This document shows, piece by piece, positions 1 to 64,000 of a DNA stretch of 64,000 nucleotides. Source of the DNA: a virus (lineage: Duplodnaviria; Caudoviricetes); the IMG/VR virus record IMGVR_UViG_2974795854_000001, positions 8,980-72,979 of that record; one strand, 5' to 3'. A program made the translations under genes and the position numbers. The notes under the pieces were generated by a model. The model was not told the origin of the DNA, ran no database searches, and saw only the letters and a program-made list of their open reading frames with translations. Numbering within the stretch: position 1 is the stretch's first letter; each line of letters opens with the position of its first letter.

Positions 1-822
1 AAGAACTTGCTTAATGTTGTCGTAATTAACAGGGTTTATTCTTCTTTTGGCTATCCTTCTAAGATTCCACCACTCTTTTTCGGCTCTATATTTCTCATTG
101 GCCGGTACGCTCCTATTTCTCTTTACTAAATTGTAGTAAATAAATGAATCTAAGGCGTCCTCAGCGAACTTATGTATTTTTATATCACTATCATCCCTTT
201 GGAACAGTCCGTCGCTTATGTAGTCTAAAACTACTGTTCTCCCGTCTACTGCCGATGAAAATTGTATCTCTCCTTTAGTCTTGTCTATTCTATAGCTACC
301 ATTCTTATACATCTTAGACCTATCTAAGTTGAAAGTTGGAGAGCTTCCGCTAGGTGCCTGCGAGTCTATTCTCTTACTGTTCTCCGGTAAGTTTTGTATG
401 TGGCTACCTTTTAAGATATCTCCGTTTACGTCGTATAAAAATTCGTAGTCGTTTGCTTGTAAGAACGCTTGAGATAAGTTATTACTCTTGTCTACTGCAA
501 GAGGGTGCAATTTACCTGTGTCGTCTACCCATGAAATTCTAGTGAATGCTATGTAGTCATGTGGAAGGGGTATTGTTAATGTCGGACTTAAATCTAGTTC
601 TATAGATATAACCTCGTTAACTACGTCGAAGTATAATTCCCTAACTCCTTTCTTTCCGAATAGTGCTACTCTGTTTCTATCTGAGTTTATAGTGTAATCA
701 TCGTCGGACATCCCGAACATGTAGTTACTTATTATCTCTTCTAATGTCGTGTATTGATACTCACCGAACTGGCTAGAGTCGCTGTAGTATTCATCTAAAT
801 TTGTAAAGTTATGTAATGCCAT
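1..822 (-). CDS. virion structural protein (tail/adaptor region), 3' end runs off the window
   Basis: Manual translation from ATG at 822 (MALHNFTNLDEYYSDSSQFGEYQYTTLEEII...) is open to base 1. It lies downstream of the capsid cluster and is missing from the ORF track because no stop falls inside the window. Confidence 0.75.
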   Translation of the reverse strand, partial: MALHNFTNLDEYYSDSSQFGEYQYTTLEEIISNYMFGMSDDDYTINSDRNRVALFGKKGVRELYFDVVNEVISIELDLSPTLTIPLPHDYIAFTRISWVDDTGKLHPLAVDKSNNLSQAFLQANDYEFLYDVNGDILKGSHIQNLPENSKRIDSQAPSGSSPTFNLDRSKMYKNGSYRIDKTKGEIQFSSAVDGRTVVLDYISDGLFQRDDSDIKIHKFAEDALDSFIYYNLVKRNRSVPANEKYRAEKEWWNLRRIAKRRINPVNYDNIKQVL

Positions 823-833
823 TGTACTCTATT

Positions 834-1532
834 TTATTGTTCGTCTCTTATTTCTGTTTTCTCTTTAAGTTTCTCAGCGTATTGAGTAACTTCTACTTCT
901 CTTATGTGAATACCTAAGTAAGATAGCATTCTAACTACTATGTTAGAAAACTCTGACTCGTGTAGCTCAAAATCTTGGAAGTCGTCCGCAGAAGGGTTGA
1001 AGAACTCTCTGTCAAAGGCTGTTGAGTAAGTCCATTTAGGGTCTTTCGGAATCCTTACATACCTGCAAGTAACTCCTGATACTATTGTGGTTGGTGATAC
1101 TGATATTTTATTCCCGTATCTCTCGTATGTTGGGAATGTTTCGCTAGGCTTCATTAGAGACGTATTAGCGAAAGAAAATCTTTGGCCCTCCATCTCAGAA
1201 ATTACTTTACCATTGTAGTCTAGTCCATTGTCTTTTATTTGGTATAAGTTGTCCGGTAAAAGAAAGTCTGAACCAGTTGATACAACTAAGGTAGCTTTAT
1301 CTGAGAATTGGTCTATCTTCTGTCTTTGGTTGAATGCCAAGTTAGAGTATCCGCTACTGGTGGCTCCTCTGTTCTGTTTAATCTTATCTCTATTCTCATC
1401 CTCAAAATAGGCTCTGAATATTTCTGATTGTACTTGCTTGGCTATTAAGTTAAGTTCGTCAGGAGAAGGTACGTTCCCTCTGACCTCTTTATTTACGATC
1501 GTCTTTAAAAGGTCGAATGCTTTGTTTATCAT
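834..1532 (-). CDS. putative head-tail adaptor / tail tubular ring protein
   Basis: 232 aa ORF in the structural cluster, with a TATATTTG promoter element at 1554-1561. Function is inferred from position and family resemblance. Confidence 0.55.
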   Translation of the reverse strand: MINKAFDLLKTIVNKEVRGNVPSPDELNLIAKQVQSEIFRAYFEDENRDKIKQNRGATSSGYSNLAFNQRQKIDQFSDKATLVVSTGSDFLLPDNLYQIKDNGLDYNGKVISEMEGQRFSFANTSLMKPSETFPTYERYGNKISVSPTTIVSGVTCRYVRIPKDPKWTYSTAFDREFFNPSADDFQDFELHESEFSNIVVRMLSYLGIHIREVEVTQYAEKLKEKTEIRDEQ

Positions 1533-1565
1533 CTTATCTATTTTTATGTATTACAAATATACGGA

Positions 1566-1592
1566 AAAAAGAAAAGCCCCAAAGGGGGCTCG
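1566..1592 (-). terminator. intrinsic terminator
   Basis: gagccccc-tttg-gggct hairpin followed by a U-rich tract on the minus strand, downstream of the 1618..2418 gene. Confidence 0.55.
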
Positions 1593-1617
1593 TCTTAAAA
1601 TAGTAAGTGATTGTTTT

Positions 1618-2418
1618 TTATCGTTTAGAAATTTCCTTTGCTACTTGGATACCTTCTTCTGTACCTAAGTACTTAGCGAAGAAATCTAAGTGGTTTTGAC
1701 CCGAAGGAATTACGCAAATTGCTGTCTTGTTATCCGTCCACATTACCTTGTTTCCGTCTGCACTAACTTGGATTACTCCTGAGTCAAATGAGTGTTGGGC
1801 AAGTGCCATTCTTTGTATATCTACGTCGTCAAACACGGTAACCTCGCCAGTCTCGCTATCTACGAACCTGTTTAAGTTAGTCTCAACCAAGCTGTAAAGC
1901 TCGTTCTTAACTTCTGCAGGCTCCATTTTAGATGCGCTTAAAGAGTCATTGTTTAATACTGATACGATTAAACGTAGTTCAGTCATTCCAGTTTCTTCTT
2001 TAGCTTTTAATCTAATAGCTTGCTTAACGTCTAATTTGATTTCCTCGATGTCAGCGAACACTTGTGCGTCTGCTGCTGCGTCGATTAGTTCAAATAAGAT
2101 ACCTCTCTTTGGGTGGTTTTCTAAAAAGTCTTGTGTTGTTTTTTCTGATGCTTTTGTGCTTAAAAGTCCATTAAGGAACACGATTGCTCTAACTACCGCC
2201 TTGTCAGATTGCTCGTCTACGAAGATTGATTTTTCGTTAGGGCAATGTTTGATGGCTCTTGTAGATTGTGATTCCTCATCCCACACAAGTAAGTTGTTGT
2301 CTCTACCTGTCTTAATAGTGTAAGTAAGTGGTTGGAAATTTAGTAGTCTGTATTCTTTTTCTTGTAATACTGTTTTTGATGCTGCTGCTTTTGTAGCTGC
2401 TTTTTTTGGTGCTGCCAT
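1618..2418 (-). CDS. conserved phage protein, capsid-adjacent, function unknown
   Basis: 266 aa ORF directly after the major capsid gene, with an Ala/Lys-rich N-terminus. Confidence 0.6.
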   Translation of the reverse strand: MAAPKKAATKAAASKTVLQEKEYRLLNFQPLTYTIKTGRDNNLLVWDEESQSTRAIKHCPNEKSIFVDEQSDKAVVRAIVFLNGLLSTKASEKTTQDFLENHPKRGILFELIDAAADAQVFADIEEIKLDVKQAIRLKAKEETGMTELRLIVSVLNNDSLSASKMEPAEVKNELYSLVETNLNRFVDSETGEVTVFDDVDIQRMALAQHSFDSGVIQVSADGNKVMWTDNKTAICVIPSGQNHLDFFAKYLGTEEGIQVAKEISKR

Positions 2419-2454
2419 TTTGTTCTGTTGAATTAAAGTTAAATTATTGAAATT

Positions 2455-2480
2455 AAAAAAGGGGGCGATTAGACCCCCTT
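2455..2480 (-). terminator. intrinsic terminator after major capsid gene
   Basis: aaggggg-tctaatcg-ccccc-tttttt on the minus strand. Confidence 0.75.
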
Positions 2481-2487
2481 AGTTTTA

Positions 2488-3828
2488 TTACTCCCCTTCG
2501 AAGATCATGTAGTTGTTTGCACCGATGGTACTAACACCTCTGTCCGCTAAGTGGTGAACTCTCATGTGATCGTTACCATCCGTAGGAGCGTTAGTTCCAA
2601 CAGATCCGGTGATCCATGTTTTGTGTCTTCTGTTCTCAGAACCTTTAACTCTGTACTTGATAGACAAGTAAGGTTTAGTGATTCTGTCTGCTTGTGGGCT
2701 TGAACCGTCGTATACTTCTGTATCCCCGTGAGGTACAAGTAAACCACGTACTTTTCCGTTTGCAGGGTCAACTGCTCCTAAAAGTGTTGGGTCATTTAAG
2801 ATTTTCCAATCAGACTTGTAGAAGTTATAAGAACCTCTCTTGAATCCTCTGAATCCAAGGTTGATAGCCATTTGCTCGTCGTTATCGAACATACCGTAAG
2901 AGATACCTCCTGAGTAACCTGCGTTTAACTCACCTAGTAAGTCATCGATAGCTAAAGACTGGTCTCTATCTACGTAGAACATGTACTCTCTAATCTTACC
3001 TTGTGCATCGAAACGCTTCAAGATAGTATCGAAATCAGCAATTGTAGTTGCTAATCCTTCGAACATGTTTCCTCTAGTTCTTACAGATTGGAATAGTCCT
3101 TCTGAACCATCGTAACCTGCTGCTCCGGCCTCTGAACCTGCTTCTGCAGACTCACCTTGTAATAGACCCATTTCGATCCTGTCTTCGAACCTACGTCTAC
3201 CATCTAGCTCTGATTGTAGATACCAAACGAAACCTCCGTTATCTGTCTCAATCCAAGAATCTTGTGTAACTTCCGATCCATTCGCCAAGTAGTTATCTCT
3301 TGCGATGATAGTCTTGTTGTTAAGAACCGTGAAGTCAGTCTCAAGGCTTCCGTCCATAGGGCCAGATCCTTTTAAGAACTCTGTGTGAGAGATAAACGCT
3401 TTGATTCCAGTTGCACCTACAGACCATCCTGCCGCTTTGTACGGTAATGCTGTAAATGTATTAGGTGTGATAGCTGAAATACGTCCAAGTTGGAAAGATC
3501 CGTTACCTGAACAAGCTACTACTTCACCTATTCTGAATACGTGACCTGCTTGTGTGAAGACGTTACCTGTACGAGCTACTGACTCGTAAGATGTATGTAA
3601 ACGTCCTTTCTCCGTCCAGATGTATTGATCCGAAGAAATTGCTTCCTCGCTACCAAGGTTGAAAATCATACCTGTAAGAGACTGGTCTCCATAGATAGAT
3701 ACCAACTCCTCGTATGCGTCTGGGGCGAATTGATTAGTGTAATCAAATACGTCGATGTAGTTAGTTTGGCTAGGTGCCTTAACTGAACTAGGCGAAATTT
3801 GATAGCTTGGTACTGTTGTTAATGCCAT
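2488..3828 (-). CDS. major capsid protein
   Basis: 446 aa. Order portal-scaffold-this gene-terminator. The sequence resembles Bacteroidota podovirus/crAss-like MCPs (YIWTEKGRLH, GLFQSVRTRG, DWKILND). Confidence 0.85.
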   Translation of the reverse strand: MALTTVPSYQISPSSVKAPSQTNYIDVFDYTNQFAPDAYEELVSIYGDQSLTGMIFNLGSEEAISSDQYIWTEKGRLHTSYESVARTGNVFTQAGHVFRIGEVVACSGNGSFQLGRISAITPNTFTALPYKAAGWSVGATGIKAFISHTEFLKGSGPMDGSLETDFTVLNNKTIIARDNYLANGSEVTQDSWIETDNGGFVWYLQSELDGRRRFEDRIEMGLLQGESAEAGSEAGAAGYDGSEGLFQSVRTRGNMFEGLATTIADFDTILKRFDAQGKIREYMFYVDRDQSLAIDDLLGELNAGYSGGISYGMFDNDEQMAINLGFRGFKRGSYNFYKSDWKILNDPTLLGAVDPANGKVRGLLVPHGDTEVYDGSSPQADRITKPYLSIKYRVKGSENRRHKTWITGSVGTNAPTDGNDHMRVHHLADRGVSTIGANNYMIFEGE

Positions 3829-3857
3829 TTTTGTTATTTGTTATTTGGTTGTGTTTC

Positions 3858-5072
3858 TTACTTTTTTCGTTTGAAACGTAATTTAGAGCCTTGTCTACCT
3901 CCTGTTATGTTGTTTACAACACTTTCTATATTACCTTTCTTTGTTGTCGGCTTTACCGGAGTAGGGGTTCCATCTATTGTGATGTTAGCTCCTACTTTAA
4001 TTTGTCCTTCTTTTCCTGATTCAACTCCTTGATTATAAGCAGCTTGTATCATAGCGTCGAAATTTGTTACTTTTGCAACATCTTTAACTACATTAGCGTG
4101 ATTGTAAGAACCATCTTCATTATACCAATGGGGCATCTCTGCGACCATTTTAGGTAAATTTCTTTTAGTCTCCTCGGGGATGTTGTATTTTAACGTCATT
4201 CCCTCTTTCAAATTCAGCTCTATAGCTTCAAGAGATTGAGATTGTTTTGAAATGTTCAAGTTATAATCCTCAGTAGCTTTTGCACTAGCCGCTTGGGTAT
4301 CCTTAAACTGATTAGCAAAATTGATAGCCTCTTGTTGCTCTTTTGTCAGACTAGCTTGTTTATTACCCTTAGGTAAATTAACTTTACTAGACTCTAACTT
4401 TTCTCGTCCTTCTTTGGCGAACTTCTTAAGATTTATGTTTTTACGCATTTTATCTCCGTCGTCGTCATAGTTCTCATCGTAAATATAGTCTTTTAATGAA
4501 TACTCTATTTCTTCGTCTGTGAAGTTTGGAAACTCTTGGGATAGAATCTCTCTAGCCACGTCCAAGTCCTTCATACTTGAAAAATCTTTATTGTATTCAG
4601 ACCACTCTGATAAGTTTAAACCTGTGTCTTCTTTCCACTTTAAAAGTGCTTCTACCTCCGGATCAACTTCCTTCTGTTTAAGATCGTCTACACTACTAAT
4701 ACTTCTACCTAGCCTCTCGCTCAATAATGATAATAGTGTTTCTTCTGTAACTTCTGGTGTAACCTCAGGAGTTTCTACTGGTTTAGGAACTTCTGGTTTT
4801 ACTTCCACCGGCGGAACTGGGTCTGCAATTCCCGTTTCTACTGGTGGTATATTATTTGTAGGCTCTACTACTGTAGGCTCTACTATTTTTTCTACTGGTG
4901 GTGTAGGCTCTACTACTGTAGGCTCTACTGTTGGTGTAGGCTCTACCGTTGGTGCAGGCTCTACTGTTGGCTCTACTGGTGGTGTTGGTTCACCAGAAGG
5001 AGCTTTAGAAATACCTGATATAATAGATGCTGCTCTACTTAGGTTATCTCCTTGTTTTTTGAAAAATGCCAT
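3858..5072 (-). CDS. capsid scaffolding protein
   Basis: 404 aa, acidic, with a Pro/Glu/Thr/Val-rich low-complexity N-terminus, between portal and MCP. TATCTTTG promoter element at 5104-5111. Confidence 0.7.
   Translation of the reverse strand: MAFFKKQGDNLSRAASIISGISKAPSGEPTPPVEPTVEPAPTVEPTPTVEPTVVEPTPPVEKIVEPTVVEPTNNIPPVETGIADPVPPVEVKPEVPKPVETPEVTPEVTEETLLSLLSERLGRSISSVDDLKQKEVDPEVEALLKWKEDTGLNLSEWSEYNKDFSSMKDLDVAREILSQEFPNFTDEEIEYSLKDYIYDENYDDDGDKMRKNINLKKFAKEGREKLESSKVNLPKGNKQASLTKEQQEAINFANQFKDTQAASAKATEDYNLNISKQSQSLEAIELNLKEGMTLKYNIPEETKRNLPKMVAEMPHWYNEDGSYNHANVVKDVAKVTNFDAMIQAAYNQGVESGKEGQIKVGANITIDGTPTPVKPTTKKGNIESVVNNITGGRQGSKLRFKRKK
4855..4985 (-). repeat. intragenic tandem repeats encoding VEPT(P/V) units
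   Basis: Repeated gtaggctctact motif on the plus strand. Confidence 0.85.
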
Positions 5073-5134
5073 ATTGAATTGAATTTAGTTTGAAACTACC
5101 TTACAAAGATAGTAATTATTATATATGCTTTTTT

Positions 5135-7621
5135 TTATGCTGTAAAGTCGTCCATTCCTAAGTCACCTGTGATACTAGTGTTACCGGATCTGAAATCGAT
5201 GGCCTCTCCTCCACCTTCTTTACTTTGCTCTGACTTAATCTTAGACTGCTGTGTTGCTTGTATCTTAGTTCTTTCGTCCTTTCTGTCTTCCTTGTATTTC
5301 TCCAAGTTTTTAGTGTTCTTATCAAGTTCTACTTGAATACCTGTTTGGTAGAAATATTCGTCTGACATAAGTAACCTCTTAGCCTCTAGCTCTCCGTTAG
5401 TTTTAAGCTCCGCACTCTCTCTCTCTAATAATAGTATTTGCTTCTTAAAGTCGAACTCCATTGACATTTCACTTTGCTTAGCTTCCGCTGCTGCTTGAGC
5501 ACCCTTAGCAGATGCTTCTCCGTTAGCTTCAATTTTTTCAAGCTCTCTCTTGTGATTTTCCTCTATGTTCTTCTTCTTTCTTATTTTAAGCATTTCATTA
5601 GCTAGGGTAATATTCCCTATTCTTCTAATGTCAATACCATCTACTGTAGAAAGTCCACCTGCAGCAATCTCGGCCTGTATGTTATTCTCTAACATGGCTC
5701 TATCTTGTGCGTCTGGTTTAAGCTTAATAGTAATACCAAAATCGTGTAAGTGAAGGTTTTGTATAGACTTCAATACATCCACATTAACTTTACCTATAGA
5801 ATTTATGTAAGCTTTCTTAAGATTAGAATACTTGAAAATATCCTTTAGTCTCAATGAAAGTCCATTGGCTAAGTACTGTGTTATTTTAAGTTGAGAATCT
5901 AGGATGTACCTAGTCGCAACGTTGGATTTATTTTGTTGTGCTTCTAAAGCTCCGTTAGAAGTTCTAGGGTCTGGTAAAGTACCGTCGGCACCTTGGCCTA
6001 TACCAATAGCTTCTCTGAATAAGTTCAAATGGAAGTTGTAAGAGTTCATTAATTGCTCTAAACCTGCCATACCACCGTTACTAAGCTCTTTAATAGGCAT
6101 AGCTCCGTTATTATAGTTACCATCCGCTAACTTAGAAGTACCTAAAAGGTTACCCGTTTCATCGTAGTACCTGATTAAGTCTAAAGGCCCGAAGGTGTTA
6201 CCCTCTCCCATATCTAATTCTTGTAGTCCGTCAACATCTATCCATATTCCGTTAGGTTTAGCCTTGGCAATGAATTGTTGTATCTTAACTTGAATTTGTT
6301 GTAATTGGTCTATGTATTGAGTAACTCTCCCAACTAAAGATTGGATACGTCCTTGGTATAATTCCGGTGCGTATACAACGTAGTTAGACATAACTTTATT
6401 GTTTATGTATCCCTCTGGTCTAAGCATGTTAGTACACTCTCCATAGTTGAATAATAAATCTGTACCTATTACTAAAGAACCTTCGTACCATACTTCATCC
6501 ACATTCTCTAGGATGTCGTACTCTTTAAATCCTTGTTTTTCTTCTTTGTCTAGAATACTTTGAGGTTTGATATAATCAGAAGGTTTTTCTATTATTGAGA
6601 ATCCTCCGTTTTTCTTATACTTCTTTTTGTATTTAGTTACCTTAGTCGTCTTGAATGTGAAGTCTAATACATCTACTTGGTAGTTTGTTAAATCCTCACC
6701 TCTGTACCAGAACTCATTAGATATTTTATTATATGCACCCCATTCTTTTGAAACGTTTGCATATTTTTTAAGCTCGTCTTGAGAGAACTTCTTACCTGAT
6801 AATCTTTGTACTTCGTTAAGTGTCAACCTTCTAGCTGATCCGTAGTAGTATACATTTTCAAAATTACTCCTTGTTGGGTAAGACCAAACCATATCCGCAG
6901 GGTCTCTATACTCAGCAACTATTCCTTTTGTAGGGTCAGTTCTGTGGTGCATAGCGGCCACGCCGATCTCTGTCAAATCTTTCAACATCATTTTTTGAGT
7001 CTCATCGTACTCGTTTAACTCTAAGGTGTATTTTAAAGCTTGTTCTATAGCTACCTCAATGGCAGGCTTATAGTTAAGATTCATATGAAGGTCTAGCTCT
7101 TCATTACTGTCAGGTATTTCTCCTATTCCCTCTGGGGATAAGTCTATACCTAGTAAATTTTTAGCGTCTTCTAACATAGGTTTTGCAACCATGTTCTTTT
7201 GAAGTATGTCTTTATACTCGTCTCTTAAGCCTTGTGAAATTCCGTCAACAGCTTGGGCATCTATTTCATATAGACGCTCTAGCATTTGGTTTACTACTAA
7301 CTTAATAAATTTAGGAAGTATTTGAATAGGTCTCCAATCGTAATTGGTATAAGACTCTCCATCTACTCCATCTGAAATAAGTTTCTTAGTTAATCCGGTA
7401 TCGTGTTCACCTCTAGCGTACTTTCTAAGCTCGTGGAACTTAGCTTGCTTATCATAAAACTGGCTATCCGTGCCTCCTGATTTAATAAAGAACCATTCGT
7501 GTTCTATTAACTTACCGAACTTCAAACCATACTCTTCACTTCCTTTTTCTTCGGAAGATGCGAAAGGGTCTGGCTGAGTTCTGTGAGCTGCCATTTTAAG
7601 GCTTTTACTTTTATTATTCAT
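5135..7621 (-). CDS. portal protein
   Basis: 828 aa, directly downstream of the terminase, with a long C-terminal coiled coil. Resembles podoviral P22/crAss-type portals. Confidence 0.85.
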   Translation of the reverse strand: MNNKSKSLKMAAHRTQPDPFASSEEKGSEEYGLKFGKLIEHEWFFIKSGGTDSQFYDKQAKFHELRKYARGEHDTGLTKKLISDGVDGESYTNYDWRPIQILPKFIKLVVNQMLERLYEIDAQAVDGISQGLRDEYKDILQKNMVAKPMLEDAKNLLGIDLSPEGIGEIPDSNEELDLHMNLNYKPAIEVAIEQALKYTLELNEYDETQKMMLKDLTEIGVAAMHHRTDPTKGIVAEYRDPADMVWSYPTRSNFENVYYYGSARRLTLNEVQRLSGKKFSQDELKKYANVSKEWGAYNKISNEFWYRGEDLTNYQVDVLDFTFKTTKVTKYKKKYKKNGGFSIIEKPSDYIKPQSILDKEEKQGFKEYDILENVDEVWYEGSLVIGTDLLFNYGECTNMLRPEGYINNKVMSNYVVYAPELYQGRIQSLVGRVTQYIDQLQQIQVKIQQFIAKAKPNGIWIDVDGLQELDMGEGNTFGPLDLIRYYDETGNLLGTSKLADGNYNNGAMPIKELSNGGMAGLEQLMNSYNFHLNLFREAIGIGQGADGTLPDPRTSNGALEAQQNKSNVATRYILDSQLKITQYLANGLSLRLKDIFKYSNLKKAYINSIGKVNVDVLKSIQNLHLHDFGITIKLKPDAQDRAMLENNIQAEIAAGGLSTVDGIDIRRIGNITLANEMLKIRKKKNIEENHKRELEKIEANGEASAKGAQAAAEAKQSEMSMEFDFKKQILLLERESAELKTNGELEAKRLLMSDEYFYQTGIQVELDKNTKNLEKYKEDRKDERTKIQATQQSKIKSEQSKEGGGEAIDFRSGNTSITGDLGMDDFTA

Positions 7622-7625
7622 CTAT

Positions 7626-10265
7626 CTATTTTATAAGTGTACTGGTGTGACCCGTGTTTCTATATTTTCTTATCAAAGATACGTTTTTTTCCTTATCATT
7701 CTTTTTCTCGATAGGGTTGTATCTCTCTCGTTGACATCCCATTATGGCTAATCCACTAGAGATGGTTGCATCATGGGCAGTTCTAGCACTTGGATTGAAT
7801 ATCATCCAGTCTGAAATAGTGTCGTTAAAGACCATGTTACCCATGTCTCCCTCCGGTCTGTATTTTATACCTTCTGGCGCTGTACTAACTCCTACGTGAC
7901 ATTGTATAAAAGTTCTAATACAGTTTTCGTGAGTATCTAAAATATCCTTACTCTGCATTGGCTGTCCTCCTAATACTAAATCATCTCCGTCTAGTTTCTT
8001 CTTATCTACTCTATTCATTGAGAATGGTCTAGATCTGTTAGAGTAAATGTATCTAACAAAATCTCTCCTGTTGTTCTCTGCTAATATAGGTAGTCCGTAG
8101 AACCATGCCGCCATAAATATATCTTCGTTAAATATGTCCTGTGTTGCAGGCCTATCTAAGTATTCAAAGAAGAAGAAGTTTGTCGGAACTCCATGTGCGT
8201 TAGGTTTAGAGTACCCGTGGGCAGCTCCTTTAGACGCTTTATTTTTACCTTGTACGTATGAACCAAAACAATCGACTCCTATACAACCGTAGTCGTTCAT
8301 TGGAGTGTATAAGTTTCTTACAGACTTTACATTATTTCTAAGGTGGTCTGTGTTATCTCCTTTGTTCGGCATCCAAGCTATCTTGAACCTACCTCTATCA
8401 TCCGGTATAAACTCTACCTTAGAGAATCTTACGTCATTTTCCCATTTGAAATTACCTCTAACGTATTGACTCTTAACAATAGACACCTCTTCGTTGTTAT
8501 CCCATTGGTCAGTAAGTTTAGTAAGGTTGAATACACACTCATCTGCCTCATCCCTCATAGCGTGAGATTCGGTCATAGGGAATGCTCTGTATGCTGCGTT
8601 AAGAGCTACATCATCTGTATTCTTTGCATCATTGTACATCTCTTTAATAGCCTGTATAGAACCTTTAAGTATTGGCTCTCCGAACACGTTAAGGGTTCCT
8701 TTTGGAGGAGTTTCTTCCCAACACTTACCATATTTATCAATACAGTTTTCGTAGTTGGTGTGCGCTCCCATAAAGTAAGAGTACAATTTAGTTGAGGTAA
8801 ACCCTGACTCTTGCCTCTCTGAGACCTTAGAGTTTCTATAAAGTATTTTAAAATCTTCACCACCGGCATTTAATTTACCCATAGTAGACCCTAAGAATAC
8901 TTTACCCACTACTCTACCACCACGGAAGGTTGTAGGTAATAGTGTACCTAAGTGTTCTATGTAACTTGCTCTATCCCATTTAGCTGATTCATCCCCAATA
9001 TACAACTTCATGTGTCTACCATCATAGGCCTTAACCTTGGTAGCCTCGAAGTCGGTCATACTGTTCACATAACCATCTGTAGTTGTATCTTTTTTCTTTT
9101 TCTCGTCCTTACTAGAGTTTGATGGCTTACCAAAAGCTAAGTTAGTAGGAGAATCGACTTTACCTTTATAAATAGGTTGGAAGAAGAACGGCCATTCTTG
9201 AAACGTATAAGACATCTTACCAAAGGCTACTCTGGCATCATCATCCGTCATCGAAGTCAATCCTGTTCTGGCTCCTATAACCCTAGTTACTAATTCTAAA
9301 GAATCTGACATCATCCCATAAGTATACCCCGTTTGACGAGACTTAAGGAATATTTGACCCATAGACCTAGAATCTACGTAGCAGGCCTCTTTATGGTAGT
9401 AAAGTAAAAGTTGAGCATGTCTATAAGTAGGGTATATCTGGTCATCAAACATCTTTCCCCATTGTAATTGCATCCAATGTCTAGGAGACAACCAAGTAGG
9501 TTTTCCGTTGTTGTAGAACCAAAGACCTTCTCTTCTTATCCTAAACTGCTCTAATATGTATTCTGTAAAAGGCTCGGCATTGTCAGGGGTAAGGCCTTTA
9601 GGCAACTCTTCCCTTCTCCAATACTGATCTTCTTTCTTTTTATCGTGAAATCTTATTTTCTTTCTGTCTCTAGGTGGTAGTGGTAGTTGAACCCGTAGTC
9701 CATCTAACTCTATAATCTCACCTCTAGAACCTTTTGGGTCAATAACTACTGCGTCGTCCTCTTCATTATACCACTTTTTATAGTAGTTTTCTAGAGGGAA
9801 AAACTCTCCGTATGCAAACTTTTCTGCAAACCCTCTGGTAAATTCTGCCTCTTTTAAGATTACTTTACCTGTTTCAAACTGGTGCCTAAGTTCTATTAAT
9901 GAAGAATCTAACTCGGTTATAGAGTTAAGTATCAGTAACTTAGTCTGGGCAGCTAGCTTATGCTTGTGGGCATCTAACAAGTCGTAATCGATCTTTGCTA
10001 CTAATGCCTTCCTTAAAGTCTTAAGTGAGGACTCTCCTGAATTTATTAACTTCTCTACGTAGTTTGTAAACTTTTTATCCGATGGAGAATTTGGACTATT
10101 TACCCATTTAGAAAGTAACTCCTTAGCTGTTTTGAATGATGTTAATTTTGACTCCATGGCAGCCTTAACCTTATCAGGCTCTATGGCATCTACTACCATC
10201 TGATAATCTAGACCCTCTATAACTATGTCTAGTGCTAATTCTATGTCATGGCTTAATCCTATCAT
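7626..10265 (-). CDS. terL: terminase large subunit with N-terminal extension
   Basis: Walker A region LKSRQTGYT, Walker B YIGDESAK, coupling motif STMG, RNase H-like nuclease motif IGVDC. Confidence 0.92.
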   Translation of the reverse strand: MIGLSHDIELALDIVIEGLDYQMVVDAIEPDKVKAAMESKLTSFKTAKELLSKWVNSPNSPSDKKFTNYVEKLINSGESSLKTLRKALVAKIDYDLLDAHKHKLAAQTKLLILNSITELDSSLIELRHQFETGKVILKEAEFTRGFAEKFAYGEFFPLENYYKKWYNEEDDAVVIDPKGSRGEIIELDGLRVQLPLPPRDRKKIRFHDKKKEDQYWRREELPKGLTPDNAEPFTEYILEQFRIRREGLWFYNNGKPTWLSPRHWMQLQWGKMFDDQIYPTYRHAQLLLYYHKEACYVDSRSMGQIFLKSRQTGYTYGMMSDSLELVTRVIGARTGLTSMTDDDARVAFGKMSYTFQEWPFFFQPIYKGKVDSPTNLAFGKPSNSSKDEKKKKDTTTDGYVNSMTDFEATKVKAYDGRHMKLYIGDESAKWDRASYIEHLGTLLPTTFRGGRVVGKVFLGSTMGKLNAGGEDFKILYRNSKVSERQESGFTSTKLYSYFMGAHTNYENCIDKYGKCWEETPPKGTLNVFGEPILKGSIQAIKEMYNDAKNTDDVALNAAYRAFPMTESHAMRDEADECVFNLTKLTDQWDNNEEVSIVKSQYVRGNFKWENDVRFSKVEFIPDDRGRFKIAWMPNKGDNTDHLRNNVKSVRNLYTPMNDYGCIGVDCFGSYVQGKNKASKGAAHGYSKPNAHGVPTNFFFFEYLDRPATQDIFNEDIFMAAWFYGLPILAENNRRDFVRYIYSNRSRPFSMNRVDKKKLDGDDLVLGGQPMQSKDILDTHENCIRTFIQCHVGVSTAPEGIKYRPEGDMGNMVFNDTISDWMIFNPSARTAHDATISSGLAIMGCQRERYNPIEKKNDKEKNVSLIRKYRNTGHTSTLIK

Positions 10266-10846
10266 ATAACTGCTAAAATGTCGTTAGTTCTCATTTTATA
10301 ATGTAGTACACCCTTAATCATGTACTCGTGTTCTGAATCTTGTTGAAAAGCTACTTTATCCCCTGCCTTAACTCCTTTATCTAAGAGCTCTCTGTTTGGA
10401 TAGGCCATTATTCCCACTAGAGGAACCATGCCTTTGTACTCTTCTTCTATCACCCTTAGTCCGTTATCTAGAACCTTAGGCTCGGATTCTATAGGCCTTA
10501 CAAATACGAAAGGGTCTATAGCTTTCCAATCACTATCACCCTCACTCATGTACATAAATATCTCTTCTGTCGGAACGTAGTATTCATTCTCGGTGATCGA
10601 GTACTCGCTAGGCTTCCTTTTTCCTTTGAGGCCCCAAGACTTTCTGCAGATGTTGTGGTGAAATAAAACTAAGTCTCCCTCTTTGACTAGAGCGCCTTTA
10701 GGGGAACTTACTACTTTTCCTACTCTGTTAATGTGCTCTACACTCTCTATTGAGTTGTTTACGGCCATTGTTTGAGAGTCGTTTAGTTCCACGTGGTTGT
10801 TATAAGAATTTTCCACGTGTACTATAAAATATATGGTTGCTTTCAT
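10262..10846 (-). CDS. GroES/Cpn10-like protein with two tandem GroES-fold domains
   Basis: Two GroES-like signatures: GKVVSSPKGALVKEGDLVLFH and FVFVRPIE...GVKAGDKVAF...MRTNDILAVI. Confidence 0.7.
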   Translation of the reverse strand: MKATIYFIVHVENSYNNHVELNDSQTMAVNNSIESVEHINRVGKVVSSPKGALVKEGDLVLFHHNICRKSWGLKGKRKPSEYSITENEYYVPTEEIFMYMSEGDSDWKAIDPFVFVRPIESEPKVLDNGLRVIEEEYKGMVPLVGIMAYPNRELLDKGVKAGDKVAFQQDSEHEYMIKGVLHYKMRTNDILAVI

Positions 10847-10847
10847 A

Positions 10848-11090
10848 TTACTTAAAGTTTACATCGTATTCAAATTCTATCACTTTACTATATGGTATTG
10901 TCTTCCATATAACTGTGGTTTTACCATTGTCTGCAGTGACGTAAATATCTATGTATCCTTTATTTTCTTCTTCCTCTATAATGTCAGTAATTTCTACTGA
11001 ACGTCCTAAGTATTTTATAGTTTTTACGTAAGCTATACAGTTAGAGAAATTATCTCCTACTGTTATTTTTCTAAATTGTTTCGTTGCCAT
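10848..11090 (-). CDS. hypothetical protein
   Basis: 80 aa ORF with a TATATTTG promoter element at 11120-11127. Confidence 0.65.
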   Translation of the reverse strand: MATKQFRKITVGDNFSNCIAYVKTIKYLGRSVEITDIIEEEENKGYIDIYVTADNGKTTVIWKTIPYSKVIEFEYDVNFK

Positions 11091-11169
11091 TGTTAGATTT
11101 TATTAAATTAATACTTATACAAATATAAAGAAAATCGCCTTACACTAATATTATGTGCTCGGCGACTCG

Positions 11170-12501
11170 TTAATCTAATATTATAGCCCCAGTCATGTAT
11201 AACTGAGTATTGTTTGGTAGGTCTGTTGCTAGTACCGCTAGTGAAGTGCTTCCTCCTATCTCTCTAAAAATAAAAGTGCCATCTCCGTTTATTGTACCGT
11301 GATACTGCTGATCCTTGAAGAGGCAGGTGAACACCTGATTATACTCTAGAAGTTCTCCATCTAAAAAGTCAAAACCAGATATAGAAAGTAGCCCTGCAGT
11401 TCCTCCGGTGTCAGAAGTGGTTAGAGTCTGTATATTAATTGTAAAATTAATAACTTTTCCCATTTTTACATAAGAGCCTAAGGAAGTACGTTGGGTATAT
11501 GAATACCTTCCGCCAGAGTCTCCTAGAGTTGCAGTAAAGGTTCCAGTCTCCTGAGGAGATATATCATCAAGGTATGCTATTGTACCACTTCTATCTTGAA
11601 ACGAGTGAATCCTGTTTGCTGAAAGCCCATCGAAATTTAGTGTTCCAGAGAACTTAATTCCACCGGGTTTGAAGGTAAACCCCTCTAACCCAGAACCAGT
11701 ACCTACTGCTGAAAAGTAGCTGTGTGTAGTGGTGGTACTATTCGTTTGCAAGGATGTCGATGGATAAATAGTAATAAGTCCATCTGATCCTAACTTACCT
11801 ACTCTAAGACCGCCGGTTATGTATACAGAACTATTTGCGGTTATAAGGTCGTCTGCTATTATATTCTTTGTCCTAACTACCCCATTGAAAGTTTTTGCAG
11901 CGTTTACTGTTTGAACTGTGTCTAATGTTACGTAGTTATCTTGTTGGAAATCTATTCCATCCTCGTCGTCGTTTACCTTTAATATCCAACCTTTTCTAAA
12001 TGAGTAATCATCGGGAGTATCAGTCAGGCTTAAAAACGTAGAGGTAGACTCTCCGAATGTCAATCCAGTTCCTTGGGCATTTACCAATACTGACTTTCCG
12101 GCCTGTGCCACATAAGAAGATGGAGTATCTGATAAACTTAAAAACTTAGATATTGCCTCTCCAAATACTACCCCATCCTCGTCGTCGTTTACTATTATCG
12201 ACTTACCTGACTGACCTGTAAAAGTACTGGGAGTGTCTAATAAACTTAAAAATGAGGATGCTGATTCACCGAATATTAGGCCATCTTCGTCGTCATTTAC
12301 TATTAAAGTTTTTCCAGACTGGCCTTCAAAACTATTAGGTGTATCTGGCAAACCTAAGAAACTATTCCTTAAGGCTATTATATCTCCAATCAGGTAGCTT
12401 CTAGTCCTTAGGTTATCTTGGCTATCTGTTCCTATTAAATAATCTTCCGGTGAAGGAGATGCATCATAGTCGTATATCTGTGTATTTTTTATTCTTGCCA
12501 T
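11170..12501 (-). CDS. tail fibre/spike-like protein with internal repeats
   Basis: 443 aa with four ~36-aa repeats (FLxLxDTPxxxxGQxGKxxxVNxxxxGxxF). Its N-terminus is shared with the 12972..15707 fibre. Confidence 0.65.
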   Translation of the reverse strand: MARIKNTQIYDYDASPSPEDYLIGTDSQDNLRTRSYLIGDIIALRNSFLGLPDTPNSFEGQSGKTLIVNDDEDGLIFGESASSFLSLLDTPSTFTGQSGKSIIVNDDEDGVVFGEAISKFLSLSDTPSSYVAQAGKSVLVNAQGTGLTFGESTSTFLSLTDTPDDYSFRKGWILKVNDDEDGIDFQQDNYVTLDTVQTVNAAKTFNGVVRTKNIIADDLITANSSVYITGGLRVGKLGSDGLITIYPSTSLQTNSTTTTHSYFSAVGTGSGLEGFTFKPGGIKFSGTLNFDGLSANRIHSFQDRSGTIAYLDDISPQETGTFTATLGDSGGRYSYTQRTSLGSYVKMGKVINFTINIQTLTTSDTGGTAGLLSISGFDFLDGELLEYNQVFTCLFKDQQYHGTINGDGTFIFREIGGSTSLAVLATDLPNNTQLYMTGAIILD

Positions 12502-12519
12502 TAGTTTATCTATTATTAA

Positions 12520-12972
12520 TTATGAACATAGGGCTATGCTACTAACCACTTGCCCTTGCGCACTTACTCTTATTAAATATGAACCTGTTCCTGTTGTGTA
12601 CTCGAACTTAAAATAATCATTAAGTCCGTTCATTGGGAAGTTTAGGTTTGAATCGCTGTATATTATATCTCCAATCCTAGGATAACTTGCAGTGCTTCTG
12701 AAATACCTGAAAACACTTGTTGTTAAGACGCTACATGCGTTAGATAATGTACTTGTTCCTGTATTTGACATTACAATCCTAGTTGTGGTTTCCGTTGTTA
12801 CATTGCTATAGTTTCTAAAGTTCAATAGGCCGTTCTTACTGCCTGCATAGCTAGAGTCAAACCCATTTGCAGACGACACCGAAAAGCACTCCTGTAAACT
12901 AGAGTTAGACGATAAGCCTAACTCTGTTGTTACATCTTTAAGGTCAAATGTTGTTGTGTTTGGTACTGACAT
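12520..12972 (-). CDS. tail-associated hypothetical protein
   Basis: 150 aa, Ser/Thr-rich, between the two fibre genes. Confidence 0.55.
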   Translation of the reverse strand: MSVPNTTTFDLKDVTTELGLSSNSSLQECFSVSSANGFDSSYAGSKNGLLNFRNYSNVTTETTTRIVMSNTGTSTLSNACSVLTTSVFRYFRSTASYPRIGDIIYSDSNLNFPMNGLNDYFKFEYTTGTGSYLIRVSAQGQVVSSIALCS

Positions 12973-15707
12973 TATAATAAATTATCTACTATTAAGTTTA
13001 GTTTTTCTTCTAACATTTCAACCCTCTCTTCCAATTGAGCATTCTTAGCACAAAGTAAATCTATATACTTTACTGTCAATGACTCGGGGTCGCTTTGGTC
13101 TACGAACTCTGGGTTTGTTTCCAATAACTCTTGAGCTACAACACCCACTCTAAATACACCCTTCTCTGTGTTTAGTTCAAAAGATTTCCATTTTACATCT
13201 AGATTACTAGAGTCATAGTCTTCTATATTATTCTTTCTTCTTTTATCAGAGTTTAGTATAAAGTTAGACGCATAAGCAACACCAAGTTGGTATGTTCTAC
13301 CACCAGTTGAATCTAAGAAAATTCTTGCATTACCGTCAGATGCTATATAACATCCCCAACCTGATGGAGTTGTACCTAAATCGGTTGAGTTAAGAAAACT
13401 GGCTGCACTTTCTGAAAACCCTATTCCGTACATCGGACCTAAATCAAATTCATTAGGTGTATAAGAAGATCCTATACAGTAAATTGGATTTGTCCTATTA
13501 GCATTCGCCCCTACATTGTTATAAGACCCTTCTAAATGACCTGAATTATGCGATAACCTCCCATACGCCCCTGTTGTTGTATAAAAATTATAATCCTGAA
13601 AAGCGGTAATACCGTTACTAGACGCTCCTAGTATTGGATTAAAATTGTGTATTCCACTATTACCAAGTCTAATTTCACCGTTATCGAAACCATTGGTGAA
13701 GTACATAGTACCTCTGTTACCCATAATACCGTACCCGTCTACTTTTACTTGATTCGAGGCTGTTACTAAGTTTCCACTTGTACTACTCACATATAACCTA
13801 GTTCCATTAAGGTTTCCGGATGCAAACACTTCACCATTATATGATAAATTCCCACCATCTTCTAAGATTAAGTTTTTAGCAGTTTTGTCGTTCCTGATAA
13901 CTAAGCTACTATTAGTTTGAGAACCAAATCCAACATACCCTTTTCTATTGCTATCAGCATCGTAATAAGTCAAGTATATATCGGCAGCATCCCCTACTCT
14001 CGTTGGATTTTTTAACCTAAGTCCGTTTGCAGATCCATTTGTTAATATGTAATCTTGTGAAGTTATTGTAGAAGTTGCAGTAACCCTCCCTGTTACATCC
14101 AACCCTGATAATGAAAAAACACTCTGTCCTGAAGTGGACTGATCTCCAACTGGTCTTATTACAACATTCCCATTGCTTCCGTAGTTAGAACTAAGTACAG
14201 TTGTATCACTCCCATTGTCTCTAATCTTTGTACTCTGTAAAGTAAATAACCCTGACATATTGAAGTCTCCTCCAAGTGTCAAATTACCTGTAATACCCAA
14301 AGTACCATTCATAGTATCACTAGTATCACTTCTTAAGAATTGAGCAGAGTTAAGACCCCCTAGTAAATTTGAGTCATAAGCTGTTCCTAAAGTTCCTAAT
14401 TTACCGTCTAATGCCGATTGTAAATCCGTTTGATTAGATAATGTACCTGTGATTGACCCCCAGTTAATAGCCTCTGTTCCGCCTACTGGTATGTAATTAG
14501 ACCCTCCCCATCTATAAAGGTTATTCTCATAAAGGTCAATGTATATTTTACCAACTTCACCTGTTACTGGGAAACTGGCGTAGTCATTGAACTCTAAAAC
14601 ATCATCTACGAAAGATGGTAAGTATCCTGAATCTATAAGTCCAGATGCGTTAAGGGGTGCGTATCCGTTAGATGCTCCCTTATTTGATAATAACTCGTAA
14701 GACGGGAAATTGTCTATGTCTGCTATAGTTATTTTTTTATTCTCCCAGATTGTTCCATTATGTCTTAAAACCTCTCCTGACGATACTGCTCCTAGAGTTA
14801 CGTCAGAAAGTCCTGATAATGAGGTAGCTATGCTTGCCCAGTTACCATCTCCCCTAAGAAAATTATCTGAGGTAGGCGTACCTAGTGCGTTTATATCTCC
14901 AATATTTACAGACTCTAAGTAGTCTCCTAAATCTGTGATATCTGATTCTAAGTGAGTGTGTCCTAATAAAGAGTAGAATCCTGAGTAGTCTCCCTCCTCT
15001 GCTGTAACTTCTCCATCTCTACCGAATACTCCGGTAACTAGATTGTATGAAGCTATAGAGTCGTCTACATATTTTTTAGTTGATACGTTGTAGTCTCCTG
15101 TTGGAGTATACTCTGTAGTGTTATTTTTTCCAGATAGTTCTGAGTTAAAGTCGGTTATTTCAGAAGAGTCATGCGTATGCCCTAGCAAAGAGTAGAATCC
15201 TGAGTAGTCTCCTTCTTCTGCTGTAACTTCTCCACCTCTTCCAAATACGCTATCTACATTAGAGGCATCTGCCCACACTCCGTCTCCCCTAAGGAACGTG
15301 TTTGAGTTTGCGCTCCCTGTGGTGTTTATATCAGATATGTTTACAGACTCTAAATAGTCTCCTAGATCGATTATATCACTCTCTGTGTGTGTATGTCCTA
15401 GCAAAGAGTAGAAGTCCTTGTAATCGGCTTCTTTTGCCTCTATAGCACCTGTTTGACCGAACACCGAGAACACACTACCTACACCAGATGCAGGTACTAA
15501 TGCCCAAGACCCGTTTTGTCTTAGGTAAGGTTGACCATCTTTAGGTGCGTCTTTGAAATATCCATATGAAGGAAGTATCCCAAATATGGTATCTATTCTG
15601 TATGACTTAGTTATCCTACCGTCTCCTTGGTCTGACCCAACTAAAAACGACGATGATTCAGGTACGTTGTCAAATACATATACGTCGGTATTCTTTATTC
15701 TAGCCAT
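12972..15707 (-). CDS. tail fibre with C-terminal intramolecular chaperone (peptidase S74-like)
   Basis: 911 aa with three VFG...YSLLGHTH repeats. The C-terminus SDKRRKNNI...GVVAQEL...VKYIDL plus coiled coil is the S74 autocleaving chaperone signature. Confidence 0.85.
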   Translation of the reverse strand: MARIKNTDVYVFDNVPESSSFLVGSDQGDGRITKSYRIDTIFGILPSYGYFKDAPKDGQPYLRQNGSWALVPASGVGSVFSVFGQTGAIEAKEADYKDFYSLLGHTHTESDIIDLGDYLESVNISDINTTGSANSNTFLRGDGVWADASNVDSVFGRGGEVTAEEGDYSGFYSLLGHTHDSSEITDFNSELSGKNNTTEYTPTGDYNVSTKKYVDDSIASYNLVTGVFGRDGEVTAEEGDYSGFYSLLGHTHLESDITDLGDYLESVNIGDINALGTPTSDNFLRGDGNWASIATSLSGLSDVTLGAVSSGEVLRHNGTIWENKKITIADIDNFPSYELLSNKGASNGYAPLNASGLIDSGYLPSFVDDVLEFNDYASFPVTGEVGKIYIDLYENNLYRWGGSNYIPVGGTEAINWGSITGTLSNQTDLQSALDGKLGTLGTAYDSNLLGGLNSAQFLRSDTSDTMNGTLGITGNLTLGGDFNMSGLFTLQSTKIRDNGSDTTVLSSNYGSNGNVVIRPVGDQSTSGQSVFSLSGLDVTGRVTATSTITSQDYILTNGSANGLRLKNPTRVGDAADIYLTYYDADSNRKGYVGFGSQTNSSLVIRNDKTAKNLILEDGGNLSYNGEVFASGNLNGTRLYVSSTSGNLVTASNQVKVDGYGIMGNRGTMYFTNGFDNGEIRLGNSGIHNFNPILGASSNGITAFQDYNFYTTTGAYGRLSHNSGHLEGSYNNVGANANRTNPIYCIGSSYTPNEFDLGPMYGIGFSESAASFLNSTDLGTTPSGWGCYIASDGNARIFLDSTGGRTYQLGVAYASNFILNSDKRRKNNIEDYDSSNLDVKWKSFELNTEKGVFRVGVVAQELLETNPEFVDQSDPESLTVKYIDLLCAKNAQLEERVEMLEEKLNLIVDNLL

Positions 15708-16307
15708 CTATAATTTCCATGTTTTTCCAATCCAAGCTCTTCCTTCTGTATCGTAAGATATTGAGATTGTGTTTCCTTTCTTATTTGTGTAAAGTAGATT
15801 ACCTTTTACTACCGGAGTAGTTGTCAATGGCTCTATTGTAGATACTCCTACTTCTGTACCTATTGAAAAGTACCTCTTAGCTTCTATAGGTATCTTTACT
15901 TCGGTCTCTACGTAATATGGGTTAGTCTTATATTTTACAGACTGCCCTAGTATCTCTCCCCTCGTCTTAGTGTACACTTCAATAGTTTGTAATGAGTCTA
16001 TGAACTTTTCTGAGTATTCATTTATCTCTATGGCCTCTTTGAACAGCTCTAACTTACTTACGCTATCTTTTAAAGATATATACTTCTCGTAGTAGGTAGA
16101 ATCTATCTCAACTACCGTAGTGTTTATTTTAACGGGCTTCACCTCCTCGAAGGAGCCCTCTACGGACGGTACTAAGACCTTTACTTCTTTTTCTATATAT
16201 TCTATATCACTTTTTCTATTGCACTCCGTAAATAGCAGCATAGAGCTTATTATAGCAATTGCCCATGGTATTAAATTTACGGTTATTTCCGTGTTACCTA
16301 TTTTCAT
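15708..16307 (-). CDS. putative spanin-like membrane protein
   Basis: N-terminal hydrophobic segment followed by Cys, downstream of the amidase. Confidence 0.45.
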   Translation of the reverse strand: MKIGNTEITVNLIPWAIAIISSMLLFTECNRKSDIEYIEKEVKVLVPSVEGSFEEVKPVKINTTVVEIDSTYYEKYISLKDSVSKLELFKEAIEINEYSEKFIDSLQTIEVYTKTRGEILGQSVKYKTNPYYVETEVKIPIEAKRYFSIGTEVGVSTIEPLTTTPVVKGNLLYTNKKGNTISISYDTEGRAWIGKTWKL

Positions 16308-16920
16308 TTATATAGTTTAAAATTCCTGTGTAAATCCTAGACCCTAAATCCGCTTGGAATCTTGGGTCTTTCAAGTTCTTGAAGTCTTTCTCGTTATCGA
16401 AGAAACCACACTCCACTAAAACCGCAGGGCAGTTAGTTTCTCTTATTACTTTGAAGTTGGCCTCCTTGTCTTTATCTTTATCCGATAAGTCGTACCTAAG
16501 TTTCATACTCACGTCTTTAATAGACACCTCTGCCGAGTCTGCTATCAATTCTGCTAGTCTATCACTTTTAGTAGTTCCCTTGGTTGTGTATATCTCAAAC
16601 CCTTCTCCTTTGTGTGATGCAGATGCGTTACAATGAATGGATATGAATACAGTCTCCTTAGAGTTGTACTTATTTGTAATCCTAACTCTCTCGCTTAATG
16701 ATACGTCTTTAGGATCCTCTGGTGATACTGTAAATATTACATTTATGCCGCTTTCACCCTCTAGGCATCTAGCGACCTCTTTAGCTATAGCCCTATTAAG
16801 AACTCCTTCATAGGCCACCTCTCCGTTAGGGAATTTATACATCTTAGCCGGAGCTGTTGTGTACTTCCCACTTCTGTCTATCCCTCCATGTCCGGGGTCT
16901 AATACTACGTTCTTTATCAT
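16294..16920 (-). CDS. endolysin, N-acetylmuramoyl-L-alanine amidase (Amidase_3)
   Basis: LDPGHGG, E, SIHCNA and LVECGF zinc-amidase motifs. Confidence 0.93.
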   Translation of the reverse strand: MIKNVVLDPGHGGIDRSGKYTTAPAKMYKFPNGEVAYEGVLNRAIAKEVARCLEGESGINVIFTVSPEDPKDVSLSERVRITNKYNSKETVFISIHCNASASHKGEGFEIYTTKGTTKSDRLAELIADSAEVSIKDVSMKLRYDLSDKDKDKEANFKVIRETNCPAVLVECGFFDNEKDFKNLKDPRFQADLGSRIYTGILNYINENR

Positions 16921-16929
16921 CTTTCTTTT

Positions 16930-17325
16930 TTATATGTGGTCGTTTATCTTTCCAAACTTCTTTTCATAAAAGTGCAATCTCTTACTTTGCTTTTCTATAA
17001 ATCCTTTTTGCTCTAGTACCAAGTTATTAAGTTCTTCTATCTTACCTTCTAATCTAGAAAGAGATTCTGCGAAGCTGTCTTGTAAATCTATTATGGTAGC
17101 CTTGTGACGGGTAACCATATCATCTAGTAGGCCCCTATAAATATTGATCTCGTGCTCTACATTTTTTAGTTGCATGCTTTCTAAATCTTCTTTACTGGCG
17201 TCTATGGATACAGTATTACTCTTCCTACTGAAAGAGCTTTGTATCATGTCTTTGTTAAGGGCTATTATCGTAGAGACTAATCCCAGTACTCCAATACCTA
17301 TTTTTTCTATTACTTCAAATTCCAT
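16930..17325 (-). CDS. putative holin/lysis-associated membrane protein
   Basis: One N-terminal TM segment plus coiled coil, directly upstream of the endolysin. Confidence 0.45.
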   Translation of the reverse strand: MEFEVIEKIGIGVLGLVSTIIALNKDMIQSSFSRKSNTVSIDASKEDLESMQLKNVEHEINIYRGLLDDMVTRHKATIIDLQDSFAESLSRLEGKIEELNNLVLEQKGFIEKQSKRLHFYEKKFGKINDHI

Positions 17326-17690
17326 TACTTTATTTGGGGTTTATGTAGGTGAGCGTAAAAAACGCAATCTTCTTCGGCGTACAGTATGTGACATTGTCCT
17401 ATAGGTATTATCAGCCTCCCAAAATTCTTTAATTCTAGGCCTGTGACCAATTCTCTTAACACTCCGCTGTAAACTACTAACTCCTCTATGCAATCATGGT
17501 GGTGAGACTCGACTATTTTACCTGCCTTTAACTCACCTCTAAAGAATAATGTGTCATCCATGCTTGGCAACCTTTCTGTAAAAAGTCCGCTTACCAATTC
17601 TATCCTCTTTCCGGTTGTATGGGTACTAGCTACATCGTATGTAATTAAACTGTCTTCTTTTTGTTTAAGTTTAGCTATCAATGTATTCAT
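17325..17690 (-). CDS. cupin-fold protein
   Basis: HHHDCIEELVVYSG ... IPIGQCH matches cupin motifs 1 and 2. Confidence 0.6.
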   Translation of the reverse strand: MNTLIAKLKQKEDSLITYDVASTHTTGKRIELVSGLFTERLPSMDDTLFFRGELKAGKIVESHHHDCIEELVVYSGVLRELVTGLELKNFGRLIIPIGQCHILYAEEDCVFYAHLHKPQIK

Positions 17691-17693
17691 TAA

Positions 17694-17999
17694 TTATTTT
17701 TTCTTACGTCCGCCTTCTCCTTTTCTACCTCTATTCGTAGAAGAAGGAACAAACTTCCCTACCGCATGATCGTAGTCTTTTCCAGAAATATTCTTGCCGG
17801 ACTTTTTAGCAGCATATCTCTTCGACCCTGATTCAGATCTTTTCTTTTTCTGTTCTGGTCTTGCGTTTATTTTTTTATCTGTAGATGCTTTTTTCTTTCT
17901 AGCTGTAGGATTCTCCCTATAAAATTTAGCTGATTTACTTAAAGCGCCCTTCTTTTTTGGTGGTGCCATATTTATATAAATTTTAATGTAAAGGTACAA
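17694..17999 (-). CDS. small highly basic protein (likely ATG start near 17969)
   Basis: Lys/Arg-rich, with DYDHAVGKFV..STNRG. Confidence 0.6.
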   Translation of the reverse strand: MYLYIKIYINMAPPKKKGALSKSAKFYRENPTARKKKASTDKKINARPEQKKKRSESGSKRYAAKKSGKNISGKDYDHAVGKFVPSSTNRGRKGEGGRKKK

Positions 18000-18066
18000 A
18001 AAAAGGGAGGAACATAAATGAACCCCCCTTGTCTCTAGTTAACCTCCTTTCTAAAATAGGTTTATC

Positions 18067-18546
18067 TTACTCAAAACTTCTAACTATTGTTAGGAACAAA
18101 CTGTCTTTAACTCTCTGAGCTAGAGGAAGTTCCCCGTATGCAACTAAACAGTTGTGTTCTTTTTTCTCGATATCTTTAGTCTCTCCGTATACCCAACCAT
18201 CTTCTATCTTAAACGCAAGCCAGTTGTCGTGCATAGATTTTGACGTTGCTTTTGGATTAGCTAGTGCGAACTTAACGCCGTCTATAGCAGAGTTTTTAAT
18301 ATTGTCTGGCACTTCCTCCCAAGGGGCTTGTGACATATCATTATGACCCTCGCAATACGCTCGGTTCACCTCGTGACACGTTTTTGCGATATTACTTAGT
18401 CTGTCACTTTCTAACTTCTCCGGAGTGTTGTCTACCTCCTTTAGTTTAGCTTTGTGGCTAGCCTCTGCCTTAGCTTTTGCCTTCGTTGCTGCTGTTTCCT
18501 TTGTCGCTGCTGTTGTTTTTGCTTTACTACTTTTTCCTGTTGCCAT
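18067..18546 (-). CDS. RyR-domain-like phage protein
   Basis: CHEVNRAYC, HDNW...GWVYG..KD..KKEHNCLVAY.ELP..QRVKD matches the RyR repeat pattern. Confidence 0.7.
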   Translation of the reverse strand: MATGKSSKAKTTAATKETAATKAKAKAEASHKAKLKEVDNTPEKLESDRLSNIAKTCHEVNRAYCEGHNDMSQAPWEEVPDNIKNSAIDGVKFALANPKATSKSMHDNWLAFKIEDGWVYGETKDIEKKEHNCLVAYGELPLAQRVKDSLFLTIVRSFE

Positions 18547-18547
18547 A

Positions 18548-19129
18548 CTACTTGTTTTTTACTTTGTCGTTAAATAATTTGAAAAGTCCTATTAACCCTT
18601 CGTCTGCTTTTTTGTTACTCCTCACTATCACATTTCTCCTAGCGCTCATTGGAATCTCCTCCTCCAACATGAACATCTTGTGGCACCTCTTCATTAGCTC
18701 GTTTCCCTTGTGGCTCAATACGAAGTACTTTATTCTCTCAGATTTGGCCCACTCTATTATCCAACCATCTTTACGTAATTTTCCGAACTGAGTATAATCA
18801 CTTATTCCCATCTCTTTAATAGCGTCTTTAAATTGTTGGACTGTAAATATCTGTAGTGGATATATGTAGAAGAGTATACCTATCTGCCTATCTGTCAGGT
18901 TGTGGTTTCTTTTGGCCCACTCCCTTACCATATAAGAGTATTGTAAGAAGTTGTAATCTAAATTAGCAACCCTTACCTTCTTCTTATAATCCTTCTGCTT
19001 CTTTAATGCCATCCTTTTAAATAAGATATCTTCTGTTATCCTCTCATGGACGAAGCCTTCGTGCTCCCTTCTTTTAATTAGTTTGTCATCCATTGTAGTA
19101 AAGGTAAGTAATTTACCTGACATATACAA
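18548..19129 (-). CDS. putative winged-helix (MarR-like) DNA-binding protein
   Basis: LTDRQIGILFYI ... LRKDGWI ... YFVLSHKGNELM wHTH-like pattern. Confidence 0.5.
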   Translation of the reverse strand: MYMSGKLLTFTTMDDKLIKRREHEGFVHERITEDILFKRMALKKQKDYKKKVRVANLDYNFLQYSYMVREWAKRNHNLTDRQIGILFYIYPLQIFTVQQFKDAIKEMGISDYTQFGKLRKDGWIIEWAKSERIKYFVLSHKGNELMKRCHKMFMLEEEIPMSARRNVIVRSNKKADEGLIGLFKLFNDKVKNK

Positions 19130-19187
19130 ATGAAAAAAGAGCTAAAGCTTTTGGCCTTAACTCTTTGGTTGGTTGGTGTTTATGTTA

Positions 19188-19730
19188 TTACGATCCTTCT
19201 GTAGACACTACTGTATATACATCGTCTAGCTTAGTGATAGTCCAAACAAATGCGTCGAAAGGTGTGAACCCTCTTAGAGTCAACTCTGTTAAAGTGCCAT
19301 CTCCTGCGTTAACGTCGGCTGTCTGTGCTACCTTGTCTTCCATCTTCTCGATGAAGTTTACAAGCGCTAATACTGACCTTGTGTTAAAGTCGAAAGTACC
19401 TCCGGTAGCCCTAACTAAACTTACAGGACGTCTTGTAGTCAATGCAGATCTACCGCTAGCTCCTGATTGAATTGTTTCTTCTTCTACGAAAGTACATGTA
19501 AATGTAGTTCCTGAGTCTGCTACCACTACAGTCCACTTAGATGCACTGTAAGGAGAGTTACCTTTTGATATTAAGTCAGAGTATGTTCCGTCTGCGGTAC
19601 CGTTTGCTTGTAGTTTTGAAACTAATAATGCTGCTCCTTTAAGAGCGTCAGTTGAACAAGCTGCGTTTTCTGCAGGGAATAAAATATCTACTTTAGGTAA
19701 GTACGATAATGCTGCTATTCCTTTTCCCAT
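19188..19730 (-). CDS. hypothetical, probably virion protein
   Basis: 180 aa with a TATCTTTG promoter element at 19761-19768 and a terminator-like hairpin at ~19134-19166. Confidence 0.55.
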   Translation of the reverse strand: MGKGIAALSYLPKVDILFPAENAACSTDALKGAALLVSKLQANGTADGTYSDLISKGNSPYSASKWTVVVADSGTTFTCTFVEEETIQSGASGRSALTTRRPVSLVRATGGTFDFNTRSVLALVNFIEKMEDKVAQTADVNAGDGTLTELTLRGFTPFDAFVWTITKLDDVYTVVSTEGS

Positions 19731-19951
19731 TGTTTGTGTTGTTTATAATTTGTTACACTACAAAGATAACCCTTTTATTTTACTGTTCTTGACCCCCCCT
19801 TTTCACCAACATTTTTATTTTTGTACAATGCCTAGCGAAGCTCTTTACTTCACAAGCGCTCACGAAATCTAAGTTATCTAAATACTCTTTCTTAAGGATG
19901 TTCAACTCCCTAGGACTCTTGTCGATTAAATTCTCTATATTAACTCTCATA

Positions 19952-20665
19952 TTAATTTTCATATAATTTGATTAAGTTGCTTACTTGTATTGGGTAAAAT
20001 TTATTTCCTCTAGATGTTTCAAATCCGTTTTTATTAAGGTAATCTGCTATTTGCTTTAAAGTACTCTTGTTAGACTTCATTCTAGATGCCATAGCGTACG
20101 CTCTACGGTTGTTCTCGTTAGCAATGGCCTTTGCCTTTCTAATTACTTTAGAGCGCTCTCTGGCCATATCAGAGAGATTCTGAGGGTTGCCTAAAGAAGT
20201 GATTCGATCACCGGCTTTAGTAATATGGTACCCGTCAGATTCTATATTGGCCTTTATCTGACCTAAGGCGTCTTTTACCCTTCTCTGAGTTTTATCTTTT
20301 TCTTCCTTAGCAATTAAGAACTTGATGTTTTTAGAAAACTCGCTATCGTGAGGTGAATCGGCTTCTATAAAAGGTACACCCTTCTCCTCTAGCTTTGCTA
20401 TGGTCATAAACCCTGCTCTAGATAATCTATCTATGCGGTGAACCAATAATACCGCAGAGTGTTTCTTACAAAGCTCTAATGCCTTATCAAATCCTTCTCG
20501 AACTTGGGCCCCACCCGAGATTATCTCGCTAACCTCTTCTACTATAGTTCCGCCGTAAGACTTAACAAACGCCTCTACAGAACTCTTTTGAACTTCTAAC
20601 CCTATTCCATCTCTTTGGCTTTCTGTCGACGCCCTGTAGTATGCTACGTATTTCTTATTATCCAT
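19952..20665 (-). CDS. serine recombinase (resolvase/invertase family)
   Basis: Catalytic YYRASTESQ and RIDRLSR motifs, with a C-terminal HTH (TLKQIADYLN.NGFETSRG). ATG at 20665 is preferred over the track start at 20707. Confidence 0.9.
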   Translation of the reverse strand: MDNKKYVAYYRASTESQRDGIGLEVQKSSVEAFVKSYGGTIVEEVSEIISGGAQVREGFDKALELCKKHSAVLLVHRIDRLSRAGFMTIAKLEEKGVPFIEADSPHDSEFSKNIKFLIAKEEKDKTQRRVKDALGQIKANIESDGYHITKAGDRITSLGNPQNLSDMARERSKVIRKAKAIANENNRRAYAMASRMKSNKSTLKQIADYLNKNGFETSRGNKFYPIQVSNLIKLYEN

Positions 20666-20693
20666 CTCTATTAATTTTTGATTGTTGTTTTGA

Positions 20694-20924
20694 TTACTTA
20701 GTGGCACTCTCTACAGAAACTACTTGTGAGTAGTATCTAGTTACTTTTATTTCTTTTCCTTGTCTATCAGGATATCCTATGGTGGCCATCTTATTACCTA
20801 GTTTTAATATAGTACCTTCTTTAAGGAGGCTGTACCTCGGTACAACAAATACTACTCTATCTCCAACCTCTAATTCTACACTTATAAAATCTTTCATAAT
20901 ACAAATTGTTTTCGTTTTGCTCAT
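20694..20924 (-). CDS. hypothetical protein (SH3/KOW-like)
   Basis: 76 aa with a TATCTTTG element at 20927-20934, almost abutting the ATG. Confidence 0.6.
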   Translation of the reverse strand: MSKTKTICIMKDFISVELEVGDRVVFVVPRYSLLKEGTILKLGNKMATIGYPDRQGKEIKVTRYYSQVVSVESATK

Positions 20925-21675
20925 TACAAAGATAGTACATAAAGTCTGTTAAACCTAATTTATTTTCAATTATTTTTAATTTATTTTATAAGTCATTGAT
21001 TATTAACGTTTTACATAATTAAGTTATTTGGAGGGGTAAAAAAGTATAAAATATTTATTTGTATATTTGCATACACGCTTTATTTTTATTATATTTACAA
21101 CATATTACATACGAAGAGTTTCTAAGGGTTTGACTTACTCAAACTAAGTACCGAAGATAAAGAACCTAGCGAATAGGGAAGTAGTTAGTCGGGCTACATA
21201 TCGTTCTGGCCAAGGATAGGCGTGCTAAGATAGTTATTCGAGCGAAGGAACACTGAGGAGTGTTTGGAGTAAGAGAGGCAATTCCTCCGCCATTTATGGC
21301 TCCCATTATAACAGGAGGTTTATACTAAAGAGCGAAAGCTTTTAAACCAAATTAAGTTATATGTTTTCGTCTAAATTGTATCACTCTAACGGGTTTTACT
21401 CTTTAGCGAAGCTATATCCAGAGAGGATTACCTAAAGTATATTATAAGAGAATAAATATAGATATAATAGAATATAGATAACCTAGCCCCGAGATAAGAT
21501 ATGAGATATAAAGACTATAAAATAGAAAGTAAGAAGAAGAGTAAGTTGGATTCTAAAAAAGAAGATTCGACTGCTCGAGTTTATAAACGAAAAAATAGCA
21601 AGGTGAAGGATGCCCTATCTTTTAAAATTAGGGGCAAATCCAAATTAGCCTAGCACCAACCACCAGTTGAAAACA

Positions 21676-21708
21676 AGAAAGCCACCTTTAATTAGATGGC
21701 TTTTTTCA
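21676..21708. terminator. bidirectional intrinsic terminator at the end of tRNA operon C
   Basis: aagaaagcca-cctttaattaga-tggctttttt: hairpin with A-tract and U-tract on opposite sides. Confidence 0.8.
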
Positions 21709-21714
21709 TTTAAG

Positions 21715-21786
21715 AACTTCTAGAGGGATTCGAACCCCCAATCTACCCGTTCGTAGCGGAGCGCTTTTCCGTTAAGCTATAGAAGT
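21715..21786 (-). tRNA. trnR: tRNA-Arg(ACG), operon C
   Basis: Acceptor ACTTCTA/TAGAAGT, anticodon loop CT-ACG-AA, TTCGAAT T-loop. Confidence 0.92.
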
Positions 21787-21793
21787 GTGAAAG

Positions 21794-21876
21794 TGCATCC
21801 AGAGGGATTCGAACCCCCAATCCTTTCGGCGACAGGTTTTAAGCCTGTAGTGTATAGCCATTTCCACCATGAATGC
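21794..21876 (-). tRNA. trnL: tRNA-Leu(TAA), operon C
   Basis: ACAGG-CT-TAA-AA-CCTGT, long variable arm, A73. Confidence 0.92.
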
Positions 21877-21885
21877 ATTAGTAAG

Positions 21886-21968
21886 TACCGGAAGAGGGAT
21901 TCGAACCCTCAAAAGTCTAGGTTTCTAAAACCCAATGATCTACCATTCTCTTTTTTACTCACTCCGGT
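21886..21968 (-). tRNA. trnL: tRNA-Leu(TAG), atypical, operon C
   Basis: TGGGT-TT-TAG-AA-ACCTA, good acceptor stem and T-arm, expanded D region and only a 7-nt variable region. Confidence 0.8.
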
Positions 21969-22003
21969 ATAAAAGGGGCGTGACATTATGACACCCCCTG
22001 TGT

Positions 22004-22080
22004 TGGACAACCGTATGGGAATCGAACCCATGTAATCAGGTTCACAGCTTGACCGCCTTTCCAATTTGGCGCAACGGAGG
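22004..22080 (-). tRNA. trnH: tRNA-His(GTG) with mismatched acceptor stem and encoded CCA, operon C
   Basis: Loop CT-GTG-AA, D stem CGCC/GGCG, T-arm ATGGG/CCCAT, acceptor mismatches C2.U71 and U3.U70. Confidence 0.8.
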
Positions 22081-22091
22081 ACTCTTATAAG

Positions 22092-22163
22092 ATGGAGTAC
22101 AGGGGCTCGAACCCCGACGAACTGGCTCAAAACCAATCATGCTAACCATTACATCATACTCCA
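22092..22163 (-). tRNA. trnQ: tRNA-Gln(TTG), operon C
   Basis: TGGAGTA/TACTCCA acceptor, ATTGG-TT-TTG-AG-CCAGT. Confidence 0.92.
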
Positions 22164-22209
22164 ATGTCTAGTTTCTACTTTTTTGGGAGATACTAGTAAA
22201 CAACCTTCG

Positions 22210-22284
22210 TACTATCGACGAGACTCGAACTCGCATTGCGCACCTTGAAAGGGTGGGTTCCTACTCCATTTAGAAGACGATAGC
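22210..22284 (-). tRNA. trnE: tRNA-Glu(TTC), operon C
   Basis: GCTATCG/CGATAGT acceptor, loop CT-TTC-AA. Confidence 0.92.
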
Positions 22285-22293
22285 AAATCAAAG

Positions 22294-22365
22294 TCGAGTA
22301 GGCAGGGATCGAACCTGCATTCTCCGACGTCCAAGGTCGGCACGTGCCAATTTTGTCACTACTCG
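22294..22365 (-). tRNA. trnP: tRNA-Pro(TGG), first gene of operon C
   Basis: C1-G72, A73, CCGAC-CT-TGG-AC-GTCGG. Confidence 0.92.
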
Positions 22366-22367
22366 AA

Positions 22368-22406
22368 ATAAAAAAAGCCCCAATGGTTTGTACCAAAGGG
22401 GCTCTT
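22368..22406 (-). terminator. attenuator terminator of tRNA operon C
   Basis: AGCCCC-tt-TGGT-acaa-ACCA-tt-GGGGCT followed by a U-tract ending a few nt before tRNA-Pro. Confidence 0.85.
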
Positions 22407-22429
22407 AATAGGATATTGTGCGTTGAAAA

Positions 22430-22519
22430 CTATGATAGTTCATCAATCCCATGATAAGACACCCTCGATGGTAATCGAAGTTGTTCTAAGGGCTCTTGAT
22501 GTAATAGTCTTGCGTTCAT
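22430..22519 (-). CDS. leader peptide of tRNA operon C (MNARLLHQEPLEQLRLPSRVSYHGIDELS)
   Basis: Manual translation. Codons 5-17 are only Leu/His/Gln/Glu/Pro/Arg, the amino acids of the downstream tRNAs. Confidence 0.85.
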   Translation of the reverse strand: MNARLLHQEPLEQLRLPSRVSYHGIDELS

Positions 22520-22520
22520 A

Positions 22521-22559
22521 TTGTAAATATACAACTTTTTTTTGATATAAAAAAACTTA
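22521..22559 (-). promoter_or_regulatory. promoter repeat copy C (TATATTTA -7 element)
   Basis: Near-identical to 23761-23800 and 25359-25394, and matches the Bacteroidota TAnnTTTG-type -7 box. Confidence 0.8.
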
Positions 22560-22571
22560 TACTATTTTATT

Positions 22572-22865
22572 TTATGTTCTTGTTGGATTCTTCTTAACTC
22601 TCTTCTTTGCAGCAGCTAATTTCTTAGTATATGCACTCATACCTCCGGCCTTCTCTACGTCCTTCTTAAAGGCTGCAGATCTATTGGCGTCGTTACGACC
22701 TCTAGTTCCTCTAGCTTCTTCTTCTTTCTTAAGCTTGCCACTTGTCTTAACAGTGTACTTTTTAGCTTTAGTGTTTGCAACACCACTCTTATCAGATTTG
22801 ATCGTTACGTTTTTCTTAGGTGCAGTTTTCTTAGTTGGCACCGTCTTTCTTGTAGTTCTTCTCAT
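22572..22865 (-). CDS. small highly basic protein between tRNA operons B and C
   Basis: MRRTTRKTVPTKKTAPKK..., Lys/Arg-rich. ATG at 22865 is preferred over the track start at 22913, which overlaps promoter-like elements. Confidence 0.7.
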   Translation of the reverse strand: MRRTTRKTVPTKKTAPKKNVTIKSDKSGVANTKAKKYTVKTSGKLKKEEEARGTRGRNDANRSAAFKKDVEKAGGMSAYTKKLAAAKKRVKKNPTRT

Positions 22866-22916
22866 TGTTGTTTGTTTAACGTTAAGTAGTAAAGATACGA
22901 AAAATACAAACATAAG

Positions 22917-22988
22917 AATCGGAGACCGGAATTGAACCGGTATAGCACAGTTTTGCAGACAGGCCCCTTCTCCGTCAGGTTCTCCGAT
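22917..22988 (-). tRNA. trnC: tRNA-Cys(GCA), last gene of operon B
   Basis: ATCGGAG/CTCCGAT acceptor, U73, loop CT-GCA-AA. Confidence 0.85.
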
Positions 22989-22993
22989 ATAAG

Positions 22994-23066
22994 TGCGATA
23001 GGTAGGTTTCGATCCTACTCCTCTGGGGTTTCAAGCCAGTGCTTCTACCAAGTTAGCTTCTACCGC
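22994..23066 (-). tRNA. trnF: tRNA-Phe(GAA), operon B
   Basis: GCGGTAG/CTATCGC acceptor, loop TT-GAA-AC. Confidence 0.87.
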
Positions 23067-23146
23067 ATTAAAAAACAACAGCCAAGACCTTCTCTCGGAT
23101 TTTATGGCGGCTCCTTTACATTATAGGATGCTCTGTTGTTTTATCG

Positions 23147-23215
23147 CGCGCACCCAAAGAATCGAACTCTGTCCTACGGGGTTGGAATCCGTTTGGCCAC
23201 CATGGCCTGATGCGC
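23147..23215 (-). tRNA. trnW: tRNA-Trp(CCA) with short D-arm, operon B
   Basis: GCGCATC/GGTGCGC acceptor, G73, loop TT-CCA-AC. Confidence 0.87.
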
Positions 23216-23222
23216 ATTAAAG

Positions 23223-23294
23223 AGGCTAGGGAGAATTACGATATCTCGACCTGACGCTTAACAGGCGCCTGCTCTTCCTCTGAGCTACCTAGCC
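23223..23294 (-). tRNA. trnN: tRNA-Asn(GTT), operon B
   Basis: GGCTAGG/CCTAGCC acceptor, GGCGC-CT-GTT-AA-GCGTC, variant T-loop ATCGTAA. Confidence 0.9.
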
Positions 23295-23303
23295 GTGTGT
23301 TTG

Positions 23304-23388
23304 TAGAGAAGAAGGGATTCGAACCCTCGGAGGCGTTAACCCCACTACTTTAGCAAAGTAGCACCTTAAGCCACTCAGACACCTCTCT
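23304..23388 (-). tRNA. trnS: tRNA-Ser(GCT), operon B
   Basis: CTACT-TT-GCT-AA-AGTAG, long variable arm. Confidence 0.92.
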
Positions 23389-23393
23389 AAATG

Positions 23394-23483
23394 TGGAAGA
23401 AGTGGGGCTCGAACCCACACGGGCTTTTAAACCCCAACTGTTTTCAAGACAGCGACCCGTAGACCTACTTGGCTTACCCTTCC
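23394..23483 (-). tRNA. trnS: tRNA-Ser(TGA), operon B
   Basis: GCTGT-CT-TGA-AA-ACAGT, long variable arm. Confidence 0.92.
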
Positions 23484-23490
23484 ATTATTG

Positions 23491-23572
23491 TTGCACCGTG
23501 CGGAATCGAACCACTCCCCTCTCAAGAACTGTTTTACAGACAGCCTGCTAGAACCACTAGCTTTACGTTGCA
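23491..23572 (-). tRNA. trnY: tRNA-Tyr(GTA), first gene of operon B
   Basis: GCTGT-CT-GTA-AA-ACAGT, long variable arm, A73. Confidence 0.88.
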
Positions 23573-23577
23573 AGTTA

Positions 23578-23620
23578 TAAAAAACAAAAAACCCTCTTAG
23601 CTACGAAAGACCAAGAGGGT
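23578..23620 (-). terminator. attenuator terminator of tRNA operon B
   Basis: ACCCTCTT...AAGAGGGT 8-bp stem (extendable) followed by TTTTTGTTTTT, just before tRNA-Tyr. Confidence 0.85.
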
Positions 23621-23669
23621 AAAAATCAAAATTAATAATCAAAAATTAATAAAAGAAATGAATATATTT

Positions 23670-23759
23670 TTAAGACAAGTACAACCTCTCGACATTATAG
23701 CTACTAAAGCTACAATTCGAATACCAAGAGAAATTATTGTATGTCATGTTTGTTTTCAT
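23670..23759 (-). CDS. leader peptide of tRNA operon B (MKTNMTYNNFSWYSNCSFSSYNVERLYLS)
   Basis: Manual translation. Codons 7-22 are 16 consecutive Tyr/Asn/Phe/Ser/Trp/Cys codons, exactly the operon's tRNA set. Confidence 0.88.
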   Translation of the reverse strand: MKTNMTYNNFSWYSNCSFSSYNVERLYLS

Positions 23760-23760
23760 A

Positions 23761-23800
23761 TTGTAAATATACAACTTTTTTTTGATATAAAAAAACTTAC
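23761..23800 (-). promoter_or_regulatory. promoter repeat copy B (TATATTTA -7 element)
   Basis: 39-nt identity with copy C (ttgtaaatatacaactttttttgatataaaaaaactta-type block on the plus strand). Confidence 0.8.
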
Positions 23801-23821
23801 ATCATTTTATTTTAAAAATAG

Positions 23822-23891
23822 TTGGAATAGAGGGAATCGAACCCATCTCCACACGCATATAAGACGTGCTAACCTACCTAGGCTTACTCCA
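23822..23891 (-). tRNA. trnI: tRNA-Ile(TAT), rare UAU anticodon, reduced D-arm, last gene of operon A
   Basis: TGGAGTA/TATTCCA acceptor (nearly the same as tRNA-Ile GAT), A73, CACGT-CT-TAT-AT-GCGTG, T-stem with two mismatches. Confidence 0.8.
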
Positions 23892-24013
23892 ATAAAGATC
23901 TTGTGGTCACTATATCCACATCACACGCTGTTTTAAGGTTTATCTCTGTTACCAAAGAATGCAGGCATACGTGTTACCTAAAAGCCTATAAGTGTTTTTC
24001 ACTAAGATCCAAG

Positions 24014-24084
24014 AACCTCTACAGGGATTCGAACCCCGATCATAGCGGTAGAAGCGCCGTATTTTTCCATTAAACTATAGAGGC
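24014..24084 (-). tRNA. trnR: tRNA-Arg(TCT), operon A
   Basis: GCCTCTA/TAGAGGT acceptor, loop CT-TCT-AC. Confidence 0.9.
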
Positions 24085-24145
24085 AAAAAAGACCTACCCT
24101 TGGACACTTTGAGACGTTCTCCTAGAAGTGTGGTAGGTACTGTTG

Positions 24146-24219
24146 TACCAAATGACAGATTCGAACTATCGACCTTCTCCTTGTAAAAGAGCTGCTCTAA
24201 ACCACTGAGCTAATCTGGT
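24146..24219 (-). tRNA. trnV: tRNA-Val(TAC), operon A
   Basis: ACCAGAT/ATTTGGT acceptor, loop TT-TAC-AA. Confidence 0.9.
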
Positions 24220-24429
24220 ATATGGTAGGCATGTTACTACACCTACTTTTTTGTTTTTAACGTGGAGAAGCTTATTTCCATAACTCAAAACTCCATTACA
24301 ATACTTTTAACCTAATAAATAAAAAGGGGCTCTTGTTCACGATATCTAGTATTCGCTAAGCCCCCTTTTCAAAAAAACACTTAATCTAATGCGCTTCAAA
24401 ACTTCTCGAGAGGCGGATTAAGTCTGTTG

Positions 24430-24503
24430 AGCACTAATCAGGGATCGAACCCGAATTATCTTCGTTACAAATGAAGTACCATTTCCTATTCAGTCATTAG
24501 TGC
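24430..24503 (-). tRNA. trnT: tRNA-Thr(TGT), operon A
   Basis: GCACTAA/TTAGTGC acceptor, loop TT-TGT-AA. Confidence 0.88.
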
Positions 24504-24513
24504 ATAATTAAAG

Positions 24514-24590
24514 CGGTCTAAGAGGGATTCGAACCCTCGTTTTAGAGCAGTGACAGTGCAATTCGTGTTACCAAACACGCTTATTAGACC
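24514..24590 (-). tRNA. trnD: tRNA-Asp(GTC), operon A
   Basis: GGTCTAA/TTAGACC acceptor, G73, loop CT-GTC-AC, weak anticodon stem. Confidence 0.85.
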
Positions 24591-24665
24591 AGTTGGCAGA
24601 TGTCGATTAACTGCCGAGTGTCGTACGAACACCCTTTATCCCGAAGAGTGTAGAAACGACTTTTG

Positions 24666-24734
24666 TGGCGGGTATGGGAGTCGAACCCATCTATAAGGAC
24701 TTATGAGGCCCTCCGGTCACCACGACCACCCACA
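24666..24734 (-). tRNA. trnM: tRNA-Met(CAT) with short D-arm and unpaired 1:72, operon A
   Basis: AGGGC-CT-CAT-AA-GTCCT, U1.C72 mismatch, 69 nt. Met versus lysidine-Ile identity cannot be fixed by eye. Confidence 0.78.
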
Positions 24735-24744
24735 ATTTTAAAAG

Positions 24745-24817
24745 AGCGTAAGACGAGGTTCGAACTCGCTATCTCCTACTTGGAAGGCAGGCGCCATTCC
24801 ACTATGGCCTCTTACGC
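24745..24817 (-). tRNA. trnG: tRNA-Gly(TCC), operon A
   Basis: GCGTAAG/CTTACGC acceptor, U73, loop CT-TCC-AA. Confidence 0.92.
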
Positions 24818-24905
24818 AAATTCCTCTTTTTATAGAGTTGAGGTAAAAACATTCTCTTAGTCCAACTTTTTTCCTTTTTCTTTCTTTCGGTAGTCTTCCG
24901 CCTCG

Positions 24906-24978
24906 TTGGAATAGAAGGTTTCGAACCTACGACCTCTCCCGTATCAGGGGAGTGCTCTAACCGCTGAGCTATACTCCA
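24906..24978 (-). tRNA. trnI: tRNA-Ile(GAT), operon A
   Basis: Canonical cloverleaf, CTCCC-CT-GAT-AC-GGGAG. Confidence 0.94.
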
Positions 24979-25027
24979 ATATTACCTTATTCGCTTATAA
25001 TCCATTATATAAGCTAATTTACTTATG

Positions 25028-25100
25028 TGCCCCTGCTAGGAATCGAACCTAGCCCCACTGTTTAAAAGACAGTTGCCTACAACCTGTTTGCTACAAGGGC
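25028..25100 (-). tRNA. trnK: tRNA-Lys(TTT), operon A
   Basis: ACTGT-CT-TTT-AA-ACAGT, GCCCTTG/CAGGGGC acceptor. Confidence 0.92.
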
Positions 25101-25128
25101 AATTTGGTGTCAGTAAGGGATCTTATTG

Positions 25129-25203
25129 TGGAACTCATGGGTATCGAACCCATCTCACTCTGATTGCAAATCAAAGTCGCCTTGCCTTGGTTCATGCAGC
25201 CCC
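25129..25203 (-). tRNA. trnA: tRNA-Ala(TGC), first gene of operon A
   Basis: G3:U70 and A73 Ala identity elements, loop TT-TGC-AA. Confidence 0.87.
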
Positions 25204-25233
25204 AATAAAAAACCCTCCTTTTTAGGGGAGGGC
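25204..25233 (-). terminator. attenuator terminator of tRNA operon A
   Basis: GCCCTCC-cctaaaaa-GGAGGGT followed by a U-tract, abutting tRNA-Ala. Confidence 0.82.
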
Positions 25234-25261
25234 TGTAATAAATATCTTATATCTAAAGAAA

Positions 25262-25339
25262 TTATAGTACACGGCTCCTCCCCAAGAGTTTCACTCCCTT
25301 GGTTCTAATATCTGTCGCTATGTTCATAATTGTTTTCAT
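25262..25339 (-). CDS. leader peptide of tRNA operon A (MKTIMNIATDIRTKGVKLLGRSRVL)
   Basis: Manual translation. 16 of the first 17 codons are Met/Lys/Thr/Ile/Ala/Asp/Arg(AGA)/Gly/Val, the operon's tRNA set. Confidence 0.85.
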   Translation of the reverse strand: MKTIMNIATDIRTKGVKLLGRSRVL

Positions 25340-25358
25340 CGATCTTATTGCTTTGATA

Positions 25359-25394
25359 CAAATATACAACTTTTTTTGATATAAAAAAACTTAC
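25359..25394 (-). promoter_or_regulatory. promoter repeat copy A (TATATTTG -7 element)
   Basis: Same block as copies B and C, with a perfect Bacteroidota TAnnTTTG at 25359-25366. Confidence 0.82.
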
Positions 25395-25411
25395 TTGTAA
25401 ATAATTCTGTT

Positions 25412-25558
25412 TTAGATGTCTTTTCCGGTTTTTTCTTCAATCTTTCGCTCCAACTCGTCTGCAGCACTATTGAAATATGCCTGTAATTTAGGGTTGTTCT
25501 TCAAGATTAATGCGAAACCTGCCGCTCCGGCCAATACTCCTACTAAAAATGTAATCAT
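25412..25558 (-). CDS. small membrane protein (48 aa, MITFLVGVLAGAAGFALILK...)
   Basis: Manual translation. N-terminal TM helix plus charged tail, below the track's length cutoff. Confidence 0.6.
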   Translation of the reverse strand: MITFLVGVLAGAAGFALILKNNPKLQAYFNSAADELERKIEEKTGKDI

Positions 25559-25611
25559 AGTTTATAATGTTTATAATGTTAGATGCAAATATAGTAAAAG
25601 TATGCGAACTA

Positions 25612-25743
25612 TTATTCAATCCTTTCTTTATATTGTTCGACGGCCTGTCCTGTTTTCTTATTTATGTACTCTCTTAAGTACTTCCTTTGATCTTCTGATA
25701 GCTCAGACCAAAATTCCCCGAATGATCTCCATGTACGTGCCAT
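25612..25743 (-). CDS. small hypothetical protein (43 aa, MARTWRSFGEFWSEL...)
   Basis: Manual translation, phage-like codon usage, same strand as its neighbours. Confidence 0.5.
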   Translation of the reverse strand: MARTWRSFGEFWSELSEDQRKYLREYINKKTGQAVEQYKERIE

Positions 25744-25763
25744 ATTTTATAAAATTATCGTTA

Positions 25764-26057
25764 TTAATACACCTCTATTGAGTTTGTATAAGTTATTTCA
25801 AAGTCTTCTGGGGCGTTTAATGCAAATAACAGGCCATTTGCAAAAGCTTCTGCTGCTACATCACCTTTCTCGTGGTAGTAGTCACCGTAAGAAGATGCTA
25901 AGACGTCGTTTACATAAACTCGAGCTCCTACATAGTCTCCTCCGAGGATACTTTCTCTCACTTCTTCATCTCCTAAATCTTGGCCCTCATAATCGTAGAA
26001 CACTGTATCTATTCTAATAGTTTTTAATTCGATCACTCCTAGTAATTTATCTGACAT
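25764..26057 (-). CDS. hypothetical protein
   Basis: 97 aa acidic ORF, first gene of the leftward arm. Confidence 0.6.
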   Translation of the reverse strand: MSDKLLGVIELKTIRIDTVFYDYEGQDLGDEEVRESILGGDYVGARVYVNDVLASSYGDYYHEKGDVAAEAFANGLLFALNAPEDFEITYTNSIEVY

Positions 26058-26488
26058 AATAATCCTTGTTTAAATGAGCTATAAAGGTAGTAAAATCTTT
26101 CGAGGGGTGCAAGTAAATAATCCGGTAAAAAGTTTGTCACGTACTTTAGGGGCCATTTTATGCATGTTTTTGCACCAACTTTCGAAGTTCTCTTGCACTT
26201 TCTGTTTTAAGACATACTATACCCACGGGCCTCGCGCCGCTATGGTAAACCCGATTTTTTTAATGGGGTGGGGTTCGTATTTTTTCAAATTTGCGTGTAA
26301 CTTTTAGCTTTTCTAGGCTGTTAATTACTTGGTTTGCAGTTACTTACATTAAACTCTCTGACTTTCTCCGCTTCATTTTATACTGGTTAATCTGCTATAA
26401 ATAAAGTCTGTTTAATACCTGTTTAACATAGTTTATTAGTACAGGATATTTATTTCCCCCTTACTATTCTTTAAATAATTATTATTTT

Positions 26489-26552
26489 ACTGCCACCCTG
26501 TCATATAATACCTTCCACATACTGCCACCCTGTCATACCCTACCTTCCACAT
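26489..26552. repeat. 32-bp tandem direct repeat (actgccaccctgtcataNNNtaccttccacat x2)
   Basis: Two units differing only at three central positions, inside a C/A-skewed ORF-free tract. Confidence 0.85.
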
Positions 26553-26783
26553 AACAACACCTGACAATCTGACACCATAACATGCCATGCTGTCATATGC
26601 TTACCAGTTAACCAACCTCAACACAATATCACTATCACAATAGCAGCCTATCACATAATAGACCTTACCAACCTACCCCCCAAACCACCAACAAAACCCC
26701 CACAAAACCCCTTTATTTTTTATAATGTATCCCGTACGCGCGCGCAAATACCTATAGTAGCCCACAAAAATCTCTACTTTACC

Positions 26784-26870
26784 GTTTAACGATTTTTTAG
26801 GTAGTTCATCGGATTTTTAGTTTAATATCTCTAAGTCCGCCGTATATTTGTAGGGCAGTTAACAAGTAAC
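26784..26870 (+). promoter_or_regulatory. early promoter 1 with conserved upstream element
   Basis: TATATTTG at 26843-26850 and upstream gtttaacgattttttaggtagttcatcg. Confidence 0.7.
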
Positions 26871-27021
26871 ACACTGCAAACGTTCTTTTAACATATTGAT
26901 AAGCAATTAACGAAAATACCTATTATAGGGTGTATATGTGTATAGCTGCCAATAAAAGTAAGTAAGTAGTATCTTAATGTATAAATCTACTAAAAGCTTG
27001 GTTTAGGGTCTACAAAATACA

Positions 27022-27108
27022 GTTTAACCGATTTTTAGGTAGTTCGTCGAATAAATTGCTTCAAATCAATATTGTTTCTATACATTTGTAGCGTAGTTAG
27101 TAAGTAAC
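27022..27108 (+). promoter_or_regulatory. early promoter 2 with conserved upstream element
   Basis: TACATTTG at 27081-27088 and upstream gtttaaccgatttttaggtagttcgtcg at the same spacing as promoter 1. Confidence 0.7.
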
Positions 27109-27109
27109 T

Positions 27110-27715
27110 AATTATAACATAAGTTCTTTAATTTAGTGTAGTTTATAACCCCTTGGAAGTGTGGCAGCCTTAAAACTGTCAAAATCTAGCAAATTAGCTA
27201 GGAAGAACCAAGATACTTGATTTTTTAATAACGGTGAAATACCGTGTAAGTTTAAAACAGGACGCAAGGGTAATTTGTATAAAGTGGGCAAAGCCCTAAA
27301 ATTCAAACAATAAGCACTATATTAATTATAAAACCGAAAAGGCAGTTCTTCGGTATATAAGAAACTGTCAGGAGGGTAACTTAGAATGTTACCAGTGGAA
27401 GCCACCGAAAAATACTTGGCACTCCTATACCGGCACGATTAGAGTGCTTATAAAGTAATAAAAACACTTTGAAATTGATAATTTTAGCAATTTCGTGTTG
27501 CACTACGATAAAACCGTGATAAGTTTTATATGGTGTTTTACTAGCCAATAGCAAGGGCAATAATGTAAACATCATTTTGCAATATTAAAACGATTTAAAC
27601 CAAGTAAAATTTGACAAAATAGAAGTATAAACAATAAATTAAAATTACAACTTGCTGCACAGACGTGGAGAACATTCTGTGCAGTACCTAAGCGTAGACA
27701 CGCAAAATAATCAAA
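27110..27715 (+). ncRNA. candidate large structured ncRNA or 5' leader
   Basis: About 600 nt with no plus-strand ORF of 60 aa or more, dense in inverted repeats, directly after promoter 2. Confidence 0.4.
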
Positions 27716-27743
27716 TAAAATAATAATCTTAAAATTAAAAGTT

Positions 27744-28229
27744 ATGGCAAATGTATCTAGTTACCAAAAAAATGTAAATGATGTAAACAAAGCACTTAAA
27801 GCAGAAGGTAAAACTTTGGGAGGGTGTGTAAAAATGTTACTGATATTTAAGAATGAAATAAAGTTAAGCGAGCCCGCAATCGAATTATTGACCTTCATTA
27901 GAGACGATTCCGATGCATTCAAAAAATTTAAGAAAACCGTTCGTACTTCAAAGTACAAAGGTAAGGACTTAGGCACTTATTCAGCTTACTACGTATTGCA
28001 GACCCTTCACAAAACTTTGAAGGTGGCAAAGGATATGACTACAGAGCCAATAGAGGCTAAAAAAGAGGTGGCGAAGCCTGCAACAGAAGTAAGAACTCCT
28101 GAACAAATAAAAGCGGCGAAAGACAGAGCTAAAAAAGCGGCTGCAACAAGGGCAGCTAATAAGGCTAAAAAAGAAGCGGCTAAAAAAGCAGAAGCTAAAA
28201 AAGAAGTATTAGAGCCTGTAATGGCATAA
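27744..28229 (+). CDS. first early protein with Ala/Lys-rich histone-like C-terminus
   Basis: 161 aa with an AKKAAATRAANKAKKEAAKK tail, followed by a terminator. Confidence 0.65.
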   Translation: MANVSSYQKNVNDVNKALKAEGKTLGGCVKMLLIFKNEIKLSEPAIELLTFIRDDSDAFKKFKKTVRTSKYKGKDLGTYSAYYVLQTLHKTLKVAKDMTTEPIEAKKEVAKPATEVRTPEQIKAAKDRAKKAAATRAANKAKKEAAKKAEAKKEVLEPVMA

Positions 28230-28270
28230 TTAAGGTATGCTGTTTACGATTAAGCAGTATTTTTTCATTT

Positions 28271-28308
28271 TGCCCGTGGTAATCCTTGACAGTTGCCACG
28301 GGTTTTTT
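28271..28308 (+). terminator. intrinsic terminator
   Basis: cccgtgg-(loop)-ccacggg-tttttt. Confidence 0.75.
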
Positions 28309-28312
28309 ATAT

Positions 28313-28374
28313 GGTAATTTTTGGTAACACCTTGAGTCGGCTCTTGGTGGGTGGTTCGATTCCACTAATTGCCC
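28313..28374 (+). ncRNA. small tRNA-like RNA without a canonical anticodon loop
   Basis: 7-bp acceptor GGTAATT/AATTGCC, T-arm GGTGG-TTCGATT-CCACT, middle hairpin CACC..GAG-tcgg-CTC..GGTG. Confidence 0.55.
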
Positions 28375-28533
28375 CTAATTTTAAAACAGTAAGATATGGA
28401 ACTTGCAAAAAAAGTATTCGTAAATGTATTAGTGGTTATTATAGTAATAACTGCATTAAGTTTATTGGTCGCTATCTTATCAGGAGCAGTAAACACATCA
28501 AATCTTTAATAAACCCCCCAAAATAAATAAGTT

Positions 28534-28788
28534 ATGAAAAGAATTAGCTACGAGAAATTAATGTCTCTAAACCCTACACTATTATCAGAAGTTATAAATA
28601 GAGAAGGACAAACTATATCTTTGTATGAACACCCTCTTTACGGTGGAGACCATACCATTATAGCAGCGTATCACCCTGAAAAGATAGCCGTAAATACCAA
28701 CTTTTGGGATACAGAGGACTTAGAAGGAGATGACTATTGCTTAGTTTATGCATTCGGTGAGTTGCATGAGGCATGGGAAATGGTATAA
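28534..28788 (+). CDS. hypothetical protein
   Basis: 84 aa ORF with an AT-rich Bacteroidota-type initiation region. Confidence 0.65.
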   Translation: MKRISYEKLMSLNPTLLSEVINREGQTISLYEHPLYGGDHTIIAAYHPEKIAVNTNFWDTEDLEGDDYCLVYAFGELHEAWEMV

Positions 28789-28822
28789 AAAAACAGGTAT
28801 CCACTATCAAAAACAGGACGAA

Positions 28823-29242
28823 ATGAACCAACAAGAATTAAGAGAGAGAAAACTACAGATACTAGACGAAACTGTAAAGTATTACTCCGAGGACTTAAGT
28901 AGAAGGGCGCTCGACGAAAACTTCATGTGTATGTACAAGACTCCCGAGGGTAAGATGTGCGCTGTAGGTAGATGTATGAGAGATGACGCACCATTTAAAG
29001 ACCTTAATACACAAGGTGAATTACTCTCTTTAGAGATAATCCGTGATGTAGAATTTAAAAAGCAAGATAAGAAGTTAGACACCCTCTTAAAGGATAAGTA
29101 CAAGGGTGTAAACATAGAGTTTTGGATGACCCTGCAAAGTTTGCATGACCAAAGCCTTAATTGGGAAAGTGGAGGACTTTCGGAAATGGGAGAGGTAGAG
29201 TTAAATAGAATTAAATCAGATATAGAAAAAGGAGAGTTATGA
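28823..29242 (+). CDS. Cys-containing paralog family member 1 (YYSEDLSRR / MCAVGRCM)
   Basis: Start re-set to ATG 28823. Motifs are shared with 30074..30562 and 30579..31004. Confidence 0.7.
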   Translation: MNQQELRERKLQILDETVKYYSEDLSRRALDENFMCMYKTPEGKMCAVGRCMRDDAPFKDLNTQGELLSLEIIRDVEFKKQDKKLDTLLKDKYKGVNIEFWMTLQSLHDQSLNWESGGLSEMGEVELNRIKSDIEKGEL

Positions 29243-29532
29243 GAAGAGTTAAAAGGTTATCGTTAATATTAGTACTGACGTTAGTATTTGTGACAATAGT
29301 TGCATCTGCACAAGAAAGTACAGAGCCTACCTATGTGGTACAAGGTGACAAAATAGTAAAAGTAGGAGGTGGTAAATCTGCATCCGAAGGAACAAAGACC
29401 AAATACACCATGGATGTAAAAGGTGTTGAGTACCCTGTGTATAAAAGTACTAGGGGTAGCTACTATATTCTTAGGACTAGTAAGAAGTCTGGAAAAGAGT
29501 ATAAGCAATATATAAAAATAACTGGCCTATAA
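29239..29532 (+). CDS. small secreted protein
   Basis: Signal-peptide-like N-terminus ending ASA-Q. Confidence 0.6.
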   Translation: MRRVKRLSLILVLTLVFVTIVASAQESTEPTYVVQGDKIVKVGGGKSASEGTKTKYTMDVKGVEYPVYKSTRGSYYILRTSKKSGKEYKQYIKITGL

Positions 29533-29569
29533 AAGAAGACCTATTCACTATCCAAAACCTAGGGAAATT

Positions 29570-29974
29570 ATGATTAAGAGACAACTGATAGAAATGGCAA
29601 TATACTCTATATCTTCCGTAGCCTTTGCTATAGAAGAGCTGGAATCAAAATTGCAGGACTGGAAGAGACGTAATATTGCAGAAGGAAACGATGAACCTAG
29701 GCTGTACCCAAGGCGTTGCGACGTAACAGGAGAGGGTATGGATAAGGGTTACCTATTCCATGACACAATGTACATAAAGTATCTATCTGACGCCAAAAAA
29801 ATGGCTAAAGAGAATGGGTACGACTCTCTTCAAGATAGCTATGACAGCGGTTTCCATTATTGGACAGAGTGGGAGCAAGAGGCCTACGACGGTGGGAGTG
29901 CATATGACATTATGGGTAAGTTGTACCTCTTCAAAGTTAAACGTAGAGGTGAAGGTGATTGGGTAAAACAATAA
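29570..29974 (+). CDS. hypothetical protein
   Basis: 134 aa ORF. Confidence 0.65.
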   Translation: MIKRQLIEMAIYSISSVAFAIEELESKLQDWKRRNIAEGNDEPRLYPRRCDVTGEGMDKGYLFHDTMYIKYLSDAKKMAKENGYDSLQDSYDSGFHYWTEWEQEAYDGGSAYDIMGKLYLFKVKRRGEGDWVKQ

Positions 29975-29981
29975 GTACAAA

Positions 29982-30053
29982 GCTCTTTTCGTCTAGCGGT
30001 AAGGACATTCGGTTTTCATCCGAAAAACATAGGTTCGAATCCTATAGAGAGTA
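29982..30053 (+). tRNA. trnE: tRNA-Glu(TTC), early-region copy 1
   Basis: TTCGG-TT-TTC-AT-CCGAA, canonical cloverleaf. Confidence 0.92.
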
Positions 30054-30073
30054 CTAATATTAAAATTTAAGAG

Positions 30074-30562
30074 ATGTTAAAAGTAAAAGCAGAAATCGGA
30101 AGGTCTAAAGAAGACATGATAAAATTGTTGAACGAGACTGCCCAATACTACTCCGAGGATTTGAGTAGAAGGGGTACTAAATCAGGCCCTATAAGTGGGT
30201 GCGTGTACAAGTCCGATAAAGGAAGTATGTGCGCTGTAGGTAGATGTATGGTAGATGAAGCACCTTTTGAAGAGTTTAACTTACAAGGGAGCATCGGATC
30301 ACTAGCTATCCTCAACGGCGTTAACCCCCGAACTAAAGAAGGTGCTGAAAGGGTAGACGCTTTTCTTAAAGATGAGTATAAGGGTTACCCTGTATCATTT
30401 TGGGAATGCCTGCAAGAGTTCCACGACGGAGAACAATATTGGGTAGTAGGTGCAGACGGCGATGAAAATGGAAGTATGGAGAACGTATTAGAAAGAAGGT
30501 TGCTTAAAATAAGAGCTATAAAGAATAATATACTCTTTGGTAAATATAAAATACAAAGTTAA
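30074..30562 (+). CDS. Cys-containing paralog family member 2
   Basis: YYSEDLSRR...CVY...MCAVGRCM. Confidence 0.7.
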   Translation: MLKVKAEIGRSKEDMIKLLNETAQYYSEDLSRRGTKSGPISGCVYKSDKGSMCAVGRCMVDEAPFEEFNLQGSIGSLAILNGVNPRTKEGAERVDAFLKDEYKGYPVSFWECLQEFHDGEQYWVVGADGDENGSMENVLERRLLKIRAIKNNILFGKYKIQS

Positions 30563-30578
30563 AAACACTATCAAAACT

Positions 30579-31004
30579 ATGACACGAACGAAAGAAGAGG
30601 CCCTAGCCTTATTAAACGAGACTATTGAATACTACTCCGAGGATTTGAGTAGAAGAGGTATAGAAAGTAGAGGGTCTGATTTATGCAAATACCGTGTAAA
30701 AGGCGGCGGAATGTGCGCTGTAGGTAGATGTATGAAAGATGGATTGGACTATGAGGATCTAAACAAGAGAGGCGGCCTTTACTCATTGGCAGGCGTACTT
30801 ATATCAAAGGTAGATAAGTCTAAACCTCTACCCGAATTAGATAAATACCTTAAAGACGAGCATAAAGGATACCCAGTAATTGTTTGGGAGGTACTTCAAA
30901 CAATACATGACGATTCAGGGAATTGGAAGGGTACAGAGGCCTCTAAAGTAGTATTAGAGAAGGAGCATAAAGCAGCTATTAAAAAAATAAACAAAGTATA
31001 TTAA
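30579..31004 (+). CDS. Cys-containing paralog family member 3
   Basis: YYSEDLSRR...CKY...MCAVGRCM. Start re-set to ATG 30579. Confidence 0.7.
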   Translation: MTRTKEEALALLNETIEYYSEDLSRRGIESRGSDLCKYRVKGGGMCAVGRCMKDGLDYEDLNKRGGLYSLAGVLISKVDKSKPLPELDKYLKDEHKGYPVIVWEVLQTIHDDSGNWKGTEASKVVLEKEHKAAIKKINKVY

Positions 31005-31148
31005 ACAATACAATGGGGGTATTAGGGGAGACACGGGTAGATAATAGTTCAAAGAACCATATGACCAAATAGAACACCTTTAATATTTTACATACAAACA
31101 AAAATCAATTAATAATCAAAGCTGTAGAGCATCGTACTAAAATTAATT

Positions 31149-31439
31149 ATGGCAAACAAGACACAATCAGAAAAGTACATCGATTTAATTTCTCAATCTT
31201 CTAAAGATGTAGAGAAAGAACAATTACAATTTAGAGCGCAAGAAGCATCTCTTCAAGCAGACTCTTCAATCTTAGAGACTAAGAAAGCAATTGCAACGGC
31301 AAAGAGAGAGCTTACTGAATTAAAGAGAGCAATTCCTTACAGCTTCGACAAAGAAATCTCGAAGACAATAGAGGTAAAGAACCTTGAAGAAGGTCTTGCT
31401 ATAGCTGAGAGTATTCAAAAGAGTAGATTCGGCTCGTAA
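31149..31439 (+). CDS. small coiled-coil protein
   Basis: 96 aa, similar to 32104..32376 (LQADxxxTK...). Confidence 0.65.
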   Translation: MANKTQSEKYIDLISQSSKDVEKEQLQFRAQEASLQADSSILETKKAIATAKRELTELKRAIPYSFDKEISKTIEVKNLEEGLAIAESIQKSRFGS

Positions 31440-31469
31440 ACACTATCAAAAACCCTAAAAACTTTATTT

Positions 31470-32285
31470 ATGAAGACAGTAAAACGTGGACAAAGAATAA
31501 CCCTCAAAAATAGTCAAGGGGTTGAGTTGGAAATAACTGTTTTTGATAATCACCTCTCTAGTGTAAAGGGGGGTAATGAACAGGTATTCAAAATGTTTGA
31601 TATGTACACTGACGAGGAAAGGATAGACTTTTGTACAAAGGCCTACGGTTATCCGGCAGAATTTGGAATGTGTCCGGAGTGTAGAATAGGCGACTACGAA
31701 GCATTGACAAGGTTGGTGGAAAGCTTCAAGGATTTAGAGAGTAAGATAATCATAAAATCTAAAGAAGGTGTAGTTATAAAAGGGTACTTAAAGAGAGATA
31801 CTATAGAGTTTGAATCAGGCGAAGAAGTTTTTAAGTACAGTGTTTCAAGCACCCATTTATCATCTGCAGGGGGTTCAAACGAAGCAATATTCTCTGCATT
31901 AAAAGAGAGAGGACTTTTACCGGAAGGTAAGATGGAGTTTTGTAGAGAGGCCTACGGCTATTACCCAGAGAGAGGGTCGTTTCCATGTTATAGGGAAAAC
32001 GATATGTTGGCAGCCTCTAGTGTTATCAAAAAAATACAAACAAGATTAGAAAAAGTTAGAGAAACAATGCCCAACGAAGGGCAAATTAAATCAGATAAAA
32101 AAGATGAATTACAAGAGCAGATTACAGAAGACGGAAGGACAGACAGGGGCAGACCAATTGGCGCACGACGTGGAACAGGCAGAGTTGCAAGCCAAGGCAG
32201 ACTTACTGGCAACAAAATTGCAGTTAAGCAAAGAAAGGCAAAAGTTGGAGAACTTAAGGTCAAGCAGGAGCCTATCTCTATCTAA
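31470..32285 (+). CDS. hypothetical protein with a tandemly duplicated domain
   Basis: Two copies of HLSSxxGxNExxF...FCxxAYGY...PxxR. The C-terminus overlaps the next gene in another frame. Confidence 0.65.
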   Translation: MKTVKRGQRITLKNSQGVELEITVFDNHLSSVKGGNEQVFKMFDMYTDEERIDFCTKAYGYPAEFGMCPECRIGDYEALTRLVESFKDLESKIIIKSKEGVVIKGYLKRDTIEFESGEEVFKYSVSSTHLSSAGGSNEAIFSALKERGLLPEGKMEFCREAYGYYPERGSFPCYRENDMLAASSVIKKIQTRLEKVRETMPNEGQIKSDKKDELQEQITEDGRTDRGRPIGARRGTGRVASQGRLTGNKIAVKQRKAKVGELKVKQEPISI

Positions 32286-32376
32286 AATCGTAGAGCAAAC
32301 CATGGTAGTATCAGACTATGAAAGAGGCTACGAAATAGCCGAGAAAGAAGTTAAAGAATTATTCGGAGATTCGTAG
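32104..32376 (+). CDS. small coiled-coil protein overlapping the upstream gene
   Basis: Similar to the stand-alone gene 31149..31439, which supports this frame being real. Confidence 0.6.
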   Translation: MNYKSRLQKTEGQTGADQLAHDVEQAELQAKADLLATKLQLSKERQKLENLRSSRSLSLSKIVEQTMVVSDYERGYEIAEKEVKELFGDS

Positions 32377-32434
32377 TAAACACTATCAAATACATATACA
32401 ATAAAAGCTAGTAGCGACGTTTACTAGCTTTTCT

Positions 32435-32506
32435 GCTCTTTTCGTCTAGCGGTAAGGACATTCGGTTTTCATCCGAAAAACATAGGTTCGAATCCTATAG
32501 AGAGTA
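32435..32506 (+). tRNA. trnE: tRNA-Glu(TTC), early-region copy 2
   Basis: Sequence identical to 29982..30053. Confidence 0.92.
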
Positions 32507-32526
32507 CTAATTAATACAAACTAGTC

Positions 32527-33255
32527 ATGGGAATAATAAGACTAAACACTTTATATACCCCTAGAGTAATAGGGAGTTCTGTTCCGATTGGTTCAGTAGT
32601 AGATATAAAAAAGGGCGTTAAGGAGAACGACAATATTACTGAGGAGATGTTCAATCAAGTCCTTAAAGAAGTAGAGGAGTGGACTAAAAAAGAATCCGAA
32701 AAAGTAAAGTTTAGCGAAGACAAAGGAACAAGGTTTAGCGAAGCCGAAGAAACACTTAGACACGAAGCCTTGTCGATCGTATCTAGCCACATAGATTTAA
32801 ACAAAGTGCTTAATTTAAGTAGTGTGGTGAAGGCTATAGAAAAGTTTTTAAACGGAGGTACAAGACAAAATTATGTACAAATAGAGATTGACGGTAGTTC
32901 ATGTAGAGACATAGTAATGTTAAAAGGGAGTTCATGTATCGATTTAATATACAATGATTTGATGGAATTTGATGCAGAGACTATTGGATTGATTGACGAA
33001 GAAGACATACTTACTGCGGCTCACCTTAACGGAGACCTTACATACGAATGGTTTTCAGAGATGTTCGATAACGGAGAAAGCCATTTTGAAATAGGATTAA
33101 ATCTATTAAACACAAACGGTCTAGTAAGAGACCTTGCAAAGGCAATAATAATGAATCACGGTCAAAAGTCTGCGATAGAGAGTATATCATTCGCTTCGGA
33201 GGATGTAGAACACAACATAATTGGCACAGAAGATATTTTCTCTTGCCTACAATAA
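32527..33255 (+). CDS. hypothetical acidic protein
   Basis: 242 aa ORF. Confidence 0.65.
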   Translation: MGIIRLNTLYTPRVIGSSVPIGSVVDIKKGVKENDNITEEMFNQVLKEVEEWTKKESEKVKFSEDKGTRFSEAEETLRHEALSIVSSHIDLNKVLNLSSVVKAIEKFLNGGTRQNYVQIEIDGSSCRDIVMLKGSSCIDLIYNDLMEFDAETIGLIDEEDILTAAHLNGDLTYEWFSEMFDNGESHFEIGLNLLNTNGLVRDLAKAIIMNHGQKSAIESISFASEDVEHNIIGTEDIFSCLQ

Positions 33256-33281
33256 TTAATATAATAAATACAAATAAAGTT

Positions 33282-33425
33282 ATGGCAATGGATTTAGATT
33301 ACGTATTCGCAATGGAAGCTATAGAAAAACTAGAGCAAAAGTTAGGCAACATTCCACACGGAGAGAGGGAACAAATAGCGGACGACATTAATAAGATGAC
33401 CGACGCAATACTATCAAAATATTAG
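33282..33425 (+). CDS. small hypothetical protein
   Basis: Start re-set to ATG 33282 (MAMDLDYVFAM...). Confidence 0.5.
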   Translation: MAMDLDYVFAMEAIEKLEQKLGNIPHGEREQIADDINKMTDAILSKY

Positions 33426-33428
33426 GCT

Positions 33429-33677
33429 ATGAAAAATAGAAAGGTTATTAAATGGATTGTAGACTTCTTAATAGTCTGTGCTGTAGTATCTCCGCTAGCT
33501 ATGTACCTCTTCTTGGATGAAGACTACTTAAATAGCAGCCCTGCATTATCTGTTATAGGGGGATTGGGGATGTTAACCTCTATTGTAGCGTCGGTATTCC
33601 TCTTATTTGTAGGAGCTTCAATACTGATTGCACTTGTAGTAGGATTGTATAGACTCTTATTTGAAGAGAGAGATTAA
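33429..33677 (+). CDS. small membrane protein
   Basis: Two hydrophobic segments. Confidence 0.6.
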   Translation: MKNRKVIKWIVDFLIVCAVVSPLAMYLFLDEDYLNSSPALSVIGGLGMLTSIVASVFLLFVGASILIALVVGLYRLLFEERD

Positions 33678-33970
33678 AACACTATCAAAATGCGTAAAAT
33701 TATATCTAAAATATGCTTCGTTTCAGCGGCATTAATGTACCTATCAGACTCAGATAACCTTGAGTATTCTGTAGCTGCATTTTTAATAGGATTAATAAAC
33801 ATAACCGTAAACAGGTTAATAGAAAAGAGGGAGGACTTATATGAGCGAAGATAAAAAGAAGAGCGAGAAAATGCCATTTGAAGTATGGATGGCAGCGATA
33901 GAGGCACAAGCCTTTACGAAATATTTAAAAAAGGAATTGGATACGTTAGGTATCTCAATGAATTAAAAAA

Positions 33971-34329
33971 GGGGGCGACTGGTTTTGACAGGGTATAACA
34001 GTCGTTAATGTTCAGCGCAGAGAGATAACTGCACAAACTAAGGTGAAATTCTTTAAACGGAAACAACACGAATGCGGTAAACGCACAGATCGAAGCTAAT
34101 ATGGAAGCGGTAAACGCTATCCTTAACCTTGAAGTAGCAGTAGGGGTATAAGCTGACCGTTTTATCTGTTTTCTCAAAACAGTTTGGTGGAGCTTCAATC
34201 ATAACTATGGTTGGCCCCTCTAGCATAAAGAGTCTAAAGAAATGCCGTGTGTAACGATACTACACAAAAGCTGTATAAAACATTGACGATTAAGTGCTCT
34301 GGACGAGGGTTCGATTCCCTCCGCCTCCA
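33971..34329 (+). ncRNA. ssrA: tmRNA
   Basis: 5' GGGGGCG-ACTGGTTTTGACAG, 3' GAGGG-TTCGATT-CCCTC-CGCCTCC-A, G3:U70. Putative tag ORF at 34059-34151. Confidence 0.93.
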
Positions 34330-34352
34330 CTAATAATCATAAAACAATAAAG

Positions 34353-34838
34353 ATGTCAAAAACTATTTACGAAAAAGATAGCAGGTTATACCATTTAGGT
34401 TATCCATTAGGGGCTGTACTTAGTGAATCTCTAAACACTCTTAAATCGATGGCTAAAATAGTAAATGCCGAGTTTAGTAAGAGCAAGTTAAATAGGATGA
34501 ACATATTCTGTATGGGATCTTCTGGGGCTATAACAGCCGCCATAATATTGAATGAAATATCTAAAGAAAATAATGATATCTATATCATACACGTAAAGAA
34601 AGACGGAGAAAAGTCTCACAGTAGTAGAGTAGACTGTAAAAACAATGCATTCAATATAATAGTAGATGATTTTGTAGAGTCCGGAAAGACTATAGAGAAA
34701 GTCTACAAGAATGCAATCAGAAGGTCTAATGTATCTAAGATAGATTTAGTAATCTTTAGCGGAGATGTTACACAAGACTTTGCAGATTGGATAGATTGGG
34801 ATAAACCATTAATTAGTAAAGTAATAAGCAAGTATTAA
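34353..34838 (+). CDS. type I phosphoribosyltransferase-like protein
   Basis: PRPP-binding motif IIVDDFVESGKT. Confidence 0.75.
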   Translation: MSKTIYEKDSRLYHLGYPLGAVLSESLNTLKSMAKIVNAEFSKSKLNRMNIFCMGSSGAITAAIILNEISKENNDIYIIHVKKDGEKSHSSRVDCKNNAFNIIVDDFVESGKTIEKVYKNAIRRSNVSKIDLVIFSGDVTQDFADWIDWDKPLISKVISKY

Positions 34839-34945
34839 TGAAGGCAAGCAAAGAAGACCGAAAGGTAGTGGCAGTAGTAACAATAATTAATATACTAGTG
34901 GTAGCAGTAATGTTCTACATAGTATCAAACCTTTAAAACAAAGAT

Positions 34946-35572
34946 ATGGAGATATCAGAAATAATTACAGCAGATTTAGAGTATCAAGATAATACGGTTC
35001 GGATGACCTGCTTACTAAATGCCGACGGAGGTACAATAGTATACAATCCGTTATCTAAATCTATTTATAAAAGGACTCAAACCTTAATTAGAAATAAGGA
35101 TAAGGAGTATTTAGCAAGTTTGAATGAAATACACGAAGCTCTTAACTTTATTAATAAGTATAAGGAAGGTGACTATATAACAGTTAGATATGAGAAGGGG
35201 GATAAGGAGGACTACTGGATGAACAGTACAGAGGAGAGGACTTTCCAAATAACCGGCCCAATAAGTGTATACAGAACCGGCTATATGTACAAGACCGCCT
35301 TTGGTGGAATTGATATAGACAAAAATGTCAGGCTTGCAACAATAGCGGAAAAAGAATCTGTTAATTCTTTGCCCAAGGTAAACGGATACAAAGGTACTAT
35401 CTCTCTTGATAGAAAAACTGTTGACTACGGGTGCGCTAAGATAAGTATAGACTTTTTTAAGAACCGTTTAAACAGGTACATCAAAGAGATGACATTGAGC
35501 AGCGGAGTGTTTATAAACAAGTATAATATGGACGCTATAAGAAATGCCTTAGAGAGAAAAGGGATTATATAA
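34946..35572 (+). CDS. hypothetical protein
   Basis: 208 aa ORF. Confidence 0.65.
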   Translation: MEISEIITADLEYQDNTVRMTCLLNADGGTIVYNPLSKSIYKRTQTLIRNKDKEYLASLNEIHEALNFINKYKEGDYITVRYEKGDKEDYWMNSTEERTFQITGPISVYRTGYMYKTAFGGIDIDKNVRLATIAEKESVNSLPKVNGYKGTISLDRKTVDYGCAKISIDFFKNRLNRYIKEMTLSSGVFINKYNMDAIRNALERKGII

Positions 35573-35635
35573 ACACTATCAAAATATTAACGTGTAAGGC
35601 AATATTGCAATCACGTAACTATAAACACAATTAAA

Positions 35636-36706
35636 TTGAGTAAAGAAAGATTAGAAGAGGTAATGGCTATTCAGTCAGAGTCCTACGAAACACAAAACAT
35701 GATAGACTTTATCTCAAACGAGTTTGAAGCTATCTCAGCAGACGATCCTGACAATTACTGTATTGTAATTGAGGACGAGAACATTTACATAACTAAAGGT
35801 TATGCAGACACTTATCCATGCGTTGTAGCCCACACGGATACAGTACACGAAATACAGTCTGATATGACAGTATTCGACGACGGTATAACAATGTTCGCAA
35901 TGAACATGAGAAAGGGCTTGCAAATGGGTATAGGAGGAGATGACAAGGTTGGTATTTATATAGCCTTAGAAGCCTTAAGAAACAATGACTACATGAAGGT
36001 AGCCTTCTTTAGAGATGAAGAAATGGGGTGTCTAGGTTCAATGGATGCGGACATGAAGTTCTTTAAAGATGTAGAGTTTGTTCTACAATGTGATAGGCAG
36101 GGATATAAAGACTTCGTAACAGAGATATACGGAGTAGTTCTATTAGACGAGGCATTCTCCAACGCAGTTTCAGGCATACTTGAAAAGTACGGAAAAATAG
36201 AGACTACAAAAGGAGGTATGACAGATGTATACCAACTATGCCTAAACGGTTTAGAGGTTTGCTCTGCAAATATATCATGTGGGTACTATAGGCCACATTG
36301 TGATGATGAGGTTATTATAATAGAGGATGTATTTAGGACTAGAGATTTAGTAGACGAAATAATAAAGTCTCTCTCTGGAACAGTTTGGAGAAACTCTCTA
36401 AAGAGTAAATCTAGATACCCTAAATCTTACAGAGAAGAAGAGTTACCGGAGAAGTTTGATAATGGGTACTTTAATAAGAAAGGTAATTGGGTAGAGTTTA
36501 GCAGTAGTAAATCTTCTGAAAAAGAGTATCCCAGTAGTAGCCAAGAAGAGAATCCATTTAACTCAAACGGAGAGCCTATAGGTCTAATGTGCCTTTGCGA
36601 ACAATGCGACGGAATTGACCTAATGTACGATGCAAACGAAGACGCTGATTGGTGCTTCTCATGCGGAGAGTATACAAATAAGTATAACAATTTCCAAGAA
36701 AGATAA
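35636..36706 (+). CDS. M28/M20-family zinc peptidase with C-terminal Cys cluster
   Basis: AHTDTVH, GGDDKVG, DEEMG, QCDR and GYYRPH motifs. C-terminal CxxC...CxxC. TTG start. Confidence 0.8.
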   Translation: MSKERLEEVMAIQSESYETQNMIDFISNEFEAISADDPDNYCIVIEDENIYITKGYADTYPCVVAHTDTVHEIQSDMTVFDDGITMFAMNMRKGLQMGIGGDDKVGIYIALEALRNNDYMKVAFFRDEEMGCLGSMDADMKFFKDVEFVLQCDRQGYKDFVTEIYGVVLLDEAFSNAVSGILEKYGKIETTKGGMTDVYQLCLNGLEVCSANISCGYYRPHCDDEVIIIEDVFRTRDLVDEIIKSLSGTVWRNSLKSKSRYPKSYREEELPEKFDNGYFNKKGNWVEFSSSKSSEKEYPSSSQEENPFNSNGEPIGLMCLCEQCDGIDLMYDANEDADWCFSCGEYTNKYNNFQER

Positions 36707-36738
36707 AAAACACTATCAAATCAAAAAAAAGAAGTATA

Positions 36739-38064
36739 ATGAGTATAGATAAAAAATACATAGCTAGAGATTTTATGATTGAGCTTATGTCTCACCACGG
36801 AAATCCAAAAGTAGGTAAGTTAGTAGAGCACTTGGTTGACATATACCACCAAGAAGCACCGGACGATGTTGACGGGATAAAGTGTATAGATATAGATGCA
36901 ATGGGAGTTATGAGATTCCTACCCAAAGGCAAAGAAGTTAAGTTAATTGCAGGAGGGGCGGCCTACTCAAACGAGGATAGGCAAGAAGGTAGGTATGGTA
37001 AAATCTTATCTAAGATAATGAAAGAGAGAGGTAAGGAAGGCCTTTTAGTACTTAGCGAGTTAGAGGCTCTAGTAAACTTAATTAAGGCTAAGTATAAATT
37101 AGAAGGTTCTTTTAAAGTCTTATCAGGAGAGGATATAAGATGGGCATACTTAGAAGATAACTACGACGAGTCTGGATTTAATACAGGTACTCTAGAAAGC
37201 TCTTGTATGAGGTATGAATATTGCCAAGATGCCTGTAGTATATACGTAGACAACTCAGATCATTGTAGTATATTAGTCCTATTGAGTGACGATAATAAGG
37301 TGAGAGGTAGAGCCTTGGTTTGGGAATGTTCAGAGGGTCGTACTTGGCTAGATAGAATCTATGCAAATGACCATATAACAGAGGCCTTTAAGATATACGC
37401 TAAAGGCAAAGGTTGGAGTCACAAAGAGTACCAAAACCGTGGAACAAATAACTCTTGGGTGAATCCTGACGGTTCTGTTACACAAGATGAGGTTACTATA
37501 CCATTAAGTGAAGTATCTTACTCAGTGTACCCTTACATGGACACGTTCTCTTATGTATATACAGACGGGGCTAAGAACTTCTCTTCCATTTTTGCAAGCT
37601 CAATATTTTTCGCACAAGAAGAGCCGGATCAACAAATGGGACAAGTTTGGGATGACATCGACGAGTGCAATATAAGCGAGGAAGATGCAATATACTTAGA
37701 TTACAGAGAAATATACACCCATGTTTATAATTGTTCAGAGGTAGGTGGTGAATACTACTTAAGCGAGGATGTTGTGTCAATAACTAGGACAGGGACAATG
37801 TACGCAAAAAACTATTATAAAGATGACGACGAGATAGCCTTCTGCGAACATAGGTTAGAGTACGTCCACTTAGATGACTACTCTGTTTGTGAGTGGAGCG
37901 AAACACTTAAACCTAACGACGAAATAGAGTACTTAGAAGACTTAGACGTTAACGTACATACAAAATACATAGACGAAGTTTACGAAGATAGGGGTTGGTT
38001 TAAAAACTCCGACGGAGATTGGGTAGAAGAGTTAGAGGAAGACGAAGTAGAAGAAGAAGCATAA
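36739..38064 (+). CDS. conserved acidic phage protein, function unknown
   Basis: 441 aa with SCMRY and RGRALVW...WLDRIY motifs typical of proteins found beside phage M28 peptidases. Confidence 0.6.
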   Translation: MSIDKKYIARDFMIELMSHHGNPKVGKLVEHLVDIYHQEAPDDVDGIKCIDIDAMGVMRFLPKGKEVKLIAGGAAYSNEDRQEGRYGKILSKIMKERGKEGLLVLSELEALVNLIKAKYKLEGSFKVLSGEDIRWAYLEDNYDESGFNTGTLESSCMRYEYCQDACSIYVDNSDHCSILVLLSDDNKVRGRALVWECSEGRTWLDRIYANDHITEAFKIYAKGKGWSHKEYQNRGTNNSWVNPDGSVTQDEVTIPLSEVSYSVYPYMDTFSYVYTDGAKNFSSIFASSIFFAQEEPDQQMGQVWDDIDECNISEEDAIYLDYREIYTHVYNCSEVGGEYYLSEDVVSITRTGTMYAKNYYKDDDEIAFCEHRLEYVHLDDYSVCEWSETLKPNDEIEYLEDLDVNVHTKYIDEVYEDRGWFKNSDGDWVEELEEDEVEEEA

Positions 38065-38088
38065 TAAAATAATAACTAAAACAAATAT

Positions 38089-38361
38089 ATGTATACAGAA
38101 AAGTTCGAGGATGTCATTTTAAAAGACATACACAAGTTAGACAGTACAGGAAACCATTTCGTAAATGGCAAATTAGTTAACCCTTTATTCCACAAAGGTG
38201 GAGACATTGGTAGTACCTTTGACGATACCGGATTAATACCCTTCCATATCTCAAAAGAGGTGGTGGTTACGGGTAGGATAACGAAGTTTGAATACTTCGA
38301 TCACGACGCTAGAGAGATGGTCTACGTAGACCTAAAAAACACTATCAATGGTAGCAACTAG
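38089..38361 (+). CDS. hypothetical protein
   Basis: 90 aa ORF. Confidence 0.6.
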   Translation: MYTEKFEDVILKDIHKLDSTGNHFVNGKLVNPLFHKGGDIGSTFDDTGLIPFHISKEVVVTGRITKFEYFDHDAREMVYVDLKNTINGSN

Positions 38362-38523
38362 TGTAGAGGAGAAAGTAGCTGTCATACAGATTTATATACA
38401 CCACAAAGTTGATAAAGAGGTGAATATAAAGCCAGTGCTTCCTAAAGAGGCCCCCTTATTAGAGGTGGCCTACAGGATAGCTAAACAATGGGTAAGGGAA
38501 AATATAATAATTAAATAAAAGTT

Positions 38524-38910
38524 ATGAAATTAGAGCTATACATGTTCTCAGTAATATACTCAAAATACGACACAGAATTTAAGGATTTTAGTCCGGAGTA
38601 TCAGTATACTATTGTACATAAGGTGTACGACTTGTTCAAAAGTAGTGAATACTTTCCTAAGGGCACAGAACACACCTCTATTAGCTCTAATATTGTATCT
38701 TGGATAGATTCCCTAGATTGGAGACAAACTATAGAGTGTGAGTGCGGAAATTGGGAAGAGTTTTCAGTAGATGAGTCTAGATGCAATTCTAAAAGTTTTA
38801 AATGGATAAAAGATTGCGCTATAGACCCAACTGCTTACTATTCATGCCATTGCTGTAGTCAATCTGTTAAAAGTACGGTAAGACCTAATGAAGTAGAGTA
38901 CAATGGATAA
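38524..38910 (+). CDS. hypothetical protein with Cys motifs
   Basis: 128 aa with CECG and CHCC motifs. Confidence 0.55.
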   Translation: MKLELYMFSVIYSKYDTEFKDFSPEYQYTIVHKVYDLFKSSEYFPKGTEHTSISSNIVSWIDSLDWRQTIECECGNWEEFSVDESRCNSKSFKWIKDCAIDPTAYYSCHCCSQSVKSTVRPNEVEYNG

Positions 38911-39439
38911 CGAACTTAAGATAGAGCTAAACTCCATAAAGGACTACGTTAAAAAGGCGACTGGTCAAGATATATCAACAAGGAGTAGAACTAGAAAAGT
39001 GGCTTTTTTAGAGGCACTAACTATGTACTACATATTATCTTGCAACTACACCAAAGCTTCTCACGCAGAGATGGGAATGATTGCGGACGGTAGAGATAGA
39101 GTATCTGTTTCAAAGATGCTACAAAGAAGGGAAGAGAAGGTGCTATATAAGTACGATAGGGTTATAAAATCCTTCAATCCATTCTCTATGAAAATAAGTA
39201 AATCTAACTCCTTTTTAAGCGAGTCTATGAGGTCTTTATACGAAGCTAGGGATAAGCTAGACAAAGAGATTAACGGATTAGAAGACACCGTGAGATTAGA
39301 GACAGACTACATATTAAGGCAGGTTAGAAACGAAAAAGTATTCAATATTCTAATGCAGTTAAAAGGACTGAACTCGGAGCAATTAAGCATCATAGAAGAC
39401 AGGCTTAAACCAATCATTAGGATGTTGCCTAAAAAATAA
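38903..39439 (+). CDS. DnaA C-terminal-like HTH protein
   Basis: DISTRSRTRKVAF...SHAEMG...RDRVSV resembles the DnaA domain IV pattern. Confidence 0.45.
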   Translation: MDNELKIELNSIKDYVKKATGQDISTRSRTRKVAFLEALTMYYILSCNYTKASHAEMGMIADGRDRVSVSKMLQRREEKVLYKYDRVIKSFNPFSMKISKSNSFLSESMRSLYEARDKLDKEINGLEDTVRLETDYILRQVRNEKVFNILMQLKGLNSEQLSIIEDRLKPIIRMLPKK

Positions 39440-39451
39440 AAGTAATAAATT

Positions 39452-39883
39452 ATGCGATTATTCATATTATTATCCGTAGTTTTGTTCAGCGTTGAGTCTC
39501 AGGCAGCGGATTTAGACAAGATAATAGAGGCTTTAAAGTATATCGAATCCAACAATAACCCAGATGCAATAGGCGACAATGGGAAATCATTCGGGATACT
39601 ACAAATACAAAAGGCTTGTGTTAAAGACGTAAACAGGAGGTTCGGAACATCATACAGGCATAAGGATATGTTTAACGTAGAGTGTGCCGAAGAAGTGTTC
39701 AAGTTATATGCCACCATTGGTATAGAGAGATACCTAAAGAGGTACGGTAAAAGTCCTACGGCAGAGGTTATAGTAAGAAACCATAACGGAGGTGTGTACC
39801 AAGGCTATAAAATAGAGGCCACTAAAGGGTATTACAGGAAATACAAAAAAGTAAGAGAAAAACTAGACAGTAGAATCAATTAA
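39452..39883 (+). CDS. secreted lysozyme-like protein (i-type/destabilase or SLT-like)
   Basis: Signal peptide, IESNNNPDAIGDNG.SFGILQI, RNHNGG. Confidence 0.7.
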   Translation: MRLFILLSVVLFSVESQAADLDKIIEALKYIESNNNPDAIGDNGKSFGILQIQKACVKDVNRRFGTSYRHKDMFNVECAEEVFKLYATIGIERYLKRYGKSPTAEVIVRNHNGGVYQGYKIEATKGYYRKYKKVREKLDSRIN

Positions 39884-39897
39884 TTAAATTTAAAATT

Positions 39898-40305
39898 ATG
39901 GCAAAAATTAAAGTAGACAAGACGAAAACACCAACTATCTTAGAACACCTAGGATACACGGACGAGGAGGCAGTTGAGGTATTAACTAGATCTCAGAAGT
40001 TCATAGCAAGTAAGATAGACATCTTGCTTCAAGACACAAGCAACTTAGATACGACAGATATCTTCAACGACTTCCACTTAGACTTCGATGAAAAAGAGAG
40101 AGATTTAGTCTTGTGCCAGTTATTAGCATCTATGACAGAGCAGGGTTTGATGGCCGCTGCAAGAGAGAAAGAGATTATGGGAGCTATGCAGCTACTAGTT
40201 GGAGACGAGGTTGTAGACATAGACGCCAATGGAGGGGTAAGCTTCGTATCGCCTTCAAAAAAAGGTTGTGATAAAGGAGATTGTGACGACTGCGGTTGTG
40301 ACTAA
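39898..40305 (+). CDS. hypothetical protein
   Basis: 135 aa, acidic, Cys-rich C-terminus. Confidence 0.6.
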   Translation: MAKIKVDKTKTPTILEHLGYTDEEAVEVLTRSQKFIASKIDILLQDTSNLDTTDIFNDFHLDFDEKERDLVLCQLLASMTEQGLMAAAREKEIMGAMQLLVGDEVVDIDANGGVSFVSPSKKGCDKGDCDDCGCD

Positions 40306-40315
40306 TTAAAAAGAC

Positions 40316-40456
40316 TTCCTTAGAAGACAGATGGTTATAGTCTATGATTAAGGCCGAAGTACAAGGCTTTATAGAAATGTAAACTGAGCCTGCTTATAAC
40401 GAGATATATAGTTATGAGTAGGCTTTTACACGGAGGTTCGAATCCTCCCTAAGGAA
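40316..40456 (+). ncRNA. ~140-nt tRNA-like RNA directly upstream of rtcB
   Basis: Acceptor TTCCTTAG/CTAAGGAA, D-arm AGAC-agatggttata-GTCT, T-arm GGAGG-TTCGAAT-CCTCC, and two hairpins in place of the anticodon and variable arms. Confidence 0.7.
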
Positions 40457-40483
40457 CAATATAAATCAATTAAATCAATAAGA

Positions 40484-41887
40484 ATGGTAACAGGAAACAC
40501 TCTGATTAAATTAGGGTACAAGCCAAGTAAATGGTTTGGAGAAGCTATTGACGAGCTTAATGCCCAAGAGAAACAATTTCTAAAAATATTAGGCAGAAAG
40601 TTAACGGATGACGAAATAATATTTTCGTGTAATAAGTACTTACCTCCCCCAACTATAGGACTACATAAAGATCCTGTGAGTTACACTATCAACATTTTAC
40701 CAACCAACGAAAAGGAGCGAAACAATGTAGATTTAGTAAAGATGTCCATGGACAGCTTGATGAAGACTCCTACAATTGTAGACGGAACTATAATGCCGGA
40801 TGCATGCCCCACGGGGAAGTTAGGGCAGATACCAGTAGGTTCTGTAGTAGTAACTAAGAACGCAATCCACCCCGGTTTTCATTCAGCAGATATTTGCTGC
40901 TCTGTGTACGCCACGGAGTTTGCCGAAGGAGTTAAACCAAAGGATGTCATGGATATTGCATTTGAGACGACTCAATTTGGCCCCGGAGGTAGGAGAGGAT
41001 TAGGAGGTTGGTCATCTATATTAGATGGAGAGTCTCTACTTACAAGTAGAATAGAAGAAAACTACTTCACTAAAGATTACATAGAGAAGGCTAGGATGCA
41101 CATGGGAACACAAGGAGATGGTAACCATTTCTTATTCGTAGGAGTGTCAGAAGCTACCGGAAGAACGATGATGGTAACGCACCATGGGTCTAGAGGATTC
41201 GGTTCTAGTGTCTATAAAAAAGGGATGCATACTGCAGAGAGATTTAGAAAGCAATTAAGCCCTAAAACAGCCCCGATGAATGCTTGGATACCTTTTGAAG
41301 AAAAGGAGGGAGAATTGTACTGGGAGGCCTTGCAGATACTAAGAGACTGGACTAAATTAAACCACTCTTCTATACACAATAGGGTAGCAAACAAATTGAA
41401 GACTACTCCAATAAGATCTTTTTGGAATGAGCACAATTTTGTATTCAAGGACGGAGATAAGTTCTACCATGCCAAAGGCGCAACTCCTTTAGATGACAAG
41501 TTTGTACCGGATTCTACGGAGGGCCTAAGGCTAATACCTTTAAACATGGCAGAGCCTATACTAGTAGTAAAAGGAAAAACTACAAGAACTAACTTAGGAT
41601 TTGCTCCACACGGTGCAGGTAGAAATGTAAGTAGGGCAGCACATAAGAGAAGTTTATCAGCCAAGAGCAACCCTCAGATATTCAAAGACGAGACTGCAGG
41701 CCTAGACATAAGATTCTTCTCAGGAGAGATAGATATCTCTGAGTTGCCATCCGCTTATAAGAACGCAGATACAGTACAAGACCAAATGGAGAGTTTTGGA
41801 CTAGGAGACGTATTAGATAAGATAATGCCTTACGGAAGTATAATGGCAGGTGATTACGACAGATTTAAACCTTGGAAAAAGAAATAA
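40484..41887 (+). CDS. rtcB: RtcB-family RNA ligase
   Basis: MPDACP, SADICCS, GTQGDGNHF, THHGSRG, HAKGATP and PHGAGR motifs. Confidence 0.92.
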   Translation: MVTGNTLIKLGYKPSKWFGEAIDELNAQEKQFLKILGRKLTDDEIIFSCNKYLPPPTIGLHKDPVSYTINILPTNEKERNNVDLVKMSMDSLMKTPTIVDGTIMPDACPTGKLGQIPVGSVVVTKNAIHPGFHSADICCSVYATEFAEGVKPKDVMDIAFETTQFGPGGRRGLGGWSSILDGESLLTSRIEENYFTKDYIEKARMHMGTQGDGNHFLFVGVSEATGRTMMVTHHGSRGFGSSVYKKGMHTAERFRKQLSPKTAPMNAWIPFEEKEGELYWEALQILRDWTKLNHSSIHNRVANKLKTTPIRSFWNEHNFVFKDGDKFYHAKGATPLDDKFVPDSTEGLRLIPLNMAEPILVVKGKTTRTNLGFAPHGAGRNVSRAAHKRSLSAKSNPQIFKDETAGLDIRFFSGEIDISELPSAYKNADTVQDQMESFGLGDVLDKIMPYGSIMAGDYDRFKPWKKK

Positions 41888-41902
41888 TAAAACACTATCA
41901 AC

Positions 41903-42640
41903 ATGAAACAAATAATAAAAAAAGCGAGTAGATTAGCATCATTTTTAGCAAGAGGTAGGTCAGGAGGACTAACATCGGAGGACAGTAAGAAGTTTATGGA
42001 GTCTCTTTTAAGGGATTACTCAGATGCATTAGACAAAGACCCTGATAAATTGACAGAAGCTATAGGTAAATTAATGGCGTTCTCTATCACCATGGCATGC
42101 TCTAAAAACTTAGACGATAGAATAATGGTTTTAATAGAAGAGTCTCAAGATTCTTTAGAGAGTATGATGCACAGAGGTTCAATCTTAAGGTCAGAAGACA
42201 ACGGGCTATTGAGAGGCGTAGATTATATGCCTTTAAATATGCTTAAGGTAAACAACAGGATTAGTGGGTCGGAAGTAGATACGTATATAAAAAAGGTGTT
42301 TGGGGATGCAAAAGTAGTAAACTGCATGCTTAACTCTATACCTGTCACCCTAAACGACGATAATGTAGTAAAAGGATCGTCAGGATATTGGTCTCAATCG
42401 AAGATAGGTGTTTTAAGAGCTAAGTTAATGACTAAAGAAGGCACTATGGCCGAGGTTATCGAGTTCAAAGATAATAAAGACCCTTATATTTCAATCTTAC
42501 TAGATAGGGAATTAATCTCTAGGAGTGAGTCTCAAAGATACCTTGAAGGAGACCTAGAGACTATAAACTCTTTAAAGGGTATCAGAAGAGCAGTAAAAGA
42601 AGAAATATACAAAGCGGCATATAGCTACTATAATCTTTAA
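41903..42640 (+). CDS. hypothetical protein
   Basis: 245 aa ORF. Confidence 0.65.
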   Translation: MKQIIKKASRLASFLARGRSGGLTSEDSKKFMESLLRDYSDALDKDPDKLTEAIGKLMAFSITMACSKNLDDRIMVLIEESQDSLESMMHRGSILRSEDNGLLRGVDYMPLNMLKVNNRISGSEVDTYIKKVFGDAKVVNCMLNSIPVTLNDDNVVKGSSGYWSQSKIGVLRAKLMTKEGTMAEVIEFKDNKDPYISILLDRELISRSESQRYLEGDLETINSLKGIRRAVKEEIYKAAYSYYNL

Positions 42641-42827
42641 ATTAAATGAACGGAAGTAAATATATAAGCAGCTATAGATGGTTTGCATGGCACCCAGTTA
42701 GGTGCATTGAAGGTAAGTGGCACTGGCTAAAGATGATTACTAAAGAGGTCGATGAACGGCCTGTAGTCTATCTTGGCCTTTTGCCAGATATTAAATACAT
42801 AGATTTTTAAAAATTAAACCTGATAAC

Positions 42828-43451
42828 ATGGAGTATAGAAAGGGAAAAGTAGTAATGCTACCGACAGAAGGAAAGTCACAAATTGTAGCACATATGAACA
42901 GTAAGAATTTATACTACTATGATAATGTTAGAGAAGCAAATGAAAAGAGGCAGTATACAAATCAAGACCTCTACATAACTGTAGATGAGGAGATTAAAGA
43001 AGGCTCTAGTGTACTCTATAATAAGACAGAGGTACTTCAAGTACAAATGGTAACTAAAGAGTCCTACCATTTTACAAATGGAGAATACGAAATGAAAACT
43101 AATATATTTTCATTAGATAAAATAATATCGTCAACAAATAAATCATTAGGTTTACCCTCGACACCACAGTCATTCGTCAAGGATTATTGTAAGATTGGCG
43201 GTATTGATGAGGTGTTGGTAGAGTACGAAAACTTCTGTACTAGCGAAGTAAATCAACACCCTAATCCTAAACTTAGGCAAAGGGTTGTGTGCCACAATTG
43301 CAGTGAGGATTGCAATTTAATACTTAACATAGATCCGGTACACAACACTATCACAATATTAGAAGTAAAACAATCCTACTCTATTCAAGAAGTCCTTGAC
43401 TTAATTGAACTGCACGGAGAGGGAAAAATAAGACAGTTATATGGAAGATAA
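42828..43451 (+). CDS. hypothetical protein
   Basis: 207 aa ORF. Confidence 0.65.
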   Translation: MEYRKGKVVMLPTEGKSQIVAHMNSKNLYYYDNVREANEKRQYTNQDLYITVDEEIKEGSSVLYNKTEVLQVQMVTKESYHFTNGEYEMKTNIFSLDKIISSTNKSLGLPSTPQSFVKDYCKIGGIDEVLVEYENFCTSEVNQHPNPKLRQRVVCHNCSEDCNLILNIDPVHNTITILEVKQSYSIQEVLDLIELHGEGKIRQLYGR

Positions 43452-43848
43452 TTTAGATTCAGAGTTAGCAAAATTAGTAAAGAAAGGTATAGAGGTGGCG
43501 GAGTCTACAGGTGACTTTGTAATAGAGCAGGCACCAATCCTGTTGCAAGAGTTTTATAGGTGGCATATAGCCTCGGAATCTTTAGGGATAGCTTTTTCAT
43601 TCTTATACCTTTTCATAGCATACAAGATATTTATTTTATTAGGAAGGAAGGAGAAGTCTAGTCGATACAACAGCCTAATTGTGGGAAGGTATTATGAAAA
43701 GGAAGGCCCTATGTTTACCCTCCTTTGTATTTTTACAACAATTGTAGCGACTACATCACTTTACAGTTTAGTTGACGGATTGTACAACCTTTTAAAGGTT
43801 ATAATTGCACCAAGACTCTATCTAATAGAGTACTTTATTAACCAATAA
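43441..43848 (+). CDS. membrane protein
   Basis: Two TM segments, C-terminal IAPRLYLIEY. Confidence 0.65.
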   Translation: MEDNLDSELAKLVKKGIEVAESTGDFVIEQAPILLQEFYRWHIASESLGIAFSFLYLFIAYKIFILLGRKEKSSRYNSLIVGRYYEKEGPMFTLLCIFTTIVATTSLYSLVDGLYNLLKVIIAPRLYLIEYFINQ

Positions 43849-43859
43849 AACAACGAGGT

Positions 43860-45008
43860 ATGAAAAAAGGAATAGATGTAAAAGTAAGGGATGTATTAGA
43901 AAACAGCTCGGTCGCTTATAGCGTATTAGAGTTCTGTGTAAAAGACACTTGTAGAGGTCTAGATATGTCTAATTTACTAGATAGGCCATTATCCTCAGTA
44001 ATATTCTCTAAAATAAATTGGGGGAAGTGTTTAGACCATGGTATAGGTTGGGCTTCGATATACCCTCTCACCACGGATTCAGAAACAGACGTACTGACTA
44101 TGATAAGTAGTATACTAGATCAGTACAAGCTTGGTAAAGAGGAGACAGGGAAGGATATTGTACAAGGGGTAAAAGAGCCCGAAACTACAATCACTCTTGA
44201 AGATTTAATTAAGGTAGCTAAAGAAAGGTACCCAGAAGGTACTCCCTACATTCCGCTATCATTCGGGAATAATGCATCTCCACGTGTATCTAAAGGAGAT
44301 ATATCCGGAGGTTTTTCAAACAATGTATGGGAGGTCAATGTATCTGGATACATATATAGAAATGGCAAGTGGGCTGAAATATTAGACAAAAAAGAAACTA
44401 AAGAAGAGACCTTAAAAAAGAACTTAGAAAAAGCCAAGAAATTCTACAAAAAAGGAGTAGTATACAGGTCTGTTAGAGGTTTCAGTGGTATGGAAGGAGT
44501 TACAGTTACGTCTAACGGAGAGATAAAGTCTAACAATAAAGGGGATATTTGGACGTATAACCAGAAAGGATTCCTCTACAGCAATGGAAAATGGGCTGAT
44601 ATAGTAAATAATCCGGAAAAAGAGACGAAAACCTCGACCAAAGACGTTAATTTAGAAATAGCCACGGAGTTCTACAAAAAAGGGGTGGTATACAAACCTA
44701 TTAGAAGTGTCGTTAGTATGGAAGGGTCGGTAATTAAGTCTAACGGAGAGATAAGGACTAATAATAGAGGAGATATTTGGACGTGTAGCCAGAAAGGGTA
44801 CATCTACCACAATGGAAGATGGGCTGATGTAATAACCGATAAAGAGGTGCCGGTATATGGAAACCCTTTTGAAGAGATTTTTAAAAGTTCAGGTAAATCA
44901 TTTATAGAAAGTCCTAACACACCGACTCCTACCACCGTAGGCCACAAAGACATGGAGATGTCTGACGTCAAACTTAAAAAAATTAGAAAATCAAAATTGA
45001 AATATTAA
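43860..45008 (+). CDS. protein with three internal repeats (..GYxYxNGxWAxI..)
   Basis: Repeated A.kFYKKGVVY...SNGEI..NN.GDIWT...KG..Y.NG.WAD units. Confidence 0.7.
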   Translation: MKKGIDVKVRDVLENSSVAYSVLEFCVKDTCRGLDMSNLLDRPLSSVIFSKINWGKCLDHGIGWASIYPLTTDSETDVLTMISSILDQYKLGKEETGKDIVQGVKEPETTITLEDLIKVAKERYPEGTPYIPLSFGNNASPRVSKGDISGGFSNNVWEVNVSGYIYRNGKWAEILDKKETKEETLKKNLEKAKKFYKKGVVYRSVRGFSGMEGVTVTSNGEIKSNNKGDIWTYNQKGFLYSNGKWADIVNNPEKETKTSTKDVNLEIATEFYKKGVVYKPIRSVVSMEGSVIKSNGEIRTNNRGDIWTCSQKGYIYHNGRWADVITDKEVPVYGNPFEEIFKSSGKSFIESPNTPTPTTVGHKDMEMSDVKLKKIRKSKLKY

Positions 45009-45027
45009 CTAAGTAAATTATATAATT

Positions 45028-45378
45028 ATGAGTAAAACAAAAACAACAGCAGAGTCCTTCTTAGAAAGTTTTAAAGCGTTTTTAAAAGGAGACGACGATT
45101 CAGTACTAGCGGGAAAAGCTTACAGACAAGCACAAAGCTCTTTAAAATCTCATATCTCCTCTTACGAAGGTGATACAATAGACTTTGAAGACATGGTAAC
45201 AAAGAGTAAAGAGCATTTAGAAGGCTCTAAAGTAAACTTTGGAAACCCTATCTCAGATAGAAAGGATTACATTACAGCGTTACTAACAGCTAAGAACAAC
45301 TTAACGGAAGCAGAGCAAAATCTACAAGATCATTTAGATAAGATAAGCTTCTTGAGAGATGTTTTAGACAACCAGTAA
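45028..45378 (+). CDS. coiled-coil hypothetical protein
   Basis: 116 aa, helical. Confidence 0.65.
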   Translation: MSKTKTTAESFLESFKAFLKGDDDSVLAGKAYRQAQSSLKSHISSYEGDTIDFEDMVTKSKEHLEGSKVNFGNPISDRKDYITALLTAKNNLTEAEQNLQDHLDKISFLRDVLDNQ

Positions 45379-45390
45379 TCAATCTGGTAA

Positions 45391-45460
45391 GGAGGTAGAT
45401 GCATATATGGAAAACAGGGGCCTCATAAGCGCCGATACCGGTTCAACTCCGGCGCCTCCA
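45391..45460 (+). tRNA. solo atypical tRNA(CAT), Met or Ile2-like
   Basis: GGAGGT/GCCTCC-A acceptor, GGGGC-CT-CAT-AA-GCGCC, T-loop TTCAACT, poorly paired D-arm. Confidence 0.6.
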
Positions 45461-45482
45461 CTAATAATTAAAAACAAAAGTT

Positions 45483-46214
45483 ATGAAAGTATTTGTAATG
45501 GGAGACATCCACGGATCTGCAAAGGGCTTAAAGCAATGTTTAGAAAGGTCTGGGTTTGATAAAGATGTAGATAAGCTAATACAGCTAGGAGATATTGCAG
45601 ACGGTTGGGATGATACTCCCGAGTGTGTAGATATACTACTGGGCATAAAGAATTTAGTGGCTATCAGAGGTAATCACGATGTGTGGTGCCACGATTGGAT
45701 TAAGTACGGAAGTGCTTCAAGTAGTTGGCTTAGACACGGGGGAGAGTCTACAGTATACTCTTACGTAGATAAAGAATTAATACAAGACGAAAGGCACTTA
45801 AAGTTTTGGGAAGACCAAGTAGATTGGTATATAGACGATGAAAACAGACTCTTTGTACATGCAGGTTGGGATTATTCTCACCATGGAGATTTTGAAAGGC
45901 AGGCAAGCTTGAAAGTTAACGAAGGCTCTATAGCCAAAGAATGCCATTGGAATAGAGATTTGTACAGATCTGCGCTATCTCTTAGAAATAGAAAGGAGTT
46001 AGATAGCTTCAAGCCACTTAAGCAATTCAAGGAGATATACATTGGCCACACTTCACATAACAAAAGAAAACCTTTTTGGGTAGGTAATCTATGTAACATG
46101 GACACCGGAGCAGGCCGGAGAGGTCATCTTTGTATAATGGACATGGACACCAAAGAGTTTTGGTTATCAGATAGAAGTAAAGACCTATATCCGAACTCCA
46201 AAGGAAGGGGATAA
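45483..46214 (+). CDS. calcineurin-like metallophosphoesterase (lambda NinI-like)
   Basis: GDIHG, GDIAD, GNHD, HAG, GHT and DTG motifs. Confidence 0.9.
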   Translation: MKVFVMGDIHGSAKGLKQCLERSGFDKDVDKLIQLGDIADGWDDTPECVDILLGIKNLVAIRGNHDVWCHDWIKYGSASSSWLRHGGESTVYSYVDKELIQDERHLKFWEDQVDWYIDDENRLFVHAGWDYSHHGDFERQASLKVNEGSIAKECHWNRDLYRSALSLRNRKELDSFKPLKQFKEIYIGHTSHNKRKPFWVGNLCNMDTGAGRRGHLCIMDMDTKEFWLSDRSKDLYPNSKGRG

Positions 46215-46235
46215 ACACTATCAAAAATACAGGAT

Positions 46236-46610
46236 ATGAAAGAGCATATAGAAAAGATTTTCAGGTCGGGCCAAACAGAGTCAGACTTTGAGATATACAA
46301 AAAGTTTCTAAGGATAATAAATAAAGAGGGGAGTAAGATTTTCCAAAAAGGTATAGACAAGTACATAATCCTAAATGAGTCCGAAGGTTGTTGTATAACA
46401 GTTGGAGGCAGGGTCGTAGAGTTGATACAAGACGGAAATATAATACTACTATCGGTAAACGAAGCTATAGCAGATAAAATGGTTAAGGTTACTATAAATA
46501 GGATAGAATCTAAAGTAAAGGAGCTACTAGATAGGGTAGACTCTCTTAGAGTAAAAGTAATAAAGGGTTTAAAAGACGAGACCGTAGACCTATCTAGAAT
46601 AATGCCGTAA
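46236..46610 (+). CDS. hypothetical protein
   Basis: 124 aa ORF. Confidence 0.6.
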   Translation: MKEHIEKIFRSGQTESDFEIYKKFLRIINKEGSKIFQKGIDKYIILNESEGCCITVGGRVVELIQDGNIILLSVNEAIADKMVKVTINRIESKVKELLDRVDSLRVKVIKGLKDETVDLSRIMP

Positions 46611-46664
46611 GATTTGGAATTTCCATTTAGTTTTGCTATATTTGCTAATATATAAATTACAAAT

Positions 46665-47177
46665 ATGCAAGATACTTATAAAAGGATTTACAAAATGGCA
46701 GAATCAGAGCTGCAAAAAAAGCCGTTTGATTTTGGTGACCATTTAGCCTATATTTATAAGGGCTTCAAAATATCAAAGAGAAATAGTGGGGAATACACTT
46801 GGAAGGATGTCAGATTTAGTGACTACTACGACGAAGTAGACCCCAAGATTACGGAGAATGTTTTAAGACTAGGTTTTGTAAAGACTTTACTAATGGTTAT
46901 GGTTCATAATGACCAAGATAAGCTTACCAGTATAAACAGACAAATAATAACTATTGATACAGAGATTAATTATTGGACAGCACAAGCCACCTTAGCGTAT
47001 TCAAATATGAAAAAGGGGAGCCAGAAGCCTAAGTCTAACACAGACAAGCTTCTTAAATCATACGAAAAGTCTAAGAAACTGTATGAGAAGAAAAGAAGAC
47101 TGCTTAAAGAAAGTAAAGAGTCTTTAAGGTCAGACTTCGAGTATTACGAAAACAGAATAAAATCATATAACAATTAA
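46665..47177 (+). CDS. hypothetical protein
   Basis: 170 aa, preceded by a TATATTTG promoter element near 46637. Confidence 0.65.
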   Translation: MQDTYKRIYKMAESELQKKPFDFGDHLAYIYKGFKISKRNSGEYTWKDVRFSDYYDEVDPKITENVLRLGFVKTLLMVMVHNDQDKLTSINRQIITIDTEINYWTAQATLAYSNMKKGSQKPKSNTDKLLKSYEKSKKLYEKKRRLLKESKESLRSDFEYYENRIKSYNN

Positions 47178-47189
47178 ATTCAATTAAAT

Positions 47190-47930
47190 ATGGCGATTAA
47201 CACAAGGGGAGCAGGAGCTTCAAACACGACTTACGTAGGAGTTTACGCAAGCGAATTAGTATTAGAGAACACCGATGAGGCGAAGTTAACCTCAAAGTTA
47301 GAATCTCTAGGCCTTAATCCGGAGGATATTCTTGAAAGAAAGAAGACTAAAGGTAAGAACGAAGGTCAGGTAGTATATTACTACATTTTAAGAAACTTAG
47401 AGGCTAAGATTACCGGAGTTTCAATCAACGAAGCTGATTGGGGTGATATGGTAGAAGTTAGCATGGCTGACGTAGATGACAAGTATGTTATCTCGCTTGG
47501 AGATGTGTTCAGTAGAACATCTAAGGATTTTATTAGAAGAATCGGTAATTTAGATTTAACCAAAGAAGTAGATTTTGGTCTGTGGAACATGACTGCAGAA
47601 GAGACTGGGAAGTCTTCTAGAAGCGGTGTAAAAATGTATCAAGATGATGAGAAGGTAGATTACTTCCTTACTTATGACGATATGCCTGAGCCAGTCCAAA
47701 AGAAAAAAGGACGTCTTACAGAGTGGGATTACTCAGAGCAAGAAACTTTCATCTATGACCACTTAGTTGACTTCATCAAGGAAAACTTTAAAGATGGCGC
47801 ACCTTCTGAGGATGCAAGTGGAGAAGACTCTGCTCCTAAAGAGGAAGTAAAGGCTAAGCCTGAGCGTAAGAAGAGAGCTAAGGCCTCTGACGCTAAAGAG
47901 GATAAACCAAAGAGTAACAAACCATTCTAA
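47190..47930 (+). CDS. putative single-stranded DNA-binding/replication protein
   Basis: Position at the head of the replication module and charged flexible tail ending in PF. Function is inferred. Confidence 0.4.
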   Translation: MAINTRGAGASNTTYVGVYASELVLENTDEAKLTSKLESLGLNPEDILERKKTKGKNEGQVVYYYILRNLEAKITGVSINEADWGDMVEVSMADVDDKYVISLGDVFSRTSKDFIRRIGNLDLTKEVDFGLWNMTAEETGKSSRSGVKMYQDDEKVDYFLTYDDMPEPVQKKKGRLTEWDYSEQETFIYDHLVDFIKENFKDGAPSEDASGEDSAPKEEVKAKPERKKRAKASDAKEDKPKSNKPF

Positions 47931-47938
47931 GAATATAG

Positions 47939-48670
47939 ATGGTACCAATAGGTAAATTATGGGCGGATGCGTATTTTTCTACGTTGTCTGCCCATTCTAA
48001 ACTCTTGTATATTTACTTAGCGACCCAACCTCAAATAAGCACTCTAGGAGTGTTGGTATTGAGAGACGAGTCTTTAAATACAGACTTAAACATAGGGATT
48101 ACTGGGAAAGTTGAAATAGAAGAGAGTATAGAAGAATTAAAAGAGAGTGGGTATTTAGTTCATTTCAAAGATGGTTTATTTAACGTTTTTATAATAAAAG
48201 AACATTTCTTATCGCTATCTAAATCAAAACTTAACATCCGTAAGGCTATAGAAGAGGGGAAGGCCTCTCGATATAGGGATGAACTATTAGAGATCTACAC
48301 AGAAGATGACTTCAAGCCACCATTAGCGTTTACACCTCCAACACCTGAGGAAGCTACACAACACGCATTGGAAAAAGGCTACATAGTAAACGGAAAAACT
48401 TTCGTTGACTACTACGCCAGTAATGACTGGTATAATAAAAATAATAAGAAAATAAGAAGTTGGAAACTCACACTAGAAAAAGTATGGTGTCGAGAAGAAA
48501 ACAAGCTAGAGGCCGTAGACGGTGCTCCTAAAGGATATGAATATTTCTTCATAACCACGGACGATGGTACTAGAGTTTCTCCAAAAGGTTGGAGGGATGG
48601 TATACCTACGCATAGTAATTATATCATGGCTGAGCTTCTTAGAAGAGAGTTTGAAAAATCAAAAAAGTAA
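47939..48670 (+). CDS. replication initiator/replisome organiser-like protein
   Basis: N-terminal wHTH-like region and FTPPTPEE...FVDYY..NDW......IRSWK motif. Confidence 0.6.
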   Translation: MVPIGKLWADAYFSTLSAHSKLLYIYLATQPQISTLGVLVLRDESLNTDLNIGITGKVEIEESIEELKESGYLVHFKDGLFNVFIIKEHFLSLSKSKLNIRKAIEEGKASRYRDELLEIYTEDDFKPPLAFTPPTPEEATQHALEKGYIVNGKTFVDYYASNDWYNKNNKKIRSWKLTLEKVWCREENKLEAVDGAPKGYEYFFITTDDGTRVSPKGWRDGIPTHSNYIMAELLRREFEKSKK

Positions 48671-48672
48671 CT

Positions 48673-49161
48673 ATGAAGTTTTACATAAAAGAAGATTGCG
48701 GAGATAGGTATTTAGGCGAGAACGGAGTGTTTTTACCAACCAAAGAAGGGGCAAATATCTACGAATCAAAAGACGTATATAAAGTAATGTCTGACTTAAG
48801 TGCCCCTGTGTCAGCATATCCTGTTAACTACTTAGATCCTAGTGACGTGAGCTTAAGTGACCTTTCCACTCTGTATCCGGAAGACTCGAAGTGCTTAATA
48901 TACTACCCCCTTTCGGGGGCTTTTTATAGAGAGCCTTGTGGAGGAGTTACACAAAACCCTGAGTCAGCCCACAAGTATGACCTTAAAGGGGTTGAGAATT
49001 TCTCGGGGTCAGGTATGTGGTTTATCCCATGCCACGACCCTGTTGAAGAATTATTCATATACTCCGAAAGATTTAAGGGGTTCTTAAAGTTAGACCCCTC
49101 TAGCCCAATTGTACAGGAGTCTGAATTAATCGGGAGAGAGGGTATATCAATTGTTCTATAA
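48673..49161 (+). CDS. hypothetical protein, tandem paralog 1
   Basis: Shares MKFYIK... and ...FLKxDPxSPxxQExELIGREGISxxL with the next gene. Confidence 0.7.
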   Translation: MKFYIKEDCGDRYLGENGVFLPTKEGANIYESKDVYKVMSDLSAPVSAYPVNYLDPSDVSLSDLSTLYPEDSKCLIYYPLSGAFYREPCGGVTQNPESAHKYDLKGVENFSGSGMWFIPCHDPVEELFIYSERFKGFLKLDPSSPIVQESELIGREGISIVL

Positions 49162-49188
49162 TAAGTAACACTATCAAAAAAAATAACT

Positions 49189-49677
49189 ATGAAGTTTTAT
49201 ATAAAAGTATTCGGCGAAGATTTATTTATAGGCGGTAATAATAGACGAGTGTCGGATAAAGCACAAGCAAAGGTTTACGAAGTAAGCGAAGTATTAGAGG
49301 CAATAACTGGTTTAAATGAAAGAGTAATTGCAGTACCTCTTGAGTATATTGACCTTAGTGAACGTGACTTAACTAAAGAAAGTATATTATATATTCCAAA
49401 CACAAGGTTTTTATTGTACAGCCCAGTAACCGGAGTCTTTTTTAAAGAGCCTTATAAAGGAAATACAATAGACCCGGGTGGAGCTTACCAATACAGCTTA
49501 AAAGAAGTTAAATTCTACGGAGGTAGAATAAACTGGGCTCTCCCTTGTTCTGAGATTAGTTCAGAGGTGTTTGTCTACTCTACTCAACTTGGAAGGTTCT
49601 TAAAGGTAGACCCTCTTAGTCCAACCATACAGGAGCCTGAATTAATTGGGAGAGAAGGTATATCAGTTATACTATAA
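49189..49677 (+). CDS. hypothetical protein, tandem paralog 2
   Basis: Same length (162 aa) and termini as 48673..49161. Confidence 0.7.
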   Translation: MKFYIKVFGEDLFIGGNNRRVSDKAQAKVYEVSEVLEAITGLNERVIAVPLEYIDLSERDLTKESILYIPNTRFLLYSPVTGVFFKEPYKGNTIDPGGAYQYSLKEVKFYGGRINWALPCSEISSEVFVYSTQLGRFLKVDPLSPTIQEPELIGREGISVIL

Positions 49678-49703
49678 CAAATAAAATTATCAAAAAAACA
49701 AAT

Positions 49704-51596
49704 ATGGCGTACAGAGAAACAGCAGAGTCTTACTTAAAAGCGGGCCTAAACCCCGTGCCGCTAAATAAAGGAGATAAAATACCTAACATATCAGGTTGGG
49801 GCCTCCCAATAGGAGAAGACTTATCAGGGTTCGACTTCCAAGAGATTGGAGTTTGTACGGGGTCAGTATCAGGAGGACTTGAGGTACTAGATATGGATTT
49901 AGATGTCTTAGAAAATCAAGATGAGGTTTGGGAGGATTGGAAGTCTAAGATACCTGATAACATATTAAGAAAATTAGTAGTAGCTAAAACTAAGAGTGGT
50001 GGTTACCACTTAATGTATAGAACTTCTGTAGTAGAAGGTAATCAGAAATTGGCATCTAAGGCAAATAAAGATGTCATAATGGAGACCAGAGGACAAGGAG
50101 GTTATATTAAGTGCTACCCGTCCGAGGGTTACGAGATTATCTACGGAGATATTCTTGACATACAGTTTATAGAGAACTACGAAAGAAATGTACTTATAAC
50201 TACTTGTAAGACATACGACGAAAGGATTAGAGAAAAGAAAACCTTTTACGGTGATGGAGAATTTAAAGACCCCTTCCCAAAGTACAATGAAGACCCTGAC
50301 ATAGGGTTAGATATACTTGAAGAAGCAGGTTGGGAAGTATTAAGAGAGGATGCAAACTGGGTTTACCTAAGGAGGCCGGACAAACAAAGATATGGAGTGT
50401 CTGCCACTTACAACTTAGATGGTAATTTCCTTTACGTATTCTCAACCTCTACTGGATTCGATACAGAGAAGCCTTACAGTAACTCTGCAATCTACTCTAT
50501 TATAAATGCAGACGGAGATTTTGCTAAAGGGTACAGACAACTACGTAAAATGGGGTATGGTGTAGACCTCCCTAAAGAAGACGAGGATGAGGATGATACT
50601 GATTACAGTGACTTGTCCTTTATATCTTGGGCAGGCGAAGACGAAGAAAAGTTAGACCAATACATATCGGGTGATATTCCATTAGGATTATCTTTCGGTT
50701 GGCCTGACTTAGATCCGTACTACGTATTTAAAGAGAAGACCTTAAACTTTGTACTCGCCTTTGAAGGTGTAGGGAAGACGTTCATGGTTCTCCATAAATT
50801 AGTAGGCCTATCTGTTCTTTACGGCAAGAAGTTTGCTATATGTTGCGGAGAGAATGATGTAGGTACAGTAAAGAGATATCTTTTAGAGGCCCTTTGCGGT
50901 AAACAAATCTCTTACTATAAAGGTAGAGACAAGGAGTTGCAAGTGTTTAAAGACTTTATGTACTCTCACTTCTTTATCTTTAAGAACGAAGAGTTTTTCT
51001 CAGTAGAGGATATTCTTAAGAGGGCAGAGGTTTTAAATAAGTTCCACAATTTAGATGGACTATTTATTGACCCGTTCTCATACTTTAAGAAGCCTGCTGC
51101 AAATACTTACAACTATAATGACGACCTTCTTTCAAGGCTTAACATTTACAGTAAGAAAATTATGGCAGTATTTATGTCTGTACACCCTAACACGGAGGCG
51201 GCCAGAGCACCTAGAGACCAAGATGGGTACCTAAAAGCTCCATACCACTACGATGCAATCGGAGGGAATATGTTTGCTAACAGATGCGACGGGTTCTTAG
51301 TGTATCATAGGATAACAAACCATAAGGTAGATGCCTTAAAGAGGATGATGGACATAAGGTCTGCAAAGATAAAAGATTATGATACAGGAGGTAGTATAAC
51401 ACCTGCTAGCGAGTCTACAGCTCTATCTTATAAGACTGTAGATGGATTTAGAGGCTACTTCGATAGCTCCAATAGAAATCCTATGTATGAGTCTTTAAAG
51501 AAACAAGGAATTGTTACTGAGGAGAAGGTTATACCTAAGAAGACTGCGGAGGATGCGTTCGGAGACGACACTAAACCAATAGTAAGACCATTTTAA
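49704..51596 (+). CDS. bifunctional Prim-Pol primase / SF4 helicase
   Basis: N-terminal Prim-Pol motifs (VLDMD, TKSGGYH, ETRGQGG) and C-terminal DnaB-like P-loop AFEGVGKT, FIDPFS, VHP. Confidence 0.85.
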   Translation: MAYRETAESYLKAGLNPVPLNKGDKIPNISGWGLPIGEDLSGFDFQEIGVCTGSVSGGLEVLDMDLDVLENQDEVWEDWKSKIPDNILRKLVVAKTKSGGYHLMYRTSVVEGNQKLASKANKDVIMETRGQGGYIKCYPSEGYEIIYGDILDIQFIENYERNVLITTCKTYDERIREKKTFYGDGEFKDPFPKYNEDPDIGLDILEEAGWEVLREDANWVYLRRPDKQRYGVSATYNLDGNFLYVFSTSTGFDTEKPYSNSAIYSIINADGDFAKGYRQLRKMGYGVDLPKEDEDEDDTDYSDLSFISWAGEDEEKLDQYISGDIPLGLSFGWPDLDPYYVFKEKTLNFVLAFEGVGKTFMVLHKLVGLSVLYGKKFAICCGENDVGTVKRYLLEALCGKQISYYKGRDKELQVFKDFMYSHFFIFKNEEFFSVEDILKRAEVLNKFHNLDGLFIDPFSYFKKPAANTYNYNDDLLSRLNIYSKKIMAVFMSVHPNTEAARAPRDQDGYLKAPYHYDAIGGNMFANRCDGFLVYHRITNHKVDALKRMMDIRSAKIKDYDTGGSITPASESTALSYKTVDGFRGYFDSSNRNPMYESLKKQGIVTEEKVIPKKTAEDAFGDDTKPIVRPF

Positions 51597-51763
51597 AAAT
51601 ATTAAATATGAAAGATGACATTAAAACGCTTATAGGCTACTTAGAATCATACAACGAGTCCTTTAAGGTATCGTCTATGTACTTAATGAGTAAAGAAGAG
51701 GACATGGAGATGAAGTCTAAGATAGACGAAATTAAAAAGAGGAATAAAATTAAATAAGATAAT

Positions 51764-52693
51764 ATGGGAGATAGTTTAAAGAAATTTGAAGACATGATGG
51801 AAGACGACCTTTACAAAGATTTGGAGATAACTAGAGTAGATCATAATGAAGGTGTAATAAAGGCCGCTAGAACTGCTTCTGAGGGAAAGGGTGGAGGCCT
51901 AAGGTACAACACTGGAAAATTGAGGTACGACCTACAGCACCCAGTTGCAACCGAAGGCTTAGTAAAAGTTCTAACTAAGGGGGCAGAGAAGTATGCTCCT
52001 AGGAATTGGGAAAGAGGTATGAAATGGAGCGATGTAATTCAGTCTCTAGATCGACATTGGGCAGCGTTTAAGAATGGAGAGGACTACGACCCAGAAACGG
52101 GAGAGCTTCACATAAATCACTTACAATGTAACGCTCATTTCTTATCGGCATACTACAAGATTTATCCACAAGGGGATGACAGGGCCCACGGATACTTAGA
52201 GAATGTTAAGATAGGGTTGGATATAGACGAAGTACTAGCTGATTGGTTAGGAGCTTGGACTGAATTAAGAGGTTCAGATGCACATCCAAAAGACTGGTAC
52301 TTCGATAGGGAGTTAATGGATATCTTTGGTAAGATGGAGTCAGATGGAGTATTGAACTCTTTCTTCATGGATATTAAACCTTTAATAGACCCTAAGGATA
52401 TAAACTTTGATGTACATTGTTACATAACCTCTAGGCCTATCGACTCTAAGATTACAGAAAGATGGTTAGACATACATGGATTCCCTGCTAGACCTGTATA
52501 CACAGTTAGTCCGGGGGTTTCTAAAGTAGATATCGCCAAGAGAGAGGGTATTGAAGTGTTCGTAGACGATTCGTTCGCAAACTTTAAAGCACTTAATAAC
52601 GCAGGTATTTGCTGTTTCTTAATGGACAAGAGCCATAACCGTAAGTACGACGTAGGGTTTAAAAGGATTACTAACATAAACGATATAATTTAA
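51764..52693 (+). CDS. fusion of dATP/dGTP diphosphohydrolase-like (DUF5664) domain and HAD 5'(3')-deoxyribonucleotidase
   Basis: GLRYNTGKLRYDL...KYAPRNWE.GM...SLDRH...DPETGELH.NHL.CN followed by HAD motif DIDEVLADW. Confidence 0.8.
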   Translation: MGDSLKKFEDMMEDDLYKDLEITRVDHNEGVIKAARTASEGKGGGLRYNTGKLRYDLQHPVATEGLVKVLTKGAEKYAPRNWERGMKWSDVIQSLDRHWAAFKNGEDYDPETGELHINHLQCNAHFLSAYYKIYPQGDDRAHGYLENVKIGLDIDEVLADWLGAWTELRGSDAHPKDWYFDRELMDIFGKMESDGVLNSFFMDIKPLIDPKDINFDVHCYITSRPIDSKITERWLDIHGFPARPVYTVSPGVSKVDIAKREGIEVFVDDSFANFKALNNAGICCFLMDKSHNRKYDVGFKRITNINDII

Positions 52694-52695
52694 TT

Positions 52696-52932
52696 ATGTA
52701 CAGAGTTAAGATACTTTACTTAGATGACTGGTACACTGTTTATTTAGACGGTGTATCCATAGATTCCGGTCACGTATTAGAGGCCGAAGACTTTCTACTT
52801 CTATCAGAGAAGCACGATTTTAAGCACAAAGACATTGAGACCATTTGCGTCTCTAATGAGAGAGACATAGACTATTCTATGCGGCATGGAGGATTGCCTA
52901 TAAACCTCAACTCACTTAAAGGAGAATACTAA
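52696..52932 (+). CDS. hypothetical protein
   Basis: 78 aa ORF. Confidence 0.6.
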   Translation: MYRVKILYLDDWYTVYLDGVSIDSGHVLEAEDFLLLSEKHDFKHKDIETICVSNERDIDYSMRHGGLPINLNSLKGEY

Positions 52933-54830
52933 TGGCAACATACGTAGTTGATATAGAAACAGACGGACTTAAATCCACTAAGCTACACGTAGTATCTGTA
53001 GGTTACCAAGACGAAGATGGAAACTGGCAGGTAATTTCTACCAAAGATCCGGATAAAATAAGGAGTATAATGGAAGACGAAGATAATTTCATAGTCGGCC
53101 ACTTCTTTAAATTATTCGATTCAGTAGAGTTAGAGAGATTGTTAGGGTTCAAGATAAAAGCCTTCGTAGTAGACACCTTGGCATTGGCTTGGTACTTATT
53201 CCCAACTAGAAAAGCTAGCTTCGGGTTAGCGCAGTTTGGAGTAGAGTACGGTATACCTAAACCTAAAATAGAGGATTGGGAAGGACTTACTTACGAGGAT
53301 TATGAGCACAGGTGCCAAGAGGACGTAAAGATAAACATAAAACTTTGGGAGGAGTTAATCTCTAAGTTAATGGAGTTGTACGGTTCTTCCGAAGCGGCCT
53401 TCGAGTTTATAAAGTACTTGATGTTTAAGATGGATTGCTTAGTCACTCAACAAGCTGAGATGTGTAGAGTGGATATATATAAGGTTAAGGAAAATATAGA
53501 TATCCTAGAGCCTATGCTTTTAGAAAAGGAGGACATGCTTATAAGAGCTATGCCTGAGGGGGCTATAATTAAAACCAAGCCTAAGGTGATGGTTAAAAAG
53601 AACAGGCAACCCTCTGCAAATGCTATTAAGTGGTTTCAGTACTTAAAAGAGAATGAACTTCCTCCAACAACAGAGGAGGTTAGAGCGCCTGCAAATCCTA
53701 GTTCCACTACTCAGCTTAAAGATTGGCTGTTTAGTATAGGTTGGGAGCCTAAAATATTTAATGACGGGGCCAACGGGCCAGTACCTCAGATTAGAAATAA
53801 AGACAGGGAGTTATGCGAGAGTATATTAGAGCTAAGTGATAAAGAGCCTGCTATACTTTACTTGGATGGCCTTACCGTGATAAATCACAGACTTGCTTTA
53901 CTTCGATCTTTGAAAGAATGCTCTGACGAGAATGGAATGACCATAGCCAGTGCTGCCGGACTAACCAACACATTAAGACTTAGACACTCTAAGCCTATTG
54001 TGAATCTACCGGGGGTTACAGGAGCTATACACGAAGCCATGGAAGGCGGGATGTCTAAGGCCGAGGCTGTAGAAGCTAACCTTAGAGACGGTCAATTAAT
54101 CAGAGAATGTATTATTGCTAAAGAGGGCCAAGAATTGTGTGGTTCGGATATAGTTTCCTTGGAGGATAACACCAAGAGGCATTATATGTTTAACTACGAC
54201 CCTGACTATGTTATAGAACAGATGTCAGAAGGTTTCGACCCACACTTAGATTTGGCATTAAGGGCAGGCGCGATTACTCAAGAGCAATTAGATTTGTATA
54301 AGAGTGGTGATAAGGCTACTAAAGCGCTACTTAAACCTATACGAGATGGCTATAAGATGGCCAACTACGGGTGTATTTACGGAATTGGAGCAGAGAAGCT
54401 TGGAGAAGCCATTGGCATGAGTACCCAAGAAGCAAAAGTTCTTATTGAGGCCTACTGGGAGAGAAATTGGAGTATAAAACAATTACCAAGGGATATAAAA
54501 GTTAAGACTATAGGAGATCAAATGTGGCTACTAAACCCAGTTAGCAACTTCTGGTACTCAGTTAGGTCTGAAAAAGATATATTCTCGACGCTTAATCAAG
54601 GTACAGGTGCTTACATCTTTGATGTTTGGTTAAAGTACATAACCTTAGAAGGTCTTTCCCCGTTCTTGCAGTACCATGATGAAATGGTGGTTTCTATAGA
54701 GAAAGGTAGGAGAGAAGAAGTGAAGATTATTATAGATGAAGCTATGGATAAAGTTAATGAATTGCTTAACCTAAACATAAAAATCTCTGTTGACGTACAG
54801 TTTGGGGATAATTATGCAGATGTTCACTAA
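52932..54830 (+). CDS. family A DNA polymerase (T7-like, with 3'-5' exonuclease)
   Basis: ExoI DIETDG, ExoIII YCxQDV-like, motif A GSDIVSLE, motif B RDGYKMANYGCIYG, motif C YHDE. Confidence 0.92.
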   Translation: MATYVVDIETDGLKSTKLHVVSVGYQDEDGNWQVISTKDPDKIRSIMEDEDNFIVGHFFKLFDSVELERLLGFKIKAFVVDTLALAWYLFPTRKASFGLAQFGVEYGIPKPKIEDWEGLTYEDYEHRCQEDVKINIKLWEELISKLMELYGSSEAAFEFIKYLMFKMDCLVTQQAEMCRVDIYKVKENIDILEPMLLEKEDMLIRAMPEGAIIKTKPKVMVKKNRQPSANAIKWFQYLKENELPPTTEEVRAPANPSSTTQLKDWLFSIGWEPKIFNDGANGPVPQIRNKDRELCESILELSDKEPAILYLDGLTVINHRLALLRSLKECSDENGMTIASAAGLTNTLRLRHSKPIVNLPGVTGAIHEAMEGGMSKAEAVEANLRDGQLIRECIIAKEGQELCGSDIVSLEDNTKRHYMFNYDPDYVIEQMSEGFDPHLDLALRAGAITQEQLDLYKSGDKATKALLKPIRDGYKMANYGCIYGIGAEKLGEAIGMSTQEAKVLIEAYWERNWSIKQLPRDIKVKTIGDQMWLLNPVSNFWYSVRSEKDIFSTLNQGTGAYIFDVWLKYITLEGLSPFLQYHDEMVVSIEKGRREEVKIIIDEAMDKVNELLNLNIKISVDVQFGDNYADVH

Positions 54831-54894
54831 AAAAAGTAAAAATAATTAACTAAATCCTTGTAAACAAAGGAAAAAAGCTATATATTTACAGAGT

Positions 54895-55365
54895 ATGAAG
54901 AAAAAAGCTAAACCTAAAACAGCTAGAGGCTATAATAGGCAAACAAACGCTAAGAAAATAGTGTACGATGGCATAACTTTCCGGTCTAGGTTGGAGATGA
55001 TGATGTATAGATTGTTACAAAAAAACGATATCCCGTTTGCTTATGAAGAACAGAAGTTTAATATAGATACAGCATTTACATCTCCTAATATTTCTTATGA
55101 GAAGTTTATGAATGGTAAAGGAGTCTACAAAGATAGGGGGGGTAAGGCATATACAGACGCCATCTACACCCCCGACTTTACTCCGCCAGTGGGGAAGCCA
55201 TTAACTTGGCTTATAGAAGTAAAGGGGAGATCTTTCCCCGACTTCCCTAGGACTTGGAGGCTATTCAAGAAGTATCTAGTAGACTACAAACTAAACACAG
55301 TTCTTTTTATGCCTAGAAATTTAGAAGATTGTAAAGAAACAATAACCTTAATTAAGAATTTATGA
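54895..55365 (+). CDS. endonuclease I-like Holliday junction resolvase
   Basis: FRSRLE ... YTPDF ... IEVKG PD-(D/E)xK pattern. Confidence 0.8.
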   Translation: MKKKAKPKTARGYNRQTNAKKIVYDGITFRSRLEMMMYRLLQKNDIPFAYEEQKFNIDTAFTSPNISYEKFMNGKGVYKDRGGKAYTDAIYTPDFTPPVGKPLTWLIEVKGRSFPDFPRTWRLFKKYLVDYKLNTVLFMPRNLEDCKETITLIKNL

Positions 55366-55556
55366 TTAGAGAGAGTTTAGATAGCCCCCGTATACGGTCT
55401 ATCAACCATCAAACAACCGACCTAAGACAATCTTGCGTAGAGCTAAGAGACTCGTTGGTTGAAAAAAATAGGGTAGAAGCCCTAGAGGGTATAGAAACCC
55501 TTAGAAAAGGGCTTAACATATTAAAAGATCAAATTGTCCATGGCGATATTATATAA
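55362..55556 (+). CDS. hypothetical protein
   Basis: 64 aa ORF. Confidence 0.5.
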   Translation: MIRESLDSPRIRSINHQTTDLRQSCVELRDSLVEKNRVEALEGIETLRKGLNILKDQIVHGDII

Positions 55557-56514
55557 AGATTTAACGGAAGTAGAGAAGAAGGTTATTAAAGGACTGTATT
55601 GGAGAGCAGACGATGACAAGGATCCCATGACTAGGGCAGAGGCTCAGGAGGTATTAGCCTCTGAACACGGAGTAACAGAGAGGACTATCCGAAATTGGGC
55701 TAAGAAATTAAACGTTTCTTCTATCAAAAATACCTCACCTGCAAAAATACTATGTTTCGATATAGAGACTGCAGCAATGGAGGTTCGATCGTTTCAGAAA
55801 TGGGGCGTGAATATTGGAGACAATATGATAGTGAGAGATTGGTTTATGATTTGTTGGAGCGGTAAGTGGCTATTTGAGGACGAGATTTACTCTATGTGCC
55901 AAACTAAAGAAGAGGTTCTTAAAGGAGATGATAAGAGAATTTCTATAGGATTATGGAATATGTTGGACGAGGCTGATATTGTAATTGCCCACAACTTAAA
56001 TAAGTTCGATAGAAAGAAAGCTAACACTAGGTTTTTACAACACGAACTAGGTTTACCTTCTCCGTATAAAGGTATTGACACTTTACTACACGCAAGGAGG
56101 TCTTTTGCTATTACATCTAACAGACTTGATTACATAGCTAAAAACTTCTTCGGAATAGAGGGTAAGATTAGAACAGAGACAGACTTGTGGAACAGGTGTG
56201 TTATGGGTGACGAGAAAGCCTTAAAAGCAATGCAGTTGTATTGTGACCAAGATGTGAGAGTTTTAGAAGAGGTTTACCTTAAACTAAGACCGTACATCCA
56301 ACCTCACCCTAATGTAGGATTGCATATTGCAAGTGACGTTGAGGTTTGTGCTACTTGTGGAAGCGATAACCTATTTTGGGGAAGTGAATACAAGACTACA
56401 GTTAATGCCTATAGAGCGTATCAATGTAACAATTGCCAATCTTGGGGTAGAAGCAGAAAAGGAGCATTGTCAGTAGACGAAAGAAGACACATAACGGTAA
56501 GTATACCATCTTAA
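55534..56514 (+). CDS. DnaQ/RNase H-like exonuclease with N-terminal HTH and C-terminal Zn ribbon
   Basis: FDIET, AHN..KFD and YCDQDV motifs, CxxC...CxxC. Confidence 0.8.
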   Translation: MSMAILYKDLTEVEKKVIKGLYWRADDDKDPMTRAEAQEVLASEHGVTERTIRNWAKKLNVSSIKNTSPAKILCFDIETAAMEVRSFQKWGVNIGDNMIVRDWFMICWSGKWLFEDEIYSMCQTKEEVLKGDDKRISIGLWNMLDEADIVIAHNLNKFDRKKANTRFLQHELGLPSPYKGIDTLLHARRSFAITSNRLDYIAKNFFGIEGKIRTETDLWNRCVMGDEKALKAMQLYCDQDVRVLEEVYLKLRPYIQPHPNVGLHIASDVEVCATCGSDNLFWGSEYKTTVNAYRAYQCNNCQSWGRSRKGALSVDERRHITVSIPS

Positions 56515-56523
56515 AACAAACAT

Positions 56524-56763
56524 ATGAAGAATTTAGAAGTTATTAACGCAGCCTTCAACAAGGCAACAAAGGCAGGAGTTTACGACGTAAATGAGGTGTT
56601 AACAGTAGCCTCGGCTATAAACAACGTTGCAGGGGTTATTCAAACTGCGGAGGCGTCCAAAATGATGGTTAAGAGTCCTGTGACTGTACCGGCGCCCGGG
56701 GAAGATAAGGAGGCGCAAGCAGCTAGAGAAGGAATAATTAAAATGGAGACAACTATAGACTAA
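56524..56763 (+). CDS. hypothetical protein
   Basis: 79 aa ORF. Confidence 0.55.
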   Translation: MKNLEVINAAFNKATKAGVYDVNEVLTVASAINNVAGVIQTAEASKMMVKSPVTVPAPGEDKEAQAAREGIIKMETTID

Positions 56764-56764
56764 T

Positions 56765-57040
56765 ATGAAGATACTAGGAGACAGAATAATGATTAAGCCT
56801 TACAAAGAAAATACTGTGGACGAAGGTTCAGGTATGACATTTAGACCAGACGATGACAATATACCCTCTGCGGTAGTTGTCATGGTGTCTGAGGAACTAA
56901 AGAGTAAGGAAGAGTTCGTAAATATCCCAGAGGTCGGGGATAGAGTTTTTTACGTAAGACCAAGAGAAAAAGGAAAATGTCAGTATGAGGATAAAGACCA
57001 TTATATCATACCGATAGCAAACATAGTAGCTATATTATAA
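56765..57040 (+). CDS. groES: co-chaperonin GroES-like
   Basis: MKILGDRIMIKP...VGDRVFY...IIPIANIVAIL, upstream of groEL. Confidence 0.8.
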   Translation: MKILGDRIMIKPYKENTVDEGSGMTFRPDDDNIPSAVVVMVSEELKSKEEFVNIPEVGDRVFYVRPREKGKCQYEDKDHYIIPIANIVAIL

Positions 57041-57041
57041 T

Positions 57042-57314
57042 ATGAAAGGAATCAGATTAAATACGCCATACACAAAGGCATACGACGGAGAAGGAAACCT
57101 AATCAATGAAATACTTTTTGGATACCGCTCTTTAGGGCCTAACAGGAGACAGAGGAGAATAGACTCGGGTATTTCTTCTTCAAGACCATTTTCTAACAAG
57201 AAGGGCCGACAAATAGTAATAACTAAATACGGGCCTTTCCACTTCTTAAAAACAGAGAAGATAGTTAGACAAGGGTATAAGAACACAAGACTAGAAACTA
57301 AAATTTTAAACTAG
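57042..57314 (+). CDS. small basic hypothetical protein
   Basis: 90 aa between groES and groEL. Confidence 0.5.
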   Translation: MKGIRLNTPYTKAYDGEGNLINEILFGYRSLGPNRRQRRIDSGISSSRPFSNKKGRQIVITKYGPFHFLKTEKIVRQGYKNTRLETKILN

Positions 57315-57322
57315 AAATATAT

Positions 57323-58888
57323 ATGAGTACAACAATTAAGTTCGGATTAGATTCAAGAGAGGCGCTTAAAAGAGGAGTAGATACTGTTGCAGATGCCGTT
57401 AAGGTAACGCTTGGCGCGTCTGGACGTAACGTAATAATCCCTGCAAATAGAGAAGGACAGTTAGTTTATACTGTAACTAAAGATGGTGTATCTGTGGCTA
57501 GAACTATAACCCCTAAAGATCCTTTCGAGAATATCGGAGCGTCTATGATTAAAGAGGCTGCAAGTAGAGCCAATTCACAAGCAGGGGATGGAACAACCAC
57601 CGCTACAGTAATAGCGCAAGACTTATTTAGTGTAGGTTTTAAGATACTTAAGGAAGACGGTAATATTTCGGTAACGGAGTACAAAAGAGGTTTAGACAAG
57701 GCTGTAGAAGACTTAGTTAAAACATTGAAGAATAACTCTACTAAAGTTTCTAAAAAGAACTTAAAGAGTGTCGCTACTATCTCCGCAAACGGGGATAAGG
57801 TTATAGGGGATATTGTATCTAAGGCATTTAGTAAGATAGGTGAGAATGGTACAGTTATTTCGTCAGTATCCGATACAGCGGAAAGTTATGTAGAGATGCG
57901 TAACGGTGTTGTACTCGATAGAGGGTATTACCACCCAAGTTTTGTGACTAATAACCTTACAGACGTTTGTGAGTTGGAGGACACTTTTGTATTACTTCAC
58001 AAAGGTAAGTTAGAGAAGGGTGACGTTACTGCAAACTTCTTAAAGCAAGTATTCTCTTCTGTTAAGAACAAGTTATTGATTATAACAGACGATATTGACC
58101 CAGTTACATTAGGTAACTTAGTGGAGAACTCAAACGGGCCTCTTAGAGGAAGAATTTGCGTAGTTAAATCTCCTCAGATTCTTAAGATTGAGAGAGACCT
58201 TTTAGGAGATATTGCCACACTTACTGGGGCGAAGGTTGTTTCAGAAGTAGAGGGAGTTAAATTATCTACCGGAGTATTAGGTAAACTTAAAAGGGCAGTA
58301 ATGTCTGACAGAGATACCTTATTAGTAGGAGATAGCGATAACTTATCTGACCTTATCGAGGAAGTTAAAAAGAAGATTAAAATCACCGAAAACACTTTCG
58401 ATAAGAAAGACCTTCAAGAAAGGTTATCTAGAATCACAGGAGGCGTAGCTACTATTTACGTAGGGGCAAAGTCCGATAGTGAGTTGAAGGAGAAGCAAGA
58501 TAGAGTAGAGGATAGTATTAATGCTACAAGGTCTGCCCTAGAAGAAGGAATTGTTTCAGGTGGAGGAGTTGCCTTGGCAAACGCATCTGCAGAAGTTCTA
58601 GGAGCTTATGAAAGTGAAAACTTAAAAGATGCATTCTCTCTTGGATACCTCTCTGTATTAGAGTCGGCAATTGCACCTATAGAGGCCATTCTTAGTAATG
58701 CCGGAATTGAGTACAAGACCCACACTACTAGAGGAATAGGTGTAGATGTTAGAAGTGGAGACCTAGTTGATATGATTGAGGCAGGTATTATTGACCCAGT
58801 TAAGGTTACTAGATGTGCTTTAGAGAACGCTGCCTCAGTAGTAGGTACATTCTTGACCACAGAAGCGGTGGTTGTGTTTAACCAGTAA
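57323..58888 (+). CDS. groEL: chaperonin GroEL
   Basis: VKVTLG..GRNV, TKDGVSVA and AGDGTTTATV motifs, GIIDP.KVTR. No GGM tail. Confidence 0.96.
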   Translation: MSTTIKFGLDSREALKRGVDTVADAVKVTLGASGRNVIIPANREGQLVYTVTKDGVSVARTITPKDPFENIGASMIKEAASRANSQAGDGTTTATVIAQDLFSVGFKILKEDGNISVTEYKRGLDKAVEDLVKTLKNNSTKVSKKNLKSVATISANGDKVIGDIVSKAFSKIGENGTVISSVSDTAESYVEMRNGVVLDRGYYHPSFVTNNLTDVCELEDTFVLLHKGKLEKGDVTANFLKQVFSSVKNKLLIITDDIDPVTLGNLVENSNGPLRGRICVVKSPQILKIERDLLGDIATLTGAKVVSEVEGVKLSTGVLGKLKRAVMSDRDTLLVGDSDNLSDLIEEVKKKIKITENTFDKKDLQERLSRITGGVATIYVGAKSDSELKEKQDRVEDSINATRSALEEGIVSGGGVALANASAEVLGAYESENLKDAFSLGYLSVLESAIAPIEAILSNAGIEYKTHTTRGIGVDVRSGDLVDMIEAGIIDPVKVTRCALENAASVVGTFLTTEAVVVFNQ

Positions 58889-58936
58889 ATTAACCTAGCC
58901 CCCTTGGAAAACTCTAAGGGGGTTTAATAATATTAT

Positions 58937-59839
58937 ATGAGACTATTAAAGAAACAAAATTTAGAAGACTTACTCTTCTTGGATATAGAGACAGTACCTT
59001 GTACTAACGACTTCAACGAAGACCACCATATGTGGGATGCTTGGGAATACTACTGTATTAAGAACGGTATAGAGGATGTAAAAAACTCTTTCTACGATAA
59101 GGCCGGATTAGAGGCTGAGTTTGGAATTATTGCATGTATTACGATAGGTGTAGTTAGAAATGGTGAAATATGGTTGAAGACTTTTAGCGGAGAAGAGGCC
59201 GATTTACTTAAAGAGTTCAATGAAGTGGCGTCCGGATTAATTAACAACAAGACCTACTTATGTGGTCACGTTGTAACTGGATTTGACGCTCCTTACATTA
59301 TGAGGAGATGCCTAGTTAACAGAATACTACCACTTGAAATATTCGATACGGCTCACTTAAAGCCTTGGGAGATGTCTCACTTAGATACGGCAGTACTTTG
59401 GAAGAATAGTGGATTTAAGTATCCTACTCTAGTATCACTTACTTCTGTATTAGGCCTAGATTCCCCTAAAGACGGAATTAGCGGAGCAGATGTAGGTAAG
59501 GCATTCTACGAAGGTAGACTAGATGAGATAATCGAGTACTGTGAGAAAGATGTTAAGGCGGTTGTAGATATAGTTACAGCCCTTAGGCAAGAAGACTCTC
59601 TGCCATTGGCCAACCAAGAAGGAGAGCCCGAGGTAGAGAAAAAAGGAGTATTGACTTACCTTTACGAAGGTGGTGCGTACGACGAAGAGGTAGAAGCTAA
59701 GCTTATAAAGGTGTTGGCCACTTTTAATGATAAAGATAAGGCTGCCGCTATAGAGCTACTTAACGCTATACCAACAAAAGCAAAAGGTAAGGTAACTTAC
59801 ATAACTAAAAAAGACATAAAGAGAATAGCCAATGGGTAG
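58937..59839 (+). CDS. 3'-5' exonuclease related to the PolB exonuclease domain
   Basis: FLDIET, GH...FD.PY and YCEKDV motifs. Confidence 0.8.
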   Translation: MRLLKKQNLEDLLFLDIETVPCTNDFNEDHHMWDAWEYYCIKNGIEDVKNSFYDKAGLEAEFGIIACITIGVVRNGEIWLKTFSGEEADLLKEFNEVASGLINNKTYLCGHVVTGFDAPYIMRRCLVNRILPLEIFDTAHLKPWEMSHLDTAVLWKNSGFKYPTLVSLTSVLGLDSPKDGISGADVGKAFYEGRLDEIIEYCEKDVKAVVDIVTALRQEDSLPLANQEGEPEVEKKGVLTYLYEGGAYDEEVEAKLIKVLATFNDKDKAAAIELLNAIPTKAKGKVTYITKKDIKRIANG

Positions 59840-60006
59840 AGTAGACAGAGAGACCGGAGAAGGTCAATACAAATACTACGTAGAAATCTACGACGCTAAG
59901 TCTGGAAAGTGGGAGTCTGAGGTAAGGTCATACAGGACTGAGCAAAATATAGAGGACTACCCCGACGTAGAGGGAGAGAGAAAGAATTTCACTAAACTTA
60001 AGTAGT

Positions 60007-60468
60007 ATGTTAAGAGATAAAGAAGTAGAGTTAGTAAATTCTATAAAAGGTAGAATAGAAAAATTAGGATATGTCTTCACTAGAGATACTGACATTAGTG
60101 TAGAGTCACTAGAGGAGATTATACCTATGTATATAGAGAGGAAGTTGCGACACTCTTTAATAGATCCCCAAGAGCTAAGTAAAAGCTTTTTTGGGAAGAA
60201 ACCAGAGCAATTAAGATTAGACGTCTTCCTGAGTGAGGAGTCTTTAGTTCGAATAAAAGAAAGTGTAGCAAGTTGTAATTCAAGTGTCTACTCCAATAAC
60301 AAGGGGTCTAGGGCACAAACTAAATTATTTTCGGATTTTAGTATCTTCATTTGGGGGATTCTAGTAGACTTTAGTGTTAGGTCTCACATAGGTGACGACT
60401 TAATAATGGGGTTAAACGACGGAGAGTCGCCAACGGAGGTGGACTTATTATCAAAAAAAGTTATTTAA
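60007..60468 (+). CDS. hypothetical protein
   Basis: 153 aa ORF. Confidence 0.6.
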   Translation: MLRDKEVELVNSIKGRIEKLGYVFTRDTDISVESLEEIIPMYIERKLRHSLIDPQELSKSFFGKKPEQLRLDVFLSEESLVRIKESVASCNSSVYSNNKGSRAQTKLFSDFSIFIWGILVDFSVRSHIGDDLIMGLNDGESPTEVDLLSKKVI

Positions 60469-61118
60469 TGATAGAACTACCAAAAAAAGACGAAACAGGT
60501 AAGAGTTACCTATCGTACAGTCAATACAGTAAATGGAAAGGGAGTAAGAAAGATTATATAAAGTCTTACTTCCTAGGAGAAAAGTTTGAAGGTAATGCAT
60601 ACACCGAGTTCGGTAGCATGATTGGAGAAGCTTTAGAGAATGATAACTTTGACGGATTTGAGCCGCACGAAGTAAGATTGCTTAGTGGTGTAACTAGGCT
60701 AGATGAGTTTGAAAGAAAAATTCTCTTTGATTTAGGAGACTTCGGAGTACTTGGCTACATTGATACAAACGATAATAAAGGTGGCGTAGTAACTACAATT
60801 ATCGATTATAAAACTGGGGCCCTCAACAAAGAAGAAGTCTACCAAGACCCTGACTATGACCAAGTAACTATCTATGCAGGCGCTATAGAACAAGAGACAG
60901 GAGTACTTCCTGTTAAAGGTTGGGTAGAGCTTATAGAAAGAAATGGTAATCCTTTTAAAGGAGAGCAGTTAACTTTAGGTGGGTCTGTGGTAACAATAGA
61001 CCAAGATGTATCTAGAGAGGCAGTAGACGCCGTTAAAGGTCGCTTAATAAAGGTGGCCGAAGATATCTCAGACCATTACAAAGTATTCAAGGCTCTAGAG
61101 TTCTTAATACAGATTTAA
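60468..61118 (+). CDS. PD-(D/E)xK nuclease (RecB/Cas4-like)
   Basis: LSYSQYSKW, GYID...IIDYKTG...Q...Y motifs. Confidence 0.8.
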   Translation: MIELPKKDETGKSYLSYSQYSKWKGSKKDYIKSYFLGEKFEGNAYTEFGSMIGEALENDNFDGFEPHEVRLLSGVTRLDEFERKILFDLGDFGVLGYIDTNDNKGGVVTTIIDYKTGALNKEEVYQDPDYDQVTIYAGAIEQETGVLPVKGWVELIERNGNPFKGEQLTLGGSVVTIDQDVSREAVDAVKGRLIKVAEDISDHYKVFKALEFLIQI

Positions 61119-61165
61119 AAAAGAAACCCCCTCAGGAAATTAATCTTGAGGGGGATTTTTTATTT
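61117..61165. terminator. bidirectional terminator between convergent arms
   Basis: aaaaaagaaa-cccctcagg...cttgagggg-attttt. Confidence 0.75.
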
Positions 61166-64000
61166 TACAGAACTATATACTTTTCTAGTTCTTTCCATTA
61201 GTAGGTTCAACTCTTCTTGTTGTTCTACTAGAAGCTTCACTTGTTTGTTGTAAGCTTTTCTTCCTTCCTTTAGTTTAGAGTCAACCAATCTCTTGGCCTT
61301 CTCGTCAGAGATTTTACCTTCATCGGCTCTCCTTAGTATCTCAGAAATATCAAAACTATTCTTCTTTTGAATACTAGACATCTTATCATTAATTTCCTTT
61401 TGTTTGTAGTTTATTGTTTTGTAACCACCTTCAATAGTCTTCTTAAGACTTTCATTATCGTAGGTTTGTACTTTAACTACTCTAGAAACTATAATATCAA
61501 ATAACGTCTTATCCCTTCCGAAATAATCTTCTCCGTACTCATTGGCCAAATACGCATCTTGTATAGGTGCGAATAGTGGGAACTGAGACCTAGAGATATA
61601 CTCTAATCGGTTAACTAACTTCTCTCCGTCATCTAACCCAGATTCCTTATACCTAGTGGCGTAAGGGTCTGTAATGGCCTTCCCTCGGAAATCTTTATTA
61701 CTGAAAAAGGCTGCGTACCAAGGGCCTAATAATAAATCCGGAGTGTCTAAACTACCAGACTCTTGCCCCTTCTCTTCCATACCTGTATTTTTGTACTGGA
61801 ATGGCATGAACTTACCTGCCTTCTCTAACATAGAGCCTGTAGGAATGTCGTATTCGTAGAATGGAGAAATAAATCTCGCTACGTTTACTTCCTTGTCTTC
61901 ACTTACTTTGAATGTAAGAGGGATGTCAGCAAAACCTAAGTTTATTTTAGGTATGAACGGTCTAGCCTCTCTTATCAATCTCTCTTCCTCTTCTTCACCT
62001 GCAAGCATGGTAGATGTAAATAATGCAACACCTTTTAACATGAACATAAATGAAGCGGTTGTAAGTGGTCTCTTAGTAACTGCATTCTTCATAATCCTTT
62101 GTAAATCCGCTTGGAACTTTATGTAAGCATTACCCACCAATGGCGTCTTTGCCGCTAAATCCCAAGTCTTACCTACAGTCGCATAGTTTTGGAATCCTTC
62201 AAATACTTTTTGTACAGCTTCGGCCTCTGTGTATCCAACTCTCTTAAGTGCCTTGAACGCCGCCAACTTCATAACATCATCCGAAGATGAGTACATCTTT
62301 TGAGCGAACTCGTCTACCTTAAGAACTTTCTCCCACGCCTTTTTAGCTGCGGTAGTTGCCTTGTTATTTACACCTAAGTTCTCCGCCTCTGCTCTAGAAT
62401 TAATTAAATCCCCTGAAAGAATATCTGAGTCAATTATACCGAACTCTAATAAAGTTAAGTAGTCACCAGACTTAGATTTTAAATCTCTTCTAGCCCCTAA
62501 AGACTCGTAGGCCATTTGACCAATGTTTATACCTGTAACAAATGCAAAAGCTGTGTTAGATACCAAGTTACCTAATTGAACTACAGGAGAGTAAACAGTA
62601 TGATACTTTTTCAAGAACTGTCTAACTGCATTCCTATCGTAATACTTAGCTAATTTGTAAGCAAGGTCGGCATACTTGTTATTAAAGAAATACCCTTTGA
62701 AATCTTCCGCCACGTAATCAACTACATACTTGCCGTCTAATTTACCATAGGCCTTCCCAGTAAGAAGCGTGTACCCTTTAACTTTGCCATTCTTATCTTT
62801 AAGCTTATCGTGTTCTGCTTTATCTAAAACACTACCTTTCTTTTTAGATATTAAAGAAGAGTATGCCAATACCGCTGCGTTTCTTTCCGTCTGTACCATT
62901 CTATTCATAGTTAAATAAATAGGGTCTTGTATAGCGTTGTCAACCATCCATTCAGTAATGTCTTTTCTTTCCTTGTATATATCGTCTAAGATTTGATTCT
63001 TAATAGTAGATTCTACAGGTTCGCCCACAGTCTCGTGTCCTTCATAACCTCTACCGATATAGTTATCTTTAAATTTATCATAAGTCTCTTTAGAGATTAA
63101 TCCTAATGCAAAGTTAGTTTCGTGAGTCTGGTTATTTATGTCTCTAAGTATATCGTATAAAGCTCTCTCGTTGTCTGTTAACTCTTCAAGTAAAACTCCG
63201 TCTTGTACGCTGTATAATCCCGGATCTAAAACAGAGTGAACTCTTCTAGCTGATTCAGGGTCGTTGTTAATAAGCGTCTTAAGATCCTCGGCCATTTTAG
63301 CCGCCTTAACGTAAGCAAGTTTTTGACGACCTGCAACCATACGTCTTTGTGTCAACTCTACGTCGGTACGTGGTAAACCATTTGCCCAACCTATAGCGAA
63401 CTTAGCCGCACTTCTAATAAGGTCGTTTCTACTCTTAGCTCCTTCATCTATCTTTTGAGCCACGTATCTATCAGCTACATCCGCCATCTTACTGAAAACT
63501 GCTTCATCTATGAAAGATACCAATGGCACCCCAGAGAAAAGTTTTCTAGTGATAGACTTTCTATCCTTCTTAGTAAGTATGTCAAGGTCGCCCATCTCAG
63601 ATTCAAAGTTGTCGATAACTGCTTGTTGGTCAGCATCGTTCAAACCTTTAAACCAATCAGATTCTTTTACGTGGTTTAAACCTATAGAAAGTAAGTCCGC
63701 TGTAGTTTTAGCCGCAGCAACCCCAACTCTCATAGCGTCTACCGCACTCTTGGCAATAACTACTGGTAAGTTCATACCTGCTGTAGCTCCTCCAAAATTC
63801 TTCAACTCTTTACTAAGTTTTGTCAAATAAGCCTCTGCCTTAGCTAGGCCTAATGTGTTAGAAAGGTCTACCTCTGATAAACTTTCTATTGGATTAGTAC
63901 CTGCAAGTTTTGAGTCTATAAGTTTTAGCGCCAAGGCTTGATTCTTAGTAAGGCCCCTTTTAGTATTAGATAATCTCACCAACTTTGCTTTTACAGCTTC
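61160..64000 (-). CDS. large internal virion/DNA-ejection-type protein, 5' end outside the window
   Basis: The frame stays open from the track's TTG at 63982 to base 64000. More than 940 aa, helical. Function is inferred from size and position. Confidence 0.6.
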   Translation of the reverse strand, partial: EAVKAKLVRLSNTKRGLTKNQALALKLIDSKLAGTNPIESLSEVDLSNTLGLAKAEAYLTKLSKELKNFGGATAGMNLPVVIAKSAVDAMRVGVAAAKTTADLLSIGLNHVKESDWFKGLNDADQQAVIDNFESEMGDLDILTKKDRKSITRKLFSGVPLVSFIDEAVFSKMADVADRYVAQKIDEGAKSRNDLIRSAAKFAIGWANGLPRTDVELTQRRMVAGRQKLAYVKAAKMAEDLKTLINNDPESARRVHSVLDPGLYSVQDGVLLEELTDNERALYDILRDINNQTHETNFALGLISKETYDKFKDNYIGRGYEGHETVGEPVESTIKNQILDDIYKERKDITEWMVDNAIQDPIYLTMNRMVQTERNAAVLAYSSLISKKKGSVLDKAEHDKLKDKNGKVKGYTLLTGKAYGKLDGKYVVDYVAEDFKGYFFNNKYADLAYKLAKYYDRNAVRQFLKKYHTVYSPVVQLGNLVSNTAFAFVTGINIGQMAYESLGARRDLKSKSGDYLTLLEFGIIDSDILSGDLINSRAEAENLGVNNKATTAAKKAWEKVLKVDEFAQKMYSSSDDVMKLAAFKALKRVGYTEAEAVQKVFEGFQNYATVGKTWDLAAKTPLVGNAYIKFQADLQRIMKNAVTKRPLTTASFMFMLKGVALFTSTMLAGEEEEERLIREARPFIPKINLGFADIPLTFKVSEDKEVNVARFISPFYEYDIPTGSMLEKAGKFMPFQYKNTGMEEKGQESGSLDTPDLLLGPWYAAFFSNKDFRGKAITDPYATRYKESGLDDGEKLVNRLEYISRSQFPLFAPIQDAYLANEYGEDYFGRDKTLFDIIVSRVVKVQTYDNESLKKTIEGGYKTINYKQKEINDKMSSIQKKNSFDISEILRRADEGKISDEKAKRLVDSKLKEGRKAYNKQVKLLVEQQEELNLLMERTRKVYSSVK

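Follow-up and report, generated by a model that had tools for sequence, protein, structure and literature searches.

Ribosome-mediated transcription attenuation is represented in enterobacteria by trpL, hisL, pheL and leuL, as well as by multivalent leaders such as those of ilvGMEDA (Ile, Leu and Val codons) and thrL (Thr and Ile). Genes of translation supply can likewise be controlled by tRNA status, as in the pheST (pheM) attenuator of E. coli and the T-box riboswitches of Firmicutes. The pheL leader is described in PMC3082878, and in mycobacteria leaderless polycysteine short ORFs act as cysteine-responsive attenuators (bioRxiv 10.1101/834739).

Here we describe a phage locus in which three cassettes of attenuator-like anatomy stand in front of tRNA genes. 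No Rfam leader family (His, Trp, Leu, Thr leaders and others) and no T-box matched the region 21000-26000 at E <= 0.1, or the whole window at gathering score. A literature search found no publication on leader-peptide control of phage tRNA genes, which agrees with an earlier note on this DNA that knew of no such description.

The phage and its tRNA genes

The window, the whole stretch of 64,000 nucleotides that was analysed, comes from a marine phage with a 73-kb podovirus-type genome that is 96% identical to the cultured Cellulophaga phages phi38:1 and phi40:1; Maribacter phage Panino is a second cultured relative. The case is notable in that this phage family and its hosts are in culture. 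RtcB and tmRNA are also carried by the phage.

We identified 24 minus-strand tRNA genes in the window, one per codon box for 24 boxes, arranged in three blocks. Block A (23821..25209, minus strand) comprises Ala-TGC, Lys-TTT, Ile-GAT, Gly-TCC, Met-CAT, Asp-GTC, Thr-TGT, Val-TAC, Arg-TCT and Ile-TAT; block B (22916..23572, minus strand) comprises Tyr-GTA, Ser-TGA, Ser-GCT, Asn-GTT, Trp-CCA, Phe-GAA and Cys-GCA; and block C (21714..22365, minus strand) comprises Pro-TGG, Glu-TTC, Gln-TTG, His-GTG, Leu-TAG, Leu-TAA and Arg-ACG, after which a terminator closes the array (21670..21706, minus strand). With default settings ARAGORN called 18 minus-strand tRNAs in 21714-25100, and a relaxed threshold added Ile-TAT, Tyr, Phe and Cys, of which Phe and Cys were also found by Rfam. 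Leu-TAG (21885-21968) and Ala-TGC (25133-25209) have atypical D regions and were called only through alignment to ARAGORN-called homologues in relatives, where their anticodon stem-loops are conserved; the partner for the block A tRNA-Ala was that of Panino, and G3:U70 is present. ARAGORN at the relaxed threshold read the Leu-TAG gene as Gln, an assignment that we rejected because alignment to relatives gives it no support.

The earlier note had proposed these 24 tRNAs and three units of repeat, 25-29 codon ORF and hairpin with T-run; each was found in its proposed place, and the anticodons were borne out by ARAGORN and the alignments. Its further description of three operons holds for the three leader-gated blocks and is slightly too simple beyond that, since within the blocks Val, Arg-TCT, Phe and Leu-TAG are also preceded by hairpin and T-run spacers that have no leader. 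These spacers might cut off the distal tRNAs, which would count against the reading that we favor below. A protein gene (22572-22865) sits between block B and the promoter-like repeat of unit C.

Leader ORFs spell out the tRNAs that follow them

Each block is preceded by a promoter-like repeat, a short ORF of 25-29 codons and a hairpin with a T-run. The three repeats are near-identical, span 36-37 nt and within the window occur only in front of the three leaders. Repeat A (25359..25394, minus strand) has a Bacteroidota-type -7 box of the TAnnTTTG form with the leader ATG 19 nt downstream, and in repeats B (23764..23800, minus strand) and C (22524..22560, minus strand) the ATG lies 4 nt past the -7-like box. 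The first feature expected of an attenuator, a short 5' ORF near the promoter, is thus met, with ORFs 4 nt (B, C) or 19 nt (A) past the core and an in-frame start that is conserved in relatives. In other contigs (L005 and L006) ordinary genes are headed by the same promoter core, followed by an ATG at a distance of 4 nt. From this spacing leader B, and leader C with it, are probably carried on leaderless mRNA, a prediction for which there are no transcript-start data. That the phage encodes no RNA polymerase (PMC5335546) fits host-type promoters.

Leader ORF A (25262..25339, minus strand; 25 codons and stop) contains a codon run at codons 2-17 (25289..25336, minus strand) in which 15 of 16 codons have a block A tRNA to read them, covering 10/10 boxes; the one unmatched codon is for Asn. 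For leader ORF B (23670..23759, minus strand; 29 codons and stop) the run at codons 7-22 (23694..23741, minus strand) matches block B at 16/16 codons and 7/7 boxes, and for leader ORF C (22430..22519, minus strand; 29 codons and stop) the run at codons 5-17 (22469..22507, minus strand) matches block C at 13/13 codons and 7/7 boxes. Each leader stands before its own block, every tRNA has its codon in its own leader as previously claimed, and between them the three leaders cover the complete set of 24 codon boxes, each served by one tRNA. When the whole 64 kb were scanned in six frames (~128,000 codon windows), only the three leaders reached the observed match together with full box coverage, and run B was the only 16-codon window with 16 matches; a permutation test of leader codons against the tRNA sets likewise singled out the three leaders. 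The proposed isoacceptor-level match also withstood scrutiny, with AGA in run A and CGA in run C. Leader C additionally has AGA and AGG codons, which belong to the block A Arg tRNA, outside its run.

Leader content follows tRNA content in other phages

Leaders A and B are identical in phi38:1, and leader C departs from its phi38:1 counterpart at codons 3, 4, 21 and 23 alone, none of which belongs to the run. Two of the leader ORFs are annotated in phi38:1 as hypothetical proteins, gp066 and gp070. Homologues of leader A occur in contig L007 and Panino, those of leader B in L007, L017, L028, L044 and Panino, and those of leader C in L004, L007 and Panino; unit C is present in L004, and all three units are present in L007 and L008. 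Between the window and L007, every change in the run of leader A is synonymous or within the set, and the substitutions in the leaders fit selection on decoding. In Panino, leader A lacks Val and Met codons, blocks C and A are adjacent, and block B lies 40 kb away on the opposite strand with its own promoter, leader and terminator.

This design is found again in Panino and in numerous IMG/VR contigs, where the tRNAs are grouped in at least 14 different ways. A broad survey of 40 contigs sharing only a tRNA-Phe word included blocks with groupings such as Pro-Cys-Phe-Thr-His-Gln, Pro-Gln-His-Arg, Leu-Leu-Ser-Ser and Asp-Glu-Ile-Phe-Ile, whose leaders are spelled accordingly. For 33 units picked by architecture alone, the own-set score was 140.2, a value reached by none of 5000 permutations, whose scores averaged 51.8 (sd 7.7); with one unit per leader family (14 units) the score was 70.0 against 22.9 (sd 5.7), reached by 0/20,000 label permutations. 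Where only Arg-ACG lies downstream, six of seven Arg codons in the runs are CGN, compared with 11% of Arg codons in the genes of the window, and the leader match is therefore at the tRNA level, not only at the amino-acid level. Several terminator-preceded survey blocks had a weak or no matching leader (L010, L022, L024 and L032), and no matching leader was found at survey contig L038. Taken together, the requirement that regulatory codons match the regulated product is met both in the window and across phages, and the expectation that leader codons follow the downstream tRNA set was confirmed both in relatives and in phage contigs that are unrelated and group their tRNAs otherwise. All of the computational checks suggested in the earlier note turned out in favor of its reading.

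Predicted terminators and a conserved alternative pairing

An intrinsic terminator is predicted between leader ORF and tRNA block in all three units, as an attenuator requires, without termination data. Terminator A (25204..25233, minus strand) is an 8-pair hairpin with T-run (dG -13.3 kcal/mol) that ends just before tRNA-Ala, terminator B (23579..23620, minus strand) is an 11-pair hairpin with T-run (dG -16.6 kcal/mol) that likewise ends just before its first tRNA, and terminator C (22366..22406, minus strand), which was missed by a simple pattern scan, is a hairpin with internal loop and T-run (dG -20.6 kcal/mol) that ends at tRNA-Pro.

A putative antiterminator segment that can pair with the terminator 5' arm follows each run. 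Segment A (25273..25285, minus strand) lies inside the ORF, starting 6 nt after the run and ending 8 nt before the stop, and its duplex with the arm is -10.7 kcal/mol compared with -12.3 for the terminator arms (shuffle p = 0.04). Segment B (23684..23693, minus strand) abuts the end of the run, with 11 nt left between it and the stop, and its duplex with the arm is -11.1 kcal/mol (shuffle p = 0.005). Segment C (22455..22473, minus strand) overlaps the last run codons and forms a duplex of -14.9 kcal/mol compared with -20.6 for the terminator arms (shuffle p = 0.045); it ends 22 nt before the stop and so would not be covered by a ribosome parked there. The antiterminators of units A and C only modestly beat shuffles, and all three are weaker than their own terminators. 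Across phages, the terminator 5' arm finds its best partner 0-13 nt past the run, and in 23/25 units this partner is inside the ORF. Own segment-arm pairs average -12.3 kcal/mol compared with -8.5 for mismatched pairs (Mann-Whitney p = 5.5e-9), and 17 of the 25 units have a shuffle p <= 0.05. This complementarity, which the earlier note had pointed out in the window, is conserved between phages despite their differing sequences.

From the observed anatomy, statistical uniqueness, leader/tRNA-set match across phages and conserved alternative pairing, we consider it likely that each cassette is a ribosome-mediated (leader-peptide) transcription attenuator that controls its tRNA block; that the repeats start transcription, that the ORFs are translated, that the hairpins terminate and which way the switch turns is all inferred, with no experimental data. 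Host RNA polymerase would start at the repeat and a ribosome would at once translate the short ORF, whose run of 13-16 codons samples every box read by the downstream tRNAs. If all codons are decoded fast, the ribosome would cross the G-rich segment after the run and reach the stop, the segment would be unable to pair, and the hairpin with its U-tract would form and end transcription before the first tRNA. If any sampled codon is slow because its charged tRNA is scarce, the ribosome would stall in the run, leaving the G-rich segment to pair with the emerging terminator 5' arm, so that no terminator forms and the block is transcribed. A block would thus probably be made only when ribosomes read its codons slowly, and the new tRNAs would in turn speed leader translation and shut the block off again, giving negative feedback block by block.

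Modeled folds of the nascent RNA conform to this scheme, with the arm paired upstream in 25/25 units when the ribosome is stalled mid-run and in 1/25 when it is at the stop; in unit A the arm pairs upstream unless the ribosome sits at the stop. A mutually exclusive antiterminator in ribosome-covered RNA is supported by the pairing test, and masked folding agrees. Folding without a ribosome predicts antitermination in units A and C, and their off state would depend wholly on prompt translation; only unit B has a clear 1:2-type pairing, in which the segment of the free RNA pairs with the early part of the run.

The absence of a clear anti-antiterminator in units A and C means that their off state is not obviously the default, and it leaves room for leaders that are translated and act in another way. 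A close ribosome might push polymerase through the stop, so that good decoding yields more tRNA, or translation might only protect the precursor RNA from Rho or nucleases; translation-transcription coupling can indeed suppress terminators. However, stop codons in the window lie 23-49 nt upstream of the terminator 5' arm and the antiterminator end lies 13-64 nt upstream across units, so a terminating ribosome cannot directly block the hairpin. Such models also give no role to the conserved complementarity between ORF segment and 5' arm, and mere protection needs no codon inventory of the downstream tRNAs. We therefore regard this alternative as unlikely.

Less plausible still is an untranslated RNA switch, in which in-frame triplets pair with tRNA anticodons like a multi-specifier T-box, or bind a protein, and the ORF is incidental. 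T-box leaders do recognize tRNAs through codon-anticodon pairing, and a terminator/antiterminator pair lies at their end too, but neither a T-box nor another Rfam leader was matched in 21000-26000 at E <= 0.1, which speaks against this view, as does the fact that in every unit a start codon, ATG or rarely GTG, is in frame with the run and a stop codon follows the antiterminator. The distance from ATG to promoter core is the same as in ordinary genes, the run changes are third-position or within-set, and 13-16 contiguous specifiers are without structural precedent. That the ORFs encode small functional peptides, as the phi38:1 annotation of gp066 and gp070 might suggest, or are chance ORFs beside ordinary constitutive terminators or processing hairpins, is scarcely credible, given that relatives arrange the residues in different orders but keep a composition that tracks the downstream tRNAs, and that chance is excluded by the exhaustive scan and the permutations.

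Discussion

If leader-peptide attenuation does operate here, what it responds to can be named only tentatively. Host tRNAs read the same codons, so the sensed quantity would be total decoding capacity and not the phage tRNAs specifically. Host tRNA loss during infection, through defense nucleases or host shut-off, is one possible main trigger, and plain supply-on-demand homeostasis is an equally possible one, neither of which we would assert; amino-acid starvation as the selected signal appears improbable.

Like enterobacterial leader attenuators, the cassettes have a short 5' ORF with consecutive regulatory codons; in both, a further segment offers the 5' arm of an intrinsic terminator an alternative pairing partner, and the position of the ribosome is presumed to be what sets the switch. 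They differ in what is regulated: the genes downstream of the phage leaders are tRNAs only, which lies outside the classical attenuator scope of amino-acid biosynthesis and transport genes and constitutes the novelty, whereas the enterobacterial elements regulate biosynthetic enzymes. The phage run samples 7-10 different codon boxes, most of them with one or a few codons, while enterobacterial leaders repeat one to three amino acids; moreover, the phage element occurs in a phage of Bacteroidota on mRNA that is probably leaderless, and its product would feed back directly on the sensor. As in pheM and the T-boxes, a choice between terminator and antiterminator would tie translation supply to how far the matching tRNA is charged or available, but those systems control aminoacyl-tRNA synthetases for one amino acid each, and T-boxes bind tRNA directly without translation. 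The mycobacterial polycysteine ORFs resemble the phage leaders in having a short regulatory ORF at or next to the transcript 5' end with codon-specific stalling as input; unlike the phage cassettes, they address a single amino acid, precede protein genes, belong to another phylum and do not gate tRNAs.

Twenty-four tRNA genes occupy 24 codon boxes

The window makes up most of a 72,979-base virus record that is rated complete, and its segment at 21500-25700 matches the Cellulophaga phages phi38:1 and phi40:1 (Pervagoviridae, Callevirus) at 96% identity across 97% of the segment, with the Maribacter phage Panino as a more distant match. Using ARAGORN at default settings, we detected 18 minus-strand tRNAs at 21714-25100, to which Rfam added Phe and Cys and ARAGORN at a relaxed threshold added Ile-TAT, Tyr, Phe and Cys. 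Two further tRNA genes have atypical D regions. The first (21885-21968) aligns with Leu-TAG tRNAs at the same position in three relatives with its anticodon loop kept, so that the Gln-TTG call made there by relaxed ARAGORN was rejected in favor of Leu-TAG; the second (25133-25209) aligns with the Panino tRNA-Ala and carries a G3:U70 pair. ARAGORN, Rfam and alignment thus total 24 tRNAs, the number that the earlier note had counted from the sequence, and their anticodons correspond to 24 codon boxes, exactly one each, with ten in block A and seven each in blocks B and C. No further tRNAs were found in the part of the genome beyond the window.

Within this minus-strand set (21714-25209), U34 is present in every four-fold box save that of Arg-ACG, and the division into blocks largely follows the first letter of the codon, B being mostly U-starting, C mostly C-starting, and A comprising A- and G-starting codons, which may be related to position-37 modification classes. 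A further pair of identical tRNA-Glu(TTC) copies is located on the plus strand among protein genes (29982-30054 and 32435-32507); neither has a leader cassette, placing both outside the putatively attenuated blocks.

Each block follows a promoter-like repeat, a leader ORF and a hairpin

In front of every block lies a near-identical 36-37 nt repeat that occurs nowhere else in the window, followed by a leader ORF (25, 29 and 29 codons for A, B and C) and by a hairpin and T-run that end immediately ahead of the first tRNA. A Bacteroidota-type -7 box is present in the repeat, and in B and C an ATG begins 4 nt after this box, a spacing that suggests, in the absence of measured transcript starts, that these two leader mRNAs are leaderless. 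The same core and ATG spacing opens ordinary protein genes in two unrelated viral contigs without tRNAs (L005 and L006), in support of the promoter assignment as well as the start codon; these matches to the promoter-plus-ATG pattern were used solely for that purpose. A sigma-70 consensus scan left the repeats undetected, as expected for Bacteroidota-type promoters, and phi38:1 is known to use the host RNA polymerase, having none of its own (PMC5335546).

Hairpins with T-runs but without a leader ORF are also present within the blocks, ahead of Val, Arg-TCT, Phe and Leu-TAG (minus-strand spacers 24320-24395, 24086-24140, 23068-23140 and 21973-22000). These stems may be partial terminators or processing sites and could reduce the output of distal tRNAs. 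Three of the spacers start alike after the preceding tRNA and resemble one repeated element, and the hairpin before Leu-TAG is missing in Panino and in the viral contigs L004 and L007.

A Pfam search of the neighboring ORFs returned a minus-strand serine recombinase (19952-20707; Resolvase, E = 4e-18) and otherwise weak matches only; the recombinase gene lies near the downstream side of the tRNA array, as it does in phi38:1. Between block B and promoter C is a minus-strand gene for a Lys-rich basic protein (22572-22865), a homologue of a phi38:1 'structural protein', which has its own promoter-like box and a similar gene at the equivalent position in L007. Leader A is adjoined on its upstream side by a minus-strand gene for a 48-residue membrane-type protein (25412-25558; 5269-5418 in L002), which is kept in Panino (56% identity) and L007. 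When we sought relatives through this small membrane protein, only phi38:1 was recovered. The promoter repeat is absent between this gene and leader A in Panino, where leader A may therefore be read from a longer transcript.

Leader codons match the tRNAs of their own block

Each leader contains a run of codons spelled by those that the downstream tRNAs read. Within codons 2-17 of leader A, 15 codons are read by block A tRNAs and all ten boxes are touched; codons 7-22 of leader B match block B tRNAs at 16 of 16 positions and cover 7/7 boxes, and codons 5-17 of leader C match block C at 13 of 13 positions, again with 7/7 boxes. Scored against the sets of the other two blocks, each leader remained at background level. 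Binomial p-values with a coding-frame background were dropped, since for sets B and C values of 1e-7 to 5e-10 also arose from small control ORFs in non-coding frames. Given this miscalibration for out-of-frame ORFs, we relied instead on label permutations and on an exhaustive six-frame scan for match and box coverage, in which no other place among approximately 128,000 codon windows equaled the observed values for any of the three sets.

The cassettes recur in relatives and in diverse phages

Leaders A and B are identical in the window and phi38:1, and the four codon differences in leader C all fall outside its run; in phi38:1, two of the leaders carry the gene annotations gp066 and gp070. Among IMG/VR contigs, L004 carries unit C while L007 and L008 carry all three units; each change in run A between the window and L007 is synonymous or an exchange between block A amino acids, and one change turns the odd Asn codon into Asp. 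In Panino, units C and A adjoin, with homologous but diverged leaders, and a distance of 40 kb separates them from block B (Tyr, Ser, Ser, Asn, Trp, Phe), which is on the opposite strand and has its own promoter core, terminator and a leader rich in exactly its block's codons, indicating that cassette and block travel as one module.

We then surveyed 40 diverse viral contigs recruited by a 20-nt tRNA-Phe word, using an architecture-first pipeline that searched immediately upstream of tRNAs for a hairpin and T-run before choosing the best ORF nearby. Leaders were found that match other groupings (Pro-Cys-Phe-Thr-His-Gln; Pro-Gln-His-Arg; Leu-Leu-Ser-Ser; Leu-Leu-Phe-Cys-Tyr; Asp-Glu-Ile-Phe-Ile), as well as one matched to a twelve-tRNA block. 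Across 33 non-redundant units, the summed score of leaders against their own tRNA sets was 140.2, compared with 51.8 for permuted labels (sd 7.7, maximum 82.1), and none of 5000 permutations reached it; when each leader family was represented by a single unit (14 units), the score was 70.0 versus 22.9 (sd 5.7), reached by none of 20,000. The match extends to isoacceptor level: in runs with only Arg-ACG downstream, six of seven Arg codons are CGN, which accounts for 11% of Arg codons in the window's genes. Collectively, these data bear out the earlier note, which had proposed that each leader is composed of its own tRNAs' codons down to the isoacceptor, and they show leader composition tracking tRNA content both in Panino block B and across the survey groupings.

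Some terminator-preceded survey blocks have a weak or absent matching leader. On the minus strand of contig L038, a tight ten-tRNA array directly follows a protein gene with neither leader nor terminator, so the cassette design is not universal among phage tRNA arrays. This contig also holds a CTA-anticodon (amber-suppressor type) tRNA, and a search there for a leader with an in-frame stop ahead of it found no leader in the array. In contig L040, a 60-codon ORF (reverse-complement coordinates 3863-4045) ends in a run of Asn/Asp codons followed by a terminator, tRNA-Asp and tRNA-Asn, and may represent a longer ORF with a sensor run fused at its end.

Leader and terminator are predicted to form an alternative pairing

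For 25 units with a leader, we identified the strongest partner of the terminator 5' arm in the upstream RNA. This partner, a G-rich putative antiterminator segment, sits 0-13 nt past the codon run and in 23 units falls within the ORF, 1-40 nt before the stop. Own leader/terminator pairs averaged -12.3 kcal/mol as opposed to -8.5 for mismatched pairs (p = 5.5e-9), and 17/25 units beat 95% of shuffles; because terminator arms differ in sequence between phages, the retention of each unit's own pairing amounts to covariation. In the window, the duplexes reach -10.7 kcal/mol in A, -11.1 in B and -14.9 in C (shuffle p = 0.04, 0.005 and 0.045, respectively), upholding for all three leaders the complementarity that the earlier note had described, and are weaker than the window terminators.

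Folding of the nascent RNA as far as the terminator loop was then compared for a ribosome stalled mid-run, a ribosome at the stop, and no ribosome. The 5' arm was paired upstream in 25/25 units with the ribosome mid-run, in 1/25 at the stop and in 21/25 without a ribosome; by this modeling, read-through would be expected from window units A and C in the absence of translation. In unit B the early run also pairs with the antiterminator, similar to the trp leader, and in unit C the segment lies so far from the stop that a terminating ribosome would not cover it.

A proposed sensor of the tRNA pool

The anatomy of these units is that of classical leader-peptide attenuation, and the direction of the switch is inferred from this likeness: if any sampled codon is decoded slowly, read-through into the tRNA block would follow, and fast decoding of the run would lead to termination before it. 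As the tRNAs produced also decode the run, each block would exert its own direct negative feedback on decoding capacity, and since host tRNAs read the same codons, the sensor would report the total tRNA pool.

The genome also encodes an RtcB RNA ligase (40484-41887, plus strand; PF01139, E = 1.8e-33) and a calcineurin-like phosphoesterase (45483-46214), which are possible tRNA-repair functions, together with a plus-strand tmRNA (33971-34332; RF00023, 86.6 bits). RtcB and the tmRNA fit a setting of damaged tRNAs, although this evidence is circumstantial. The tmRNA tag predicted by ARAGORN is long and non-canonical; Panino also has an annotated tmRNA, which lies inside its tRNA array. A broader reading, which we offer tentatively and consider possible rather than probable, is that the blocks amount to a full spare set for decoding, with exactly one tRNA per box across 24 boxes, and that their leaders jointly test every box, such that loss of a single tRNA species, as could follow anticodon-nuclease attack or host shut-off, would switch on only the block holding its replacement; with RtcB and tmRNA this would form a sense, replace, repair and rescue system against tRNA-targeting defenses. 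Since phi38:1, phi40:1 and Panino grow on cultured hosts, this spare-set reading is directly testable.

Significance and relation to known attenuators

The purpose of phage tRNA genes has long been in question; the proposed roles are compensation for codon usage, substitution for host tRNAs that have been degraded, and evasion of anticodon nucleases. Box-by-box sensing answered by the matching block would imply that infected cells do run short of tRNAs, to a varying extent and in a way that is worth sensing, and per-block read-through would provide a read-out to separate these competing ideas. The leaders would additionally reveal groups of co-regulated tRNAs and the intended codons of odd phage tRNAs, and offer compact codon-specific sensors for Bacteroidota. 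This instance is of special value in that its three leaders jointly sample the whole code in a phage family in culture, for which hosts and infection time-course protocols already exist.

Leader-peptide control of tRNA genes was not found described in a full-text literature search covering phages and bacteria, in agreement with the earlier note, which knew of no multiplexed form in a phage; the phi38:1 and Panino papers make no mention of it, and Rfam leader and T-box models gave no match. The nearest known counterparts are the multivalent attenuators that govern amino-acid operons in enterobacteria, and the control of synthetases by pheM and T-boxes is alike in purpose; to our knowledge, none of these governs tRNA genes. 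Relative to them, the cassettes would extend leader-peptide attenuation to a new class of target, stable RNA genes, and represent a new form of attenuator in which an inventory of up to ten codon boxes is coupled to direct feedback by the product.

Follow-up and report, generated by a model that had tools for sequence, protein, structure and literature searches.

A predicted leader-peptide attenuator whose codons match the tRNA genes of its own operon in a Cellulophaga phage

The 64-kb window of DNA analysed here comes from a virus record of 72,979 bp and shares 96% identity with two phages, Cellulophaga phage phi38:1 (Callevirus, Pervagoviridae) and phi40:1. It carries 24 tRNA genes arranged in three blocks (A, B and C) at positions 21678-25395 of the minus strand. 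Expression of tRNA genes is usually taken to be constitutive or set by growth rate, and phage tRNA arrays are seen as simple add-ons; the arrays of T4, T5 and vibriophages are regarded as replacements for depleted host tRNAs that would keep translation going late in infection or once tRNA-targeting defence has acted, and we know of no codon-matched leader-peptide switch described ahead of them in those studies. The question raised by operon C is why its seven tRNA genes should be preceded, in this order, by a promoter repeat, a short open reading frame, a hairpin followed by seven U, and a spacer of only 4 nt before tRNA-Pro. We consider it likely that these parts form a ribosome-mediated (leader-peptide) transcription attenuator that senses the supply of the operon's own tRNA species, a reading for which sequence, structure modelling and comparative covariation all supported the original prediction of a leader-peptide attenuator.

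The features described below are on the minus strand unless otherwise indicated. Operon C was found to contain, in order of transcription, the genes for tRNA-Pro(tgg) (22293-22365), Glu(ttc) (22209-22284), Gln(ttg) (22091-22163), His(gtg) (22004-22080), Leu(tag) (21886-21968), Leu(taa) (21793-21876) and Arg(acg) (21714-21786), and to be closed by a terminator at 21678-21703. Six of these genes were recovered by tRNA search. The Leu(tag) gene is atypical, having an enlarged D-loop, was missed by ARAGORN with default settings and reached 21 bits with Rfam, which is below the gathering threshold; it aligns with the Leu(tag) genes of four other phages, which occupy the same position in the operon and from which it differs by an 8-nt insertion in the D-loop. 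The same layout of promoter, leader ORF, purine-rich antiterminator segment, terminator and tRNA genes was found at both sister operons. Attenuator B (23591-23759; leader ORF 23759-23670, terminator 23620-23591) precedes the genes for Tyr, Ser, Ser, Asn, Trp, Phe and Cys tRNAs, and attenuator A (25211-25339; leader ORF 25339-25262, terminator 25234-25211) those for Ala, Lys, Ile, Gly, Met, Asp, Thr, Val, Arg(tct) and Ile(tat).

Several further features of the region and its surroundings were recorded. Including the Leu(tag) gene at 21886-21968, three atypical tRNA genes scored below standard thresholds and were recognized by eye or with relaxed ARAGORN settings, the other two being Ala(tgc) at 25130-25205, which has G3:U70 and an odd D-arm and was not found by Rfam, and Ile(tat) at 23821-23891, with an Rfam score of 23 bits. 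Within operon A, between the genes for tRNA-Thr and tRNA-Val, lies a G+C-rich hairpin followed by T5 (24322-24370), which could act as a partial terminator within the operon or mark a processing site; leader A still carries Val, Arg(AGA) and Ile(ATA) codons for tRNAs beyond this hairpin. Between operons B and C there is a very basic 97-aa ORF (22573-22864) with its own TAnnTTTG box, the phi38:1 counterpart of which is annotated as structural protein gp069, and directly 5' of leader A there is a 48-aa ORF (25412-25558), hydrophobic and then charged in sequence, that is kept in Maribacter phage Panino (L003 4269-4418), where leader A lacks its own promoter and is apparently co-transcribed with this ORF. 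Outside the attenuated operons, on the opposite strand, the window holds two copies of tRNA-Glu(ttc) with identical Rfam scores, at 29982-30054 (+) and 32435-32507 (+), and a tmRNA at 33971-34330 (+), the tag of which ends in VAVGV according to ARAGORN.

The promoter repeat of operon C occupies 22520-22559, and the same sequence of 37-38 nt stands ahead of all three leaders. Its -7 box, of the type TAnnTTTG, lies at 22531-22524 and ends 4 nt before the ATG of the leader ORF, a gap that was also found in leader B and in most homologues, with the spacing partly ascertained by our search patterns. In Flavobacterium the TAnnTTTG box is located at -12 to -5 relative to the start of transcription (PMC9723704), and the close distance between box and ATG thus predicts a leaderless mRNA beginning at the AUG itself. 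Leaderless messages account for only about 5.5% of the mRNAs in a flavobacterium, and signs of leader-peptide attenuation at amino-acid operons have been seen in flavobacteria (PMC9723704). Phage phi38:1 depends on the host RNA polymerase (PMC5335546).

Directly 3' of this promoter repeat, leader ORF C runs from an ATG at 22519 to a TAG ending at 22430 (29 codons plus TAG), with the stop codon situated 28 nt before the terminator hairpin. Codons 5-17 (22469-22507) had been listed as CTA TTA CAT CAA GAG CCC TTA GAA CAA CTT CGA TTA CCA, which proved exact both by direct reading and by script, and a codon-box count bore out that they cover all seven tRNA codon boxes of the operon, including both Leu boxes and CGA. 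When each codon was assigned to the one of the three operons that has its tRNA gene, these 13 consecutive Leu, His, Gln, Glu, Pro and Arg(CGN) codons formed the longest run of their class across the six frames of the window, ahead of one of 10 codons. Since class-C codons make up a fraction of 0.272 of all triplets, about 0.006 runs of 13 would be expected in the whole window, and the codon match of leader C corresponded to a binomial p of ~2e-5 to 2e-6. Rare boxes are included in the run, namely CGN Arg, which represents 0.5% of the codons in the long ORFs of the phage, and His (1.4%), and the probability of full coverage of the seven boxes by chance, given 11 matched codons, was 0.028. Leader B has a class-B run of 16 codons, likewise the longest of its class in the window. 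In phi38:1, the differences from leader C of the window are confined to codons 3-4, a single base of segment 2 (defined below) and three unpaired positions, and in GenBank the phi38:1 leader forms the 3' part of an N-terminally extended hypothetical protein, gp070.

The correspondence between leader codons and downstream tRNAs was observed in other genomes as well. Every tRNA codon box of the operon was represented in the leader in 23 of 26 leader-operon pairs, compared with 3.8 expected (0 of 200,000 simulations reached this value), with the leader loci so counted not being phylogenetically independent of each other. The fraction of run codons that fitted the leader's own operon was 0.57-0.85, while for other operons of the same genome it was 0-0.36, and the correspondence extended to individual boxes, with Arg in the run always given as CGN in C-type leaders, where Arg(acg) follows, and always as AGA in A-type leaders, where Arg(tct) follows. 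Especially informative are genomes in which the tRNA genes are partitioned in another manner. In L166 they are split into four different operons, each with a leader of its own: a QPQPRHPH run stands ahead of Pro-Gln-His-Arg(acg), an FNDNNFD run ahead of Asp-Asn-Phe, an LLSSLLLSYLS run ahead of Leu(taa)-Ser-Ser-Tyr-Leu(tag), and a 19-codon run before a block of 12 tRNA genes, with Trp, Cys and Glu in both. In L054 the Asn tRNA gene is located in a Pro-Gln-Ile2-Asn-Leu operon, and the leader of that operon has four Asn codons, with the other leader having lost them; in L170 a leader with Leu, Arg(AGA) and Ile(ATA) codons stands ahead of genes for Leu, Arg(tct) and Ile(tat) tRNAs. Across these rearranged partitions (L166, L054 and L170), as read from the sequences, the composition of the predicted leaders tracks the content of the operons. 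Some run codons had no match in their operon, including Asn in leader A, His in the C leader of L054 (L054_C), and Asn and Ser in L170.

Two loci, L029 and L078, have B-type leaders with the full Tyr/Ser/Asn/Trp/Phe/Cys checklist and only one detected tRNA gene each (Phe or Asn); these would be either decayed operons with a lagging leader or operons with missed tRNA genes, and in L143 the same leader as in L029 stands before a full operon. In L054 an ORF that by eye resembles an HNH endonuclease (7730-8236) is inserted between an attenuator and its tRNA genes, and in L170 an ORF is found within the tRNA array from about position 2270, which suggests mobile-element traffic in these arrays.

The same operon, with the same gene order and a similar leader and terminator, was found in the unrelated myovirus phi4:1 and in Maribacter phage Panino, and the layout recurred in about 15 metagenomic contigs (IMG/VR, metagenome and MAG) retrieved with promoter-plus-start patterns. 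These patterns consisted of the promoter, the ATG and the next six bases, and left codon content beyond the first three codons unspecified; the promoter spacing and the identity of the first three residues are therefore in part a product of the search. In approximately 28 leaders the spacing between promoter and ATG, ascertained in this manner, was fixed and the reading frame was open through segment 2, and from these two features we infer that the leader ORFs are translated. The residues of the B leaders were shuffled in order and kept in composition, three near-identical C runs had a synonymous CTC/CTG exchange as their sole difference, and the tails of the leader peptides diverged freely. 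Conserved composition together with shuffled order is, in these predicted peptides, the signature of selection on decoding and not on a peptide or an RNA motif.

Other searches gave less. The scan of bacterial genomes turned up the element on one contig alone, of 78.9 kb and binned with a Lacinutrix MAG; this contig is probably a phage, and no host chromosomal copy with this promoter was seen in that scan. Comparison of L166 and L170 with isolate phages by blastn gave matches only at the level of tRNA genes, and the small protein upstream of leader A, used as a query, retrieved only phi38:1 itself. A degenerate pattern for the C-leader peptide gave a single match, attributed to chance and having no tRNA genes nearby, and a second promoter pattern matched mostly within a conserved structural gene, in another frame and inside a longer coding region with no tRNA genes downstream; both were discarded.

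At its 3' end the leader region holds an intrinsic terminator (22370-22402), made up of a hairpin at 22402-22377 with a folding energy of -15.7 kcal/mol and a tract of seven T at 22376-22370, 4 nt before tRNA-Pro. It had been proposed that the segment after the codon run pairs with the 5' arm of this terminator, and such a pairing was found with RNAduplex for what we here call segment 2 (22456-22473), at -13.4 kcal/mol (z -2.35). A nested inner helix, which had only been suspected, was present in the minimum-energy fold of the whole antiterminator (22389-22474), comprising segment 2, the inner helix and the terminator 5' arm (-26.5 kcal/mol, z -3.53). The full leader folded at -42.9 kcal/mol (z -4.55) into a long hairpin between segments 1 and 2 together with the terminator. 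That fold includes a small seven-pair stem (segments 1:2, 22463-22480), which would engage the antiterminator strand over its 5' part and may also serve as a pause hairpin.

We modelled the alternatives with partition functions, using a 28-nt ribosome mask and transcripts ending before the terminator 3' arm. In almost all leaders the 5' arm was sequestered with the A-site on the run and freed with the ribosome over segment 2, and the contrast between ribosome positions was clear for most of the sister and homologous leaders. For leader C the modelled sequestration of the 5' arm was 0.78 in the absence of a ribosome, fell to about 0.7 when one occupied the run and to about 0.5 when one covered segment 2, and rose again at the stop codon; because the ORF extends 12 codons beyond the run, a terminating ribosome does not cover segment 2. 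This was the smallest contrast in the set, in agreement with the original prediction that the antiterminator of C is less clean than those of A and B, and attenuator C is in the model the weakest predicted switch of all. The terminator won at equilibrium in all modelled states of C, so that the switch must be kinetic if it operates as predicted. In several leaders the modelled antiterminator formed by default without any ribosome (W_A 1.00, Pan_C 0.94), from which it follows that the predicted direction, with slow or absent translation giving expression, would be independent of the 1:2 hairpin.

Pairing was also compared between leaders. In each of them the segment that paired best with the terminator 5' arm immediately followed the codon run, within nt 37-96 counted from the start and for the most part within nt 47-67. 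The terminator sequences varied widely between loci, with the upstream segment changing along with them. Covariation among homologous leaders had been named as a check on the proposal, and because a MAFFT alignment of seven C leaders shifted the terminator arms by up to 3 columns, we used an alignment-free swap test in place of column-based pair counts. Across 28 distinct leaders, pairings of segments with their own terminators had a mean of -10.7 kcal/mol, compared with -8.3 for cross pairings (permutation p<=5e-5, with 0 of 20,000 permutations reaching the observed value), showing that antiterminator segments track their own terminators. Mononucleotide shuffles of single leaders constituted a weak control for the antiterminator, with p ranging from 0.0 to 0.5 per leader. 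Three bases changed together in the C family, namely the first of the 5' arm, the last of the 3' arm and the last of segment 2, these being C, G and G in Panino and L017, and G, C, and either C or T in phi4:1, L123 and L124. Leader codons with tRNA genes and segment 2 with the terminator arm thus represent two covariations observed at these loci, in addition to the arrangement of parts and its recurrence.

We also compared positions 21600-25450 with four SOLiD RNA-seq runs of phi38:1 infection, available as Logan contigs, which break at the promoter repeats and carry no information on 3' ends, strand or levels. A contig over leader C (22441-22544) had a depth of about 2400 and one covering operon C up to 22378 a depth of about 280, these being depths of assembled contigs and not a measure of level. 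The stretch over terminator C fell uncovered between contigs in all four runs, such contig breaks being uninformative on 3' ends, and attenuators A and B were bridged by contigs that show neither strand nor levels. At the hairpin at 24322-24370 inside operon A the contigs broke in two runs and bridged in one. The contigs also skipped 117 nt at 23894-24010, a gap that represents a strain indel between Arg(tct) and Ile(tat) and not a splice. The published transcriptome study of phi38:1 makes no mention of the attenuator (PMC5335546).

Three other explanations were weighed against these results. The leaders could be translation-coupled attenuators that report general translation capacity or stage of infection, through ribosome availability or early versus late timing, with the codon match as a by-product. 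The modelled switch would allow this, as it depends only on a ribosome reaching segment 2 in time, and so would the leaders in which the antiterminator is the default state without a ribosome; however, a general sensor would need no codon checklist, and leader composition follows the tRNA set through at least four partitions, down to CGN versus AGA and ATA boxes, which is hard to explain without selection at the level of isoacceptors, and we consider this explanation unlikely. We give still less credence, as a distinctly improbable case, to a sensor acting at the RNA level and without translation, either by T-box-like pairing between triplets and anticodons or mainly as a processing or pause signal for maturation of the tRNA precursor. 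In its favour are the strongly structured leader RNA (z -4.55) and the position of the terminator hairpin, which by adjoining the first tRNA at 4 nt becomes part of the RNase P 5' leader; against it, the start codon stands at a constant distance from the promoter in all of the approximately 28 leaders, with the run in its frame and that frame open through segment 2. It was moreover composition and not sequence that was conserved, fitting decoding and not docking between RNAs, and neither a match to T-box or other Rfam families nor a conserved motif for binding of the tRNA acceptor was seen.

It is, finally, very improbable in our judgement that the match between ORFs and tRNAs arose by chance, or that the ORFs specify small proteins with no role in tRNA control and the hairpin simply ends transcription of the upstream gene. 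AT-rich DNA often contains short ORFs, and GenBank lists hypothetical proteins at some of the leader ORFs (phi38:1 gp070, Panino CDS0063 and phi4:1 gp075), but a run of this length was hardly expected in the window and the complete checklists far exceeded their expected number, the peptides were conserved in composition and not in sequence, and a promoter separates the hairpin from the upstream gene, which means that the hairpin would terminate the transcript from that promoter.

Leader-peptide attenuation governed by the supply of the operon's own tRNAs would instead account for these features by the following course of events. Host RNA polymerase would start at the sigma-A type promoter, giving a transcript that begins at the leader start codon, and a ribosome would translate the 29-codon leader as the polymerase moves ahead. 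Codons 5-17 would serve as a checklist in which every one of the seven downstream tRNAs has one codon or more, and a race would ensue in which the ribosome has to decode about 15 checklist codons and arrive at segment 2 before the polymerase makes the terminator 5' arm, roughly 50-65 nt further on. If decoding is fast, the ribosome would cover segment 2 (22473-22456) before the 5' arm is made, the terminator would form, and transcription would end at 22376-22370, 4 nt before tRNA-Pro. If a charged tRNA is scarce, any one slow codon would make the ribosome lag, leaving segment 2 free to pair with the terminator 5' arm as an antiterminator, whereupon the polymerase would read into the seven tRNA genes. 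The phage would in this manner probably make the tRNAs of operon C only when ribosomes decode those codons slowly, resulting in negative feedback on the supply of exactly the tRNAs that are sensed, at the level of isoacceptors. The trigger might be the decay of host tRNAs following shut-off, anticodon-nuclease defence or codon demand; stalling reports charged tRNA, which makes amino-acid starvation and tRNA loss indistinguishable from sequence.

A wider proposal, the truth of which we regard as evenly balanced, is that Bacteroidota phages carry a codon-resolved sensor of tRNA supply, in which a ribosome on a leaderless checklist ORF races the polymerase and the summed decoding time, with one codon per operon tRNA, sets transcription of the matching operon. 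The phage would thereby detect which host tRNAs run out, whether through shut-off or anticodon-nuclease defence, and replace just those, with leaders and operons evolving in lock-step. If real, a leader-peptide switch with codons listing the operon's own tRNAs would be a direct feedback loop on tRNA supply, and the most multiplexed attenuator known, with up to 12 species sensed. It would account for the way in which phages set the dose of their tRNAs, could connect the arrays with host defences that target tRNA, would make the partition of tRNA genes into operons a readable regulatory code, and would lead to re-annotation of a class of phage "hypothetical proteins". The element is present in cultured phages with laboratory hosts, namely phi38:1 and phi4:1 on Cellulophaga baltica and Panino on Maribacter, and the idea is thus directly testable.

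With regard to known systems, no match to T-box or other cis-regulatory Rfam families was obtained in 21600-25450, even at E<=1, and Rfam families of amino-acid operon leaders (His, Leu, Thr, Trp and similar) gave no match in the leader regions. A full-text search, with subscription journals mostly outside its scope, found no description of leader-peptide attenuation of tRNA genes in phages or bacteria. T-box riboswitches bind uncharged tRNA directly via a specifier codon and the T-box motif, without translation. They resemble the element described here in being transcription antitermination systems that answer to tRNA status and control translation-related genes, and differ from it in that the codons here lie in a translatable frame and no T-box match was found. 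Leaderless polycysteine short ORFs in mycobacteria are reported to make a downstream operon answer to one amino acid (bioRxiv 10.1101/834739). Those short ORFs constitute a leaderless precedent for codon content setting the response of a downstream operon; they concern a single amino acid, cysteine-metabolism genes and another phylum, and their mechanism may differ.

The greatest likeness is to the enterobacterial leaders, such as trpL, hisL, leuL and pheL, and the multivalent ones, of which the thr leader senses Thr and Ile and that of ilvGMEDA senses Ile, Val and Leu. Shared with these are a short ORF with regulatory codons and, as predicted here, alternative antiterminator and terminator structures, a decision set by ribosome position and the sensing of several amino acids per leader, and the nearest counterparts are the multivalent thr and ilv leaders together with the leader of pheST. 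In contrast to the enterobacterial leaders, which regulate biosynthetic enzymes, those described here stand ahead of tRNA genes; they list up to 12 tRNA species, usually with one to three codons each, in the form of a complete checklist and not of a run of one codon, are predicted to lie on leaderless mRNAs, and are phage-encoded, in phages of Bacteroidota, with no similarity to the enterobacterial leaders in sequence or in Rfam. In E. coli pheST, with its pheM leader, leader-peptide attenuation controls an aminoacyl-tRNA synthetase, which means that decoding capacity goes up when decoding is slow, and attenuation acts there, as it would here, on a component of the translation apparatus. The pheST system senses one amino acid and regulates a protein, whereas in the element proposed here the output would be the sensed tRNA species themselves, closing the loop directly.

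Follow-up and report, generated by a model that had tools for sequence, protein, structure and literature searches.

Genomic context and organization of the tRNA region

The stretch analysed here, referred to as the window, covers 64 kb out of a 72,979-bp (approximately 73-kb) IMG/VR virus record that is complete. Its tRNA region shares 96% identity with Cellulophaga phages phi38:1 and phi40:1 (Callevirus, Pervagoviridae), and the window phage is a marine Cellulophaga phage of the phi38:1 type. A promoter-like box of approximately 36 nt, with a Bacteroidota-type -7 element at its end, occurs three times in the window in near-identical copies. Behind each copy come a short open reading frame (ORF), a hairpin with a T-run, and a block of tRNA genes, in this order. 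These three attenuator-like units are designated A, B, and C (Table 1), and their tRNA blocks jointly cover all 20 amino acids. The phage also encodes its own tmRNA. Phage phi38:1 lacks an RNA polymerase and uses the host enzyme (PMC5335546), which is consistent with a promoter box of the Bacteroidota type. Neither promoters nor terminators are mentioned in the paper on the phi38:1 transcriptome. Some of the leader ORFs are annotated as hypothetical proteins in phi38:1 and in Maribacter phage Panino.

Table 1. Features of unit B and of its sister units A and C (positions in the 64-kb window).
Feature	Position	Strand	Remarks
Promoter-like box, unit B	23764..23799	-	One of three near-identical copies
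-7 element of unit B box	23771-23764	-	TATATTTA; Bacteroidota-type; 4 nt upstream of ATG
Leader ORF, unit B	23670..23759	-	ATG at 23759; 29 codons plus TAA (23672-23670)
Sensor run, codons 7-22	23694..23741	-	Tyr, Asn, Phe, Ser, Trp, and Cys codons only
Region 1	23728..23737	-	Within sensor run; pairs with region 2 in minimum-energy folds
Region 2 (candidate antiterminator strand)	23684..23693	-	GTCGAGAGGT; codons 23-26; complementary to terminator 5' arm
Intrinsic terminator hairpin (regions 3 and 4)	23591..23620	-	11 pairs, then TTTTTGTTTT
T-rich tract	23578..23590	-	Directly 3' of hairpin
Block Tyr, Ser, Ser, Asn, Trp	23146..23572	-
tRNA-Tyr(GTA)	23572-23490	-	ARAGORN at relaxed threshold only; cloverleaf fold with GUA anticodon loop
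tRNA-Ser(TGA)	23483-23393	-	Rfam
tRNA-Ser(GCT)	23388-23303	-	Rfam
tRNA-Asn(GTT)	23294-23222	-	Rfam
tRNA-Trp(CCA)	23215-23146	-	ARAGORN
Spacer between tRNA-Trp and tRNA-Phe	23145-23067		79 nt; long hairpin and U-run inside
Block Phe, Cys	22916..23066	-
tRNA-Phe(GAA)	23066-22993	-	ARAGORN at relaxed threshold only; Rfam above cut-off
tRNA-Cys(GCA)	22988-22916	-	ARAGORN at relaxed threshold only; Rfam above cut-off
Unit A	25211..25392	-	Promoter box, leader ORF 25339-25262, terminator 25234-25211
tRNA genes of unit A			Ala-like, Lys, Ile, Gly, Met, Asp, Thr, Val, Arg(TCT), Ile(TAT)
Unit C	22370..22555	-	Promoter box, leader ORF 22519-22430, terminator 22402-22377 and T-run
tRNA genes of unit C			Pro, Glu, Gln, His, Leu(TAG)-like, Leu(TAA), Arg(ACG)

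ARAGORN detected four of the unit B tRNA genes at default settings and those for Tyr, Phe, and Cys at a relaxed threshold. Rfam confirmed the Phe, Cys, Asn, and both Ser genes, and called neither Tyr nor Trp among the tRNAs of this unit. The first gene of unit A, called by neither program, was assigned as Ala(TGC)-like solely by alignment to the annotated tRNA-Ala of Panino.

Leader ORF and sensor codons

Because the -7 element of unit B lies only 4 nt before the ATG, its mRNA is predicted to be essentially leaderless. An earlier note on this DNA had listed codons 7-22 of the minus-strand ORF at 23759-23670 as an uninterrupted series of codons for the amino acids of the downstream tRNAs; the listed codons matched the sequence at 23741-23694 exactly. 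That they can all be read by the operon's own tRNAs was likewise borne out, with 16 of 16 codons decodable by the seven anticodons and seven of seven tRNAs sampled. Standard wobble suffices for 15 of these codons, and TCT requires U34 reading across a four-codon box. The run was the longest in the window for these six amino acids when all six frames of the 64 kb were considered, the next longest being of 12 and 10 codons. Given that these amino acids account for 23.5% of the residues in long ORFs, the number of runs of such length expected by chance was 1.1e-5. The leader DNA of unit B is identical in phi38:1.

The leader of unit A matched its tRNA set at 15 of codons 2-17. Set A consists of nine amino acids that account for 53% of residues, and runs of 14-17 codons also occurred elsewhere in the window; the set is therefore too large for the run length of unit A alone to be significant. 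In unit C, the leader contained a 14-codon in-set run, the longest of its kind in the window.

Terminator, antiterminator, and folding of the unit B leader

The unit B hairpin was the top match of an independent terminator scan, and tRNA-Tyr (from 23572) begins 10 nt past the terminator formed by hairpin and U-tract, or approximately 6 nt past the T-rich tract as delimited in Table 1. Only two changes distinguish this terminator in phi38:1 from that in the window, one located in the loop and one converting an A-U into a G-U pair. The pairing proposed earlier between CGAGAGG, directly after the sensor codons (23691-23685), and CCTCTTG in the 5' arm of the terminator was recovered as the best leader partner of that arm, at -11.1 kcal/mol; it was equalled by 1.4% of shuffled leaders. 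In free RNA the antiterminator had a probability of 0.12. Since region 1 pairs with region 2, untranslated unit B RNA should terminate.

The terminator was calculated at -14.4 kcal/mol, vs. -11.1 kcal/mol for the antiterminator, which spans approximately 65 nt. When full leaders were folded at equilibrium with ribosome masks, the terminator prevailed almost everywhere in units B and C. An equilibrium switch was thereby ruled out for these two units and holds for unit A only, in which the terminator probability was approximately 0 as long as the ribosome was stalled within codons 2-15 and reached 0.99 at codon 17 and beyond. As the terminator outcompetes the antiterminator in units B and C at equilibrium, control there would have to be kinetic. 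In the trp leader of Escherichia coli, the 3:4 hairpin is likewise more stable than the 2:3 pairing.

In a second folding, transcripts were ended before the 3' arm of the terminator and the ribosome footprint was imposed, mimicking the order of synthesis. Under these conditions, stalls at codons 2-16 of unit B favoured the antiterminator, which was lost from codon 17 onward. With the footprint-constrained folding suggested in the earlier note as a check, the switch appeared in transcripts lacking the 3' arm, and in the full leader at equilibrium the terminator won. The reservation made there, that a ribosome on the last sensor codons would itself cover the antiterminator strand, was confirmed by footprint arithmetic for a ribosome whose A site holds one of codons 20-22. 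By folding, the final three to six sensor codons were too near region 2 for read-through. In unit C and some of the relatives described below, region 2 was left uncovered by a ribosome parked at the stop codon, and termination in those units would therefore hinge on timing.

Conservation and co-variation in related phages

The comparison covered 21 units, drawn from three groups of cultured phages (those of Maribacter phage Panino, phi4:1, and the phi38:1-like phages) as well as from IMG/VR contigs, the latter found via a promoter-plus-start pattern, a leader-independent tRNA-Pro anchor, and a promoter-box pattern. Panino has all three units, with unit B located 40 kb away from A and C. Cellulophaga phage phi4:1, a 146-kb phage of a different genus, has the same design with other leader sequences. 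A short ORF with a codon set fitting the downstream tRNAs, followed by a hairpin with a T-run, was present in all 21 units. Promoter box and ATG are 4 nt apart in 13 of the 21 units, and the hairpin starts 27-31 nt past the stop codon in 16 of 21 (range 23-50 nt, with unit B of the window at 50). In most units the tRNAs start approximately 10-26 nt past the hairpin, a gap so short that it leaves no space for a separate tRNA promoter.

Leader sequences diverged, yet each still reflected in its composition the tRNA set of its own operon. When leaders were tabulated against tRNA sets, the leader's own set always gave the longest run, at 6-16 codons vs. 0-7 under unrelated sets. Differences in gene content were mirrored in the leaders: in four operons without tRNA-Glu and tRNA-Leu(TAA), the sensors had no Glu codon and encoded Leu solely by CTN, and in five operons with both tRNAs the leaders contained Glu codons as well as Leu codons of both types. 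Pro/Lys/Thr/Tyr/Gln/Glu operons occurred on two contigs of larger phages, and their leaders had sensor runs of 10-11 codons for those amino acids only. Arginine codons were AGA in four of four cases in A-type leaders, matching Arg(TCT), and CGN in nine of 11 cases in C-type sensors, matching Arg(ACG); this split gave a Fisher P of approximately 0.01, with no correction for relatedness. For unrelated tRNA clusters in the retrieved loci, the runs comprised just 2-6 codons.

Contig L129 fitted in part. Its run of 16 codons includes Leu, its operon contains no Leu tRNA according to Rfam or ARAGORN, and the run is reduced to five codons when Leu is excluded; counting it as a full match with Leu in the set was rejected for lack of the Leu tRNA, and it was retained as a partial match only. 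This operon has gained Tyr and Ser tRNAs, and its leader contains Tyr and Ser codons in addition to seven Leu codons. Three further contigs (L124, L128, and L131) have promoter, terminator, and tRNAs but no leader ORF. An antiterminator-motif scan of IMG/VR for A-type units returned 69 loci, none of them linked to tRNAs, and the known A-type units are confined to the window and phi38:1, Panino, and phi4:1. Among the matches listed, the promoter-box scan returned mostly unrelated Bacteroidota-phage promoters and added two Y-type units (L140 and L170). The B-type leaders of Panino-like contigs are Cys-rich and have a common conserved C-terminal motif.

The terminator arms varied widely among units and the leader partner varied in step, as in the partner/arm pairs CGAGAGG/CCTCTTG, GCAAGAC/GTCTTGC, ACAGGAT/ATCCTGT, TCAACTG/CAGTTGA, and GGGTGG/CCATCC. 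In 20 of the 21 units, the best leader partner of the 5' arm fell past the sensor and before the stop codon, and the product of the chance fractions for this position was 10^-8.8, a value to be read with the units being not all independent. Random reassignment of arms among the first 18 leaders gave a permutation P of 5e-5. For single units, the complementarity compared with shuffled leaders ranged from P = 0.002 down to no better than shuffled, the latter in several units. In transcripts extending to the terminator loop, the antiterminator probability was mostly 0.5-1.0 for stalls in the sensor and approximately 0 past it in 18 of 18 units. In free RNA this probability varied from 0 to 1 across units, and the pairing of regions 1 and 2 was not conserved. 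The anatomy of the unit and its statistical improbability are accompanied by conservation and joint change of its parts in the 21 units.

RNA library contigs

The available RNA data consisted of assembled contigs of SOLiD libraries, whose dates and platform resemble those of the published phi38:1 infection transcriptomes. Contigs running from approximately 22535 to 23794 cross the unit B terminator; as contigs, they carry neither transcript ends nor strand nor ratios. Molecules spanning the terminator exist, and they represent either a degree of read-through or DNA contamination. The repeated promoter box coincided with contig ends near 23784-23794 and with a join of 25359 to 22525, which were discarded as assembly effects. 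A run from a peat metatranscriptome contained a 0.10 share of the sequence words, a value that carries no information on habitat.

Proposed mechanism and alternative explanations

We consider it likely that unit B is a ribosome-mediated (leader-peptide) transcription attenuator in which slow decoding leads to transcription of the tRNA operon. This reading, put forward in the earlier note, appears to hold at the level of sequence, where all the features needed are present and are kept in sequence-divergent relatives. Host RNA polymerase would start at the promoter box, essentially on the ATG, and a ribosome would translate the 29-codon leader. Scarcity of any charged species among the seven downstream tRNAs would stall the ribosome at about codons 7-19. 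The stalled ribosome would mask region 1, leaving region 2 (CGAGAGG) free to capture the 5' arm (CCTCTTG) once this is made; given such kinetic precedence of the antiterminator, no terminator hairpin would form and transcription would read through into Tyr-Ser-Ser-Asn-Trp-Phe-Cys. With fast decoding, the ribosome would pass over region 2, the terminator would fold, and transcription would end at the hairpin, before tRNA-Tyr. Untranslated RNA would also terminate, via pairing of regions 1 and 2, with region 1 acting as an anti-antiterminator. With this direction of response, the outcome would be a negative feedback loop in which the tRNA block is produced on demand, and units A and C would serve the remaining 14 amino acids in the same way. 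Stalling also signals shortage of amino acids or synthetases, which extra tRNA would not relieve, and this counts against the attenuation reading. Further points against it are the kinetic control that units B and C would need, the non-conserved pairing of regions 1 and 2, the exposure of region 2 by a ribosome at the stop codon in some units, the three contigs with a terminator and no ORF, the Leu codons of L129, and the units in which complementarity did not exceed that of shuffled leaders. For Bacteroidota, we know of no firm demonstration that transcription and translation are tightly coupled.

A different output of the same leader seems unlikely, though it survives better than the explanations that follow. 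Here the leader would be translated and its codons would matter, and the result would be cleavage, tmRNA action, altered 5' processing, or a switch of inverted logic. Such an output would be compatible with terminators that win across ribosome positions at equilibrium in units B and C, with an antiterminator that in several units is free again when the ribosome is at the stop codon, and with the tmRNA gene carried by the phage. It does not account for an antiterminator strand that lies steadily just 3' of the sensor and changes together with the 5' arm of the terminator; this placement is a requirement of stall-induced read-through and otherwise has no obvious role, which argues against a non-classical output. 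Moreover, unit A switches cleanly even at equilibrium.

We regard it as very improbable that the leader RNA itself detects tRNA or is bound by a protein, as in a T-box-like or protein-mediated attenuator, with the open frame being incidental. Terminator/antiterminator pairs by themselves need no ribosome, and the three related contigs mentioned above have promoter and terminator before the same tRNAs with no ORF. However, neither a T-box nor another leader family was matched even at E <= 1, and the signal exists only as in-frame codons, in frames that start 4 nt from the promoter box and, in most units, stop at the near-constant distance of 27-31 nt upstream of the terminator. It is also the amino-acid sets that are conserved, and not the nucleotide sequence.

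Still less probable is that the ORFs encode functional micropeptides, for example Cys/Ser-rich ones, and that the hairpins are ordinary terminators or inter-operon insulators. The Cys-rich B-type leaders of the Panino-like contigs, with their conserved C-terminal motif, and the hypothetical-protein annotation of some ORFs in phi38:1 and Panino could be taken to point that way. Yet the C-terminal motif is the antiterminator strand, and peptide sequence is not otherwise what is preserved: only membership in the amino-acid set of the operon is, a rule that A-, C-, and Y-type leaders obey despite entirely different compositions. A terminator separating a promoter from its only genes would, besides, be senseless without antitermination. 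Chance resemblance in AT-rich intergenic DNA, to which the 14-17-codon set A runs elsewhere in the window and the 2-6-codon runs of unrelated tRNA clusters might lend some colour, is effectively refuted by the run expectation for unit B, the arm permutation, the cross table, and the antiterminator placement in 20 of 21 units; the design recurs in all 21, with leader and tRNA set changing together.

Beyond leader-peptide attenuation as such, we tentatively raise a wider possibility, which we hold to be rather doubtful: the three attenuators might together act as an alarm for depletion of host tRNAs, each responding to the loss of one particular class, whether by anticodon nucleases, other tRNA-targeting defences, or host shut-off induced by the phage. 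They would then induce the exact replacements, alongside the tmRNA and RNA-repair genes, and the cassette might be horizontally mobile among unrelated Flavobacteriia phages and giant phages.

Comparison with known attenuation systems

Of the structural features of leader-peptide attenuators, a short ORF between promoter and terminator, regulatory codons fitted to the operon, and, by computation, an antiterminator pairing that excludes the terminator were all found in the phage element. Full-text literature searches for control of tRNA genes, including phage clusters, by leader peptides or attenuators found no such report, and we know of no earlier case of tRNA genes under leader-peptide attenuation. 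To our knowledge, all described leader-peptide attenuators regulate genes for amino-acid biosynthesis or synthetases. If the attenuation reading of the phage units is correct, a classic sensor of amino-acid supply would here govern the supply of tRNAs by feedback. No known leader sensor would respond to more amino acids, as a single leader covers up to nine of them and the three leaders jointly cover all 20. The phi38:1-type phage and Cellulophaga baltica form a cultured, well-studied pair with infection transcriptomes, and phi4:1 and Panino are also cultured; since the design is present in cultured phage-host systems, the hypothesis is directly testable. The compact, modular, and codon-addressable units could become biosensors of tRNA or of decoding speed.

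Among enterobacterial attenuators, multivalent leaders are represented by thrL (Thr/Ile) and by ilvL and ivbL (Ile/Leu/Val), and leaders sensing a single amino acid by trpL, hisL, pheL, and leuL. The phage units share with them a promoter-proximal short ORF dense in regulatory codons, a terminator hairpin with a U-tract ahead of the regulated genes, and, as known here computationally, an antiterminator that depends on ribosome position and competes for the 5' arm of the terminator. A pairing of regions 1 and 2, as in enterobacterial leaders, is also predicted by folding in unit B of the window and is not conserved across units. The phage units differ in that they would regulate tRNA genes, whereas the enterobacterial leaders regulate biosynthetic enzymes. 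Their sensors address five to nine amino acids, each represented one to four times, unlike those of enterobacterial leaders; region 2 is part of the ORF and not located past its stop codon; and the mRNA is predicted to be leaderless, unlike enterobacterial leader mRNAs. Nor do the enterobacterial leaders have a counterpart to a phage-borne system in which three parallel copies divide the 20 amino acids among them.

In E. coli pheST, which is preceded by the pheM leader, attenuation controls phenylalanyl-tRNA synthetase, a gene of the translation apparatus, by sensing the supply of charged tRNA, on which its product in turn acts. That system is chromosomal, has a synthetase as its target, and senses one amino acid, whereas the phage units would target tRNAs and sense several amino acids. 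T-boxes resemble the proposed phage switch as terminator/antiterminator switches that are tied to tRNA status and control translation-related genes. A T-box, however, needs no ribosome, since its specifier codon and T-box sequence bind the uncharged tRNA directly. T-boxes are typical of Firmicutes and not of Bacteroidota, and when positions 21600-25450 were searched against Rfam at E <= 1, no T-box and no cis-regulatory leader or riboswitch match of note was obtained.

The tRNA clusters of T4, T5, vibriophages, and mycobacteriophages are, as here, large arrays in lytic phages. Phage tRNAs are thought to offset a mismatch in codon usage, decay of host tRNAs, or the action of anticodon nucleases. 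Should the units described here work as leader-peptide attenuators, phage tRNA arrays could be made as needed rather than constitutively, which would bear on why phages carry tRNAs.

Leader units and their relatives

Spacing was measured in the 21 compiled units, each consisting of a promoter box, a short leader ORF and a terminator ahead of a tRNA block. The stop codon of the leader ORF was 27–31 nt from the terminator hairpin in 16 units, and in 13 of the 21 the ATG lay exactly 4 nt 3′ of a TAnnTTTG-type box; both counts were made over all units, drawn from the window, from L002, L003 and L312, and from IMG/VR loci. Both spacings look to be under constraint.

Three IMG/VR loci upstream of tRNA-Pro (L124, L128 and L131) shared the promoter box and had a hairpin followed by a T-run, with tRNAs for Pro, Gln, His, Arg and Leu. 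No leader ORF was present between the promoter box and tRNA-Pro in these loci, and their leader, of about 70 nt, was unlike the other leaders in sequence and contained a small palindrome. They may represent a variant under another type of control, or a constitutive terminator with some leakage.

RNA contigs and hairpins

In two runs from two studies, a separate RNA contig of approximately 100 nt covered the promoter end and most of the leader of unit C (coordinates are listed in the table). Coverage of this contig was about 8-fold that of the contig spanning the unit C tRNAs. A short, abundant leader RNA might account for this, but depth taken from contigs is an unreliable measure.

Within operon B, the spacer between tRNA-Trp and tRNA-Phe was predicted to fold into a long hairpin with a U-run after it (z = −2.96). 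This structure may act as an internal terminator or in RNA processing, setting Phe and Cys apart from the first five tRNAs. Two hairpins, each followed by a T-run, were recognized in operon A by eye only.

Features of the window discussed in this section
Feature	Position (nt)	Remark
Three tRNA blocks	21714–25211
Leu(TAG)-like tRNA	21885–21968	atypical
RNA contig, unit C leader	22441–22544
Spacer with hairpin, operon B	23145–23067
tRNA-Tyr	23490–23572	atypical
tRNA-Ile(TAT)	23821–23891	atypical
117-nt stretch	23894–24010
Two hairpins, operon A	24428–24220	tRNA-Thr to tRNA-Val
Ala-like tRNA	25135–25211	atypical
tRNA-Glu(TTC)	29982–30054	+ strand
tRNA-Glu(TTC)	32435–32507	+ strand
tmRNA	33971–34330	+ strand

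tRNA gene content and organization

Several phage tRNAs were atypical: ARAGORN did not detect them at default settings, their scores did not reach the Rfam cut-off, or both applied. The strand opposite the tRNA units carried a tmRNA with a long tag whose ending differs from the usual one, as well as two tRNA-Glu(TTC) copies with the same Rfam score, neither of which was preceded by a leader unit.

Because RNA contigs of three runs skipped the 117 nt between tRNA-Arg(TCT) and tRNA-Ile(TAT), and only 5 nt separate these genes in phi38:1, this stretch looks like an insertion peculiar to the present phage.

The three tRNA blocks sorted roughly by the first base of the codon: mostly U in block B, mostly C in block C, and mostly A or G in block A; the few exceptions are Asn, Ser-AGY, Glu and Leu-UUR. 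Since phages belonging to different genera share this grouping and the order of the genes, the tRNA cassette appears to move horizontally.

Follow-up and report, generated by a model that had tools for sequence, protein, structure and literature searches.

A block of tRNA genes on the minus strand of a 64,000-nucleotide stretch of phage DNA (positions 8,980 to 72,979 of IMG/VR record IMGVR_UViG_2974795854_000001; hereafter the window) is preceded by a short ORF whose codons specify nearly the same amino acids as the tRNAs, and by a hairpin with a U-tract, which raises the question of whether translation of the ORF controls transcription of the block. We consider it probable, at roughly three in four, that this arrangement, here called unit A, is a ribosome-mediated (leader-peptide) transcription attenuator controlling the phage tRNA block. 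The attenuator reading is supported by computation, through comparative and folding evidence: unit A has a promoter-near short ORF, matching codons, an intrinsic terminator and a mutually exclusive antiterminator.

Why phages carry tRNA genes has been asked for a long time. The genes are usually explained by codon-usage compensation, or as a means of replacing tRNAs that host shut-off or tRNA-cleaving defence systems have removed. The window phage (72 kb) is about 96.5% identical over the window to phi38:1 and phi40:1, phages of the marine bacterium Cellulophaga. Phage phi38:1 has no RNA polymerase of its own and uses that of its host (PMC5335546). The main text of the phi38:1 transcriptome paper contains nothing on phage tRNAs, promoters, terminators or leader ORFs. 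In Flavobacterium, the sigma-A -7 box has the form TAnnTTTG at -12 to -5 and the Shine-Dalgarno sequence is absent; leader-peptide attenuation has been suspected on amino-acid operons of flavobacteria (PMC9723704).

Layout of unit A and its sister units

Unit A occupies the minus strand from 25394 to 25128 and consists of five parts, in the order promoter box, leader ORF, antiterminator segment inside the ORF, intrinsic terminator and tRNA-like gene. All coordinates were verified on the minus strand. These parts, a further hairpin within the leader and the rest of the tRNA block are as follows.

25359-25394, minus strand: promoter box, made up of a 24-nt repeat (25394-25371) and a TAnnTTTG-type -7 box (25366-25359)
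25262-25339, minus strand: leader ORF A, with ATG at 25339, TAA at 25264-25262 and 25 sense codons; sensor codons 2-17 lie at 25336-25289
25282-25302, minus strand: hairpin 1:2, CCAAGGG (25302-25296) paired with CTCTTGG (25288-25282) around a 7-nt loop, present in minimum-free-energy (MFE) folds
25274-25283, minus strand: region 2, the putative 5' strand of the antiterminator, GGGGAGGAGC, at codons 19-22 and 10 nt ahead of the stop codon
25207-25233, minus strand: intrinsic terminator, with 5' arm (region 3) 25233-25225, 3' arm 25218-25212 and U-tract to 25207
25128-25203, minus strand: tRNA-Ala(UGC)-like gene, the first gene past the terminator, beginning 4 nt after the U-tract
23821-25100, minus strand: remainder of tRNA block A, with Lys(UUU), Ile(GAU), Gly(UCC), Met(CAU), Asp(GUC), Thr(UGU), Val(UAC), Arg(UCU) and Ile(UAU)

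The -7 box was read from the sequence, and its placement (-12 to -5 from the start) was taken from mapping of transcription start sites in Flavobacterium (PMC9723704). The predicted transcription start is at about 25354, some 15 nt upstream of the ORF start, which leaves a 5' UTR of about 15 nt. The codon string claimed for ORF 25339>25262 in the first-pass annotation reads correctly on the minus strand, and its first 17 codons specify Met Lys Thr Ile Met Asn Ile Ala Thr Asp Ile Arg Thr Lys Gly Val Lys. An AT-rich spacer of 28 nt separates the leader stop codon from the terminator hairpin (-11.9 kcal/mol, followed by six U), whose own stem is formed by 25233-25227 and 25218-25212, and an independent terminator scan places the same element at 25234>25211.

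According to the first-pass annotation, the leader samples all ten tRNAs of its operon. This stands for eight firm genes, while one of the other two is weak and one atypical. The eight from Lys(UUU) to Arg(UCU) in the list above are those that ARAGORN reports at default settings. Ile(UAU), at 23891-23821, emerges from ARAGORN only when the thresholds are relaxed, and its Rfam score of 23.0 bits lies below the 29-bit gathering score. The element at 25203-25128, listed as tRNA-Ala, is not recognised as a cloverleaf by tRNA models: ARAGORN made no call at usable thresholds, and a 111-nt piece given alone found no Rfam tRNA match at E<=10. Its anticodon loop carries UGC, its acceptor stem contains a G3:U70 pair and its T arm is well formed; its D region is aberrant. 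Compared with the copy in viral contig L014, one pair of the acceptor stem and one of the T stem have changed in a compensatory way, and in relatives tRNA-Ala genes called by ARAGORN occupy the same place. Judged from these sequence features, it is a tRNA-Ala-like gene, which we class as tRNA-like rather than as a canonical tRNA. Two hairpin-plus-U elements lie within block A at 24428-24220, between tRNA-Thr and tRNA-Val, so that a single transcript for all ten genes is not assured.

The succession of promoter repeat, short ORF, hairpin with U-tract and, within a few nt, a tRNA gene occurs three times in the window and recurs in each of the 17 units first examined. The 24-nt promoter repeat is a three-copy direct repeat common to units A, B and C, and blocks A, B and C together cover all 20 amino acids.

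22916-23800, minus strand: unit B, with promoter repeat, leader ORF 23759>23670 and terminator 23620>23591; tRNAs Tyr, Ser(UGA), Ser(GCU), Asn, Trp, Phe and Cys
21678-22574, minus strand: unit C, with promoter repeat, leader ORF 22519>22430, terminator at about 22404>22377 and end-of-block terminator 21703>21678; tRNAs Pro, Glu, Gln, His, Leu(UAG)-like, Leu(UAA) and Arg(ACG)

In leaders B and C and in most relatives, the ATG follows the -7 box by 4 nt, and these leaders are predicted from sequence to be leaderless mRNAs, with transcription starting at the A of the ATG. Most leaders begin with Met-Lys(-Thr) irrespective of their amino-acid set, an opening that may reflect selection for efficient initiation. 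Elsewhere in the window, neither a leader nor a terminator accompanies the plus-strand Glu tRNA genes at 29982 and 32435, and the phage also encodes its own tmRNA.

Leader codons and downstream tRNAs

Sixteen of the first 17 codons of leader A specify amino acids of its own block, as originally noted, and Asn is the sole residue with no tRNA gene downstream. The codon-anticodon pairs singled out at the same time, ATA with UAU and AGA with UCU, are likewise correct, as is GCG with UGC. The nine amino acids of set A account for 53.5% of residues in the long ORFs of the window, giving P(>=16/17) = 3.9e-4, and leader A is alone among 257 short ORFs in the window in scoring at least 16/17 for this set. 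All of its sensor codons begin with a purine, and under a purine-first null a single out-of-set codon among 16 does not stand out (P = 0.17). Taken alone, unit A is only moderately beyond chance, and it is non-significant under the purine-first null. The statistical case rests on units B and C and on the relatives.

Leader B contains 16 consecutive codons for Tyr, Asn, Phe, Ser, Trp and Cys (P = 8.7e-10), and leader C contains 14 consecutive codons for Arg, Leu, His, Gln, Glu and Pro (P = 1.5e-7). Each of the three leaders scores high against its own block only.

BLAST of leader A against phage records matched phi38:1 and phi40:1 only, and in both records the leader sits inside a "hypothetical protein" annotated from an upstream TTG. 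Leaders that are homologous to A and have the same amino-acid set occur in phi38:1, the Maribacter phage Panino, phi4:1 and the contigs L014, L159, L161 and L208, and more distant phages retain the design with an altered peptide sequence. Units from uncultured contigs were retrieved with a promoter-plus-ATG pattern and an A-type pattern; a loose A-type scan of viral contigs returned mostly noise and three new A-type units (L159, L161 and L208). All three unit types are found in Cellulophaga phage phi4:1, which belongs to another genus and is a myovirus of 146 kb, and the same three types recur across unrelated phages, comprising a Callevirus podovirus, a Lightbulbvirus myovirus, Panino and uncultured contigs of 20-290 kb.

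The agreement between leader and block extends across this collection. Across 19 units, drawn from about a dozen phage lineages, leader residues 2-16 contain all the amino acids served by the tRNAs of the block (107 of 107). When tRNA sets were permuted among the leaders of the 19 units, the summed score was 67 +/- 14 with a maximum of 132, against 182 observed (0/50000). The signal is bound to the reading frame, with a summed score of 183 in the ORF frame versus 35 and 31 in the other two. Across seven A-type leaders, 100 of 105 core codons fall in set A, and of the 102 purine-first codons just 2 lie outside it (P = 1.9e-7, for leaders that are homologous to one another). Eight codons of the A core differ between the window and L014; five of these changes are synonymous, and the other three remain in set A or enter it. 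Codon choice also follows the anticodon, AGA being used ahead of blocks with Arg(UCU) and CGN ahead of blocks with Arg(ACG).

Where tRNAs are grouped differently between phages, leader composition follows. The leader at 7430-7504 of contig L023 has a core of Thr, Phe, Gln, Arg, Pro, Glu, His and Cys, an exact match to its block Glu-Pro-Cys-Phe-Thr-Arg-Gln-His, and the leader at 6090-6140 of the same contig has a Tyr/Ser/Leu core ahead of a Leu-Leu-Ser-Tyr block. The minus-strand leaders at 8908-8982 of L121 and 3225-3317 of L119 match their own Pro/Thr/Cys/Phe/Trp/Gln/His(/Arg) blocks. In L048 and L052, Glu is missing from tRNA blocks and leader cores alike. Some tRNA arrays have no leader (the first array of L023, and arrays in L011, L069 and L210); as far as these sequences tell, the leader-plus-terminator design is common but not universal.

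Pairing and folding of the leader RNA

Region 2, GGGGAGGAGC (25283-25274), can pair with GCCCTCCCC (25233-25225) in the terminator 5' arm through 7 bp, a bulged A and 2 bp. The first-pass annotation had described a near-perfect antiterminator with one bulge, three codons before the stop, and both the helix and its position were verified. A slightly extended duplex reaches -19.6 kcal/mol (RNAduplex), compared with -11.9 kcal/mol for the terminator hairpin, and none of 300 shuffles of the 42-nt zone reached that value.

This pairing potential is not confined to the window. In all 17 units first examined, a canonical terminator lies 22-49 nt past the leader stop. The last 42 nt of the ORF pair with their own terminator 5' arm at a mean of -13.1 kcal/mol, versus -9.4 +/- 0.6 kcal/mol with other terminators (0/20000 permutations). 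This cross-type permutation was used because the A-type alignment is too invariant in its helices to count covariation. Region 2 changes in step with the terminator arm in L119 (10 bp, perfect), L052, L048, unit B of L014 and unit A of phi4:1, and its position near the stop codon is kept across A-type units.

We modelled the effect of a translating ribosome by masking the A-site codon together with the 15 nt upstream and the 11 nt downstream of it and calculating the ensemble probability of the terminator helix. For unit A, this probability was 0.91 with no ribosome, at most 0.15 with the A site at codons 3-15 (0.00 at codons 10-14) and 0.98 from codon 16 to the stop. The model thus agrees with the earlier proposal that a ribosome at the end of the leader would mask the segment and let the terminator form. 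Unit A of Panino gave the same response and unit A of L014 a narrower window. In a kinetic model, in which the 3' arm is still untranscribed, the 5' arm of the unit A terminator was fully paired with the ribosome at codons 1-15 and released with the ribosome at codons 17-21 or at the stop. The two models differ for unit A without a ribosome: the equilibrium model gives termination, whereas the kinetic model gives read-through, with the 5' arm fully paired with region 2.

Units B and C did not flip in the equilibrium mask model; in the kinetic model, unit B, like unit A, switches at codons 16-17, and unit C switches only partially. Antiterminator complementarity is weak in units B and C of the window, unit C of L014 and L121, and in C-type units more than 20 nt separate region 2 from the stop, which puts it out of reach of a ribosome on the stop codon. 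On these models, the structural argument for a switch is strongest for unit A.

All A-type leaders keep the sequence of hairpin 1:2 (25302-25282), apart from a single C-G to U-G change, and the hairpin shows no real covariation. It overlaps region 2 by only 2 nt and is, on folding, a candidate anti-antiterminator or pause hairpin. The fold of leader A as a whole is no more stable than those of shuffled sequences (MFE, z = -1.15), so whole-leader stability is not useful as a test for a switch.

Proposed mechanism, alternatives and meaning

From the sequence and the folding models, we infer leader translation, hairpin termination and stall-driven read-through. Host RNA polymerase would initiate at the Bacteroidota-type promoter, and a ribosome would translate the 25-codon leader, the first 15-17 codons of which would demand each downstream tRNA species at least once. 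Should any of the corresponding aminoacyl-tRNAs be scarce, the ribosome would stall within codons 3-15, leaving region 2 (25283-25274) free to pair with the emerging 5' arm of the terminator; the terminator would be blocked and polymerase would continue into the tRNA genes. With fast decoding, the ribosome would instead reach codon 16 to the stop and cover region 2, the terminator hairpin and U-tract would form, and transcription would stop at about 25207. The outcome would be negative feedback that keeps decoding capacity steady across about ten codon families, and units B and C may act likewise on the remaining tRNA blocks. The trigger could be tRNA depletion through host shut-off, heavy late translation or tRNA-cleaving defence systems.

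Several other accounts of the same features were weighed. A translated, codon-matched leader might act instead through RNA stability, through RNase processing of a leader-tRNA precursor or through tmRNA or RNase triggering, the hairpin being a constitutive partial terminator or a processing signal. The weak antiterminator complementarity of some units, the failure of B and C to flip at equilibrium, the tmRNA of the phage and the need to excise tRNAs from a precursor in any case are all compatible with such a role. We nevertheless consider it unlikely, since changes in region 2 track those in the terminator 5' arm from unit to unit, the stop-proximal position of region 2 is conserved in A-type units and unit A behaves as a clean switch in the mask model. 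The unit might also be a general translation-capacity switch, reading through by default because the antiterminator emerges first and turned off whenever any ribosome finishes the leader, with the codon match serving only to keep the leader decodable by phage tRNAs. The ribosome-free state of unit A in the kinetic model points in this direction, as do the predicted leaderless mRNAs of B, C and most relatives; the equilibrium model predicts termination without a ribosome. Decodability alone would require neither the sampling of every block tRNA (107/107) nor the avoidance of amino acids that belong to other blocks, and we judge this account quite unlikely.

The leader triplets are complementary to the anticodons of the downstream tRNAs, and the codon run could in principle work as RNA through T-box-like direct anticodon binding, with no translation involved. 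This is very improbable: the triplets are contiguous, in a single frame and bounded by start and stop codons, with the signal lost in the other frames, and most leaders share the Met-Lys(-Thr) opening whatever their set. Furthermore, a T-box carries a single specifier, no T-box or other Rfam family matches the leaders, and a permissive Rfam scan of 20000-36000 (E<=1) found no T-box. That a purine-rich spacer merely happens to hold an ORF would suffice for unit A alone under the purine-first null, but the compositions of B and C differ and each fits its own block, the covariation extends across phages and the seven A-type leaders hold very few out-of-set purine-first codons; we regard chance or compositional artefact as close to negligible.

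The attenuator reading places unit A beside well-known systems. Among enterobacterial leaders, trpL, hisL, leuL and pheL are single-amino-acid leader-peptide attenuators, while thrL (Thr/Ile) and ilvL of ilvGMEDA (Ile/Leu/Val) are multivalent. Enterobacterial leader-peptide attenuators have been modelled previously (PMC1183508). Like thrL and ilvL, the phage units have a promoter-proximal short ORF with putative regulatory codons, an intrinsic terminator before the regulated genes and an alternative antiterminator whose 5' strand would be within reach of a stop-proximal ribosome, possibly with a 1:2 hairpin, and one leader would sense several amino acids. Unlike them, the phage units would regulate tRNA genes rather than biosynthetic enzymes, so that the product would feed back directly on the sensed quantity. 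Whereas the enterobacterial leaders contain runs for one to three amino acids, the phage leaders sample 6-10 tRNA species with one or a few codons each; they are also phage-encoded and belong to a Bacteroidota setting, in which the promoter is of the TAnnTTTG type, a Shine-Dalgarno sequence is absent and the sister leaders are predicted to be leaderless.

The pheM attenuator of pheST places translation-apparatus genes under the control of tRNA charging status. The T-box riboswitch binds one uncharged tRNA directly and needs no ribosome (PMC2879506). With both, the phage units would share transcription attenuation that responds to tRNA status and control of decoding-machinery genes; T-box and pheM control synthetase genes, in contrast to the tRNA genes of the phage units. 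In mycobacteria, leaderless polycysteine short ORFs are reported to be cysteine-responsive attenuators (bioRxiv 10.1101/834739). As described there, they resemble the phage units in being leaderless short ORFs whose codon content ties operon expression to decoding speed, and differ in sensing one amino acid, in controlling cellular metabolic operons and in belonging to another phylum.

Our full-text literature searches found no description of leader peptides or attenuators ahead of phage tRNA genes. The mechanism class is textbook; what differs is the tRNA-gene target, the wide sampling of 6-10 species and the setting in a phage of a Bacteroidota host. To a broader proposal we give somewhat less than even odds: that phage tRNA blocks are on-demand replacement sets, in which a "checklist" leader reads one or a few codons per block tRNA, so that loss of any single host tRNA turns the whole block on, and off again once decoding recovers, a design shared by unrelated Flavobacteriia phages. 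Such loss could stem from an anticodon nuclease, another tRNA-targeting defence, host shut-off or late-infection demand.

Near-identity to phi38:1, a cultured model with a host, infection protocols, published time courses and RNA-seq, makes experiments feasible. If the attenuator reading is true, leader-peptide attenuation would extend to RNA genes, to as many as ten tRNA species per peptide and to Bacteroidota phages with leaderless messages. The phage would then treat tRNA supply as a regulated quantity, which would favour the replacement idea for phage tRNA genes and make that idea directly testable.

tRNA-Ala-like gene and internal hairpins of block A

The first gene of block A, one of three minus-strand tRNA gene blocks that each lie behind a leader ORF and a terminator, resembles tRNA-Ala and has a counterpart in the uncultured viral contig L014. 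Hairpins lie further inside the block.

25128-25203 (window) and L014:9880-9960, minus strand in both: tRNA-Ala(UGC)-like gene with an aberrant D region
24220-24428, minus strand: three hairpins between tRNA-Thr and tRNA-Val, two of them with a U-run after the stem

Neither ARAGORN nor Rfam calls the Ala-like gene. Its D region is aberrant yet conserved between the window and L014, the acceptor and T stems carry compensatory changes between the two, and G3:U70 is retained in both. The internal hairpins may divide block A into two transcripts or may serve as processing signals; the tRNA-Thr/tRNA-Val gap in L014 is just ~90 nt.

Distribution of tRNAs and neighboring genes

Across the minus strand of the window (21714-25203), the first base of the codon roughly sorts the tRNA families among the three blocks. 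The purine-first families, apart from Asn, Ser(AGY) and Glu, are in block A. U-first families predominate in block B, which also contains Asn and Ser(AGY), and C-first families predominate in block C, which also contains Glu and Leu(UUR). In the uncultured viral contigs L023, L119 and L121, the tRNA grouping is unlike that of the window.

21885-21968, minus strand: tRNA between His and Leu(UAA)
22572-22865, minus strand: gene separating blocks B and C, coding for a highly basic 97-aa protein rich in Lys
29982-30054 and 32435-32507, plus strand, opposite to the blocks: two identical tRNA-Glu(UUC) genes
33971-34330, plus strand: phage tmRNA whose tag is long and non-canonical

Relaxed ARAGORN calls the tRNA after His as Gln(UUG); on visual inspection, its anticodon loop reads UAG and its D region carries an insertion, and ARAGORN calls Leu(UAG) at the equivalent place in Maribacter phage Panino and L014. 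The Lys-rich protein has no match in PHROG, and its homologue in the cultured Cellulophaga phage phi38:1 is annotated as 'structural protein'. Neither tRNA-Glu(UUC) gene has a leader or a terminator.

Context and reading of the leaders

25412-25558, minus strand: gene for a 48-aa single-pass membrane protein (phrog_11666), immediately 5' of leader A, the short ORF of the proposed leader-peptide attenuator of block A
L023:6090-6140 and the next 60 nt, plus strand: leader ORF ending in TAG

The membrane-protein gene adjoins leader A in the window, L014, Panino and the contigs L159, L161 and L208. The promoter box (a 24-nt repeat plus a TAnnTTTG-type -7 box) is absent between the two in Panino, L159, L161 and L208, and thus the mRNA there would carry leader A as its second cistron.

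The block behind the L023 leader includes a tRNA with anticodon CUA (amber-suppressor type). A ribosome that reads through the TAG would stay in frame, enter the 5' arm of the terminator and reach a TAA in the loop.
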